From: Archaeoglobus fulgidus DSM 4304
GTDB taxonomy: Archaea > Halobacteriota > Archaeoglobi > Archaeoglobales > Archaeoglobaceae
Length of the DNA stretch: 32,000 bases
Assembly (NCBI RefSeq): GCF_000008665.1
Contig: NC_000917.1
Coordinates: forward strand, 1,740,001-1,772,000
Reading direction: 5' to 3'
Below are positions 1 through 32,000 of this stretch, piece after piece. The position numbers and the translations under genes are program-made. The notes beneath the pieces were generated by a model, which saw only the letters and a program-made list of their open reading frames with translations, had not been told where the DNA came from and did no database searches. Positions within the stretch are counted from its first letter, which is position 1. Each line of letters starts with the position of its first letter.

Positions 1-1349
1 ATCCACTCCTTGAAGGCAGCGTTCGGATGGGAGAGCATCTTCATGAAGGTCTTAACGTAGTCCGCAGGTGGCTCGACCTCCTCGTGCAGCTCCTTCTCAG
101 GCTTTCTGGCAACGTAGGGACGGCAGTATTCAGGCCCTGAGGTGACGAACTCCGTGTCCATCTCGTAAATCTTGTAGCCTTTGTAGTAGATTCTGGTGAT
201 TTTTTCTGGAATCACCTTTCCAACGACAGTGGCTGGAACATCCCACTTCTGGAAGATGTAAAGAACTTCGTCTATGTGCTCCGGCCTGACTGTGAGCATC
301 ATCCTCTCCTGACTTTCGGAAATCCATATCTCCCAAGGGGCCATTCCCTCCTCCTTCAGCGGAACCTTGTCCAGATAAACCTCAGCCCCAAAACCAGCGG
401 CGAGGGCCATCTCCCCGATGACGCAGCTCAGCCCTCCTCCTCCCAAATCCTTCATTCCCGTCAGAAGGCCTTTCTCCACGACCTCAAGGCAGGCGTGGAT
501 GAGGGGCTCCTTCATTATAGGATTTCCCAGCTGCACCGCTCCCCTCGCCTCCTCCTCGCTCTTCTCGTCAAGCTCTGCTGATGCGAAAGTTACGCCGTGA
601 ATCCCATCCCTTCCCGTCTTGCCGCCAGCAAGCACGAAGAGGTCTCCAGCCCCTCCAGCACGGCTGTGGATGATTCTGTCCTTCCTCACTATGCCCACAC
701 ATCCCACATTAACAAGGCAGTTCGTCAGGTAGGAGTTGTCAAAAAACACCATTCCCGCAACCGTTGGAATTCCAACTCTGTTGCCGTAATCCCTTATCCC
801 CGCAACAACACCCTTAAGCAGGTAAAGGGGATGCTTCGTCCCCCTCGGCAGCTTCTCGTAGGGAGTGTCGAGATTCCCGAAAAAGAGGGGGTCTATTAGT
901 GCAATAGGCTGGGCACCCATGCAGAGGACGTCCCTCAAAATCCCTCCAATGCCTGTAGCAGCCCCGCCGTAGGGCTCTATTGCCGAGGGATGATTGTGAC
1001 TCTCAAAGGCCGTAACGTAGGCATACTCATCATCAAACTCCACAACTCCAGCATCCTCCTCAATGGCGGAGATGACGTAATCAGCCTTAGAAGCTTCGAG
1101 AAGGTACTGCCTCAAATAATACTTCGAGCTCTTGTAGCAGCAGTGCTCGCTCCATGCTTGGGCAAGGCTCTGAAGCTCGATGTCGTAGGGATTTCTGCCC
1201 TTCTGGCGGAAGTAATCCTGAATGCGCTTCATCTCGTCAACGCTCAAAGCTAAGCCCATCTCCTCGCTGATTTTCGCCAGCTCCTCTTCACTGGCATCGA
1301 GAATCTCAACCTCGTAAAGCTCGAAGGGAACGTCAACCTTCCTGTACAT
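1..1349 (-). CDS. purL: FGAM synthase II (phosphoribosylformylglycinamidine synthase subunit PurL), N-terminal ~449 codons; 3' end lies beyond the window
   Basis: Minus-strand frame from ATG 1349..1347 reads [75 protein letters not shown].., then ..[27 protein letters not shown].. and ..[13 protein letters not shown].., classic PurL motifs. The frame stays open to position 1, which is why it is missing from the ORF track. It starts 4 nt after the purS stop. Confidence 0.93.
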
Positions 1350-1353
1350 ACTC

Positions 1354-1596
1354 TCACTCTCTCCAGACTATGCTGTACTTCTGAATTACAGGGTTGGCGA
1401 GGAGCTTCTCGCACATCTCGGCAATCTCCCTCTCCGCCTCCTCCCTGCTTCTCGCTTCGATGTCAATTCGAAAAACCTTCACGGTTGAGACCTTCTTAAC
1501 CCTCTTAAAGCCAAGCAGCCTTAGAGCTTTGAGCGTCGCCTCACCTTCAGGGTCAGCAACGCCCTCCTTGAGCTCGATGTAAACGTCTGCAATCAT
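1354..1596 (-). CDS. purS: FGAM synthase subunit PurS
   Basis: ORF 1354..1668 trimmed to the internal ATG at 1596: [80 protein letters not shown] (80 aa), the size and pattern of PurS. It lies immediately upstream of purL. The 24-codon extension (MSTIIHYHHTPNRL..) runs into the AT-rich promoter region (minus-strand GATTTTTAAAG at 1617..1627, about 20-30 nt upstream of ATG 1596). Confidence 0.88.
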
Positions 1597-1683
1597 GGTT
1601 GTTTTTTGCTCATGCTCTTTAAAAATCAAGCGATTCGGTGTATGATGATAGTGTATGATGGTACTCACAATAATCTGAAGGAT

Positions 1684-1695
1684 AAAATTTATAAG
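1684..1695 (+). promoter_or_regulatory. TATA-like box for island cassette 1
   Basis: AAAATTTATAAG in an AT-rich spacer about 65 nt upstream of ATG 1759. It closely resembles AAATTTTATAAAG (5744..5756), placed about 60 nt upstream of the paralogous gene. Confidence 0.4.
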
Positions 1696-1782
1696 TAAAA
1701 AAATTTTACTAAAATAAAAATTGAGGATAGCTTGCTGTTCTCAACTAAGGGTGGTTGAATGAGGTAGTTAATTCCGTTAACC

Positions 1783-2352
1783 TTGCTGGTATTAGTTATG
1801 GCCACAGCCTCAGCCGACACCCTATGCAGTCAGCAGGAAGATGAGAGCTGGGGAAACCTGATGCTGCACGGCTTTCAGGTTGAAGCCTACAAGCCCGTTA
1901 GGGTTGGCGATAAGGTTTGCTACTCCTTCTATCTGAAGAACACAGGCAGCAGCGATGTAACGCTGGGGAAAAAGGGAGTCTACCTCCACACCAACGACGG
2001 CGATTTGAGCAGTAACTCAGGAGCTACCATCAGCCCGGGGAAGTCCATTTTTGTGAAAGACTGCTTTATAGCCTCATCATCTGGAGAGTGGACAACCTAT
2101 CCGGGCGTATGCATAATCACTGCCAAAGGAGAGTTCTGCCACAACTTCGAGACATCATGCACCTTTGACGTCTTCATCGAGTGCCCAGAAAACTGGAACT
2201 GCATGACTGCCGAAGATGCTTCTCAGGGCAACTATATTCGCTACTCTGACGAGCTTTGCGGTTACACCATCACCGGCTTCACAGCAATGAACAAGGTCCG
2301 ATGTACTGCTACAGAGAAGCTTCTGAATGCCCTGCAGGCACTCGGTGTGTAA
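1783..2352 (+). CDS. ORF fragment 1 of 3 of the disrupted protease gene (truncated signal peptide, N-terminal sandwich, first Cys module)
   Basis: TTG-initiated ORF from the track. DTLCSQQEDESWGNLMLHGFQVEAYKPVRVGDKV..TSCTFDVFIECPENWNCMTAEDASQGNYIRYSDELCGYTITGFTAMNK aligns with the first ~185 aa of 5815..9081. Its last ~17 codons (VRCTATEKLLNALQALGV) are out-of-frame read-through. Confidence 0.6.
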   Translation: MLVLVMATASADTLCSQQEDESWGNLMLHGFQVEAYKPVRVGDKVCYSFYLKNTGSSDVTLGKKGVYLHTNDGDLSSNSGATISPGKSIFVKDCFIASSSGEWTTYPGVCIITAKGEFCHNFETSCTFDVFIECPENWNCMTAEDASQGNYIRYSDELCGYTITGFTAMNKVRCTATEKLLNALQALGV

Positions 2353-3947
2353 CTCAGGGAGAAGCTGAGAAAAACGGGATGATTCCAACAGGGATTTTCT
2401 GTGATTACCAGAATGGGCAGGAGATGTACTGCTACTCCGAAGGAAAGCCTGATTTAGTCATAAGCGACGTCTGGGCTTACAACACCACTCCCGGAGTTTA
2501 CTCCGAGCTTAGAGCTCTCGTTTACAACCACGGGCATGGTTATGCAGGAAAGTTCAGCGTTGCCTTTTTCATTGATGGCAGCTACGTTGGAGAGGTTGAG
2601 GTTAACGGTCTTGGTGCCAACGAGAACACGGTTGCAAGGATCAGCTACCCCCATCCATGTGAGGGAGAGACAGACACCTTTGCTGCTCAGGTTGACTACC
2701 ACAATGAAGTGGATGAAGAAAATGAGAACGACAACTACCACGAAAGCCCCCGCATCTTCCAGTGCAGTGGGGGAGAGATGCCCAACTTAGAAGTTGTTGA
2801 GGCTTATATTGACTATCAGGACTTCTGCAGAGCCCTCAACTACAGAAACAGCTCCATTGTCGTTGTCGTTGCAAACACGGGAGAGCAGGCATCTCCTCAA
2901 ACGGGCGGATGGATTTACATTGACGGTAATTCGAGAGGAGGCTTTGACATCCCCTCACTCCAGCCGGGTGAAGAAACCACCATCTCGATGAACTTCCCGT
3001 ATATGTGTGAGGGGAGCAGCGACGAGATCAGGGTTGTGGTTGACAGCAGAAACTACGTGGTTGAGAGCAATGAGAACGACAATGAGTATACATTCATAAC
3101 AGACTGCATACCAATGCCCTCAGGAACTGCTGATCTGGTGGTGAGCTATTTAGAGACACATGTTGTTGAGGAACTTCTGGCTGGTGGGCTGAGCTACCCC
3201 CTGAAGTCGGAAATAAACTACACCGTAGAGAATCTCGGAGAGGATTACTCCTGCAACGCAGAAGTGGGGCTGTTTATAGATGGCGTTTTTCAGGGTCAGC
3301 AATACCTTCCACCACTGGCTCCGGGAGACTCAATCACGAGGACTTTTATTGCGAAATACGACTGGGAGAGGTGCAGCGGAATAAGTGACACGCTGACTTT
3401 GAAGGCTGACGTCAACAACGACGTGGCCGAGTCAAATGAGAACAACAACGAGAGGAGCGTTACGCTCTACTGCATTGAATATCCCCTGATTAAGCCTGAC
3501 CTCACGGTGGAAGACGTGTGGATTGAAGGAGAGGGGGCATCCAACTTGGACATAGTTTTCACGGTCAAAAACATCGGCTTGGCTGCAAGCAGAGCGACAA
3601 ATGCGTATGTTGGGGTGAACTACAACCCCGCAGGAAGCACTCCCATCCCTCCACTCAACGCTGGAGAGAGTGTTGAACTCAGAATTTCAGGATTCACCGC
3701 CCAGTGGCAGGAGAACACCATTGAGGTGTGTGCGGACAGCGGAAATCTTGTTGATGAGATTCCCAATGAGATGAACAACTGCCTGACCAAAACGATTACC
3801 ATCGAGGACGTTGGTTGCTATGATGGAGTGAGGAACAGAGATGAGGTCGGTGTGGATTGTGGCGGATATTACTGTGTTCCTGCGGCTTTGTTGAGGTTAA
3901 AGGGAGATTGCTCTATCAGGATGACGATGGCAGCTGGCTTCCAGTGA
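2256..3947 (+). CDS. ORF fragment 2 of 3 (second Cys module, four CARDB-type domains, Cys linker)
   Basis: From ~2298 it reads PMYCYREASECPAGTRCVTQGEAEKNGMIPTGIFCDYQNGQEMYCYSEGKPDLVISDVW... There are four sandwich units, each starting with x-[PA]-[DN]-L-x-V and ending in Asn/acid-rich motifs (ENENDNYHE, ESNENDNEY, ESNENNNER, IPNEMNNC), as in CARDB domains. The first ~14 and last ~21 codons are out of frame relative to the paralogue. Confidence 0.6.
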   Translation: MRLHHHRLHSNEQGPMYCYREASECPAGTRCVTQGEAEKNGMIPTGIFCDYQNGQEMYCYSEGKPDLVISDVWAYNTTPGVYSELRALVYNHGHGYAGKFSVAFFIDGSYVGEVEVNGLGANENTVARISYPHPCEGETDTFAAQVDYHNEVDEENENDNYHESPRIFQCSGGEMPNLEVVEAYIDYQDFCRALNYRNSSIVVVVANTGEQASPQTGGWIYIDGNSRGGFDIPSLQPGEETTISMNFPYMCEGSSDEIRVVVDSRNYVVESNENDNEYTFITDCIPMPSGTADLVVSYLETHVVEELLAGGLSYPLKSEINYTVENLGEDYSCNAEVGLFIDGVFQGQQYLPPLAPGDSITRTFIAKYDWERCSGISDTLTLKADVNNDVAESNENNNERSVTLYCIEYPLIKPDLTVEDVWIEGEGASNLDIVFTVKNIGLAASRATNAYVGVNYNPAGSTPIPPLNAGESVELRISGFTAQWQENTIEVCADSGNLVDEIPNEMNNCLTKTITIEDVGCYDGVRNRDEVGVDCGGYYCVPAALLRLKGDCSIRMTMAAGFQ

Positions 3948-4981
3948 AGCTGACGAAGATCAGAACTGAAGGAGACTTTAACTGGGGGCCATTTCTGACC
4001 GACAGCGATGGTTACTTCACCATTCCAATCCCAGACAGCCAAGCAGGCAAGAAATTCAGGATCAGGATTGAGCCATGGGATATAAACTACGCTGCAAGAA
4101 TTGCAAGGGATCTGGATCGGTGCAACGAGTACGTGTGGTTCCTTTCGGACGAGATTACTGTGCCAGATCACGGAAGGCTGGATCTGGGTGAGCTAAGGAT
4201 AGGTAAAGATGCCAACTACGACTTCACTGCCTACTGGCAGGAAAAGAGGCACACCTGCCTTTTCGGTCTCTGCGCCTGTGGGGGTTCGGTACATGTAATT
4301 CAGGGAGGGTCAGTTTATCTGAACATTGCCGACGCCCTGCTTGCAGCCAGAGCCTATGCGGACCTTCACAGGAGCGACGATGACGGTATAGGAAGAGTGG
4401 ACGTTCAGTATCCTGACAGCGACTGGAGCAACTACGACCAAACCTGGGATGAGATAACGCTTACAACGAATCACGGATTTTTGGATGGAGTTGCCATCCA
4501 CGAGTACGGGCACTTCCTCGAAGACCACATAAGCGAGGAAGACATATATGTTGGTAACACTTCCCACACCTTCTGCGACGACAAGGACGATACGGAATTT
4601 GCGTGGAGTGAAGGGTTTGCAGAATACTACGGGACTTTCATAGTGGCAATAAACGACCACCTCTCGCATCCGGACATAAGTTTCGGTACAATCGAGAATC
4701 CGGGTTGCAGCAAATTTGATGACGATATAGAAGCCACAGTTGCCGCAGTTCTCTGGGACATGGTTGACAACAGCAGCTTTCCAGACTACAATGCAAGCGA
4801 ATCATTCGATACGGTTGGAGGGCTCGACGATGTTATCTTCAAGATGTTCGACAGTGAGCTCGACCACTGGCACGATGCTCCTGACCTATGTGAAATGCAT
4901 GGCAATCTCGACCATCGGCTTGATTCAACTACGTTGAACAAAGTGGAGCGGATTTTTGAGCATTACAATGCGTGCAGGTGA
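3857..4981 (+). CDS. ORF fragment 3 of 3 (small beta-sandwich plus HExxH zinc-protease domain)
   Basis: From ~3881 it reads CGFVEVKGRLLYQDDDGSWLPVKLTKIRTEGDFNWGPFLTDSDGYFTIPIPDSQAGKKFRIRIEP.., then ..FLDGVAIHEYGHFLEDH.. (HEYGH at 4499..4513) and ..TEFAWSEGFAEYYG.. (Glu at 4610..4612). This gives HExxH plus a downstream Glu-containing helix, a gluzincin-like arrangement. Confidence 0.6.
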   Translation: MWRILLCSCGFVEVKGRLLYQDDDGSWLPVKLTKIRTEGDFNWGPFLTDSDGYFTIPIPDSQAGKKFRIRIEPWDINYAARIARDLDRCNEYVWFLSDEITVPDHGRLDLGELRIGKDANYDFTAYWQEKRHTCLFGLCACGGSVHVIQGGSVYLNIADALLAARAYADLHRSDDDGIGRVDVQYPDSDWSNYDQTWDEITLTTNHGFLDGVAIHEYGHFLEDHISEEDIYVGNTSHTFCDDKDDTEFAWSEGFAEYYGTFIVAINDHLSHPDISFGTIENPGCSKFDDDIEATVAAVLWDMVDNSSFPDYNASESFDTVGGLDDVIFKMFDSELDHWHDAPDLCEMHGNLDHRLDSTTLNKVERIFEHYNACR

Positions 4982-4985
4982 TAGT

Positions 4986-5678
4986 ATGAGGTGGATACTG
5001 CTTGTTTTGGTGATTCTGCTGGCCTCTTCAATCCCCCTCTGCTCACAGCCGGGCCAACCTGAGAGTGGACAGGAGAGCCAGCCAGCTGCAACCCTCTACA
5101 ACGTTACGCTTGACAGCGGCTACTTTGATAAGCTAAAGGGGGTCATTGAGGGGGATACAACGCCAAAGGAGAAGGAGAAGGCAATACTGGAAATGGCGCA
5201 GATTGCAGTTATGCTCAACGACAGTGATAGGGCCATTGAATATCTGAAAGAGGTTGCAAGCACCTCCAAAGACCAGAATGTGGTTGCTGCTGCATATGCA
5301 GCTATAGATCTGATTAGGGATTACTATCCGCCCGAAGTGCTTGGAGAGCTTGCAGTTGACGTCGAAGGAGACCTCAAACCCGGCTCGACGGTGAATATTA
5401 CCGCAACCGTCAAGGCTTACTCCGACTGCGAGGGTATGGTCGGGATAAAAAGAGGGGTGCCGGAGGGAATGGAGCTTAAATCAAATATCCGCTATAAGTT
5501 CGAGATTTCCGCAGAGGAGACTAAGAAATTCACCTTTGTTGTAAAACCAGAGCAGAGCGATGAGTATGCATTGACCATTGCTCTATTCCTCGAAAAGAGT
5601 AGATTTGACTACCAGCAGGTGGAGCAGGAAATTGTGCTGAGAGTTGACGAGAGTGGAGGAGAAGTTGTTTACTATTAA
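4986..5678 (+). CDS. Secreted hypothetical protein, small partner of cassette 1
   Basis: ATG 4986 lies 4 nt after the upstream stop, and the last upstream codons supply AGGTGA as SD. MRWILLVLVILLASSIPLCS is a Sec-type signal peptide. It is followed by a Q/P/E/S-rich linker (QPGQPESGQESQPAA), a helical middle part, and a C-terminal region with a sandwich-like pattern (DLKPGSTVNITATVKA..VPEGMELK..KFEISAEETKKFTFVVKPEQSDEYALT). The track start 4956 overlaps the upstream gene and adds non-signal residues. Confidence 0.7.
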   Translation: MRWILLVLVILLASSIPLCSQPGQPESGQESQPAATLYNVTLDSGYFDKLKGVIEGDTTPKEKEKAILEMAQIAVMLNDSDRAIEYLKEVASTSKDQNVVAAAYAAIDLIRDYYPPEVLGELAVDVEGDLKPGSTVNITATVKAYSDCEGMVGIKRGVPEGMELKSNIRYKFEISAEETKKFTFVVKPEQSDEYALTIALFLEKSRFDYQQVEQEIVLRVDESGGEVVYY

Positions 5679-5680
5679 TC

Positions 5681-5694
5681 TTTTATTTATTTTT
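5681..5694 (+). terminator. Oligo-T tract after cassette 1
   Basis: TTTTATTTATTTTT begins 2 nt after the TAA at 5676..5678. Archaeal terminators are typically T-runs. Confidence 0.4.
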
Positions 5695-5743
5695 ATCAAT
5701 GTATTAAAGTCAATGTGACTGTGTTAATGAGGGTTTTAAAGGC

Positions 5744-5756
5744 AAATTTTATAAAG
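5744..5756 (+). promoter_or_regulatory. TATA-like box for island cassette 2
   Basis: AAATTTTATAAAG about 60 nt upstream of ATG 5815. The downstream leader (CTGTTCTGACCATCGGTGGTTTGATG) is homologous to the leader of the disrupted paralogue (CTGTTCTCAACTAAGGGTGGTTGAATG). Confidence 0.45.
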
Positions 5757-5814
5757 TAATTCATCCCTTAAAAACTGTTGGAACGGCCCGACTGTTCTGA
5801 CCATCGGTGGTTTG

Positions 5815-8800
5815 ATGAAAAACTTGCTCAAAGCCTTGGTCATTTGCACCCTCATTTTCGCCTCAGTCGCCTCAGCCTCTGCTTCGCCCGTCTGCCAGCA
5901 GGAGAGAGAGGAGATCTGGAACTCTCTGCAGCTTTACGGCTTTTTGGTGGAGTCGAATCAGCCTGTCAAGGTCGGTGACACAGTTACCTACAAGTTCAAC
6001 CTCAGAAACACGGGAAAGGAGCCTGTAACCATCGGATTTGGTGGGGCTTACCTCAAGAGTAGCGATGGACAAATTTACAGATTTCACGCAAAAGAGGTGA
6101 TTGAGCCATCAGGAGCATTGACCGTCAGCTCAACGTTTGTTGCTGAGAACACCGGCCAGCTTTCCGTATCTCCCGGAGCGTGCATTTCTACATCTAAGGG
6201 CGACATCTGCCACGATTTCAGCAGCTGCACCTTCGACGTCTTCTTCGAGTGCCCTGCGGGGTGGAGCTGCATGGCTGCGGAGGAGGCTTCCGGGAGCTAC
6301 GTCAGGTATTCGGAAGAGGTTTGCGGATACAGCGTTTCCGGCTTGGCGGCAATGGTAAAGACGCCGAAGTACTGCTTCAGAGAGGTTCAGAGCTGTCCGG
6401 AAGGATGTGAGTGCCTGACCAAATCTGAGGCGGAGAAGCTGAAAATGGACCCGTGCGGAAAAATATTCTGCGGATACGAGAATGGACAGGAAAAATACTG
6501 CTACCGGCGTGGAGCTCCTGACTTTGAGGTTTTAAGCGTGGAAGTGGAGAGAAGCGAGGACTGCGAAAGGCTGGACTACAGGGAGAGCCCTGTCACATTT
6601 AAGGTGAGGAATTCCGGGGATGGGGCGAGCCCTACAGCGGAAGGGGAGCTTTACATTGACGGAACACTCCTTCAGACCTTCAGCATTCCACCCCTCCAGC
6701 CGGGAGAGGAAGAGCTGTTCAGCTTCAATTTTCAGGTCCTTTGTAGCAGAGAAAAGGACACAATCCGAGTTGTTGCGGACTCACAGAATACAGTTTTAGA
6801 ATCCACAGAGAGCAACAACGAGGTGGAAGTTGAGTTATCCTGCCTTCCGTCTTCTGAGGGGGCGGATTTAACTGTCGTGAGGGTATGGAACGAGTCCTAC
6901 AACAACGAGCTGAGAGTTTACTACGAAATCAAAAACACGGGATATGGATATGCCTGCAGCTCTCAGGCGGGGCTTTTCGTTGATGGGGAGCTATTTGCAG
7001 TGGACGATGTCGGGCCTTTAAGTCCGAAAGAATCGAGAGAGGAGGCTTTCTACAGGAGATACAGCATTGAAAGTTGCACGGGCAACGTTTTCGAGGTCGT
7101 GGCGGATGTTGATGACAGCGTTTTAGAGCTTGATGAGGGTAACAACGCCTTCAGTGTTGTCTGGCTGTGCAGAGATTTTGTTCAGCAAAAGCCCGACCTT
7201 CAGGTGGGGGCGGTCTGGACTGAGGGGACGGGTAATTCAGACCTGACACTCCACATCCCGCTGCAGAACTTCGGCAAGGCGGAAAGCCCCCAGACCGAGG
7301 TGGTTGTTTATGAGAACGGGCAGCAGGTTGCAACTCTTCAGGTGTCATCCATTTCTCCGGGCGGGATAGAGACATACAGGCTTCTCCACTGGTCACCGCA
7401 GAGCAGTTCAACAACCATAACCGTTTGCATTGATGTCCAAAACGACGTGGATGAGGAAAGGGAGGACAACAACTGTGCCAGCAGGATACTTACCTTCACC
7501 TCCACCTGCAGCGATGGTGTGCAGAACGGGGATGAGGAAGGGATTGATTGCGGAGGGAGCTGTCTGCCATGCAACAGGTGCGACATGGCATCGCTGCCAT
7601 CTCGATTCGACTGGAGAGACTACACGGGACTTTCCGCTGTCAGGGATCAGGGGAGCTGCGGGTCTTGCTGGGCACATTCTGCCGTCGCAGCTCTGGAATC
7701 TGCACTCATTGTCGAATCGGGTGCAAGCTCAAGCATAGACCTCTCCGAGCAGCACCTTCTGAGCTGCGAGCAGGACTGTGAGGTGGGAATTGGTGACTGG
7801 TGCTGGGCGAGCAGCGGAGATTGTGATGGTGGCTGGCCCCACAAGGCTCTCAACTTCATCATAAACAACGGCGTTCCGGATGAGTCATGCTTTCCCTACA
7901 CCGCAACCAACGGGAACTGCGGGAGTAAGTGCGGTGACTGGGAGGACAGGACAGAGGGGGCAGTTTACAGGGGGAAGGTCAGCAGTAACGTTGAAGCCCT
8001 GAAAAGAGCCCTGATATGCCACGGACCCCTCTCGGTGGCTTCGGAGAACTGGGAGCACGCATTGCTTCTCGTAGGTTACGATGACCTGAGCACCATCTGC
8101 ACGCAGAAATACGGGAAATCAGGATGCTGGATACTCAAGAACAGCTGGGGAGTTTTCAGCGGTTTTTCGCATGACGTATGGCACGAGTATGGCTACGCCT
8201 ACATCCCATATTCGGGCTTTAAATACAGCGACATCAAAAACGGGGCCTACTACGTTATTCCATCGGACTACACTCTTCATGCCGACTTCGAGATGATGGA
8301 CGGCCTCGCTGCTGGGGATCTGGACGGAGACGGTATGGCTGAGATCGTGCACGCTGACAGAGGAGACCTGCTGCAGATTTTCAACCTTGGAGGGTTGCAG
8401 AGCAGTGAGCAGATGGATTTTGAAGAGGGAGACAGAATAGCCACTGGAGACGTGGATGGGGACGGAAGGATGGATGTCATACACGCCGACAGAGGGGATG
8501 AAGTTAGCATCCACTTCCAACCACCCGTTGGGGTTGTCAGCAGCTTTTACCTCGACTTCGAGGAGGGCGATGACATCGCAGCCGGAGACGTCAACGGAGA
8601 TGGCGTTGATGAGATTGTGCATGCAGACAGAGGGGATTTGATAAGTGTTCTCGGTGCCAGCGGCAATCAGGTTGCGAGCTTCCAGCTGAACTTCGAAGAG
8701 GGAGACAGAATCTGCGTTGGAGACGTTAATGGTGACGGAAAAGATGAGATAGTGCATGGAGACAGAGGTGACTGGGTGAGGGTTTACGACATGTATGGGA

Positions 8801-9081
8801 CAAAGCTGAGTGAGTTCCAGCTTGACTTCGAGCAGGGAGATGCGCTGCAATGCGGTGATTTGAATGGCGACGGCGTTGATGAGATTGTGCATGGAGACAG
8901 GGACGACTGGGTGAGGGTTTACAACATGCACGGTGCATTGCTGGGTGAGATGCGCTTTAACTTTGAATTCGGGGATGGGTTTGCTGTGGCTGATTTCAAC
9001 GGAGATGGTAAGGATGATATCATTCACGGAGACAGGGGAGATTCCTTCCACGTTGTAAAGGGAGAGAGGTGGTTTGAATGA
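5815..9081 (+). CDS. Secreted modular cysteine protease. Domain order: signal peptide, N-terminal sandwich, 2 Cys-rich modules, 3 CARDB-type domains, Cys linker, papain-like (C1) peptidase domain, 6 FG-GAP/VCBS-type repeats
   Basis: ATG 5815 sits behind a GGTGG SD (the track start TTG 5812 is one codon upstream). MKNLLKALVICTLIFASVASASA is the signal peptide. Numbering from 5812: sandwich aa 26-145; Cys modules aa 147-231; CARDB-type units aa 236-345, 350-453 and 460-562 (..ESTESNNEVEV, ..LDEGNNAFSV, ..EEREDNNCAS); linker CSDGVQNGDEEGIDCGGSCLPC. The C1 domain reads LPSRFDWRD..RDQGSCGSCWAHSAV (Gln 7648..7650, Cys 7666..7668)..NWEHALLLVGYD (His 8056..8058)..WILKNSWG (Asn 8140..8142). Six ~45-aa Ca-binding-type repeats follow. 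Confidence 0.9.
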   Translation: MKNLLKALVICTLIFASVASASASPVCQQEREEIWNSLQLYGFLVESNQPVKVGDTVTYKFNLRNTGKEPVTIGFGGAYLKSSDGQIYRFHAKEVIEPSGALTVSSTFVAENTGQLSVSPGACISTSKGDICHDFSSCTFDVFFECPAGWSCMAAEEASGSYVRYSEEVCGYSVSGLAAMVKTPKYCFREVQSCPEGCECLTKSEAEKLKMDPCGKIFCGYENGQEKYCYRRGAPDFEVLSVEVERSEDCERLDYRESPVTFKVRNSGDGASPTAEGELYIDGTLLQTFSIPPLQPGEEELFSFNFQVLCSREKDTIRVVADSQNTVLESTESNNEVEVELSCLPSSEGADLTVVRVWNESYNNELRVYYEIKNTGYGYACSSQAGLFVDGELFAVDDVGPLSPKESREEAFYRRYSIESCTGNVFEVVADVDDSVLELDEGNNAFSVVWLCRDFVQQKPDLQVGAVWTEGTGNSDLTLHIPLQNFGKAESPQTEVVVYENGQQVATLQVSSISPGGIETYRLLHWSPQSSSTTITVCIDVQNDVDEEREDNNCASRILTFTSTCSDGVQNGDEEGIDCGGSCLPCNRCDMASLPSRFDWRDYTGLSAVRDQGSCGSCWAHSAVAALESALIVESGASSSIDLSEQHLLSCEQDCEVGIGDWCWASSGDCDGGWPHKALNFIINNGVPDESCFPYTATNGNCGSKCGDWEDRTEGAVYRGKVSSNVEALKRALICHGPLSVASENWEHALLLVGYDDLSTICTQKYGKSGCWILKNSWGVFSGFSHDVWHEYGYAYIPYSGFKYSDIKNGAYYVIPSDYTLHADFEMMDGLAAGDLDGDGMAEIVHADRGDLLQIFNLGGLQSSEQMDFEEGDRIATGDVDGDGRMDVIHADRGDEVSIHFQPPVGVVSSFYLDFEEGDDIAAGDVNGDGVDEIVHADRGDLISVLGASGNQVASFQLNFEEGDRICVGDVNGDGKDEIVHGDRGDWVRVYDMYGTKLSEFQLDFEQGDALQCGDLNGDGVDEIVHGDRDDWVRVYNMHGALLGEMRFNFEFGDGFAVADFNGDGKDDIIHGDRGDSFHVVKGERWFE
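8287..9078 (+). repeat. Six tandem ~45-codon FG-GAP/VCBS-type repeats (coding)
   Basis: [FL]-x-F-E-x-G-D-x-x-x-x-G-D-[VLF]-[DN]-G-D-G-x-[DA]-[ED]-I-[VI]-H-[AG]-D-R-[GD]-D recurs with the G-D start at aa 835, 879, 925, 970, 1015 and 1060 (spacing 44-46 aa, about 135 nt). This periodicity also creates the long antisense shadow ORF 8119..9051. Confidence 0.85.
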
Positions 9082-9716
9082 GGAGGGTTTTGCTCTGCTT
9101 TCTCACTCTAATCCTGCTGCTCCCAGCAGCCTCAGCCCTCAGAAATCCCTCTGCAGTCTACTGTGAGGCCATGGGCTATAATTACGTAATCTTCTCCTCC
9201 CCCTACGGTGACGTTGGCAAATGCGTCCTGCCCAACGGTGAAGCTGTGAATGCGTGGGACTTCTACAGGGGAGTGGTTGCGCTGGAATACAGCTACTGTG
9301 CAAAGCAGGGCTACGAGGCGAAGCATGTGGAGAGAGAGGACTGCAAGAGCTGCCTTGTTTGTGTTTTGCCAGACGGAAGGGAGGTGGAGGTTGCTGAGCT
9401 CATGGGCCTGAGCTTTGAGGAGACAACGTGTGGGGATGGAGTTTGCGGGATTCCTGAAAATTACTCATCCTGCCCTCAGGATTGCAGTTCCGGGGAGGAG
9501 GATGGATACTGTGATGCAGTAAAGGATGGTATTTGCGACCCTGACTGCACGAAGGGTGAAGATGCTGACTGTGCTGAGAATTTAGAGGGGGGTGCAACAA
9601 CAGTTACAGCCACCACAATTACTCCAAGCGAGGTGAAGAGAACTCCGGGGTTTGAGGCGCTGGAAGTGCTTGCAGCTTTAGCCTTGGTTCTTGCAGTGAG
9701 CAGAAGAAGGATTTAA
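9078..9716 (+). CDS. Secreted DUF333-like / Cys-rich protein with PGF-CTERM anchor signal, small partner of cassette 2
   Basis: ATG 9078 overlaps the upstream TGA (ATGA, 9078..9081), with a GAGGTGG SD 5 nt upstream. MRRVLLCFLTLILLLPAASA is the signal peptide. NPSAVYCEAMGYNYV..GKCVLPNGEAVNAWDFYRG fits the DUF333 pattern and is followed by a second, degenerate half (YCAKQGYEAK..CLVCVLPDGREVEVAELMG). Next come a Cys-rich segment (CGDGVCGIPENYSSCPQDCSS..YCDAVKDGICDPDCTKGEDADC) and a Thr-rich linker. The C-terminal TPGFEALEVLAALALVLAVSRRRI is a PGF motif (9645..9653) plus hydrophobic helix plus basic tail. Confidence 0.85.
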   Translation: MRRVLLCFLTLILLLPAASALRNPSAVYCEAMGYNYVIFSSPYGDVGKCVLPNGEAVNAWDFYRGVVALEYSYCAKQGYEAKHVEREDCKSCLVCVLPDGREVEVAELMGLSFEETTCGDGVCGIPENYSSCPQDCSSGEEDGYCDAVKDGICDPDCTKGEDADCAENLEGGATTVTATTITPSEVKRTPGFEALEVLAALALVLAVSRRRI

Positions 9717-9717
9717 C

Positions 9718-9729
9718 TTTTCATTTTTT
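9718..9729 (+). terminator. Oligo-T tract after cassette 2
   Basis: TTTTCATTTTTT begins 1 nt after the TAA at 9714..9716. Confidence 0.4.
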
Positions 9730-9839
9730 AAAATCAGTGGACTTTTAACAAGTTCACACGTTCCGAAGTTCGAAAATCATACTTTAGACTTCCCTAAACC
9801 TCCAATTTTCCATTAAAAGCCCACAAAACTTTTCGAAAC

Positions 9840-9849
9840 CTATTTAAAG
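9840..9849 (+). promoter_or_regulatory. TATA-like box for island cassette 3 (leaderless-type spacing)
   Basis: CTATTTAAAG ends about 20 nt upstream of ATG 9869. No SD is visible, consistent with a leaderless or near-leaderless transcript. Confidence 0.45.
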
Positions 9850-9868
9850 AAAAAGTTAAAAATTTTTC

Positions 9869-12319
9869 ATGCGAATTGGTGTTCTTGTAGCGGGCCTTTT
9901 TGGAGTCCTGCTTCTTGCTGCAATGGTGCAGGCCCAGTGCCCTGAGGGCTGCGCCTGCCTTGACAAGGCGACAGCTGAAAAGTACGGGCTGAGCAAGCTC
10001 TGCTCGGATAAGCCATGCGGTGAAACAACCAAGGGGGAGCCCAAATACTGCTTCCAGACCTACACCTGTCCCGATAACTGCTATTGCCTGACCGAAGAGG
10101 AGGCGAAGGCTGAGGGATTGACCACGTGCGGAGACCAGATGATGGTTTGCGGGGAAAAGGAAGGGAAGCTCCTTTACTGCTTCTCCAAACCTGTCTGTCC
10201 TGAGGGATGCGTTTGTTTAACCAAGGAGGATGCGGAGAAGAAGGGATACACGGAGCTTTGCAGCGATGATGTTTGCGACTACACCATCTCACAAACCCCG
10301 ACAGCAGTGGTAAAGGTTCCGATGTACTGCTGGAAGGCTGTTCCTACAACAACCACCACTACCACCACAACCACTCCAGCAACCTGCCCTGACAACTGCA
10401 ACTGCCTGACAGAGGAGGAGGCGAAGGAAAAGTTTACCTGCCCAACTCTTTGTGGCGATGCGATTTGCGGTTACGATGAGAAAACTCCGAAGTACTGCTT
10501 CAGGGACAACTGCACTGCAAATGTTTCCTGCCCCTTCGGATGCGAGTGCCTGACGGATGAGGAGGCAAAAGAAAAGGGCTACACAGAGCCCTGCGGAGAT
10601 TATGAGTGCGGTCTCATCGGGGATAATGTGGTAAAGCACTGCTATAAGAAGCCCTACGAGTGCCCTGAGGGCTGCAAGTGCCTCACTGACGAGGAGGTAA
10701 GGAAATATCTGGAGGAGGGGTATGTAGTTGAAAAGTGCGGCGAGGAAAAGTGCAGCGAAAAGGGAATGTGCTACAAAATCTCCTCCCCCACCTGCCCTGC
10801 TGGCTGCGAATGCCTGAGCGATGAGGAGGTGAAGAAGTACGAGTCCTCTGGTATAAAGCTCGAGCGCTGCACTTCCCAGCCATGCGGTGATGGCAAGTAC
10901 TGCTACAGGAAGGTTGAGGAAATCTGCCCAGCTGGATGTGAGTGCCTCTCCAAGGAGGAGGGGTATGCAAAGGGCATGGAGTTCTGTCAGGACTCTGCAG
11001 GAAACCTGATAAGGTGTGGTGTAATCGATGCTGAGCATGGAGTTTACAAGTACTGCTTCAGAGAGGCCGAAAAGTGTCACTTTGACAGAGCAAAATCTGT
11101 CTGCACGGGCTACTGCGAGAGTGGAGAGTGCGAGTTCTCGGCAGATTACCAGCTTTGCGTCGAAGATTGCAAGATGAAGTACGAGGAGTGCCTGAAGGGC
11201 GACGTTCCTGAGGAGGAGTGCAAGAAAGTCTATGAAGAGTGCTGGAGTGGCTGCAAACCATCCTGTGAGTGTAAGCCCATAACCTGCCCTGCAGGCTGCG
11301 AATGTCTCAACGAGGAGACGGTTAAGAAGTACCAGTCTGCAGGCTACACAGTTGAGCGCTGTGCTGCCGAAACCTGCCTTGCTGGAAACTACTGCTACAG
11401 AGTCACGCCTCAAAAGTGCCACTTTGACTACGAGAAGGAGCAGTGCGTTGGCGGTTGCGACGTCGGGCAGTGCAATCTAAACACCATTGTAAGAGACCCG
11501 AAGACGGGCAAGGTGGTTTACGGAGAGTGCGCCTGCAAGCCCGTGAACATCTGCCCAGCAGGATGCGAGTGTATGCCGAAAGAAAAGGCAGAGGAGGTAT
11601 TCAGCAACCCACAAGCATGCAATCCAAATCCGTGTGCCGTTGAGAAGGTGAAAGACGAGAGAACAGGAGAGGAATGGGAGGTTTACTCCTACTGCTTCAG
11701 GGAAGGTGAGCAGGCCTGCCACTACGACAGGGAGAGCGGAAAGTGTGTTGGAGGATGCGAGAGGGGAGAGTGCACACTGATGAGAGACTCCTACGGAAAT
11801 CCCTTCTGCAGCTGTCTTACCAAGATAACCCAGACAGTCCTCGAAACCAGCGTTGTTGAAAGAGCTTTACCACCCGAAGCTTCCCCGCTGACCTGCATTC
11901 CAGTCAAGCTCTACGTGAAACCAGCTTCGGGAGTTACGGGGATGATAATAACTGAAAACTACCCACAACAGTTCAGATTCGCATCACCATCCATCGCACC
12001 ATCCTCATACGGAAATGGAACGGCGAAGTGGCTGCTTATGGACAAGAACGGGCTGAAAGAGCAGGAGATTGAGTATAAGCTTTGCCTGCCAAGAAATGCG
12101 GCTGGAGAGTACTACTTCAACGGCATCTGGGAGACTGACACCAATGCGGGAACCATTGTGGGGGATACCAGCATAAAAGTCATGCCATCCAGGACGAACT
12201 GGCCGCCGTGTCCTGTTACCGACAGCATGCTGCTCAACTACATCACCCAGTGGTCTGAGGGCAAGCTCTCCGACCTTGAGCTTCTGCAGGTTGTTGAAGT
12301 GTGGGATAAGGGGTGCTGA
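9869..12319 (+). CDS. Secreted cysteine-rich repeat protein (816 aa): 10 CPxGCxC modules, 3 CHxD modules, poly-Thr linker, C-terminal beta-sandwich-like domain and tandem LLxxIxxW helices
   Basis: MRIGVLVAGLFGVLLLAAMVQA is the signal peptide, and the mature protein starts QCPEGCACL... CPxxCxC modules start at aa 24, 67, 110, 173, 221, 265, 309, 353, 473 and 562; CH[FY]D modules start at aa 403, 517 and 617. By hand count there are 90 Cys. A run of ten Thr lies at 10346..10375. The C-terminal ~140 aa (..GMIITENYPQQFRFASPS..GTAKWLL..EIEYKL..GEYYFNGIW..GDTSIKV) resembles the product of 12322..12810. The protein ends ..VTDSMLLNYITQWSEGKLSDLELLQVVEVWDKGC. Confidence 0.9.
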   Translation: MRIGVLVAGLFGVLLLAAMVQAQCPEGCACLDKATAEKYGLSKLCSDKPCGETTKGEPKYCFQTYTCPDNCYCLTEEEAKAEGLTTCGDQMMVCGEKEGKLLYCFSKPVCPEGCVCLTKEDAEKKGYTELCSDDVCDYTISQTPTAVVKVPMYCWKAVPTTTTTTTTTTPATCPDNCNCLTEEEAKEKFTCPTLCGDAICGYDEKTPKYCFRDNCTANVSCPFGCECLTDEEAKEKGYTEPCGDYECGLIGDNVVKHCYKKPYECPEGCKCLTDEEVRKYLEEGYVVEKCGEEKCSEKGMCYKISSPTCPAGCECLSDEEVKKYESSGIKLERCTSQPCGDGKYCYRKVEEICPAGCECLSKEEGYAKGMEFCQDSAGNLIRCGVIDAEHGVYKYCFREAEKCHFDRAKSVCTGYCESGECEFSADYQLCVEDCKMKYEECLKGDVPEEECKKVYEECWSGCKPSCECKPITCPAGCECLNEETVKKYQSAGYTVERCAAETCLAGNYCYRVTPQKCHFDYEKEQCVGGCDVGQCNLNTIVRDPKTGKVVYGECACKPVNICPAGCECMPKEKAEEVFSNPQACNPNPCAVEKVKDERTGEEWEVYSYCFREGEQACHYDRESGKCVGGCERGECTLMRDSYGNPFCSCLTKITQTVLETSVVERALPPEASPLTCIPVKLYVKPASGVTGMIITENYPQQFRFASPSIAPSSYGNGTAKWLLMDKNGLKEQEIEYKLCLPRNAAGEYYFNGIWETDTNAGTIVGDTSIKVMPSRTNWPPCPVTDSMLLNYITQWSEGKLSDLELLQVVEVWDKGC
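9938..11815 (+). repeat. Array of Cys-rich coding modules (10 x ~43-aa CPxGCxC type, 3 x CHxD type)
   Basis: Each module opens with recurrent DNA of the type TGCCC[TA]G[AC]NGG[CA]TG[CT]GA[GA]TG[CT]CT (for example at 9938, 10661, 10793, 10925, 11285, 11552). The divergent intervening sequence shows old, diverged duplications rather than recent ones. Confidence 0.85.
10346..10375 (+). repeat. Poly-threonine linker (10 consecutive Thr codons, mixed ACA/ACC/ACT)
   Basis: ACA ACA ACC ACC ACT ACC ACC ACA ACC ACT lies between module 3 and module 4. It is a likely flexible, possibly O-glycosylated spacer (inference). Confidence 0.8.
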
Positions 12320-12321
12320 GG

Positions 12322-12810
12322 ATGAGAGCTTTGTGGTTGGCATTGGTGCTGCTGATTCTTTCAATCCCCGCCGTTTCAGCTCAGATCACGGTTACAAGAG
12401 ATTTGCCAGATTCGGCTAAGGTTGGAGACGAAATCACCGTCACTCTTGCCCTTACTATTGGCAGCGAGAAGCCGGCAGGAGCAATAATTGAAGAGAGCAT
12501 TCCCGATGGTGCAAGCTACATCTCAAGCAGTCCTGAAGCGACAGTGAGTGAGGGGAAGCTGAAGTGGGCTTTTTATGGTGAGCAGCTAAAGGACATGACT
12601 TTGCAGTACACCGTTAAGGTCGAGAAGGCTGGAAAGCTGGAATTCAGCGGCACGGTAAAGACCCTGCTCGGAAACGAGAACATAGGTGGTGACAGCGAGC
12701 TTGAAGTTTCTGAGAAGTCCGCAGAGCAACCCAAGGGTACGCCCGGATTTGAGGCATTCGTAGCTGTGGCTGTAATAGGCTCAATAGCTCTGTTGAGAAG
12801 GAAACATTAA
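12322..12810 (+). CDS. Secreted beta-sandwich protein with PGF-CTERM anchor signal, small partner of cassette 3
   Basis: ATG 12322 lies 2 nt after the upstream TGA; the alternative GTG 12313 overlaps it by 7 nt. MRALWLALVLLILSIPAVSA is the signal peptide. The sandwich-like body reads ITVTRDLPDSAKVGDEITVTLAL..GAIIEESIPDGASYISSSP..GKLKWAF..LQYTVKVEKAGKLEFSGTV. The C-terminal GTPGFEAFVAVAVIGSIALLRRKH is a PGF motif (12742..12750) plus helix plus basic tail. Confidence 0.85.
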   Translation: MRALWLALVLLILSIPAVSAQITVTRDLPDSAKVGDEITVTLALTIGSEKPAGAIIEESIPDGASYISSSPEATVSEGKLKWAFYGEQLKDMTLQYTVKVEKAGKLEFSGTVKTLLGNENIGGDSELEVSEKSAEQPKGTPGFEAFVAVAVIGSIALLRRKH

Positions 12811-12822
12811 ATTCTATTTTTT
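12811..12822 (+). terminator. Oligo-T tract after cassette 3
   Basis: ATTCTATTTTTT directly after the TAA at 12808..12810. Confidence 0.4.
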
Positions 12823-12864
12823 ACAACACAAAAACCTATTTTTACCACCCGGCCAATTTAAGGC

Positions 12865-13191
12865 ATGGAACTGCAGTTCGACGAGAAGGGCCTAATCCCC
12901 GTCATCACTCAGGATGTTAAAACGAAGGAGGTTTTGATGTTAGCCTACGCCAATGAAGAAGCCATTAAGCTCACCCTCAAAACAGGTTTCGCTCACTACT
13001 GGAGCAGGAGCAGAAAGAAGCTCTGGAAAAAGGGAGAAACTTCAGGAAATGTCCAGAGAGTGGTTGAAATCAGATACGACTGTGATTGTGATGCTCTGCT
13101 TTATTTGGTAGAGCAGAAGGGTAATGCCTGCCATACGGGCAATTACTCATGCTTCTACAGGAGGTTGGAAGGAGATGAAGTACGTTGTTGA
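12865..13191 (+). CDS. hisI: Phosphoribosyl-AMP cyclohydrolase (monofunctional HisI)
   Basis: [98 protein letters not shown] carries the PRA-CH signature (SRSR..LW.KGE.SG..Q....I..DCD.D.LL..V.Q.G.ACHTG..SCF). Confidence 0.93.
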
Positions 13192-14944
13192 TACCAGTGT
13201 GGTTATATCAGGAAGAGTAACCGAAATGCTTGAAAGTGGGGAGATTAAAGGAACGATAATAGTTCCTGAAGCCGTAATGGCGGAGCTTGAAGCTCAGGCC
13301 AACTTTGGCAAGATGACAGGCTTTCAGGGGCTCAGCGAAATCGAGAAGCTTACGAAGCTCGCAAAGGATAAGGGATTTGAGGTCATTTTTGCGGGGGAGA
13401 GGCCAAAGCTTGAGCACATCAGACTTGCAAAGGGAGGGGAGATAGACAATCTGATAAGGGAAGTTGCTGCCGAGTTCGATGCTGTTCTCGTAACCTCCGA
13501 CAGGGTTCAGCACTTGGTGGCGAGGGCAAAGGGCATAGAAACCATCTACGTCAGGCCTAGGGTTGTAAGACCCGAAAACACCCGAATAATGTCCTTCTTC
13601 ACCCCCGACACGGCGAGCGTGCATCTGAGGGAGGGTGTGCCTCCCTACGCCAAGAGAGGGAGAATTGGAGACCTGAAGCTCGTAAAGCTCGATGACAGGC
13701 CGATGAGCTACGAAGAGCTTAACGAGATTGCCAACGAGATTCTGGAGGCTGCGAGGCAGGACGAGGACAGCAGCATCGAGATCGAGAGGAGAGGTGCAAC
13801 AGTGGTTCAGCTCAGGGAACTCAGAATTGCCATTGCAGAGAGACCCTTTGCGGACAGGATGGAGATTACAGCAGTGAGGCCGATAGCTCAGGTCTCAATT
13901 GATGAATATGGAGTTAGCGAGGAGCTGAAGCGCAGAATAGTGGAGAGGCAGAGGGGAATTCTCATATCCGGCCCGCCCGGAGCGGGAAAGTCAACCTTCG
14001 CGGCGAGTGTGGCAAACTTCCTGCTTGAGAACGGATACATTGTCAAAACAATGGAGAGTCCAAGAGATTTGATGGTGAGAGATGAAATTACTCAGTATGC
14101 GCCGCTTGAGGGGGACATGTCCCTGACTTCGGACATCCTTCTTCTGGTAAGGCCTGATTATACAATCTACGACGAGCTCAGGAGAACGTCAGACTTTCAG
14201 GTTTTCGCGGATATGCGTTTAGCTGGGGTTGGAATGATCGGAGTAACACACGCCACAAGGGCGGTTGACGCGATACAGAGAATGATAGGCAGGGTGGAGC
14301 TCGGAATGATTCCACAGGTTGTTGACACGGTTGTTTTCATCGATGCTGGCAGAATAGTGAAGGTTTACGAGCTTTCCTTTACCGTCAAAGTGCCAACAGG
14401 GATGACGGAAGCTGATCTGGCGAGACCTGTTATAGAGGTCAGGGACTTTGAGACCAAGAATCTTGAATACGAGATCTACACCTACGGAGAGCAGGTTGTG
14501 GTGATGCCCATTGAGACAGACGAAAACCTGAAGGCTGCGCTGGAGGAGAAGATTTCCAAGTACGTTGACGACTTCGAGGTGGAGATGGTTGGAAGAAAAG
14601 CGGTGATAAAGGTTCCTGAGAAGCACATTCCCACGCTGATAGGAAGAAAGGGGAGGAGGATAAAGAATATCGAGGACGAGTTCAAAATTTCAATCGACGT
14701 CATTCCTAAGGAAGTTGAAGAGGAGGTAGAGGCGAGTGTGGAGGAGAGCGGAAAGCACTACGTCATCCACGCAAAGGGGCTTGAGGGCAGGACTGTGGAC
14801 GTCTATGCGGGGGATGAGTACCTGTTCACGGCTTTGGTGAGCAGGAAGGGGTGGATACGGATCAGGAAGGATAAGGAGGGTGGGAAGAGCTTGAGGCTCG
14901 CTCTGGCTAAGAACCTGCCGATAAGGCTGAAGGTGGTAGGTTGA
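13175..14944 (+). CDS. PIN domain + PilT-like ATPase + KH domain protein (archaeal COG1855-type)
   Basis: ATG 13175 sits behind GGAGG/AAGGAG. The PIN-type N-terminus reads [22 protein letters not shown]. It has a Walker [10 protein letters not shown], a PilT/VirB11-like core, and a C-terminal KH-like [19 protein letters not shown]. The track start 13124 lies inside hisI. The gene overlaps hisI by 17 nt. Confidence 0.85.
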
Positions 14945-15714
14945 GATACCTCTTCGGCTTGCTTTTTCTTCTCACCGCCTTACTCGCTTTAGCAGCGATG
15001 CCGAAGTATGAAGAGGCGGGAATGGTCGTTTTCGAGAACCCTTCGGATGTTTCAAACTCCTTACTTTACTTCGGCCTGATTATTGGATTTACGGCCTTCA
15101 TTCTCCTCGCCGTGAAATTCTCTGCCGTTCTGAAGGCGGTGATATACTTCCTCACCTTTCTGTCAATCTTCTACGTCCTTTCTCCCTTCATAGGGATTCT
15201 GGCAATCCCCCTTTCCATCGGAGTTGTAATTCTGCTAATCAAAAAGCCCTACTGGCTGGTCATCAACTTCTCCGCCCTGATGCTTGCCGCTGGAATTACA
15301 GCAATCTTCGGCATAAGCCTCGAGCCGCTGCCAGTGATAATCTTGCTCGCAGTTCTTGCAGCCTACGATGCAATCTCGGTTTACAGAACGAGGCACATGA
15401 TAAAGCTCGCCGAATCCGTCACAGCGATAAACGCTCCTATGCTCTTCATCATTCCGCGGAAGGACGGAAACGCCTATATGGGAGTTGGGGATGCAGTTAT
15501 GCCCAATATCCTCGTAGTTTCCGCCCAGTACTTCTCGAATTCTCCATCAGTCGGTTTCATCAAGCTTCCTGCTCTTTTTGCTCTCATCGGAGGTTTTGCC
15601 GGGCTTATGATTTTGCTCTACATCGTGGAGAAGCGTGGAGGGGCGCATCCCGGCTTGCCCTTCGTCAACTTCGGTGCGATTGCGGGATACATCCTTGGTT
15701 CGGTCTTGTTTTAG
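14941..15714 (+). CDS. Presenilin / signal-peptide-peptidase homologue (intramembrane aspartyl protease, A22-like)
   Basis: Polytopic membrane protein carrying the three family motifs: YD (LAAYDAISVY), GxGD (YMGVGDAVMP) and PAL (IKLPALFAL). TTG 14941 overlaps the upstream TGA (TTGA), with GAAGGTGG 5 nt upstream. Confidence 0.8.
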   Translation: MRYLFGLLFLLTALLALAAMPKYEEAGMVVFENPSDVSNSLLYFGLIIGFTAFILLAVKFSAVLKAVIYFLTFLSIFYVLSPFIGILAIPLSIGVVILLIKKPYWLVINFSALMLAAGITAIFGISLEPLPVIILLAVLAAYDAISVYRTRHMIKLAESVTAINAPMLFIIPRKDGNAYMGVGDAVMPNILVVSAQYFSNSPSVGFIKLPALFALIGGFAGLMILLYIVEKRGGAHPGLPFVNFGAIAGYILGSVLF

Positions 15715-15801
15715 CTATTAAACGACTGAGAGGGCTTTCACTTAGACCTTCAAATTTCAGGCTAAGAAAAGCATATATTACGGAGAGAACTCGGAGTGGA
15801 T

Positions 15802-16539
15802 ATGATTGCGATACTCTCAAACCTGCACTCAAACCTCCCAGCGCTTGCAGAGGTTCTGTCGATAGTGGAGAAGATGAAGGAAGAGGGAACGGATGTAAAG
15901 AAAATTTACATTCTATCCGCCTTCGGTTTAATGCCCTACCCCGAAGAAACTTACAAGCTCCTTTCAGGAGGGCAGGGGAAAATAATCAGCGTTGTATCAG
16001 GAAAATACGACAGGCTGCTTGCAAAATGGAACGAGCTGAGCGATGAGGAAAAGGAGGAAGCGGTGGGGAAAGAGCTTGTGGAAGTGATGGACATCTACTG
16101 GGACGAGCTTGGACATGAGGGAAGGAAGTGGGTTAGAAACATGACTGAAAGGTTCATTGCCGAAAAGTTCGACTGGAATGAGTTCTACTTCACCTATGGG
16201 CTCCTGGAGAATCCCGACGAGATGCCCGCTGAGAACCAGCCACCGTCGTACTACGAGGCAAAGTACGCCGACCTGAAAAAGTATGAGGTGATAGCAGTTG
16301 CAGGAAGGGAACCGTACGCGGTAAACACCAAAATAGGAAAAATAGTTTGTCCGGGAATAGCGGGACTCGGCAGGGAGCCGACCTTTGCCCTTGTGGACAC
16401 AAAGACCCTCCACGTGTCGTTCGAGACTTTCGAATACAAAATCAAGGAGGTAGAAGACAGAATAATGGAGCTTGAAATTCCGCAGGCGACAAAGGAGTAC
16501 CTGAAGGACATCCTCTACAGAGGAAAGCCCTTCCCATAA
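15802..16539 (+). CDS. Calcineurin-like metallophosphoesterase-fold protein with degenerate metal-binding motifs
   Basis: MIAILSNLHSNLPALAEVL.. resembles the N-terminal strand and motif I of YfcE/MJ0936-type phosphoesterases, but the ligand positions are substituted: SNLHS for SD.H., ILSAFG for GD, SGKYD for GN.[DE], FTYGL for GH, VAGRE for GH.H. GGAG lies 5 nt upstream of ATG 15802; the alternative start is GTG 15796. Confidence 0.6.
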   Translation: MIAILSNLHSNLPALAEVLSIVEKMKEEGTDVKKIYILSAFGLMPYPEETYKLLSGGQGKIISVVSGKYDRLLAKWNELSDEEKEEAVGKELVEVMDIYWDELGHEGRKWVRNMTERFIAEKFDWNEFYFTYGLLENPDEMPAENQPPSYYEAKYADLKKYEVIAVAGREPYAVNTKIGKIVCPGIAGLGREPTFALVDTKTLHVSFETFEYKIKEVEDRIMELEIPQATKEYLKDILYRGKPFP

Positions 16540-16540
16540 G

Positions 16541-16552
16541 TTTTTTAAAAAA
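16541..16552. terminator. Palindromic T6A6 tract serving both convergent genes
   Basis: TTTTTTAAAAAA almost exactly fills the 13-nt gap between the TAA of 15802..16539 (16537..16539) and the TAA of the minus-strand amidase (16553..16555). Each strand presents a T6 run just after its stop. Confidence 0.5.
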
Positions 16553-17914
16553 TTAAAGTTCGGGATACCTATCCTGCCAGGGAGAGACGTCCTGAAAGGC
16601 TTTTGATACTTTCAAGACTCCCACATCATCATAAGGCTTTCCGACAATCTGCATTCCTATTGGCAGGCCTTCCTTGCTGAACCCTGCCGGAATCGAAGCT
16701 GCTGGCTGTCCGGTGAAGTTGAAGGGGTACGTGAAGGGCATCCATCCTATTGGCGTTATCGCCTTACCTGCAATCTCCTCCGGGCCGAGTTTGCCAATTT
16801 CGAAGGGCTTGCATGCTACAGTCGGTGTTATGAGGTAGTCGTATTCCTCAAAAATCCCTCTCAGAGCCTTCCACAGCTCCATTTTTCTTTCCTCAATCTT
16901 GATGTACTCTCTGAAGGTCAAAGACTGGGCCAGGGCCATAAATCCGAGATACGGTGGAAAAGCAACTTTCTCCCACTCCGCCATTCTGTCGCCGATGAAG
17001 GTCACAACCTCAAGAACGACCTTCGTCACAAGCTCCTGCTCAAGGTTTGGAAGGCTCAGCTTCACCTCCTCTACCTCACCGAACTTCTCCAGCTTGAATG
17101 CCGCTTCTCTGACCTTCTCCTCCACTTCAGGATCTACAATCGCGTAGCCGAGGTCGGGAGAGAAAGCAATTCTAACACCATCCGGATGCTCTTCAATGGC
17201 TTTCAGGTAGCTGAATTCCTCGTCCGGCAATGATTTCACATCCCTTATATCCCATCCCTTGACCAAATCGAGCATCAAGGCGGTGTCCTCAACGTATCTC
17301 GTCAGAAATCCCTCGGAGTGCAGACCAATGAAGATTGGCAGGGAGGGATAGCATGGAACCCTGCCGAAACTCGGCTTCAGCCCGTAAAGACCGCAAAAGG
17401 ACGCGGGAATTCTTATGCTCCCTCCACCATCATTTCCGCTCGCAACCGGCAGTATTCCTGCTGCCACAGCAGCCGCACTTCCACCGCTGCTCCCTCCTAC
17501 AGTCCTTGAGAGGTCCCAGGGATTCCTGGTGGGGCCGAACATCGGGTTGTCGGTGTATGCTATAAGTCCGAACTCCGGCATGTTGGTCTTTCCTATAATG
17601 ACCGCTCCGGCCTTCTTAAGTCTTTCAACAAGCACAGCATCCTCTTCGGGAACGTAGTTTTCGTAAAACTTTGAGCAGTACGTCGTCCTTATCCCCCTCG
17701 TCTCGACATTGTCCTTGATGGCTATCGGCAAACCGGCGAGAGGTGTGCTTACATCTGCCTTCTTAGCCTCCTCTATCGCCTTCTCGTTCAGAGTTACAAA
17801 AGCGTTTATTTTCGGATTCAGCCTCTCAATTTTTTCCAAACACTCCTCAACGAGCTCTGCGGGCTTAATCTCCCCACCCTTCAGCTTCTCCACAATATCA
17901 ACCGCTCTTTCCAT
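16553..17914 (-). CDS. Amidase-signature (AS) family amidase, GatA-like
   Basis: ..[76 protein letters not shown].. gives the AS-family Ser-Ser-Lys signature region. [11 protein letters not shown] resembles general amidases more than bona fide GatA (GSDTGGSIRQP). No gatB/gatC is adjacent. GAGGTGG SD lies upstream of ATG 17914. Confidence 0.88.
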
Positions 17915-17982
17915 CTAACCACCTCAATTAATTGTTTAATATCTCTGAAGAAACACTTTAAAACATTTCTACTACTCAGCTT

Positions 17983-19407
17983 ATGCTTTCAAAAATTGAA
18001 CTCATGCTGCTCCGTTCTCTCGAAACCGGGAAGACCTACACACCTGAGGAGGCTGCTGAGCTGTCCGGTTTGAGCAAGGATGCTGTTCTTAAAGCTGCCT
18101 ACATGCTTCAGGAGAGGGGGTACGTCAGAGTTATAGAGAACGTGAGAACACACTACAGCCTAACGGAGGAGGGTGAGAGGTACCTTAAAGAGGGGTTGCC
18201 TGAGGAGAAACTCTACTCACTCGTTAAAAGTGGCGTAAACTCAATGGATGAGCTCCGAAAGAGAATGGGCAGGGAATTTCAGATAGCACTGGGTTGGCTG
18301 AGGAGAAAGGGTGCGGTGGAGGTTGAGGGAGATAAAGTCGTTCCCAAGAGGGAGCCGAGCTTCGATGAAAGGGCAGCGCTTCAGGCCATCAAGGAGGGGA
18401 GAGGTGTTGATGAAGGCACTCTGAAAACTCTGATGAAAAGGAAGCTTGTAACAAAGTCAGAAACCAAGCAGGTATACATAGAGGTCATGAAGAAACCGGA
18501 AATTGAGCTTGAGGACATAATCACAGACCTAACTCCAGAAATGCTTCTCGAGGGCACTTGGAGGGGAAAGCAGTTTTTGAAGTATGATATAACAATTCCT
18601 GCAAAGGAGATTTACGGGGGGAAGATACATCCGTATGAGAGAATAATCGAGGAGTGCAGAAAGGTATTCCTCGAAATGGGCTTTACTGAGATAAAGGGTC
18701 ACTACGTCCAGCCGGCTTTCTGGAACTTCGACGCTCTGTTTCAGCCTCAGGACCACCCGGCAAGGGACATGCAGGACACCTTCTACCTAGACCGCTACAT
18801 CGACCTCGAAGGGGAAATCGTGGAGAGGGTTAAAGCAACGCACGAAAACGGCTGGATTACCGGCTCAACGGGATGGGGTGGAGAGTGGAGCCTTGAAAAA
18901 GCCAGACAGCTTGTTCTCAGAACCCACACAACAGCAATAACCATACACTACCTTGCGGAGAACCCGGAACCTCCGCAGAAGGCCTTCTGCATCGACAGGG
19001 TTTACAGAAGGGAGACTATTGACGCCACCCACCTGCCAGAGTTCGACCAGCTCGAAGGAGTTGTCCTCGATAGGGATGTCGGATTCAAGCACCTTCTCGG
19101 CTTACTTAAGGAGTTCTTCACGAAAATGGGGTTTGAGGACGTAAGATTCAGGCCCGGTTACTTCCCCTACACCGAGCCGAGCGTTGAGCCTGAGGTTTAC
19201 GTCGAGGGACTGGGATGGGTTGAGCTTGGTGGGGCAGGAGTTTTCAGAAAAGAGGTGACCGAACCGCTCGGAATCAGAGGCAAGGTTCTAGCATGGGGAC
19301 TTGGTATAGGAAGGCTTGCAATGCTCAAAATCGGACTCAAGGACCTCAGAAGACTTTACCTGCCGGACTTGGGATGGCTGAGAAGCATGCCCGTCGCGAG
19401 AAAGTAA
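17983..19407 (+). CDS. pheS: Phenylalanine--tRNA ligase alpha subunit
   Basis: Archaeal/eukaryal-type long N-terminal region followed by a class II core: ..FWNFDALFQPQDHPARDMQDTFYL..LRTHTTA..PQKAFCIDRVYRRE..FRPGYFPYTEPSVE..GGAGVFR... TATA-like CTTTAAAAC lies about 20-25 nt upstream. Confidence 0.95.
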   Translation: MLSKIELMLLRSLETGKTYTPEEAAELSGLSKDAVLKAAYMLQERGYVRVIENVRTHYSLTEEGERYLKEGLPEEKLYSLVKSGVNSMDELRKRMGREFQIALGWLRRKGAVEVEGDKVVPKREPSFDERAALQAIKEGRGVDEGTLKTLMKRKLVTKSETKQVYIEVMKKPEIELEDIITDLTPEMLLEGTWRGKQFLKYDITIPAKEIYGGKIHPYERIIEECRKVFLEMGFTEIKGHYVQPAFWNFDALFQPQDHPARDMQDTFYLDRYIDLEGEIVERVKATHENGWITGSTGWGGEWSLEKARQLVLRTHTTAITIHYLAENPEPPQKAFCIDRVYRRETIDATHLPEFDQLEGVVLDRDVGFKHLLGLLKEFFTKMGFEDVRFRPGYFPYTEPSVEPEVYVEGLGWVELGGAGVFRKEVTEPLGIRGKVLAWGLGIGRLAMLKIGLKDLRRLYLPDLGWLRSMPVARK

Positions 19408-19479
19408 ATTTAATGATTAATTATTTTTCAACAAAATTTAAATTCCTTTTCCTTCAAGACTTGCTGAGGTGAGAAAAAC

Positions 19480-19749
19480 ATGGCAGAACACGTCGTCTAT
19501 GTCGGAAACAAGCCTGTAATGAACTACGTGCTGGCAACACTGACACAGCTGAACGAGGGGGCAGATGAAGTCGTAATTAAGGCGAGAGGCAGGGCCATCA
19601 GCAGAGCAGTGGATGTGGCAGAGATCGTCAGGAACAGATTCATGCCCGGTGTTAAGGTCAAGGAGATTAAGATCGACACCGAGGAGCTCGAATCCGAGCA
19701 GGGAAGAAGGTCTAACGTTTCTACAATTGAAATTGTCCTTGCCAAGTAA
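19480..19749 (+). CDS. albA: DNA/RNA-binding chromatin protein Alba
   Basis: [89 protein letters not shown] (89 aa). It has the typical Alba length and motifs ([16 protein letters not shown]; STIEI.L). A strong SD GAGGTGA lies upstream. T5 and T6 runs (19765..19777) follow the stop. Confidence 0.95.
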
Positions 19750-19795
19750 TCTCTTCTCGGAAAATTTTTAATTTTTTAAGTTCGCAGAACACTCC

Positions 19796-20785
19796 ATGAA
19801 TGTTGGATATCTCTGCACTTACACTCCAAAAGAGCTTATCGACGCTGCGGGCTTCACACCAATAAGGATTTTTGCTGGTGACATGCAAATCAGCCTCGCC
19901 ACAGCACATATTCAGAGTTACGCCTGCTCTCAGGCAAGGGGGAGCCTTGAGAGGGCTCTAAGAGGAGAGCTAGATGTTCAGGCGGTTGTTTTCACGAGGT
20001 GCTGCGACACTCTCATGCGATTAGCCGACATCTGGGAGAGAAACACAGATATGAGAGTTTACAACATCGAATTCCCCACGAGGGTTGAGGAGAGAAGCAA
20101 GGATTACTACTTCAACGAGCTCAAGGACTTCGTCAAAGTTCTCGAAGAGTGGGGCGGTGGTGTTACACTCGAGAGTTTGAGGGAGAGTCTAAAACTTTAT
20201 CACGAGCTTGAAGAGAAGCTTAAAAGGCTTTTCAGCCTCAAGCCTGACTACGAAGCAGCAAAGAGAGTTCAGGAGATGAATGTAAGAGAAGCGATAAAGT
20301 TCGTGGATGAGAGGCTGCGAAAAGCTGAAAGCGAAGGTGGAAAACCGAGGGTTCTGATTACCGGAAGCGTGTGTCCCTTTGTGGAAGTTTACACTCTGTT
20401 CGAGGAGGCGGGTTTTGCCCTTAAAGACGACATCTGCACGGGAACGAGGTTCTTCACCTTCAACACACCGCCGAGAGAAATAGGGTCGGTTGATGAGGGG
20501 TTGAGGTTTCTGGTGGACAAGTACTTTGAAAAAGCCCCCTGCCCGACGAAGCACTTCCCAAATGACGATAGATTCAAATATATCCTTGAAATGGCCAAGG
20601 ATTGCGACGGGGTTGTGTTCCTGCTGCTCAAGTTCTGCGAGCCGCACTTCTACGATTACCCGCAGCTTAAAGAGAGGCTTGAAGAGATGGGCAAGAAAGT
20701 TCTCCTGCTCGAACTTGAATTTCCCATCGCTTCAATCGAGCAGTTGAGGACGAGGATTGAGGCTTTCTACGAGGTGATAGCATGA
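19796..20785 (+). CDS. 2-hydroxyacyl-CoA dehydratase / benzoyl-CoA reductase family D-component subunit (HgdB/BcrC-like)
   Basis: MNVGYLCTYTPKELIDAAGFTPIRIF.. and ..ITGSVCPF..DDICTGTRFF..LLLKFCEPHFYDYPQLK.. fit the HGD-D family pattern, including conserved Cys residues. It is the first gene of a three-gene operon. Confidence 0.8.
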   Translation: MNVGYLCTYTPKELIDAAGFTPIRIFAGDMQISLATAHIQSYACSQARGSLERALRGELDVQAVVFTRCCDTLMRLADIWERNTDMRVYNIEFPTRVEERSKDYYFNELKDFVKVLEEWGGGVTLESLRESLKLYHELEEKLKRLFSLKPDYEAAKRVQEMNVREAIKFVDERLRKAESEGGKPRVLITGSVCPFVEVYTLFEEAGFALKDDICTGTRFFTFNTPPREIGSVDEGLRFLVDKYFEKAPCPTKHFPNDDRFKYILEMAKDCDGVVFLLLKFCEPHFYDYPQLKERLEEMGKKVLLLELEFPIASIEQLRTRIEAFYEVIA

Positions 20786-21957
20786 CTCTGAAGAAGCTGA
20801 GAGCCAACGACAGAATGAAGCAGATCATGGCCGGCTACTACATGATGGGAAACCAGGCTGAGGTTAAAGGGTGGATAACCAGCGGAGCTCCAGTGGAGCT
20901 GCTCTACGCGATGGACATTTATCCAGTTTACCCCGAAAACCACGGTGCTCTGATTGGCGCGGCAAAGCAGGGGCCATACTTCAGCGACTTCGCAGAAAGG
21001 AAGGGGTTTTCGAGAGACCTCTGCTCCTACGCCCGCTGCGACATAGGGTGTGTTTTTGCAGGAACCAGCCCCATCGGAGGGCTGCCAGAGCCGACTTTCC
21101 TCTTCGCCTGCAACAACATCTGCAATACAGTTGTGAAGTGGTACGAGGTGCTGAGCAGGATATTCAAGGTGCCGCTTTTCGTTCTTGACACTCCCTTCGT
21201 GAGGAAGGAGCTCAAGGAAAGCTATGTCAAGTACGTACACGACCAGCTTTACGAGTTTGTTGACTTTCTTGAGAAAACCACAGGAAGAGAGTTGAGCGAC
21301 TCGAAGCTCAGGGATACAGTAATCAAATCGATTCAGGGCGTGAAGGCCTATGCCGAAGTGCTCGGAATGGCCAGACACAAGCCCTCACCGCTGACATGCT
21401 TCGATGCTTTCATAAACATGGCTCCCATAGTCTGTTTAAGGGGAACTGATTACCCAGTGCAGTTCTACGCCGAAATGAAGGAAGAGCTTGAGGAGAGGGT
21501 TAAGAGGGGGGAGGGAGCAATTGAGAACGAGGAAATAAGGCTCCTCTGGGACAACATTCCTGTGTGGTACAGGCTGAAGTGGTTTTCGGAGTTTTTCGCG
21601 GAAAGAAATGCTTGCCTCGTAGCGGACACATACACAAACGCCTGGACGGGATTCATTTCCATCGATAAGAGCGACATCTTCTGGAGCATGGCAGAGACCT
21701 ACACCTTCATCTACCTCAATATAGGACTTGAGCACATGGCCGAGGCCATCAACAGGCTCATAGACTACTATGATGTCGATGGCGCTGTTATACACTCAAA
21801 CAGGAGCTGCAAGCCGTACTCATTCGGCCAGTACGAGCTGCAGAAGATGATAGAGGTTCCATCGGTGATTATAGAGGCTGATATGGTGGACTCAAGAACC
21901 TTCAGCGAGGCTCAGGTTGAGACAAGGCTTGAGGCCTTTCTCGAAATGCTCAGGTGA
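20782..21957 (+). CDS. 2-hydroxyacyl-CoA dehydratase family D-component subunit (HgdA-like)
   Basis: ..GWITSGAPVELLYAMDIYPVYPENHGALIGA..DLCSYARCDIG..FACNNICNTVVKWYE..HSNRSCKPYSFGQ.. fits the HGD-D family pattern. ATG 20782 overlaps the upstream stop (ATGA). Confidence 0.8.
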   Translation: MTLKKLRANDRMKQIMAGYYMMGNQAEVKGWITSGAPVELLYAMDIYPVYPENHGALIGAAKQGPYFSDFAERKGFSRDLCSYARCDIGCVFAGTSPIGGLPEPTFLFACNNICNTVVKWYEVLSRIFKVPLFVLDTPFVRKELKESYVKYVHDQLYEFVDFLEKTTGRELSDSKLRDTVIKSIQGVKAYAEVLGMARHKPSPLTCFDAFINMAPIVCLRGTDYPVQFYAEMKEELEERVKRGEGAIENEEIRLLWDNIPVWYRLKWFSEFFAERNACLVADTYTNAWTGFISIDKSDIFWSMAETYTFIYLNIGLEHMAEAINRLIDYYDVDGAVIHSNRSCKPYSFGQYELQKMIEVPSVIIEADMVDSRTFSEAQVETRLEAFLEMLR

Positions 21958-21961
21958 ATCC

Positions 21962-22717
21962 ATGATAGCGGCAGGCATCGATATCGGGTCTTTAACTGCA
22001 AAATGCGCCCTGATGAGGGACGGAAAGCTGATAGCCTACAAGGTCATAAAGGTCTCCCCCAATCTGGAGGAAACGGCAGAGAGGGTTTTTCAGGAAACGC
22101 TTAAGGCTGCAGGAATAGGGAGGGAGGAGGTGGAAAGGATTGTCGCAACGGGCTACGGGAGAAACAAGGTCGGATTTGCGGACAAGAAGGTGACGGAGAT
22201 AAGCTGCCACGCAAGGGGGGCGATTTACTTCATTCCAACAGCGAGAACTGTTGTGGACATTGGAGGGCAGGACAGCAAGGTGATTGCCATCGAGAACGGA
22301 AAGGTTGCCGAGTTCGTGATGAACGACAAGTGCGCTGCTGGAACGGGAAGATTCCTTGAAGTCATGGCCGCAGCGCTGAATCTAAAAGTGGAGGAGCTTG
22401 GGGACGTGGCTGAAAGAGCTACCAAAGCCACGAAAATCTCCTCAACATGCACGGTGTTTGCCGAGTCGGAGGTTATCAGCCATCTCGCCTCAGGGGAAAA
22501 GGTTGAGGACATAGTTGCTGGGATACACGAGGCGATAGCGTCGAGAATTGCGGCAATGGCCAGGAGAGTTAAAATAGAGCCGGACATCGTTTTAACCGGA
22601 GGGGTTGCGAAAAACAAGGCGATGAAGAAGGCCCTCGAAAAGGAGTTCGGGATGGAGGTTAAAACACCTCCCGAGCCGCAGATTGTTGGTGCTGTGGGGG
22701 CTGCTCTGCTCGCCTAA
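21962..22717 (+). CDS. CoA-substrate-specific enzyme activase (HgdC/BcrAD/BadFG-type ATPase)
   Basis: MIAAGIDIGSLTAKCAL (ASKHA phosphate-1), ..VVDIGGQDSKVI.., and the two cluster-ligand contexts NDKCAAGTGRFLE and SSTCTVFAESEV, then ..LTGGVAKN... ATG 21962 sits behind AGGTGA. The track start 21917 lies inside the upstream gene. Confidence 0.88.
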   Translation: MIAAGIDIGSLTAKCALMRDGKLIAYKVIKVSPNLEETAERVFQETLKAAGIGREEVERIVATGYGRNKVGFADKKVTEISCHARGAIYFIPTARTVVDIGGQDSKVIAIENGKVAEFVMNDKCAAGTGRFLEVMAAALNLKVEELGDVAERATKATKISSTCTVFAESEVISHLASGEKVEDIVAGIHEAIASRIAAMARRVKIEPDIVLTGGVAKNKAMKKALEKEFGMEVKTPPEPQIVGAVGAALLA

Positions 22718-24321
22718 CGCAGTCTGACGAACCCTCCCTCTTTTATTGCGGCTACCATGAACCTCGTGAGCAAGAGGTTCTTTCCTTCGAGGGCCTTTGA
22801 GTTTCCAACAGCGATGAACTTCTTTCTCGCTCTTGTCAGAGCAACGTTGAAGAGCCTTTTTTCCGACGCGAAGTAGGGATTGCCGGTTGCGGTTATCGAG
22901 TAAATCACCACGTCCTTCTCCCTCCCCTGATAGCTGTGAACCGTGCTAACCTCAACCATCACACCGAACTCGGAAAGTATGCCTCTTATAAGCTCAGCCT
23001 GCTTGACGTAGGGCGTTATGACTCCAACGTTCTCCTCTCCCACGCACTCCGCAAGCTCCTCGGCAATCATCGCAACGACCTCTGCCTCCTCCTCATTTAC
23101 CTTCGACCTCCCCTCCCTCCTCTCAACACCGTTGCAGTCGATGAAAACAAGCGGCTTCTCGGGGTCTCCCACCTCGGGAATGGTTGTTTTGCACGGCTCA
23201 ATTTTTATTCTGCGGCATTTCTCGTCAATTTCAAGAAATCCGTAAACGTGCCTTGCCGCAAACTCAGCAATCTTTGCATTGCTTCTGTAATGCCTTCTGA
23301 GCCATAAATTTTTGCCGTAAATATTGATCAGAAAGTTGTAGGCGCTGAACTTTGCTGCCTTGTGCCCTCCAACTTCGTAAACGGGTGGAAGCTGATAGGG
23401 GTCTCCAACAACCACGGCTTTTTCAGCCTTCTCCAGAGCAAGAAGGGCTGTTGAAATGCAGGTGTTGCTCGCCTCATCAATTATCACCGTGTCGAAGTCG
23501 TAGTTTTTCAAGGCGCTCATCATCCCCTTTAAAATTGTCGAACCAACGACGATCTTACCCTTCCTGATCATGTCGTTCTGTATCCTCGCAATCTCTCTGT
23601 AAGCCTCCGCCACCTTTGAAGCGTACTCCCTGTAGTCTGAAAACCTTATCCCAGACAGCAGGTTATACTCAACGCTGTGCCTCCTCACACCAGCCGTTAT
23701 CTTTGACGGATGGCCTATTCTGAGCGCTCTTTCAAGCTTCTCAAGAACGTTGTCAACCGCAATGTTCGTGTTCGACGTCACCCAAACTCTTTCCTCCTCC
23801 GAGAGCTTTCTCGCAGCCTCCGCAATAAAGGTGGTCTTACCGCTGCCCGGTGGGCCTACTACGAGCAATATCTCCCCTTCATCAAGCGAGCAGGTTGCAT
23901 GGTAGCACTTTTTCTGCCACCTGTCGAGGTAGCCCGGAGCGTCCAGCTCCTTGATTTCACCGCTCCAGTAACTGAAATGGAGAATCTCGTCCGCTCTTTC
24001 CGCAGCCTCTCTTCTCAGCATTATGCTCACAACGTTCTCAGCCTCTACAATTGCCTCGCCCTCAAACTCCTCCACTTCCTTCACAGCCAGCAGGTAGGCA
24101 TTTCCGTATCGCCTCGCATCAACGACCCAGCCGATGGGATACGCTGCATCGCCCTCAACCTCAGCAACAGCGCTTCCGGTCCTTATGAATCCCGATGAGC
24201 GCAGCACGGCAATTTCTCCTCTCCTTGCCAAAAGTTCGGCAGAATAGATGTCCCTCTTCAGCATCTTCTGCATCGCAGCCTTCTCAATCCTGTCCAGAAT
24301 TTCAACAAGCTCTTCAATCAT
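22714..24321 (-). CDS. Superfamily 1 helicase (Upf1/Dna2-like, AAA_11/AAA_12 type)
   Basis: Walker A VVGPPGSGKTTF, motif II VIIDEASN, VVVGDPYQLPPV, ..HYRS.., ..TVHSYQGREKDVVIYS.. and ..LFNVALTRARKKFIAVGN... The start is trimmed to ATG 24321..24319 (MIEELVEILDRIEK..), which overlaps the TGA of the upstream radical SAM gene (ATGA). The 62 extra codons in the track ORF lie inside that gene in another frame. Confidence 0.88.
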   Translation of the reverse strand: MIEELVEILDRIEKAAMQKMLKRDIYSAELLARRGEIAVLRSSGFIRTGSAVAEVEGDAAYPIGWVVDARRYGNAYLLAVKEVEEFEGEAIVEAENVVSIMLRREAAERADEILHFSYWSGEIKELDAPGYLDRWQKKCYHATCSLDEGEILLVVGPPGSGKTTFIAEAARKLSEEERVWVTSNTNIAVDNVLEKLERALRIGHPSKITAGVRRHSVEYNLLSGIRFSDYREYASKVAEAYREIARIQNDMIRKGKIVVGSTILKGMMSALKNYDFDTVIIDEASNTCISTALLALEKAEKAVVVGDPYQLPPVYEVGGHKAAKFSAYNFLINIYGKNLWLRRHYRSNAKIAEFAARHVYGFLEIDEKCRRIKIEPCKTTIPEVGDPEKPLVFIDCNGVERREGRSKVNEEEAEVVAMIAEELAECVGEENVGVITPYVKQAELIRGILSEFGVMVEVSTVHSYQGREKDVVIYSITATGNPYFASEKRLFNVALTRARKKFIAVGNSKALEGKNLLLTRFMVAAIKEGGFVRLR

Positions 24322-25319
24322 ACCAGGTTGCTCAGGTACTTCTCCGCAATTCTCGCAGCTTTCTCCATCTCCTCTCGCGTTAACCTTCTCGCTATCTCTG
24401 GATACTCCCACGCTTTGAAGGTTGGATAGTACTGAAACATCAGGTTGAACCTCGTATCCCTGCCAAGATTCTCGGCCACCCACCTCACAATCGGCTCTGT
24501 GCAGCATTCAATATGATTCGGCATCACCAGATGTCTTATGAGAAGCTCCCCGTTCTCCTTAGCTCTCAAAAAGTTTCTCGTGACAACCTTCCAGTAGTTG
24601 GCAACCTTTGAGTACTTCCTTGCGCACTCATCGTTTCCGTACTTGAAATCCCCAAGCCAGACGTCAACAAAATCCTCAATTACCTCCGCAAGCTCTTCGC
24701 TATGGTACATGTTCGAATTCCACACAACCGGAACGTTCGACTCGACGTAAAGCAGAATTTCAGCAATGGTGTGGGCGTGCTGGTCGGGATTTCCTCCGAC
24801 AAAGTTAACGTTCTTACTCCCCTGCCTTCTCCTAACATCAATGATGTAGGCAAGCTCCCTTGCATCGACGATGTAGTCGTCCTCGTAAACGATGTCGTAG
24901 TTCTGGCAGAAAACGCACGCAAAGGTACACCGGTTGAAGAAGATTGTGTGGGAAGGGACAAGCTCAGGTTCCTCGCCAACATGCAGAAACTCGCTGCTGA
25001 AGTAGCTCGTAACCCCACATTTGCAAAACCCCTTCTTCTCGTACCTGTTCACACCACACCTTCGCTCGCAGAAGTTGCAGCTTTTCAGCATTTCATACAG
25101 AATATCCCTTTTCAGGTGCATGAAAGAGTAATCGGGCTTTTCATCGGGAACATCTCCGCTTTCGAGGACTTTTGCAAATTCCCTTTTCAGTTTGCGGTGA
25201 ATCTCAAGCATTTCATCAAGACTCTCAGCCTTTTCCGCATTAATTCGCTTGGCTATCTGAAATTTGGCCAGCGCCTCTCCCCTGTTTATCGCCTCATACC
25301 TTTCAAGGCCAACCACCAC
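24318..25319 (-). CDS. Radical SAM protein, PflX-like (pyruvate formate-lyase-activase homologue, COG1313-type)
   Basis: CX3CX2C motif in ..FFNRCTFACVFCQNYD.., plus an N-terminal Cys cluster CNFCERRCGVNRYEKKGFCKCG, and ..NFVGGNPDQH... GTG start at 25319 (a second GTG lies at 25316). Confidence 0.85.
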   Translation of the reverse strand: MVVGLERYEAINRGEALAKFQIAKRINAEKAESLDEMLEIHRKLKREFAKVLESGDVPDEKPDYSFMHLKRDILYEMLKSCNFCERRCGVNRYEKKGFCKCGVTSYFSSEFLHVGEEPELVPSHTIFFNRCTFACVFCQNYDIVYEDDYIVDARELAYIIDVRRRQGSKNVNFVGGNPDQHAHTIAEILLYVESNVPVVWNSNMYHSEELAEVIEDFVDVWLGDFKYGNDECARKYSKVANYWKVVTRNFLRAKENGELLIRHLVMPNHIECCTEPIVRWVAENLGRDTRFNLMFQYYPTFKAWEYPEIARRLTREEMEKAARIAEKYLSNLV

Positions 25320-25522
25320 ATAAAATGTCGAATGTCAAATTAGATAACGGTTTTTGTTCAAAAAATATTCTGTATACGCCATGAATAATTTCGGCCCTCG
25401 GTGGGGCTGAAGCGTCGCCGACTTTTTCCACATTGCCCGCCAAACAGGCAGAGAGTGATGGGCTCGCTGATAGATGCAAACTGCGATGCCGGAGGTCATG
25501 GGGCAAATGTGGTCTGAAACTG

Positions 25523-25859
25523 CTACATCTCCTCCAGCCTGACCCTTTCAACTCCTGCTCTGTCGTAGACGGAATCGGAGCTGATTATCTTCCCCCCGCA
25601 GTAGGCAGCGTGAAAGGCGTCGAAGACTCCGAGACCGTAGTCTCTGATGTATATAGCCGCTTTGAGCGGCCTCTCATCGTCTATTCCGCAGATCGCCATA
25701 ACGCTCGTGAATATCTTCACGATGTCGAGACCGTATCTTTTGGCAACGAGAGTAGGTGGGAAAATAATATAAGCTTTCCCACTCACCACAGCTTTCAATC
25801 TCCTCAAGCAGCCTCTTTTCGCCTTTCAGCGAACCCTCTTCAAATTCCACAAACCTCAT
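25523..25859 (-). pseudogene. PIN-like (VapC-like) small ORF, apparently frameshifted
   Basis: ORF 25523..25807 ends with ..GVFDAFHAAYCGGKIISSDSVYDRAG.., which resembles the last two acidic-residue motifs of PIN domains. A plausible N-terminus (ATG 25859: MRFVEFEEGSLKGEKRLLEEIE..) with a TATA-like TTTTTTATAC ending 18 nt upstream lies in another frame and joins near 25800. The first two PIN acidic positions are not convincing. Confidence 0.35.
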
Positions 25860-25917
25860 TCATTATTCGATTTTAGAGTATAAAAAATGAGTAGGGATAT
25901 AAACCAAAGCATTCAAG

Positions 25918-26013
25918 TCCCGCCTCCCGGATTTGAACCGGGGACCATGGGATCTCCGCCTGCCGCGGAGTGGCGGACTACAGTCCCACGCTCTACCTCT
26001 GAGCTAAGGCGGG
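25918..26013 (-). tRNA. tRNA-Tyr (anticodon GTA) with a ~24-nt intron after position 37
   Basis: The minus strand reads CCCGCCT TA GCTC AGAGGTA GAGC G TGGGA CTGTAG [TCCGCCACTCCGCGGCAGGCGGAG] A TCCCA TGGTC CCCGG TTCAAAT CCGGG AGGCGGG A. This gives a 7-bp acceptor stem with C1:G72, a 4-bp D stem, a 5-bp anticodon stem around CU-GUA-G, and a T arm with a TTCAAAT loop. No CCA is encoded. The intron carries a perfect UCCGCC/GGCGGA helix. A TTTTTAAG box (26039..26046, minus strand) lies 26-33 nt upstream. Confidence 0.9.
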
Positions 26014-26095
26014 TTCGATAGCTTACTGAGCGAATCTGCTTAAAAATCTTGTGCCTACCAGCAAAGTTTTTATCACCCCCAATTTTGGCTTTAAC

Positions 26096-27352
26096 ATGGC
26101 TCAGACACTGGTAGAAAAGATATTTTCAAAGGCGAGCGGTAAGGAAGTGAAAGCAGGAGAATTCGTAATGGCAAACATCGACCTCGCCATGATTCATGAT
26201 ATAACCGCTCCTCTCGCGATTAAAGCTTTCAGGGAAATTCTCGGCAGTGATGCAAAGGTCTGGGACAAAAGCAAGGTGATTATGGCCTTCGACCATCAGG
26301 TGCCGGCGGACAGCGTGCATGCTGCAGAAAACCACAAGATGCTGAGGAAGTTTGCTGAGGAGCAGGGGATTCTGAACTACGATGTTAAAGGGGGAATTGC
26401 CCACCAGATAATGGTTGAAAACCACGTTGAGCCCGGAATGCTGATTGTTGGGGCCGACAGCCACACGTGCATGTATGGGGCTTTGGGAGCTTTCGCCACA
26501 GGTATAGGCTCAACAGACATGGGCTTCGTTTTGGCGATGGGAAAGCTGTGGTTCAAGGTTCCAGAGTCAATCAGATTCAACGTCCACGGTAAGCTGGAAA
26601 AGCACGTTTACGGCAAGGACATAGTGCTCAAGCTCATCGGAATGGTTGGGGCTGATGGAGCGAACTACAAGGCCTGCATCTACAGCGGAGAGGTTGTGGA
26701 AAAGCTTGGAATGTCTGATAGGCTGACCATGTGCAACATGGCCATTGAAATGGGAGGCAAGGCTGGAATTGTGGAGCCCGACAAAACAACGCTTGAATAT
26801 TTGAAGGCAATGGGCAGGCCCTATGAGGGAGAGCTGCTGAAAAGCGATGAGGATGCTGAATTTCAGGAAGTTGAGCTTGATGTGACTGGAATGGAGCCTC
26901 AGGTCGCTGCCCCGCACAGAGTTGACAACGTGGTTGGAATATCGGAGGTTGAGGGGACGAGGGTTGATCAGGTTTTCATCGGCTCCTGCACCAACGGCAG
27001 ATACGAGGATTTGAAGATTGCGGCTGAGATACTAAAGGGAGAGAAGGTTGCGTCAAATGTCAGATTAATAGTCATTCCTGCAAGCCACAGGGAGTACAGG
27101 AGGGCCTTGAAGGAAGGGCTGATTGAGATATTCGTTGACGCTGGAGCGCTGGTTGAGGCCCCGTGCTGCGGGCCGTGCATGGGAGGAAGCTTTGGTTTGA
27201 TTGCAAGCGGAGAGGTTAGTGTGTCAACCTCCAACAGGAACTTCATCGGCAGGCAGGGAAGTCCTGAGGGCAAAATCTACCTTGTGAATCCTGCAGTAGC
27301 GGCAGCAACGGCAATCTACGGAGAAATTACCGACCCGAGAAAAATAAAGTAA
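26096..27352 (+). CDS. leuC: Aconitase-family dehydratase large subunit (3-isopropylmalate dehydratase LeuC / homoaconitase HacA type)
   Basis: [92 protein letters not shown].. includes the three Fe-S Cys contexts. ATG 26096 lies about 25 nt downstream of a TTTTTAT box (26067..26073). No small-subunit gene is adjacent. LeuC and HacA cannot be distinguished by eye. Confidence 0.88.
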
Positions 27353-27682
27353 TCAGAAAACCATGGGCGTAAAGCCTTCATCAATGAGTCTGTTCACCAG
27401 CTCACCAATATACTCAAGCCTCGTAAAGTCCAGCTTGTCGGCATATCCCTTCATGTCCGCAACGAATTTGCAGGCGAGGGGCTTGTATTCGCCAAGCTGG
27501 CTCAAAACGAGATTTCTGAACTCCTCGTCCTCCACAAGCAAGTCCTCTGAAGGGCCGAAAAAGATTATCTCCACCTTCTCAGCCCAGCCGAACTTCATTG
27601 AGTTCGCCGCAAAAACCAGCCCAGCAACGGCCTTCTCCCTTGCCTCCTTTCCGCTCACGATCAAAACAAGAAGCTTCGCCAT
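27353..27682 (-). CDS. DsrE/DsrF-like family small protein
   Basis: Trimmed to ATG 27682: MAKLLVLIVSGKEAREKAVAGLVFAANSMKFGWAEKVEIIFFGPSEDLLV..YKPLACKFVAD.. (109 aa). It has a Rossmann-like DsrE-type pattern with a single conserved-looking Cys. The longer track ORF extends through the divergent promoter into hjc. Confidence 0.5.
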   Translation of the reverse strand: MAKLLVLIVSGKEAREKAVAGLVFAANSMKFGWAEKVEIIFFGPSEDLLVEDEEFRNLVLSQLGEYKPLACKFVADMKGYADKLDFTRLEYIGELVNRLIDEGFTPMVF

Positions 27683-27725
27683 ACGTAAAGTTAATAAATA
27701 ATTAAAAAATTTTCTGGTTGATTGG

Positions 27726-28136
27726 ATGAAGAGCAAGGGCACGAGATTTGAAAGAGATTTGCTTGTAGAACTCTGGAAAGCTGGATTCGCAGCAATAAGA
27801 GTTGCGGGCAGCGGAGTTTCCCCCTTTCCCTGCCCGGACATAGTTGCGGGAAATGGAAGGACTTATTTGGCTATAGAGGTAAAGATGCGGAAAGAATTGC
27901 CCCTCTACCTCTCTGCAGATGAGGTTGAGCAGCTGGTAACGTTCGCAAGGGGGTTTGGGGCTGAAGCATACGTTGCCCTAAAACTCCCCAGAAAGAAGTG
28001 GAGATTCTTTCCGGTTCAGATGCTTGAGAGAACGGAGAAAAACTTCAAGATTGATGAAAGCGTTTATCCGCTCGGTCTCGAAATAGCGGAGGTTGCGGGC
28101 AAGTTCTTTCAGGAGAGGTTTGGAGAGAAAGTTTAA
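27726..28136 (+). CDS. hjc: Holliday junction resolvase Hjc
   Basis: MKSKGTRFERDLLVELWKAGFAAIRVAGSG..PDIVAGNGRTYLAIEVKMRK.. carries the archaeal Hjc nuclease motifs (G..FER, D, EVK), at 136 aa. Confidence 0.93.
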   Translation: MKSKGTRFERDLLVELWKAGFAAIRVAGSGVSPFPCPDIVAGNGRTYLAIEVKMRKELPLYLSADEVEQLVTFARGFGAEAYVALKLPRKKWRFFPVQMLERTEKNFKIDESVYPLGLEIAEVAGKFFQERFGEKV

Positions 28137-28161
28137 CTTCTGAGAGTGAAAAGGTGTAAGG

Positions 28162-28737
28162 ATGAAAAGAGAGTACATCTACTGCGACACCTGCGGTGAG
28201 GAGACGCTTCACGAGCTCATAAGAGAGGAGAAGAACCTCTACAGATGCACGGAGTGCGGAACCTTCACCACCCACCTTCCAAGAAGGGAGGTGGGGGTTA
28301 GGGCGATAATCAGCAGTGGGCCGGAATCCGTAAAAGGGTCGATAAGAGCCTACGAGGGAGAGAAGCTCGAAAAGGGGGACGAGTACATTGTTGAAACTGA
28401 AAGAGGTCACAAAATAGGCGAAATCACTTCGCTTGAGCTGAAAAACGGCAAGAGGGCGGAGAGTGCAGCGGTTGGTGAGATAGAGACAGTGTGGCTGAGA
28501 GATGTCGGCGAGGTAGAGGTTAGAATGAGCCTCCACAAGAGGAGCGTTACCACCCCCTACAAGATGGTTGTTGACGGAGAGACCGAATTTGAGGTTGGAG
28601 AGGTTCTGCATGTTGATGGTAAGAGGTTCAGAATCCACAGAATCAAGCTCATTTCCGGCGGTGTTTTGAGGGGGGAGGGTAAAAGGGCAAGGGCAAGAGA
28701 AATAAGAAGGATATACGCGAAGTATGAGGGTAGATAA
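28162..28737 (+). CDS. Archaeal Zn-ribbon protein (COG1326-like)
   Basis: N-terminal CxxC..CxxC ribbon (YCDTCGEETLHELIREEKNLYRCTECG) followed by a ~150-aa beta-rich body and a basic tail (GKRARAREIRRIYAKYEGR). Confidence 0.7.
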   Translation: MKREYIYCDTCGEETLHELIREEKNLYRCTECGTFTTHLPRREVGVRAIISSGPESVKGSIRAYEGEKLEKGDEYIVETERGHKIGEITSLELKNGKRAESAAVGEIETVWLRDVGEVEVRMSLHKRSVTTPYKMVVDGETEFEVGEVLHVDGKRFRIHRIKLISGGVLRGEGKRARAREIRRIYAKYEGR

Positions 28738-29728
28738 GCCAGTGCGCTTGAGGGATTTCGTAAAGGCTGAGGAATGCTTTTTCTCCGTTGTCGGATACAG
28801 AAATGAGAAGAGGATAAAGAGTTTTCTCAGATACGTTCCGGACAGCAATGGAGACAGAGAGCTGAACGGAAGGAGATACAGAAAGCTCTCTCACGATGAG
28901 GCGGTAAACTCTCCTCTCGCGGAGAAGTATCTGGACTCAGGAGTGTTCAGACTCCCTTACGGAGTTGTCGAGAGCATCTACAAGCCCGAGGAGAGGTTGG
29001 GCTTTGCAATGAGGTCTGCAGAGGTGCGAAAAATCGTTGAATTTTTCTCTGAAATCCCCAAGGAGAAAATGGGCGTAACGGGCTCGAGACTCATCGGGCT
29101 TGAGGGCGGTGATTCGGACGTTGACTTCATAGTCTACGGCAGGTGGTGGTTCGAGGCAAGGGAGAGGCTGAAAGGTGGGATTGAGCGGAAAGAGCTTTCC
29201 GAGCCGGATGATGCGACGTGGGATTTCATCTACCGCAAGAGAAAAATCGCCCTCCCCTACGACGTTTTCGTGACTCACGAAAGAAGAAAGTACCACAGAG
29301 CTTTTCTCGGTAGCACCTACTTCGACCTGCTGTACGTCAGAGACTACGATGAGCTTTCGAGGAACGTGCCGGAGGACATGGGCGTAAAGAAGGGGAAGGT
29401 TGAGATAAGCGCCGTTGTAAAGGATGACTCGCTCGTTTTCGACTACCCGGGCTACTATCCGATCGAGCATCCCGAAATAGAGGCTGTTTTGAGCTTCACA
29501 CACACCTTCGTCGGGCAGGCCTTCAGAGGGGAGAGAATTTTGGCGAGAGGGGATTTGGAGGAGATCGACGGAAAGTTCTACCTCGTTGTGGGGACGAAGA
29601 GGGAAACTCAGGATGAGTATATAGTTTCGCTCGACCTGATTGAAAAAAGTGGGCTTAAGGCAGATTTTGAGAGATGGTATCAAGGGCTAGAAGCGCTGCC
29701 CCTTTCGCCACAGCGTAATCGTCCTTAA
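28724..29728 (+). CDS. Predicted nucleotidyltransferase (Pol-beta superfamily, COG1665-like)
   Basis: ..MGVTGSRLIGLEGGDSDVDFIVYG.. gives the G-S...D-x-D minimal NTase motif. It overlaps the upstream Zn-ribbon gene by 14 nt. Its last ~25 codons overlap the convergent ROK gene, so the true C-terminus is uncertain. Confidence 0.7.
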   Translation: MRVDKPVRLRDFVKAEECFFSVVGYRNEKRIKSFLRYVPDSNGDRELNGRRYRKLSHDEAVNSPLAEKYLDSGVFRLPYGVVESIYKPEERLGFAMRSAEVRKIVEFFSEIPKEKMGVTGSRLIGLEGGDSDVDFIVYGRWWFEARERLKGGIERKELSEPDDATWDFIYRKRKIALPYDVFVTHERRKYHRAFLGSTYFDLLYVRDYDELSRNVPEDMGVKKGKVEISAVVKDDSLVFDYPGYYPIEHPEIEAVLSFTHTFVGQAFRGERILARGDLEEIDGKFYLVVGTKRETQDEYIVSLDLIEKSGLKADFERWYQGLEALPLSPQRNRP

Positions 29729-30419
29729 CAACCCTAACCACCACATCTATTTCCTCCGGAAGGTAGCGGTTAACCTTCTCCGCGAGCGGCCTCTCATCCA
29801 GCCTCCCCCCTATTCTCCCCCCGAGAGCTATTGCCTCGGGATTCAGCAGCATCACAGCGTTGGCCAGAGAGCGGCAGAAGAGGGCGAACTCTGCCGTGCT
29901 ATAAATTTCCCCTGTATCAATCAACTCCTTCACATTCTCCATAGCCCACCCCCCAAAGTAGGCTTCAAGGTGCCCTTCACCACCGCACCTGCACCTCTTC
30001 CTCCCTCCAACAAAGGTGTGCCCAATCTCGCCGGCCGCACCCCTACCCCTGTAAATCTTCCCGTCGGCAACAATCCCCCCTCCAATACCCGTTCCAACCG
30101 TCACCGCAAGCAAATGCCTGAAGTTCAGAGTTTTGGCGGCAAAGTAAGCGAAACAGTTCGCGTCATTGTCCACAATGAACGGAACATCGAGCTCCATTTT
30201 CGGAATTGCTGGAAGATTAGGTGCCTTAACGGGCTTACCGTCAACAAACCAAACAGCCACACCGATTCCAACGGCCTCAGCATCACCAAAATTTTTCTCG
30301 ATGAAGTCGGATAAGTTCTGAATAACTTCCGAGGTTCTGAAGCTCTTTATTTGGAAGACGTTTCCTTCCAGAACGGCAACATCGGTGTTTGTCCCCCCAA
30401 CGTCGATTCCGACAATCAT
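29655..30419 (-). CDS. ROK-family sugar kinase-like protein (short form, no N-terminal HTH)
   Basis: [17 protein letters not shown] (DxGGT), ..VDNDANCFA.., ..[12 protein letters not shown].., ..[28 protein letters not shown].. (ROK zinc motif with His in place of the third Cys), ..LGGRIG... Confidence 0.85.
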
Positions 30420-30461
30420 GATAGAGCAACAACGTTATTAAATTTAAAACGCACTGTAACT

Positions 30462-31070
30462 ATGGTCAAACTTCTGACGAGGGAAGAGGGCGAAAAAGCC
30501 GTCAGGCTTGCAAGGGAGGCTATAGAGCACTACCTTGAGGAAAGGAAAATACTCCAAAAAAGACTTGACGGCGTTTTCTCCCAAAAAAGAGGGGTTTTCA
30601 CAACTCTGACAAAGCACGGAAATTTGAGGGGTTGCATTGGCTTTCCCTATCCGGTTAAAAGGCTTGACGAGGCGATAATAGAGTCCGCAATCGCCGCTGC
30701 GGTTGACGATCCACGTTTCGAGCCTGTGAGGCTGAGCGAGATGAACGAAATCATTGTTGAGGTGACCATCTTAACTCCGCCTGAGAGAATTGATGCCAAG
30801 CCCAAAGACCTACCCAACCACGTCGAAATTGGGAGACATGGTCTTATAGTAAAAATGGGCCCCTTCTCAGGTCTCCTCCTGCCTCAGGTTGCCGTGGAGT
30901 ACAACATGGACGCCGAGGAGTTCCTCAGCGAGACTTGCATGAAAGCAGGCCTACCACCGGACTGCTGGCTCACCGGAGCGGAGGTTTACAGGTTCGAGGG
31001 GCAGATATTCAAGGAAAAAGAGCCAAGAGGGGAGGTTGTGGAGGTGGATATAAAAAGCTGTGGGATTTAG
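30462..31070 (+). CDS. AMMECR1 domain protein
   Basis: ATG 30462 ([25 protein letters not shown]..) lies downstream of an AT-rich TTATTAAATTTAAAAC box. It carries the hallmark ..[22 protein letters not shown].. and ..[23 protein letters not shown]... The track start 30351 lies inside the divergent ROK gene. Confidence 0.9.
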
Positions 31071-32000
31071 CTCGCTACGCTTTCCCACCTTTTCTGTATG
31101 TCCCTGAACTTCTCCCTCGAAAGCTTGTAGTACTCCTCAGCCTTCGAGTACTCCTTCATTTCTCTGTAGAGGTCTCCAAGATGCCTGTACGCTGCGGCTA
31201 CGAACTGCATGAAGTCCGCATCAATCCTTTCGAGATTCTGGAAAATCTCCAGCGCCTCCTTGAACATTTTCTCAGCCTCCTGATACCTTCCGAGCTTCTT
31301 TCGGAACATCGCGTAGTTGCTCAGCAGAATGGCCAGGTTAAGCTTGAAGGACTCTGCCTCCTCCACGAGTTCCCTGTACAGCTTCTCCGCCTCTCTGTAG
31401 CACTCCTCAGCCTCGTCAAAGTCTCCGAGTTTTACGTAAATCTCCGATGCGGTCGCAAGGCTTTCCGCAAGCTCTTCTTTGGTGCCAATCTTTCTCCTTA
31501 TCTCTAAAGCCTCTTCGGCCTTAACCTTGGCCTCGTTGTACTTTCCCATGTCGTAGTAAAGCGTTGCGAGGTCGTTTTCAATGGCTGCAAGCATCTCTTC
31601 ATCTCTGTTTTCCTCGCATATTTTTTCCGCCTCCGTGTACATCCTCTCCGCGTTTTCTTTCATGTCCATCAGAATCAATGCTCTCGCAGCGTTTCTCATC
31701 AAAACCGGCGTTATGGATTTCATTCCAAGCTCAATGGTGAGCTTTATCGCATTAACAGATGAAACAACGCAGGAAACGAGAGATTGCTTGTCCTGCCTCT
31801 CGACCGCGTCCTGAGAAGCGTAAACGAAGTGAAGTATCAGCATGAGTTTTTTCCAGATTCCATCAAGCTTTTTAATCTCCTCAGCATCTCTGAAGGACTT
31901 CTCTATCCTCTCCCTTAGCTCTTCAGGTGCGGATTGCTTTACAAGCTCAAAAGCATCAAGAATTTTTCCTTCCCGAATCAGCCTTTCAACCTCTTTTACA
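31067..32000 (-). CDS. TPR-repeat protein, probably N-terminally incomplete in this window
   Basis: Repeated 34-aa TPR-like units (..[24 protein letters not shown].., ..[25 protein letters not shown].., ..[25 protein letters not shown].., ..[21 protein letters not shown]..). Upstream of the track ATG (31843) the frame remains open to position 32000 (..[53 protein letters not shown]..), so the start may lie outside the window. Confidence 0.75.

Follow-up and report, generated by a model that had tools for sequence, protein, structure and literature searches.

Three gene pairs between purS and hisI of Archaeoglobus fulgidus, each coding for a large secreted protein and a small, apparently membrane-anchored partner

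Organization of the interval

The six genes AF_1944 to AF_1949 of Archaeoglobus fulgidus DSM 4304 lie on the plus strand between purS (1354-1668, minus strand) and hisI (12865-13191), within a window of 32,000 nucleotides, which is the whole stretch of DNA analysed. They form three units, each comprising a large gene and a small one (Table 1). Five of the six genes are intact, and their reading frames (4986-5678, 5815-9081, 9078-9716, 9869-12319 and 12322-12810) as well as the two flanking genes were found where a preliminary description, made from the sequence alone, had placed them. The same is true of the junctions between the large and the small genes, which measure +4, -4 and +2 nt in units 1, 2 and 3 and are preceded by AGGTGA, GAGGTGG and GGGGTG/GAGG, respectively. 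Because the junctions are short or overlapping, translational coupling of the two genes of a unit is suggested. A TATA-like box before and a T-tract after every unit can be read from the sequence; by analogy with archaeal oligo-T terminators we infer that the tracts are putative terminators. The two genes of a pair are presumably co-transcribed.

Table 1. Features of the purS-hisI interval (positions in the window)
Feature	Position	Strand	Description
TATA-like box (AAATTTATAAG)	1685..1695	+	upstream of unit 1; candidate promoter, read from sequence
Unit-1 large gene remnant, includes AF_1944	1759..4981	+	pseudogene with lesions; CARDB x4
AF_1945, unit-1 small partner	4986..5678	+	N-terminal hydrophobic leader/anchor, four-helix TPR-like region, MG/CARDB-like β-sandwich
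Oligo-T tracts	5681..5694	+	after unit 1
TATA-like box (TTTATAAAG)	5748..5756	+	upstream of unit 2; read from sequence
AF_1946	5815..9081	+	putative signal peptide, DUF11-like sandwich, 2 Cys modules, CARDB x3, Cys knot, Peptidase_C1, FG-GAP
AF_1946, CARDB x3	about 6517-7540		
AF_1946, Peptidase_C1	7594-8253		
AF_1946, FG-GAP repeats	8317-9078		
AF_1947	9078..9716	+	putative signal peptide, two DUF333 repeats, Cys/Asp-rich module, Thr-rich linker, putative PGF-CTERM from 9642
Oligo-T tracts	9718..9729	+	after unit 2
TATA-like box (TATTTAAAG)	9841..9849	+	28 nt before AF_1948 ATG; read from sequence
AF_1948	9869..12319	+	putative signal peptide, 10 CPxGCxC modules (~44 aa), 3 CHxD...C modules interspersed, poly-Thr tract
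AF_1948, DUF11-like sandwich	11855-12214		C-terminal end
AF_1948, duplicated DxxLLxxIxxW tail	12215-12316		C-terminal end
AF_1949	12322..12810	+	putative signal peptide, 'TVTRDLP' DUF11-like sandwich, putative PGF-CTERM from 12739
Oligo-T tracts	12817..12843	+	after unit 3

The large proteins have several modules in common, namely a Cys module (CPxGCxC), DUF11-like sandwiches and CARDB domains. AF_1948 has ten copies of the Cys module, against two, partly degenerate, in the large gene of unit 1 and again two such copies in that of unit 2, and the CARDB domains were located by Pfam in units 1 and 2, both in agreement with the preliminary description. A recent horizontal acquisition of the interval was considered and found no support, because its GC content (0.47-0.55) is like that of the flanks and the window contains no tRNA. 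Nothing was found on AF_1944-AF_1949 in the searched literature.

Export and anchoring

The leaders of the five intact genes have, by eye, the classical basic, hydrophobic and A-x-A layout of signal peptides. The large proteins have no membrane anchors, as had been proposed, and all three small partners look membrane-anchored, AF_1945 through an N-terminal hydrophobic segment and AF_1947 and AF_1949 through the PGF-CTERM-like ends already recognized in these two proteins (TPGFE, a hydrophobic stretch and RRR or RRK). The signal peptide and PGF-CTERM assignments are putative, being derived from reading of the sequence and from HMM scores near the threshold. AF_1949 scores 18.3 bits against a Pfam cut-off of 18.8 (PF18204) and 18.7 against 24.5 (TIGR04126). 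AF_1947 has no match to either model at E<=0.01; its orthologue in locus L019 scores 29.3 with TIGR04126, above the cut-off. The two C-termini would presumably be processed by an archaeosortase, and no archaeosortase A gene is present among the scanned ORFs of the window.

In the reading preferred here, each cassette co-produces a large, anchorless, Sec-exported multidomain protein and a small, membrane-fixed extracytoplasmic protein, which most likely binds the large one and retains it at the cell surface. This reading is considered moderately probable.

The decayed gene for a putative protease in unit 1 and AF_1945

The large gene of unit 1 (1759-4981) had been listed among the six genes. 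It is a pseudogene in A. fulgidus DSM 4304: its third codon is a TAG (1765-1767), and the frame is broken near 2296-2299 and again near 3878, so that the signal peptide previously listed for its product cannot be translated in the form given. The first two lesions are common to otherwise identical metagenome contigs, and the second frameshift amounts to one missing C relative to such contigs. Recoding of the TAG was rejected because the gene is frameshifted as well and Archaeoglobus is not known to have a pyrrolysine system. The annotation is corrected accordingly: AF_1944 and the ORFs upstream of it are fragments of one decayed gene for a putative protease.

An intact orthologue coding for 1071 aa is present in locus L010, and the pair is kept at +5 nt with the intact gene in L010/L011. 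The ancestral layout begins with a signal peptide, a DUF11-like sandwich, two Cys modules and four CARDB domains (PF07705; 311.6 bits, E=1e-94, above the Pfam gathering score) and ends with a small Cys knot and an HExxH...EGFAEY domain; the N-terminus shares 48% identity with AF_1946. In four orthologues the motifs HEYGH...WSEGFAEY do not vary, and the similarity of this domain to M36 fungalysin (E=0.12-1.2) and M9 (E=0.39) is below significance in PDB and Pfam searches. The suggestion that the interval has a proteolytic component was borne out by the C1 peptidase of AF_1946, to which this putative protease domain may be added.

AF_1945 has no Pfam family. Its relatives make up five clusters only, all Archaeoglobus-like, and wherever the CARDB/HExxH gene is intact, the small gene follows it at 4-5 nt. 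The sandwich of its AF2 model (pLDDT 84) matches complement MG domains (E~1e-5); the matches of the model are solely to generic MG or Ig-like sandwiches. In keeping with the looser, sandwich-like pattern described earlier for AF_1945, it has no significant similarity to AF_1949. By the same logic as in the other units, the putative CARDB/HExxH protease would be retained by the apparently N-terminally anchored AF_1945, the large gene having decayed in A. fulgidus.

The C1 peptidase and DUF333 pair of unit 2

In the existing annotation, AF_1946 is a putative cysteine proteinase, and AF_1947 is listed under DUF333. The C1 domain of AF_1946 (PF00112; residues 594-813, E=1e-37, 130.6 bits against a cut-off of 20.7) has the catalytic Gln-Cys...His...Asn all present, in QGSCGSCW, HALLLVGY and KNSWG, and is accompanied by three copies of CARDB (PF07705; E=2e-66, 220.8 bits, above the gathering score) and by FG-GAP repeats (E=1e-13). 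The start of AF_1947 overlaps the stop of AF_1946 (ATGA), and its two DUF333 repeats (PF03891) are matched in Pfam with E=2e-24 and 86 bits against a cut-off of 25. An N-terminal I29 propeptide is typical of papain-family C1 peptidases, without being obligatory. According to Pfam, it (PF08246) is absent from all 11 C1 proteins scanned, namely AF_1946 and ten peptidases with a DUF333 partner.

The pairing is found far beyond A. fulgidus. A same-strand Peptidase_C1 gene lies directly upstream in 20 of 24 DUF333 loci, and the distance from its end to the DUF333 start ranges from -34 to +61 nt; three of the four negatives have no upstream sequence, which makes 20/21 of the evaluable loci. The scan used a narrower alignment (A4), the 71-sequence DUF333 alignment being too diverse. 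Both archaeal lineages (Archaeoglobi, Aenigmatarchaeota, Altiarchaeota, Woesearchaeota and Methanomicrobiaceae) and bacterial ones are represented, with Woeseiaceae and Dehalococcoidales among the sources. Of the DUF333 proteins at these loci that are complete at the C-terminus, nearly all combine a signal peptide with a C-terminal TM/PGF anchor. The accessory domains of the peptidases vary (CARDB, TSP_3, PKD or none), and the catalytic domain is therefore the sole part that they have in common. In two natural fusions (P0196 and P0197), two DUF333 repeats are placed immediately N-terminal of the C1 catalytic domain.

It could be argued that co-transcription is all that links the large genes to the small ones and that shared regulation explains their adjacency, the DUF333 and sandwich proteins being, for example, independent adhesins or substrates that do not interact directly with the large proteins. 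DUF333 proteins are indeed common as stand-alone bacterial lipoproteins. The close spacing of the C1 and DUF333 genes in nearly every evaluable locus, over distant phyla, and their fusion speak against this explanation, which is regarded as rather improbable. AF_1947, with its tandem DUF333 and PGF-CTERM anchor, most likely binds the catalytic domain of AF_1946 and would act as a membrane tether, probably also, in trans, as a chaperone or latency factor of the propeptide kind. Tethering alone cannot be its role everywhere, because some partnered C1 peptidases look anchored themselves: the 251-aa Altiarchaeota proteins have a lipobox-like leader, and the peptidases of loci L033 and L036 have T4SS_pilin-like N-termini.

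Some of these apparently self-anchored enzymes bear on a different reading, in which the small partners are not tethers. They would be cognate inhibitors or immunity/maturation factors, with the membrane-bound DUF333 guarding the surface of the producer as a propeptide-like inhibitor or chaperone in trans and AF_1945 doing likewise for the HExxH protease. Its arguments are the propeptide position of DUF333 in the fusions, the lack of I29 in the proteins scanned, the restriction of the common part to the catalytic domain and the Altiarchaeota peptidases, which would need no tether because they seem to have their own lipoprotein-type leader. It is moreover common for a protease and its inhibitor to be encoded side by side, as with staphopain-staphostatin and AprA-AprI. 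The reading overlaps with the preferred one and differs solely in denying the tethering. It is unlikely, as AF_1947 is unlike any known inhibitor family or fold, showing no similarity to cysteine-peptidase inhibitor families such as chagasin (I42) in Pfam, PDB sequence and Foldseek searches, and as unit 3 has the same large/small layout without a protease domain.

The AF2 model of AF_1947 (pLDDT 88) has no structural neighbour in the PDB (best Foldseek E=0.39), and the protein has no PDB sequence match. The lack of a neighbour with an inhibitor or adaptor fold also counts against a tether or propeptide role of DUF333. The domain often bears the label 'putative hemolysin', as in the source annotation of a homologue. 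No link of DUF333 to any function was found in the literature that could be searched; the only apparent match concerned DUF3335, a different domain.

The Cys-repeat protein and sandwich protein of unit 3

AF_1948 belongs to no Pfam or NCBIfam family, and its Cys module is rare (58 representatives in 1.84 billion). The resemblance of its C-terminus to AF_1949, noticed previously, is significant (BLASTP E=4e-6, 28% identity over 122 aa), and by this similarity the AF_1949 sandwich, which matches DUF11 in Pfam with E=2.5e-4, is paralogous to that of AF_1948. In other Archaeoglobales, AF_1949 orthologues (55-61% identical) directly follow AF_1948 homologues with gaps of 3-10 nt. At more distant metagenome loci (L048, L049, L050 and L054/L057), the duplicated tail ends the ORF that immediately precedes an anchored TVTRDLP-sandwich protein, and the order of tail and anchored sandwich recurs in about seven contexts. 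The sizes are reversed in L050, where a 139-aa tail protein is followed by a 1221-aa anchored protein; the order is kept, which is a further argument against co-transcription as the only link. Next to the remoter Cys-repeat homologues of Methanoregula and Chloroflexi the pairing was not seen, a point against the preferred reading. The only strong PDB match of the tail profile, a designed repeat protein, was discarded as an artefact.

Most likely, AF_1948 docks through its duplicated DxxLLxxIxxW tail on the anchored AF_1949 sandwich, and this dockerin-on-cohesin-like docking would display the Cys-repeat array. The tail could also bind intramolecularly, since AF_1948 has a sandwich of the same kind beside it. 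A more far-reaching proposal joins units 2 and 3, tandem DUF333 being a membrane-anchored, trans-acting propeptide analogue of propeptide-less C1 peptidases and the tail and sandwich a docking system for archaeal surface display that does not depend on cohesin-dockerin; it is put forward as a tentative possibility. As a propeptide analogue, DUF333 might be a tether, a chaperone or an inhibitor, across archaea and some bacteria.

Independence of the three pairs

The small partner gene lies tightly after each large gene, as had been described, and all three pairings are kept in other genomes amid different neighbours. In loci L008 (another Archaeoglobus) and L009, unit 1 stands by itself, with purS on one side and a TIP49 gene on the other, units 3 and 2 are on different contigs of MAG B5_G16 (L004 and L023), and unit 2 is on its own in L017, L019 and L022. 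Because the cassettes occur separately in related genomes, the interval is three independent two-gene pairs, side by side by chance, and not one surface machine. The three cassettes are likely to be conserved vertically, with their adjacency in A. fulgidus being happenstance. The preliminary description had favoured one integrated apparatus of three cassettes with cooperating components. The adjacency and common strand of the genes in A. fulgidus, the modules shared by the large proteins and the adjoining units 2 and 3 of a close relative (L024) are consistent with it. In other Archaeoglobales and elsewhere, however, the cassettes are not linked. Every cassette also has a TATA-like box and T-tracts to itself, and only one of the three large genes has decayed, all of which renders a single apparatus very improbable.

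The organization had further been thought undescribed. This appears to hold for the pairings of units 2 and 3, which recur widely in other microbes; the parts themselves are not unknown, since AF_1946 and AF_1947 were already annotated. The near-obligate pairing with propeptide-less C1 peptidases provides a first testable role for DUF333, a domain of unknown function, and hints at ways in which the folding, latency or surface retention of such peptidases might be achieved. If true, the tail/sandwich pairs would be a second, non-cohesin path to non-covalent surface display in archaea.

Comparison with known systems

A non-cellulosomal cohesin-dockerin pair of A. fulgidus has been used in designer cellulosomes (PMC6394049, PMC9705933), and thermostable docking pairs like those proposed here would likewise be of practical interest. 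In that system as in unit 3, a secreted protein with a short, duplicated helical C-terminal module is encoded beside a small anchored β-sandwich protein. The canonical Archaeoglobus cohesin (L017, 176 aa) consists of a signal peptide, a sandwich and PGF-CTERM, a layout that AF_1949 appears to share. Some tails of the unit-3 type bear an EF-hand-like loop, GDTNGDNQVSDFELL, whereas the AF_1948 tail has no Ca-binding loop. The unit-3 sandwich, unlike cohesin, is DUF11-like. AF_1949 has no Pfam match to Cohesin (PF00963), and its sandwich family aligns with the canonical Archaeoglobus cohesin at an hhalign probability of 11%; AF_1948 and related tails have no Pfam match to dockerin (PF00404), with an hhalign probability of 1%. 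Membership of unit 3 in the cohesin-dockerin family was thus rejected on the profiles of both sandwich and tail, and the resemblance to cohesin-dockerin display is by analogy only.

Unit 2 can be compared with C1 zymogens, in that AF_1946 has a bona fide C1 domain and the fusions put the DUF333 repeats at the place of the I29 propeptide. In contrast to the zymogens, the propeptide analogue proposed for unit 2 comes from a gene of its own, is apparently anchored in the membrane and has an unrelated, uncharacterised fold. The protease/inhibitor operons (staphopain-staphostatin, serralysin AprA-AprI and chagasin I42) likewise have a small partner gene directly after the protease gene; the partners described here differ in being apparently exported and membrane-anchored, and they have no similarity to the I42, staphostatin and Inh families.

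The haloarchaeal S-layer glycoprotein is a surface protein anchored through PGF-CTERM and archaeosortase A. AF_1947 and AF_1949 end, as PGF-CTERM proteins (TIGR04126) do, in a Thr-rich linker, PGF, a hydrophobic helix and basic residues, but AF_1949 falls just under the HMM cut-offs and no archaeosortase gene was seen among the scanned ORFs of the window. In Staphylothermus marinus, the extracellular subtilisin STABLE is held on tetrabrachion, a surface protein with a coiled-coil stalk. The protein families (subtilisin and coiled-coil stalk) are unrelated to those of the pairs described here, but the proposed arrangement would be similar, with binding to another surface protein keeping an extracellular protease on the surface of a hyperthermophilic archaeon.

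Gene organization of the purS-hisI interval

By exact sequence match the window belongs to Archaeoglobus fulgidus DSM 4304. The six genes flanked by purS and hisI are arranged as three units, each of a large gene and the small gene that follows it. The ORF map places five of the six where the preliminary description had put them. The spacings at the large/small junctions (+4, -4 and +2 nt) and the Shine-Dalgarno-like strings are likewise present, and each unit has one TATA-like box and is followed by oligo-T tracts. The large gene of unit 1 is interrupted: TAG is codon 3 of its reading frame (1765-1767), and the frame shifts twice, near 2296-2299 and then near 3878. Apart from this broken gene, the preliminary observation is largely correct.

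Annotated genes of the three units
Gene	Position in window	Strand	Description
AF_1944	3857-4981	+	annotated gene is a fragment
AF_1945	4986-5678	+	ORF map and annotation
AF_1946	5815-9081	+	annotation "cysteine proteinase, putative"
AF_1947	9078-9716	+	annotation "DUF333 domain-containing / putative hemolysin"
AF_1948	9869-12319	+	annotation hypothetical
AF_1949	12322-12810	+	ORF map and annotation

The units were initially thought to be cassettes of a single surface system, which is at odds with their separate occurrence in relatives. Unit 1 is the only unit next to purS in an Archaeoglobus sp. (L008/L009), where unrelated genes come after it. Units 3 and 2 of the Archaeoglobales MAG B5_G16 are on separate contigs (L004 and L023, respectively), and unit 2 is found alone at loci L017, L019/L020 and L022. 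Because the cassettes are unlinked in these relatives, and units 2 and 3 adjoin only in the close relative L024, the "island" consists of three separate pairs whose juxtaposition is lineage-specific. The GC content of the interval is unremarkable, and no tRNA was found in the window. What remains of the surface-system reading is the pairing of anchored small partners with anchorless large secreted proteins, which is real and conserved.

Unit 2: a C1 peptidase and its DUF333 partner

The strongest result of the analysis concerns unit 2. In the Pfam/NCBIfam scan the domains of AF_1946 are CARDB (three), Peptidase_C1 (130 bits) and FG-GAP repeats, and AF_1947 contains two DUF333 domains. The papain catalytic residue set of AF_1946 is complete. 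A 310-aa ORF antisense to the FG-GAP repeat region (window 8119-9051, minus strand) is most likely a by-product of repeat composition and shows no sign of being a gene.

A DUF333 alignment scan of species-representative genomes yielded 24 loci, spanning Archaeoglobi, Aenigmatarchaeota, Altiarchaeota, Woesearchaeota, Pacearchaeota, Methanomicrobiaceae, Woeseiaceae and Dehalococcoidales. A C1 peptidase domain is encoded immediately upstream of DUF333, on the same strand, in 20 of them, where the two ORFs are distinct and -34 to +61 nt apart; three of the other four loci have less than 160 nt of upstream sequence. The same adjacency was found in independent genomic-context look-ups. Nearly all DUF333 proteins whose C-terminus is inside the locus carry a signal peptide and a C-terminal TM or PGF anchor. 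The accessory domains of the partnered peptidases differ (CARDB, TSP_3 with LamG/pentraxin, PKD or none), the Altiarchaeota enzyme of 251 aa having no accessory domain and the FG-GAP propeller being limited to Archaeoglobi. Since these domains vary, the catalytic domain itself is the only constant partner of DUF333.

The I29 domain, the usual propeptide of papain-family peptidases, was detected by Pfam scan in none of 11 C1 proteins (AF_1946 and 10 partnered peptidases). Two homologues of AF_1947, P0196 and P0197, are natural fusions bearing both DUF333 and Peptidase_C1. Their two DUF333 domains come just before the LPxxFDWR motif that opens the catalytic domain, and so occupy the propeptide position. 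The anchored DUF333 protein most likely binds the C1 catalytic domain; this would hold the enzyme at the membrane, with the partner probably substituting for the absent propeptide as well. AF_1947 has a confident AF2 model (pLDDT 88) with no structural neighbour in the PDB; no paper linking DUF333 to a function was found in the literature searched. An Eisenbacteria locus (L064, 750-5827) has a DUF333-C1 fusion gene among secreted-protease genes, its neighbours encoding one protein of the Peptidase_C10 family and another with an FTP propeptide domain.

Unit 3: a C-terminal tail and an anchored sandwich

AF_1948, like AF_1945 of unit 1, has no family match in Pfam or NCBIfam, and AF_1949 matches DUF11 and PGF-CTERM near threshold only. 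AF_1949 is paralogous to the C-terminal sandwich of AF_1948 (E=4e-6). Orthologous pairs with gaps of 3-10 nt are present in other Archaeoglobales in different neighbourhoods. Scanning metagenomes for the AF_1949 family brought up more distant members, in all of which a signal peptide is followed by an xTVTRDLP sandwich, a linker and a membrane anchor. Directly upstream of these lies an ORF that ends in a duplicated tail, D-x-x-L-L-x-x-I-x-x-W, and the same motif forms the C-terminus of AF_1948, VTDSMLLNYITQWSEGKLSDLELLQVVEVWDKGC. Some tails have an EF-hand-like loop, GDTNGDNQVSDFELL. The order of tail and then sandwich is independent of protein size: at L050 the tail protein has 139 aa and the anchored protein encoded after it 1221 aa. 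No obvious partner accompanies the more distant Cys-repeat homologues of Methanoregula and Chloroflexi.

Unit 1: a decaying large gene

Two metagenome contigs (L012 and L013) share the codon-3 stop and the first frameshift with the window and are otherwise identical to it over 1600-5000, the sole difference being one extra C at 3878. The absence of this C is thus strain- or assembly-specific. The window's frameshifted 345/374-aa ORF also occurs in other samples (L014 and L016), and the difference reflects either a true polymorphism among strains or an old assembly error that resequencing carried forward. Called proteins of other A. fulgidus strains begin just past the first frameshift. A more distant relative (L010) has an intact orthologue of 1071 aa. 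In the MAG of another Archaeoglobus sp. (L008, 4372-7609) the gene is split into 253 + 764 + 45 aa at positions that differ from those in A. fulgidus, a split that arose by independent decay or through errors in assembling the MAG. The lesions in the window and in the strains, together with the comparison with relatives, therefore identify the unit-1 large gene as a decaying pseudogene in A. fulgidus.

The remnant contains four CARDB domains (Pfam/NCBIfam scan). In its C-terminal domain the pattern HEYGH...WSEGFAEY, of a type typical of gluzincins, is invariant; the domain matches M36 and M9 peptidases below threshold only. The family of the small partner, AF_1945, is tiny, limited to Archaeoglobus-like organisms and always encoded directly 3' of the CARDB/HExxH gene. 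The AF_1945 model comprises four helices and a sandwich of the MG/CARDB type, besides a hydrophobic N-terminal segment that resembles an uncleaved anchor in distant orthologues. The similarity between AF_1945 and AF_1949 is not significant.

Modules of the large proteins

Unit 1 and AF_1946 are 48% identical across the N-terminal ~180 residues, a region made up of a DUF11-like sandwich and, after it, two Cys modules (CPxGCxC); AF_1948 has ten of these modules with a periodicity of 129-144 nt. HMMER run in full against 1.84 billion representatives retrieved just 58 proteins with the module (E<=1e-3). Among the 49 of these that were Pfam-scanned its companions are Big_1, Invasin_D3, PKD and, in five, Peptidase_C1. 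The few matches and this company mark it as a rare extracellular spacer or adhesive module. Two DNA copies within AF_1948 (window 10064-10427) are 85% identical and 318 nt apart. In other A. fulgidus strains and MAGs the protein has 710 aa; it is exactly 106 aa (318 nt) shorter, the missing part including the poly-Thr tract. The length difference indicates module copy-number variation through recombination between the repeats.

A small Cys knot, CxDGxxNxDExGxDCGGxxCxPC, which was matched to no family, directly precedes the catalytic domain in both protease-type large proteins (window 3800-3885 and 7540-7600) and sits ahead of the C1 domain at L017, L019, L022 and L038.

Other genes in the window

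At 13124-14944 (+) is a gene for an ATPase that contains PIN, T2SSE-like ATPase and KH domains. The longest ORF for it shares 68 nt with the end of hisI, and the product annotated in other strains has 589 aa, 17 fewer. A presenilin-type signal-peptide peptidase gene (14941-15714, +; PF06550, E=1e-51) is 2 kb downstream of the secreted-protein cluster, a closeness that may be coincidental. Two HGD-D (2-hydroxyacyl-CoA dehydratase D-component-like) genes and then a BcrAD/BadFG-type activator ATPase gene (19796-22717, +) have no relation to the secreted-protein pairs.

Comparison with known systems

The tail/sandwich pairs of unit 3 have the same layout as cohesin-dockerin display. The canonical Archaeoglobus cohesin, at L017, is a 176-aa sandwich with PGF-CTERM whose gene adjoins those of dockerin proteins. 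At L017 11695-14614 it belongs to a trio with a Tricorn_N/cohesin/dockerin protein and a 194-aa dockerin protein, 4 kb from the unit-2 locus of this relative. Membership in these families is unsupported: profile comparison gave a probability of 11% for the unit-3 sandwich as a cohesin and of 1% for the tail as a dockerin, and neither has a Pfam match to these families. The nearest known analogues of the pairs are cohesin-dockerin display, papain zymogens that depend on a propeptide, and operons of a protease and its inhibitor. The likeness is one of function, family membership having found no clear support in the tests.

What the first reader, a model, noticed from the sequence alone, without database searches (positions are those of the whole stretch)
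9938..11815. Unrecognised ~43-aa six-cysteine module repeated 10 times and shared by all three large genes; joint loss of Cys2 and Cys4 hints at connectivity
The mature 816-aa protein starts directly with the module and repeats it at aa 24, 67, 110, 173, 221, 265, 309, 353, 473 and 562. The consensus is C-P-x-x-C-x-C-[LM]-x-x-E-E-[AV]...C-x(4-9)-C-x(5-19)-[YHM]-C-[FYW], for example CPEGCKCLTDEEVRKYLEEGYVVEKCGEEKCSEKGMCY. A second module, C-H-[FY]-D-x(5)-C-x-G-x-C-x-x-G-[EQ]-C, follows modules 8, 9 and 10 (aa 403, 517, 617). By hand count 90 of 816 residues are Cys, 86 of them between aa 24 and 649. The same module occurs twice in each protease paralogue (6250..6504 and 2182..2435). In the three degenerate copies (CPAGWSC...VCGY...KYCF; CPENWNC...LCGY...MYCY; CPAGTRC...PTGIFCDY...MYCY) the 2nd and 4th cysteines are missing together while Cys1, 3, 5 and 6 are kept. 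That is the pattern expected if Cys2 and Cys4 pair with each other, by a disulfide or a shared metal site. I cannot place the module in any family I know. A Cys-stapled or metal-binding repeat array exported by what looks like an anaerobic thermophile is unusual, because extracellular disulfides would face a reducing, possibly sulfidic milieu.
Basis: partly seen in the sequence, partly recalled or inferred. Interest (0 to 1): 0.8.

Follow-up and report, generated by a model that had tools for sequence, protein, structure and literature searches.

The report
New six-cysteine repeat domains, archaeal surface protein
A secreted Archaeoglobus protein is built from ten copies of an undescribed 40-residue six-cysteine mini-domain, plus three copies of a second one. 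Comparing 740 copies from other strict anaerobes shows which cysteines work as pairs, which points to disulfide staples in organisms not expected to make them.

Summary
ORF 9869-12319 encodes an 816-aa secreted protein with 90 Cys. It has ten CPxxCxC modules (A) and three CH[FY]D modules (B), and A occurs twice in each upstream gene.

Module A is a real and rare domain family. It hits 270 clusters among 1.84 billion representatives. All named sources are strict anaerobes: Archaeoglobales, methanogens, Altiarchaeales and Dehalococcoidia. It has no Pfam, NCBIfam, PDB-sequence or Foldseek match. AlphaFold2 folds it confidently (pLDDT 93) as strand, helix, hairpin.

In 740 complete modules, C2 is never lost without C4 (16 joint losses, Fisher 2e-27). 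C1 and C6 are also lost together (5 joint, 7e-11). This implies pairs 1-6, 2-4 and 3-5. C4 is lost alone 8 times, so the coupling is one-sided.

Isolated cysteine pairs elsewhere in these proteins also appear and vanish together, which favours disulfides over a metal cluster. I could not read model coordinates, so the chemistry stays inferred.

Module B is a complete six-Cys unit carrying the growth-factor cystine-knot signature (CxGxC...CxC, with an invariant Gly).

The gene is always followed by a small PGF-CTERM-anchored protein whose beta-sandwich is homologous to the stalk protein's C-terminal domain. That protein is the likely surface tether.

Verdict: two undescribed extracellular Cys-rich domain families; moderately high interest.

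The parts
9869..12319 (+). Gene for the 816-aa secreted Cys-rich stalk protein: signal peptide, 10 A modules, 3 B modules, Thr linker, C-terminal beta-sandwich and helical hairpin.
   Evidence: ORF and translation. Homologues of 34-90% identity in Archaeoglobales-type contigs.
9869..9934 (+). Signal peptide MRIGVLVAGLFGVLLLAAMVQA. The mature protein starts one residue before C1 of module A1.
   Evidence: Read directly from the translation. No predictor was run.
9938..10054 (+). Module A1 (aa 24-62).
   Evidence: HMM E 1.7e-15. AF2 pLDDT 93.4 with strand 7-9, helix 10-15 and hairpin 26-29/35-38.
10067..10183 (+). Module A2 (aa 67-105).
   Evidence: HMM E 7e-13.
10196..10333 (+). Module A3 (aa 110-155), with a long C5-C6 loop.
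   Evidence: HMM E 4.6e-17.
10334..10384 (+). Thr-rich linker KAVPTTTTTTTTTTPAT (aa 156-172). O-glycosylation here is my inference.
   Evidence: Translation.
10385..10501 (+). Module A4 (aa 173-211), with a seventh Cys (C191). Its presumed partner C215 lies in the next linker, beside the sequons NCT and NVS.
   Evidence: HMM E 1.5e-15. The extra FxCP..C and the linker Cys are both present in P0002, P0003 and P0004.
10529..10645 (+). Module A5 (aa 221-259).
   Evidence: HMM E 1e-12.
10661..10774 (+). Module A6 (aa 265-302), short-loop subtype.
   Evidence: HMM E 1.3e-7. C6 was recovered by hand.
10793..10906 (+). Module A7 (aa 309-346).
   Evidence: HMM E 1.9e-10.
10925..11059 (+). Module A8 (aa 353-397).
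   Evidence: HMM E 1.1e-12.
11075..11272 (+). Module B1 (aa 403-468). The second hairpin is replaced by a six-Cys helical insert.
   Evidence: Regex and B HMM.
11156..11254 (+). Insert aa 430-462, C-x3-C-x6-C-x9-C-x6-C-x3-C. The spacing is mirror-symmetric, so I predict an alpha-hairpin with three disulfide rungs.
   Evidence: The same spacing occurs in 10 copies across 9 proteins. Weak, non-significant Pfam Toxin_13 hit at E 0.25. No structure model was made.
11285..11398 (+). Module A9 (aa 473-510).
   Evidence: HMM E 1.6e-7. In the AF2 model of aa 471-816 it shows strand, helix and hairpin.
11417..11536 (+). Module B2 (aa 517-556), the canonical form with the LNTIVRDPKTGKVVYGE hairpin.
   Evidence: B HMM. 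AF2 strands at model residues 48-50/55-57 and 64-72/79-87, pLDDT about 72-81.
11552..11698 (+). Module A10 (aa 562-610).
   Evidence: HMM E 8.5e-10.
11717..11815 (+). Module B3 (aa 617-649), short-hairpin form.
   Evidence: B HMM.
11852..12181 (+). C-terminal beta-sandwich (about aa 662-771) holding the pair C676/C739.
   Evidence: AF2 pLDDT about 90. Foldseek best matches are cohesin modules (2vo8, 1.7e-5; A. fulgidus 2xdh, 1e-3), CLIPPER 9ifr and CARDB 3idu. Homologous to the partner protein's sandwich by hhalign, 95%, E 3e-8.
12221..12319 (+). Two terminal helices (aa 785-814) with the motif [ST]DxxLLxx[IV]xxW twice. C781 (WPPC) and the C-terminal C816 are presumed to form a disulfide.
   Evidence: AF2 helices at model residues 315-326 and 332-344. 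P0009 lacks both Cys together.
12313..12810 (+). Conserved partner gene: signal peptide, DUF11-like beta-sandwich and PGF-CTERM anchor (165 aa).
   Evidence: Pfam DUF11 and PGF-CTERM hits, both just below the curated cut-offs. It sits directly downstream of the stalk gene in the window and in L001, L002, L003/L004 and L005.
6250..6504 (+). Two A modules (aa 147-189 lacking C2/C4, and aa 195-231 intact) in the 1089-aa papain/CARDB/FG-GAP protein (5812-9081).
   Evidence: HMM E 8e-11 and 1.5e-12. Pfam domains.
2182..2435 (+). Two A modules, both lacking C2/C4, in the frameshifted upstream gene (1783-4981). The first module is interrupted by a 1-nt deletion near 2297.
   Evidence: HMM hits Wa189/134 and Wb563/25. 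DNA reading of the frameshift.

Best explanation
Module A is an undescribed, autonomously folding extracellular mini-domain of about 40 residues: a short strand, one helix and a beta-hairpin. Its six cysteines act as three pairs, C1-C6, C2-C4 and C3-C5, most likely disulfides.

Strung head to tail, and here mixed with a second six-Cys module B, these units form a long stalk. I infer that the stalk resists heat and proteases and serves to hold other domains away from the cell. Those domains include papain-type proteases, Ig-like domains, beta-helices and, in this protein, a cohesin/CARDB-like beta-sandwich.

The 816-aa protein has no anchor of its own. The best guess is that it is held at the cell surface through its C-terminal sandwich and helical hairpin, which would bind the co-transcribed PGF-CTERM-anchored protein carrying a homologous sandwich.

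Shown: the domain family, its boundaries, its distribution, its confident fold prediction, the pairwise coupling of cysteines and the conserved gene pair.

Inferred: that the pairs are disulfides, the spacer role and the tethering.
For: Family and fold:
- 756 HMM hits in 177 proteins.
- Only 270 clusters at E<=1e-3 among 1.84e9 representatives.
- AF2 pLDDT 93.4.

Pairing:
- C2/C4: both lost 16 times, C2 alone 0, C4 alone 8, p = 2e-27. The joint losses fall in 7 sequence clusters.
- C1/C6: both lost 5 times, C1 alone 4, C6 alone 0, p = 7e-11.
- No other pair of positions is associated. C3 is never lost.
- Lost C2/C4 pairs are mostly replaced by W/Y plus Y.

Disulfide rather than metal:
- Lone Cys pairs in the same proteins also come and go together. 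C781/C816 are both absent in P0009. C676/C739 are both absent in the homologous sandwich of the partner protein. C191/C215 form an extra pair. Some B copies carry an extra, fourth Cys pair.
- The insert has mirror-symmetric C-x3-C-x6-C...C-x6-C-x3-C spacing.
- All 90 Cys of this protein can be assigned to pairs.
- Cys counts are even in 89 and odd in 49 signal-peptide-bearing family members, p = 8e-4.

Extracellular spacer role:
- A signal peptide is present.
- Partner domains are Big_1, Invasin_D3, Peptidase_C1, TSP_3, CARDB, SLH and PGF-CTERM.
- A 90%-identical homologue has an in-register deletion of two modules.

Tether: the gene pair is conserved in five loci and the two sandwiches are homologous.
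Against: - No coordinates were available, so no S-S distance was read from either model.
- C4 is lost alone in 8 modules, C1 alone in 4 and C5 alone in 2. Free thiols are therefore tolerated and the coupling is not absolute.
- The Fisher tests treat modules as independent, but many are orthologues or tandem duplicates.
- All named hosts are strict anaerobes, and I found no disulfide-forming enzyme. None lies in the window. The thioredoxin near P0006 has no signal peptide.
- A family stabilised by disulfides might be expected to occur in aerobes too.
- The spacer and tethering roles rest on architecture and synteny alone.
Confidence: 0.62

Rival explanations
1. The six cysteines of module A are ligands of a metal-thiolate cluster and do not form disulfides. 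One example is a binuclear Zn2Cys6-type site. In it, C3 and C5 would bridge, C2/C4 would be the terminal ligands of one metal, and C1/C6 those of the other. Losing either terminal pair would leave an intact Cys4 site. The array would then be a metal-binding or metal-stabilised stalk that survives only in anoxic habitats.
For: - It reproduces the census equally well. The two jointly lost pairs are disjoint, and C3 and C5 are the best-kept positions (0 and 2 losses).
- Single losses of C4 or C1 are tolerated, as they would be for one of four ligands.
- Every named host is a strict anaerobe, which suits oxygen-sensitive thiolates.
Against: - Residues replacing lost Cys are W, Y, L, V, S, G, R and K. 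They are never His and only once Asp.
- The same proteins hold isolated two-Cys pairs that are gained and lost together and cannot be metal sites. This indicates that disulfides form in this compartment.
- The helical insert and module B carry classic disulfide signatures.
- No Pfam metal-binding family matches.
Confidence: 0.18
2. Module A is mainly a functional binding or inhibitory unit and only secondarily a spacer. It might regulate the co-encoded proteases, since Kunitz/BPTI inhibitors share the 1-6, 2-4, 3-5 pattern. Alternatively it might bind a surface, mineral or glycan ligand.
For: - The module occurs in 8 of 63 scanned family members that also hold a papain domain, and in both upstream genes next to the stalk gene.
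- The inferred connectivity equals that of Kunitz domains. This last point is from my own knowledge and was not tested.
Against: - No Pfam Kunitz hit or any other inhibitor hit.
- The Cys spacing and the predicted secondary structure differ from Kunitz.
- Most partner domains are not proteases.
- Loops between C5 and C6 vary from 5 to about 20 residues, which fits a scaffold better than a conserved binding site.
- Copy number varies between close relatives.
Confidence: 0.1
3. The repeats are only low-complexity or recently amplified sequence with no folded unit, and the co-loss pattern comes from shared ancestry of a few variants.
For: - The Fisher tests are not corrected for phylogeny.
- Nine of the 16 C2/C4-less modules fall in one single-linkage cluster.
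Against: - DNA identity between copies is only 60-88%, and only over the first 45 nt, so the copies are old.
- The family spans Archaea and Chloroflexi.
- AF2 pLDDT is 93.
- Seven separate clusters of joint C2/C4 loss contrast with zero C2-only losses.
Confidence: 0.03

Closest known systems
EGF-like domain (about 40 aa, six Cys, tandem arrays in extracellular mosaic proteins)
   Same: The size, six conserved Cys, beads-on-a-string arrays, use as a spacer among catalytic and adhesive domains, and copy-number variation all match. This is what module A most plausibly works like.
   Different: EGF pairs 1-3, 2-4 and 5-6, whereas the pairs inferred here are 1-6, 2-4 and 3-5. There is no Pfam EGF hit. 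Module A contains a helix. Hosts are anaerobic prokaryotes.
Kunitz/BPTI, kringle and alpha-defensin (three-disulfide units with 1-6, 2-4, 3-5 connectivity; from my own knowledge)
   Same: The abstract connectivity is the same as that inferred for module A.
   Different: The Cys spacing, length and secondary-structure order are different. No profile or fold match was found.
Growth-factor cystine knot (GFCK: TGF-beta, PDGF, glycoprotein hormone alpha, conotoxin sigmaS-GVIIIA)
   Same: Module B has the published GFCK signature CXGXC plus CXC in the right order among six Cys (PMC12203953). CxGxC with Gly is present in 110 of 110 copies. Predicted hairpins lie between C1-C2 and C4-C5, where GFCK 'fingers' sit.
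   Different: The module is much smaller, at 33-42 aa. It has no heel helix and shows no dimer evidence. No sequence hit to Pfam or PDB knot families. The threaded connectivity is untested. As far as I know GFCKs are known only from animals.
Alpha-hairpinins and other CX3C...CX3C helical hairpins (from my own knowledge)
   Same: The insert at aa 430-462 has mirror-symmetric Cys spacing, as expected for disulfide rungs between two antiparallel helices.
   Different: It has three rungs, not two, and is inserted inside another Cys module. It was not modelled.
Cohesin, CARDB and DUF11-type beta-sandwiches of prokaryotic surface proteins
   Same: The C-terminal domain resembles these folds and is homologous to the sandwich of the adjacent PGF-CTERM protein.
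   Different: The E-values are modest (1.7e-5 at best). No Pfam hit reaches threshold. No dockerin calcium-binding motif is present in the terminal helices.

Membership tests
Any Pfam-A or NCBIfam family (module A) | Profile match at or near the curated cut-off. | tested here: not met
   Zero families for the 816-aa protein at E<=0.1. Zero for an isolated module at E<=10. Precomputed Pfam columns are empty over the module arrays of homologues.
Any solved structure (module A) | Sequence-profile or fold similarity to a PDB chain. | tested here: not met
EGF-like domain | Pfam EGF profile match, with 1-3, 2-4, 5-6 pairing. | tested here: not met
   No Pfam hit. The co-loss census supports 2-4 and 1-6, which is incompatible with 1-3 and 5-6.
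Three-disulfide mini-domain (generic class) | Six conserved Cys acting as three exclusive pairs. | tested here: met
   Only C2-C4 and C1-C6 show associated loss, and all 13 other combinations do not. This is statistical evidence without phylogenetic correction.
Three-disulfide mini-domain (generic class) | The pairs are covalent S-S bonds. | not testable with these tools
   Model coordinates are not exposed and no experiment is possible. Indirect support comes from lone Cys pairs that co-vary and from the even-count bias.
Growth-factor cystine knot (module B) | Six Cys in the order I...II-X-G-X-III...IV...V-X-VI. | tested here: met
   CxGxC is present in 110 of 110 copies. A terminal CxC is present in 95 of 110 aligned ends; most of the rest are alignment hits that stop at C4 (pattern 111100, mainly the copies carrying the helical insert). 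The signature definition is from PMC12203953.
Growth-factor cystine knot (module B) | Two beta-hairpin fingers, between Cys I-II and between Cys IV-V. | tested here: inconclusive
   The AF2 model has strands at model residues 48-50/55-57 and 64-72/79-87 at these places. However, pLDDT is only about 72-81, the MSA has 28 rows and no coordinates were seen.
Growth-factor cystine knot (module B) | I-IV disulfide threaded through the ring formed by II-V and III-VI. | not testable with these tools
   No informative Cys loss occurs in 110 copies. There are no coordinates.
Growth-factor cystine knot (module B) | Sequence homology to known knot families. | tested here: not met
   No Pfam hit at E<=10. 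The PDB profile search returns only CCCH zinc-finger noise at E>=0.03.
PGF-CTERM / archaeosortase A substrates (partner gene 12313-12810) | C-terminal PGF motif, hydrophobic helix and basic tail. | tested here: inconclusive
   PF18204 scores 18.3 bits against an 18.8 cut-off, and TIGR04126 scores 18.7 against 24.5. The motif TPGFEAF...LLRRKH is visible and conserved in 4 of 5 orthologues.
   Met for 5812-9081 (E 1.2e-37). Not met for the upstream gene, whose C-terminal ORF has no Pfam hit and carries HEYGH instead.

The most novel reading that the evidence does not exclude
Two undescribed disulfide-rich extracellular domain families exist only in strict anaerobes: Archaeoglobi, methanogens, Altiarchaeales and Dehalococcoidia. 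One of them, module B, would be a miniature growth-factor-type cystine knot, a motif I believe is so far known only from animals. If the cysteines really are oxidised, these organisms must have an unrecognised way to make and keep extracytoplasmic disulfides in reducing, sulfidic habitats. That would run against the rule of thumb that obligate anaerobes do not build disulfide-bonded exported proteins.
Probability: 0.3. Interest if true: 0.8.

Novelty: new variant of a known kind. Interest (0 to 1): 0.55.

Why it matters
Small disulfide-stapled repeat modules are a hallmark of eukaryotic extracellular proteins and are rarely described in archaea. Here two such families, A and B, appear with no database annotation. 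They occur in about 270 protein clusters, all from anoxic lineages that are thought to lack oxidative protein folding.

The natural 'mutagenesis' across 740 copies already predicts the pairing 1-6, 2-4, 3-5. A single mass-spectrometry or crystallography experiment could therefore test both the fold and the redox state.

A positive result would open the question of how methanogens, Archaeoglobi and Dehalococcoidia oxidise exported cysteines. It would also give a very compact, hyperthermophile-derived scaffold for protein engineering. A metal-bound result would be equally informative, because it would reveal an extracellular thiolate-cluster repeat.

The finding also supplies two ready-made seed alignments for new domain families, and it annotates a conserved two-gene surface module.

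Tried and rejected
Tools that failed or were unavailable:
- Model coordinates are not exposed, so Cys-Cys distances could not be measured.
- align_proteins failed internally on an 80-protein set, so only 63 family members were scanned for partner domains.

Searches that returned little:
- The search for homologous proteins with the C-terminal 167 aa returned one fragment. With a reordered module alignment it returned two short proteins. The first attempt was rejected because the query was 39 aa. The word index evidently does not reach these queries.
- Literature searches on cysteine-rich repeats in Archaeoglobus, Methanoregula or Dehalococcoidia found nothing relevant. The search for obligate anaerobes plus VKOR/DsbB found no paper holding all the terms.

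Ideas rejected:
- A heme or cytochrome role. By eye no CxxCH motif is visible in the translated sequence; no pattern search for it was run.
- A relationship between modules A and B (hhalign probability 1%).
- The thioredoxin near P0006 as an exported oxidase, because it has no signal peptide.
- The Pfam CPxCG_zf protein at 28162-28734 as a relative. It is a different, cytosolic family.

Not followed up: a Stig1 hit (E 1e-46) in one family member. It was not in the five proteins re-scanned.


Full report
**1. What is there.**
ORF 9869-12319 (+) encodes 816 aa.
- 90 Cys, 86 of them at aa 24-649 (nt 9938-11815).
- CPxxCxC at aa 24, 67, 110, 173, 221, 265, 309, 353, 473 and 562.
- CH[FY]D at aa 403, 517 and 617.

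Shuffling the protein 20,000 times gives a mean of 0.065 CP..C.C matches and a maximum of 2, against 10 observed. An HMM built from the ten copies scores each copy at E 1e-7 to 5e-17. It also finds the two copies in ORF 5812-9081 (aa 147-189 and 195-231, nt 6250-6504) and the two in the upstream gene (nt 2182-2435). The protein starts with a plain signal peptide, and the mature chain begins one residue before C1.

**2. Corrections to the description.**
- The upstream gene (1783-4981) is split into three ORFs by two single-base deletions. One is at aagg|tcc near 2297, inside its first module. The other is at cct|gcg near 3880.
- That gene's C-terminal 374 aa has no papain hit and carries HEYGH at nt 4499-4513. 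Only 5812-9081 is a Peptidase_C1 protein, with CARDB x3 and FG-GAP repeats.
- The two genes are paralogous in their N-terminal halves only.
- Module B is a complete six-Cys unit, C1-x-[FY]-D-x5-C2-x-G-x-C3-x3-6-C4-(hairpin)-C5-x-C6. There are 110 copies in 37 proteins.
- In B1, a 33-residue insert with Cys spacing 3-6-9-6-3 replaces the hairpin.

**3. Module A is a real, rare, unannotated family.**
- The whole protein has 31 homologues in a 5.8-billion-protein index. They come from Archaeoglobales, Methanoregula, Methanomicrobiaceae and Chloroflexi/Dehalococcoidales, and every named one is 'hypothetical'.
- A profile of 143 modules, scored against all 1.84 billion cluster representatives, finds only 270 proteins at E<=1e-3, 154 at E<=1e-10 and 46 at E<=1e-30.
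- Extra names recovered add Methanothrix/Methanocrinis, Altiarchaeales and more Dehalococcoidia. Every named source is a strict anaerobe.
- The window itself is from an Archaeoglobus relative. Locus L002 (an Archaeoglobus sp. MAG) is syntenic at 82-94% amino-acid identity, and L001 (Archaeoglobus sp. JdFR-22) holds a 47% orthologue.
- Neither Pfam-A nor NCBIfam matches the protein or isolated modules.
- Neither the protein nor the module profile matches any PDB sequence.

**4. Fold.**

**5. Which cysteines work together.**
I extracted 756 module hits from 177 proteins and rescued alignment truncations and shifted Cys by hand. That left 740 complete modules.
- C2 is missing in 16 modules, and C4 is missing in all 16. 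C2 is never lost alone. C4 is lost alone in 8. Fisher p = 2e-27.
- The 16 joint losses form 7 clusters at 50% identity. They include two separate cases in this window: the first module of both upstream genes, and the second module of the frameshifted one, whose counterpart in 5812-9081 is intact.
- C1 and C6 are missing together in 5 modules, C1 alone in 4 and C6 alone in none. Fisher p = 7e-11.
- None of the other 13 Cys combinations is associated.
- C3 is never lost and C5 is lost twice.

The only pairing consistent with this is 1-6, 2-4 and 3-5. Lost C2/C4 pairs are usually replaced by W or Y plus Y, the classic swap of a buried disulfide for an aromatic pair.

The tests are not phylogenetically corrected. 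So the coupling is strong but one-sided.

**6. Disulfide or metal?**
A binuclear thiolate cluster would fit the census just as well, with C3 and C5 bridging and C2/C4 and C1/C6 as the terminal pairs. I favour disulfides because the same proteins contain isolated two-Cys pairs that appear and disappear together and cannot be metal sites:
- C781 (WPPC) and the C-terminal C816 are both absent in P0009.
- C676 and C739 in the C-terminal sandwich are both absent in the homologous sandwich of the partner protein.
- Module 4 has a seventh Cys (C191), matched by C215 in the next linker. Both are also present in P0002, P0003 and P0004.
- Some B copies gain a fourth pair (CxCD...C..CxC).

Further support:
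- The helical insert has mirror-symmetric spacing in 10 copies from 9 proteins.
- All 90 Cys of this protein can be assigned to pairs.
- Cys counts in 138 signal-peptide-bearing family members are even in 89 and odd in 49, p = 8e-4. Papain active-site Cys and truncated contigs inflate the odd class.

Against disulfides: no oxidoreductase gene lies in the window. The thioredoxin near P0006 is cytosolic. The restriction to anaerobes would also suit oxygen-sensitive thiolates. I put disulfides at about 0.6-0.7 and a metal cluster at about 0.2.

**7. Module B.**
The published signature of the growth-factor cystine knot is CXGXC plus CXC. Together these form an eight-residue ring, and the Gly makes room for the Cys I-IV bond that threads it (PMC12203953). 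Module B has exactly this order among its six Cys. CxGxC with Gly is present in 110 of 110 copies, and CxC is at the C-terminal end.

In the AF2 model of aa 471-816 (pLDDT 80.8), B2 shows a short hairpin between C1 and C2 and a long one between C4 and C5, where the 'fingers' of such knots lie.

There is no sequence match to any Pfam or PDB knot family, and the threaded connectivity could not be tested. I therefore report a signature match, not membership. Modules A and B are unrelated by profile comparison.

**8. Context and likely role.**
- Pfam scans of 63 family members show module A combined with Big_1 (11), Invasin_D3 (9), Peptidase_C1 (8), TSP_3 (3), CarboxypepD_reg (3), CARDB (2), SLH, PGF-CTERM and beta-helix/NosD. 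All of these are extracellular.
- DNA identity between the ten copies is only 60-88%, and only over the first 45 nt, so the array is old.
- A 90%-identical homologue (P0001) lacks exactly two modules plus the Thr linker. The deletion is in register between modules 2 and 4. This is either copy-number variation or an assembly collapse.
- The C-terminal 155 aa fold as a beta-sandwich (pLDDT about 90) plus two helices. The sandwich resembles cohesin, CLIPPER and CARDB modules (best E 1.7e-5).
- That sandwich is homologous to the one in the protein encoded immediately downstream (hhalign 95%, E 3e-8).
- The downstream gene (12313-12810) encodes a signal peptide, a sandwich and a PGF-CTERM-like anchor. 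It follows the stalk gene within 3-12 nt in L001, L003/L004 and L005; in the window and in the L002 MAG the two ORFs overlap by a few nucleotides.

My reading is that the A/B array is a rigid, stapled stalk, and that the protein is held on the cell by its C-terminal region binding the anchored partner. The conserved gene pair and the homology are shown. The binding is inference.

**9. Comparison with known families, and novelty.**
- Functionally, module A behaves like EGF-like or similar six-Cys spacer modules of eukaryotic mosaic proteins. It fails membership, because there is no profile hit and the pairing differs.
- Its inferred connectivity equals that of Kunitz, kringle and alpha-defensin units, but the spacing and secondary structure differ.
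- Module B matches the GFCK signature only.
- The literature searches found no description of either module.
- Background papers support the view that disulfide-rich exported proteins are unexpected here. Beeby et al. state that the thermophiles with low intracellular disulfide richness include the methanogens, and their figure marks sulfur-reducing prokaryotes as a separate class, with A. fulgidus plotted as organism 18 (PMC1188242). Daniels et al. found no even-Cys bias in most anaerobic Firmicutes and Deltaproteobacteria (PMC2823432).

I rate this a new variant of a known kind: small Cys-stapled extracellular repeat domains, but new families in an unexpected set of hosts.

**10. Verdict.**
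The chemistry of the cysteines is still untested. Interest is 0.55.

Noticed in passing
window 1783-4981, with breaks near 2297 and 3880: The upstream large gene is split into three ORFs by two single-base deletions (aagg|tcc and cct|gcg). It is either a pseudogene or carries sequencing errors. Its C-terminal part has an HEYGH zincin-like motif (4499-4513) where its paralogue has a papain domain.
   Followed up: partly
window 12313-12810; L001 11942-12436; L002 4425-4934; L003 8079-8603; L005 8238-8753: A small protein (signal peptide, DUF11-like sandwich, PGF-CTERM-type tail) always lies directly downstream of the Cys-rich stalk gene. Its sandwich is homologous to the stalk protein's C-terminal domain. 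In L005 the tail reads PFPG, not PGF.
   Followed up: yes
window 10064-10427 compared with P0001: A 90%-identical homologue lacks exactly modules 2b-4a plus the Thr linker (106 aa). The deletion is in register between two modules whose first 46 nt are 85% identical. This is either unequal recombination or an assembly collapse. The same homologue has Tyr where module 5 has C1, leaving an odd Cys count.
   Followed up: partly
window 11156-11254 (aa 430-462): A Cys-rich insert with mirror-symmetric spacing C-x3-C-x6-C-x9-C-x6-C-x3-C sits inside module B1. It is conserved in 9 proteins, and P0009 carries three copies. It looks like a helical hairpin with three disulfide rungs.
   Followed up: partly
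window 9078-9716: A DUF333 protein with 15 Cys has a PGF-type C-terminal anchor (TPGFEAL...RRRI) and a Cys/Asp-rich stretch (CGDGVCGIPENYSSCPQDCSSGEEDGYCDAVKDGICDPDCTKGEDADC). It lies between the protease gene and the stalk gene, and this arrangement is syntenic in L002.
   Followed up: no
window 10508-10528 (aa 214-220): Two overlapping N-glycosylation sequons (NCT, NVS) flank the extra Cys215 in the linker after module 4. A run of ten Thr residues lies within the linker at 10334-10384.
   Followed up: no
window 19796-22717: Two HGD-D subunits plus a BcrAD/BadFG-type activator ATPase together form a 2-hydroxyacyl-CoA dehydratase or benzoyl-CoA reductase-like set. Such enzymes are typical of strict anaerobes.
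   Followed up: no
window 28162-28734: This protein matches Pfam CPxCG_zf (E 5e-45). Despite the similar-sounding motif, it is an unrelated cytosolic zinc-finger family.
   Followed up: yes
P0024, P0026, P0079 (last module before the TSP_3/papain region): Modules that lost C1 and C6 (C6 replaced by W) gained two new Cys inside the C5-C6 loop (SCPETIC, QCIPEIC, ECWWC), as if one staple had been exchanged for another.
   Followed up: partly
alignment A2 members: One module-A protein has a very strong Pfam Stig1 hit (E 1e-46). Stig1 is a plant stigma Cys-rich family. The protein was not among the five I re-scanned, so I do not know which protein it is or which region matches.
   Followed up: no
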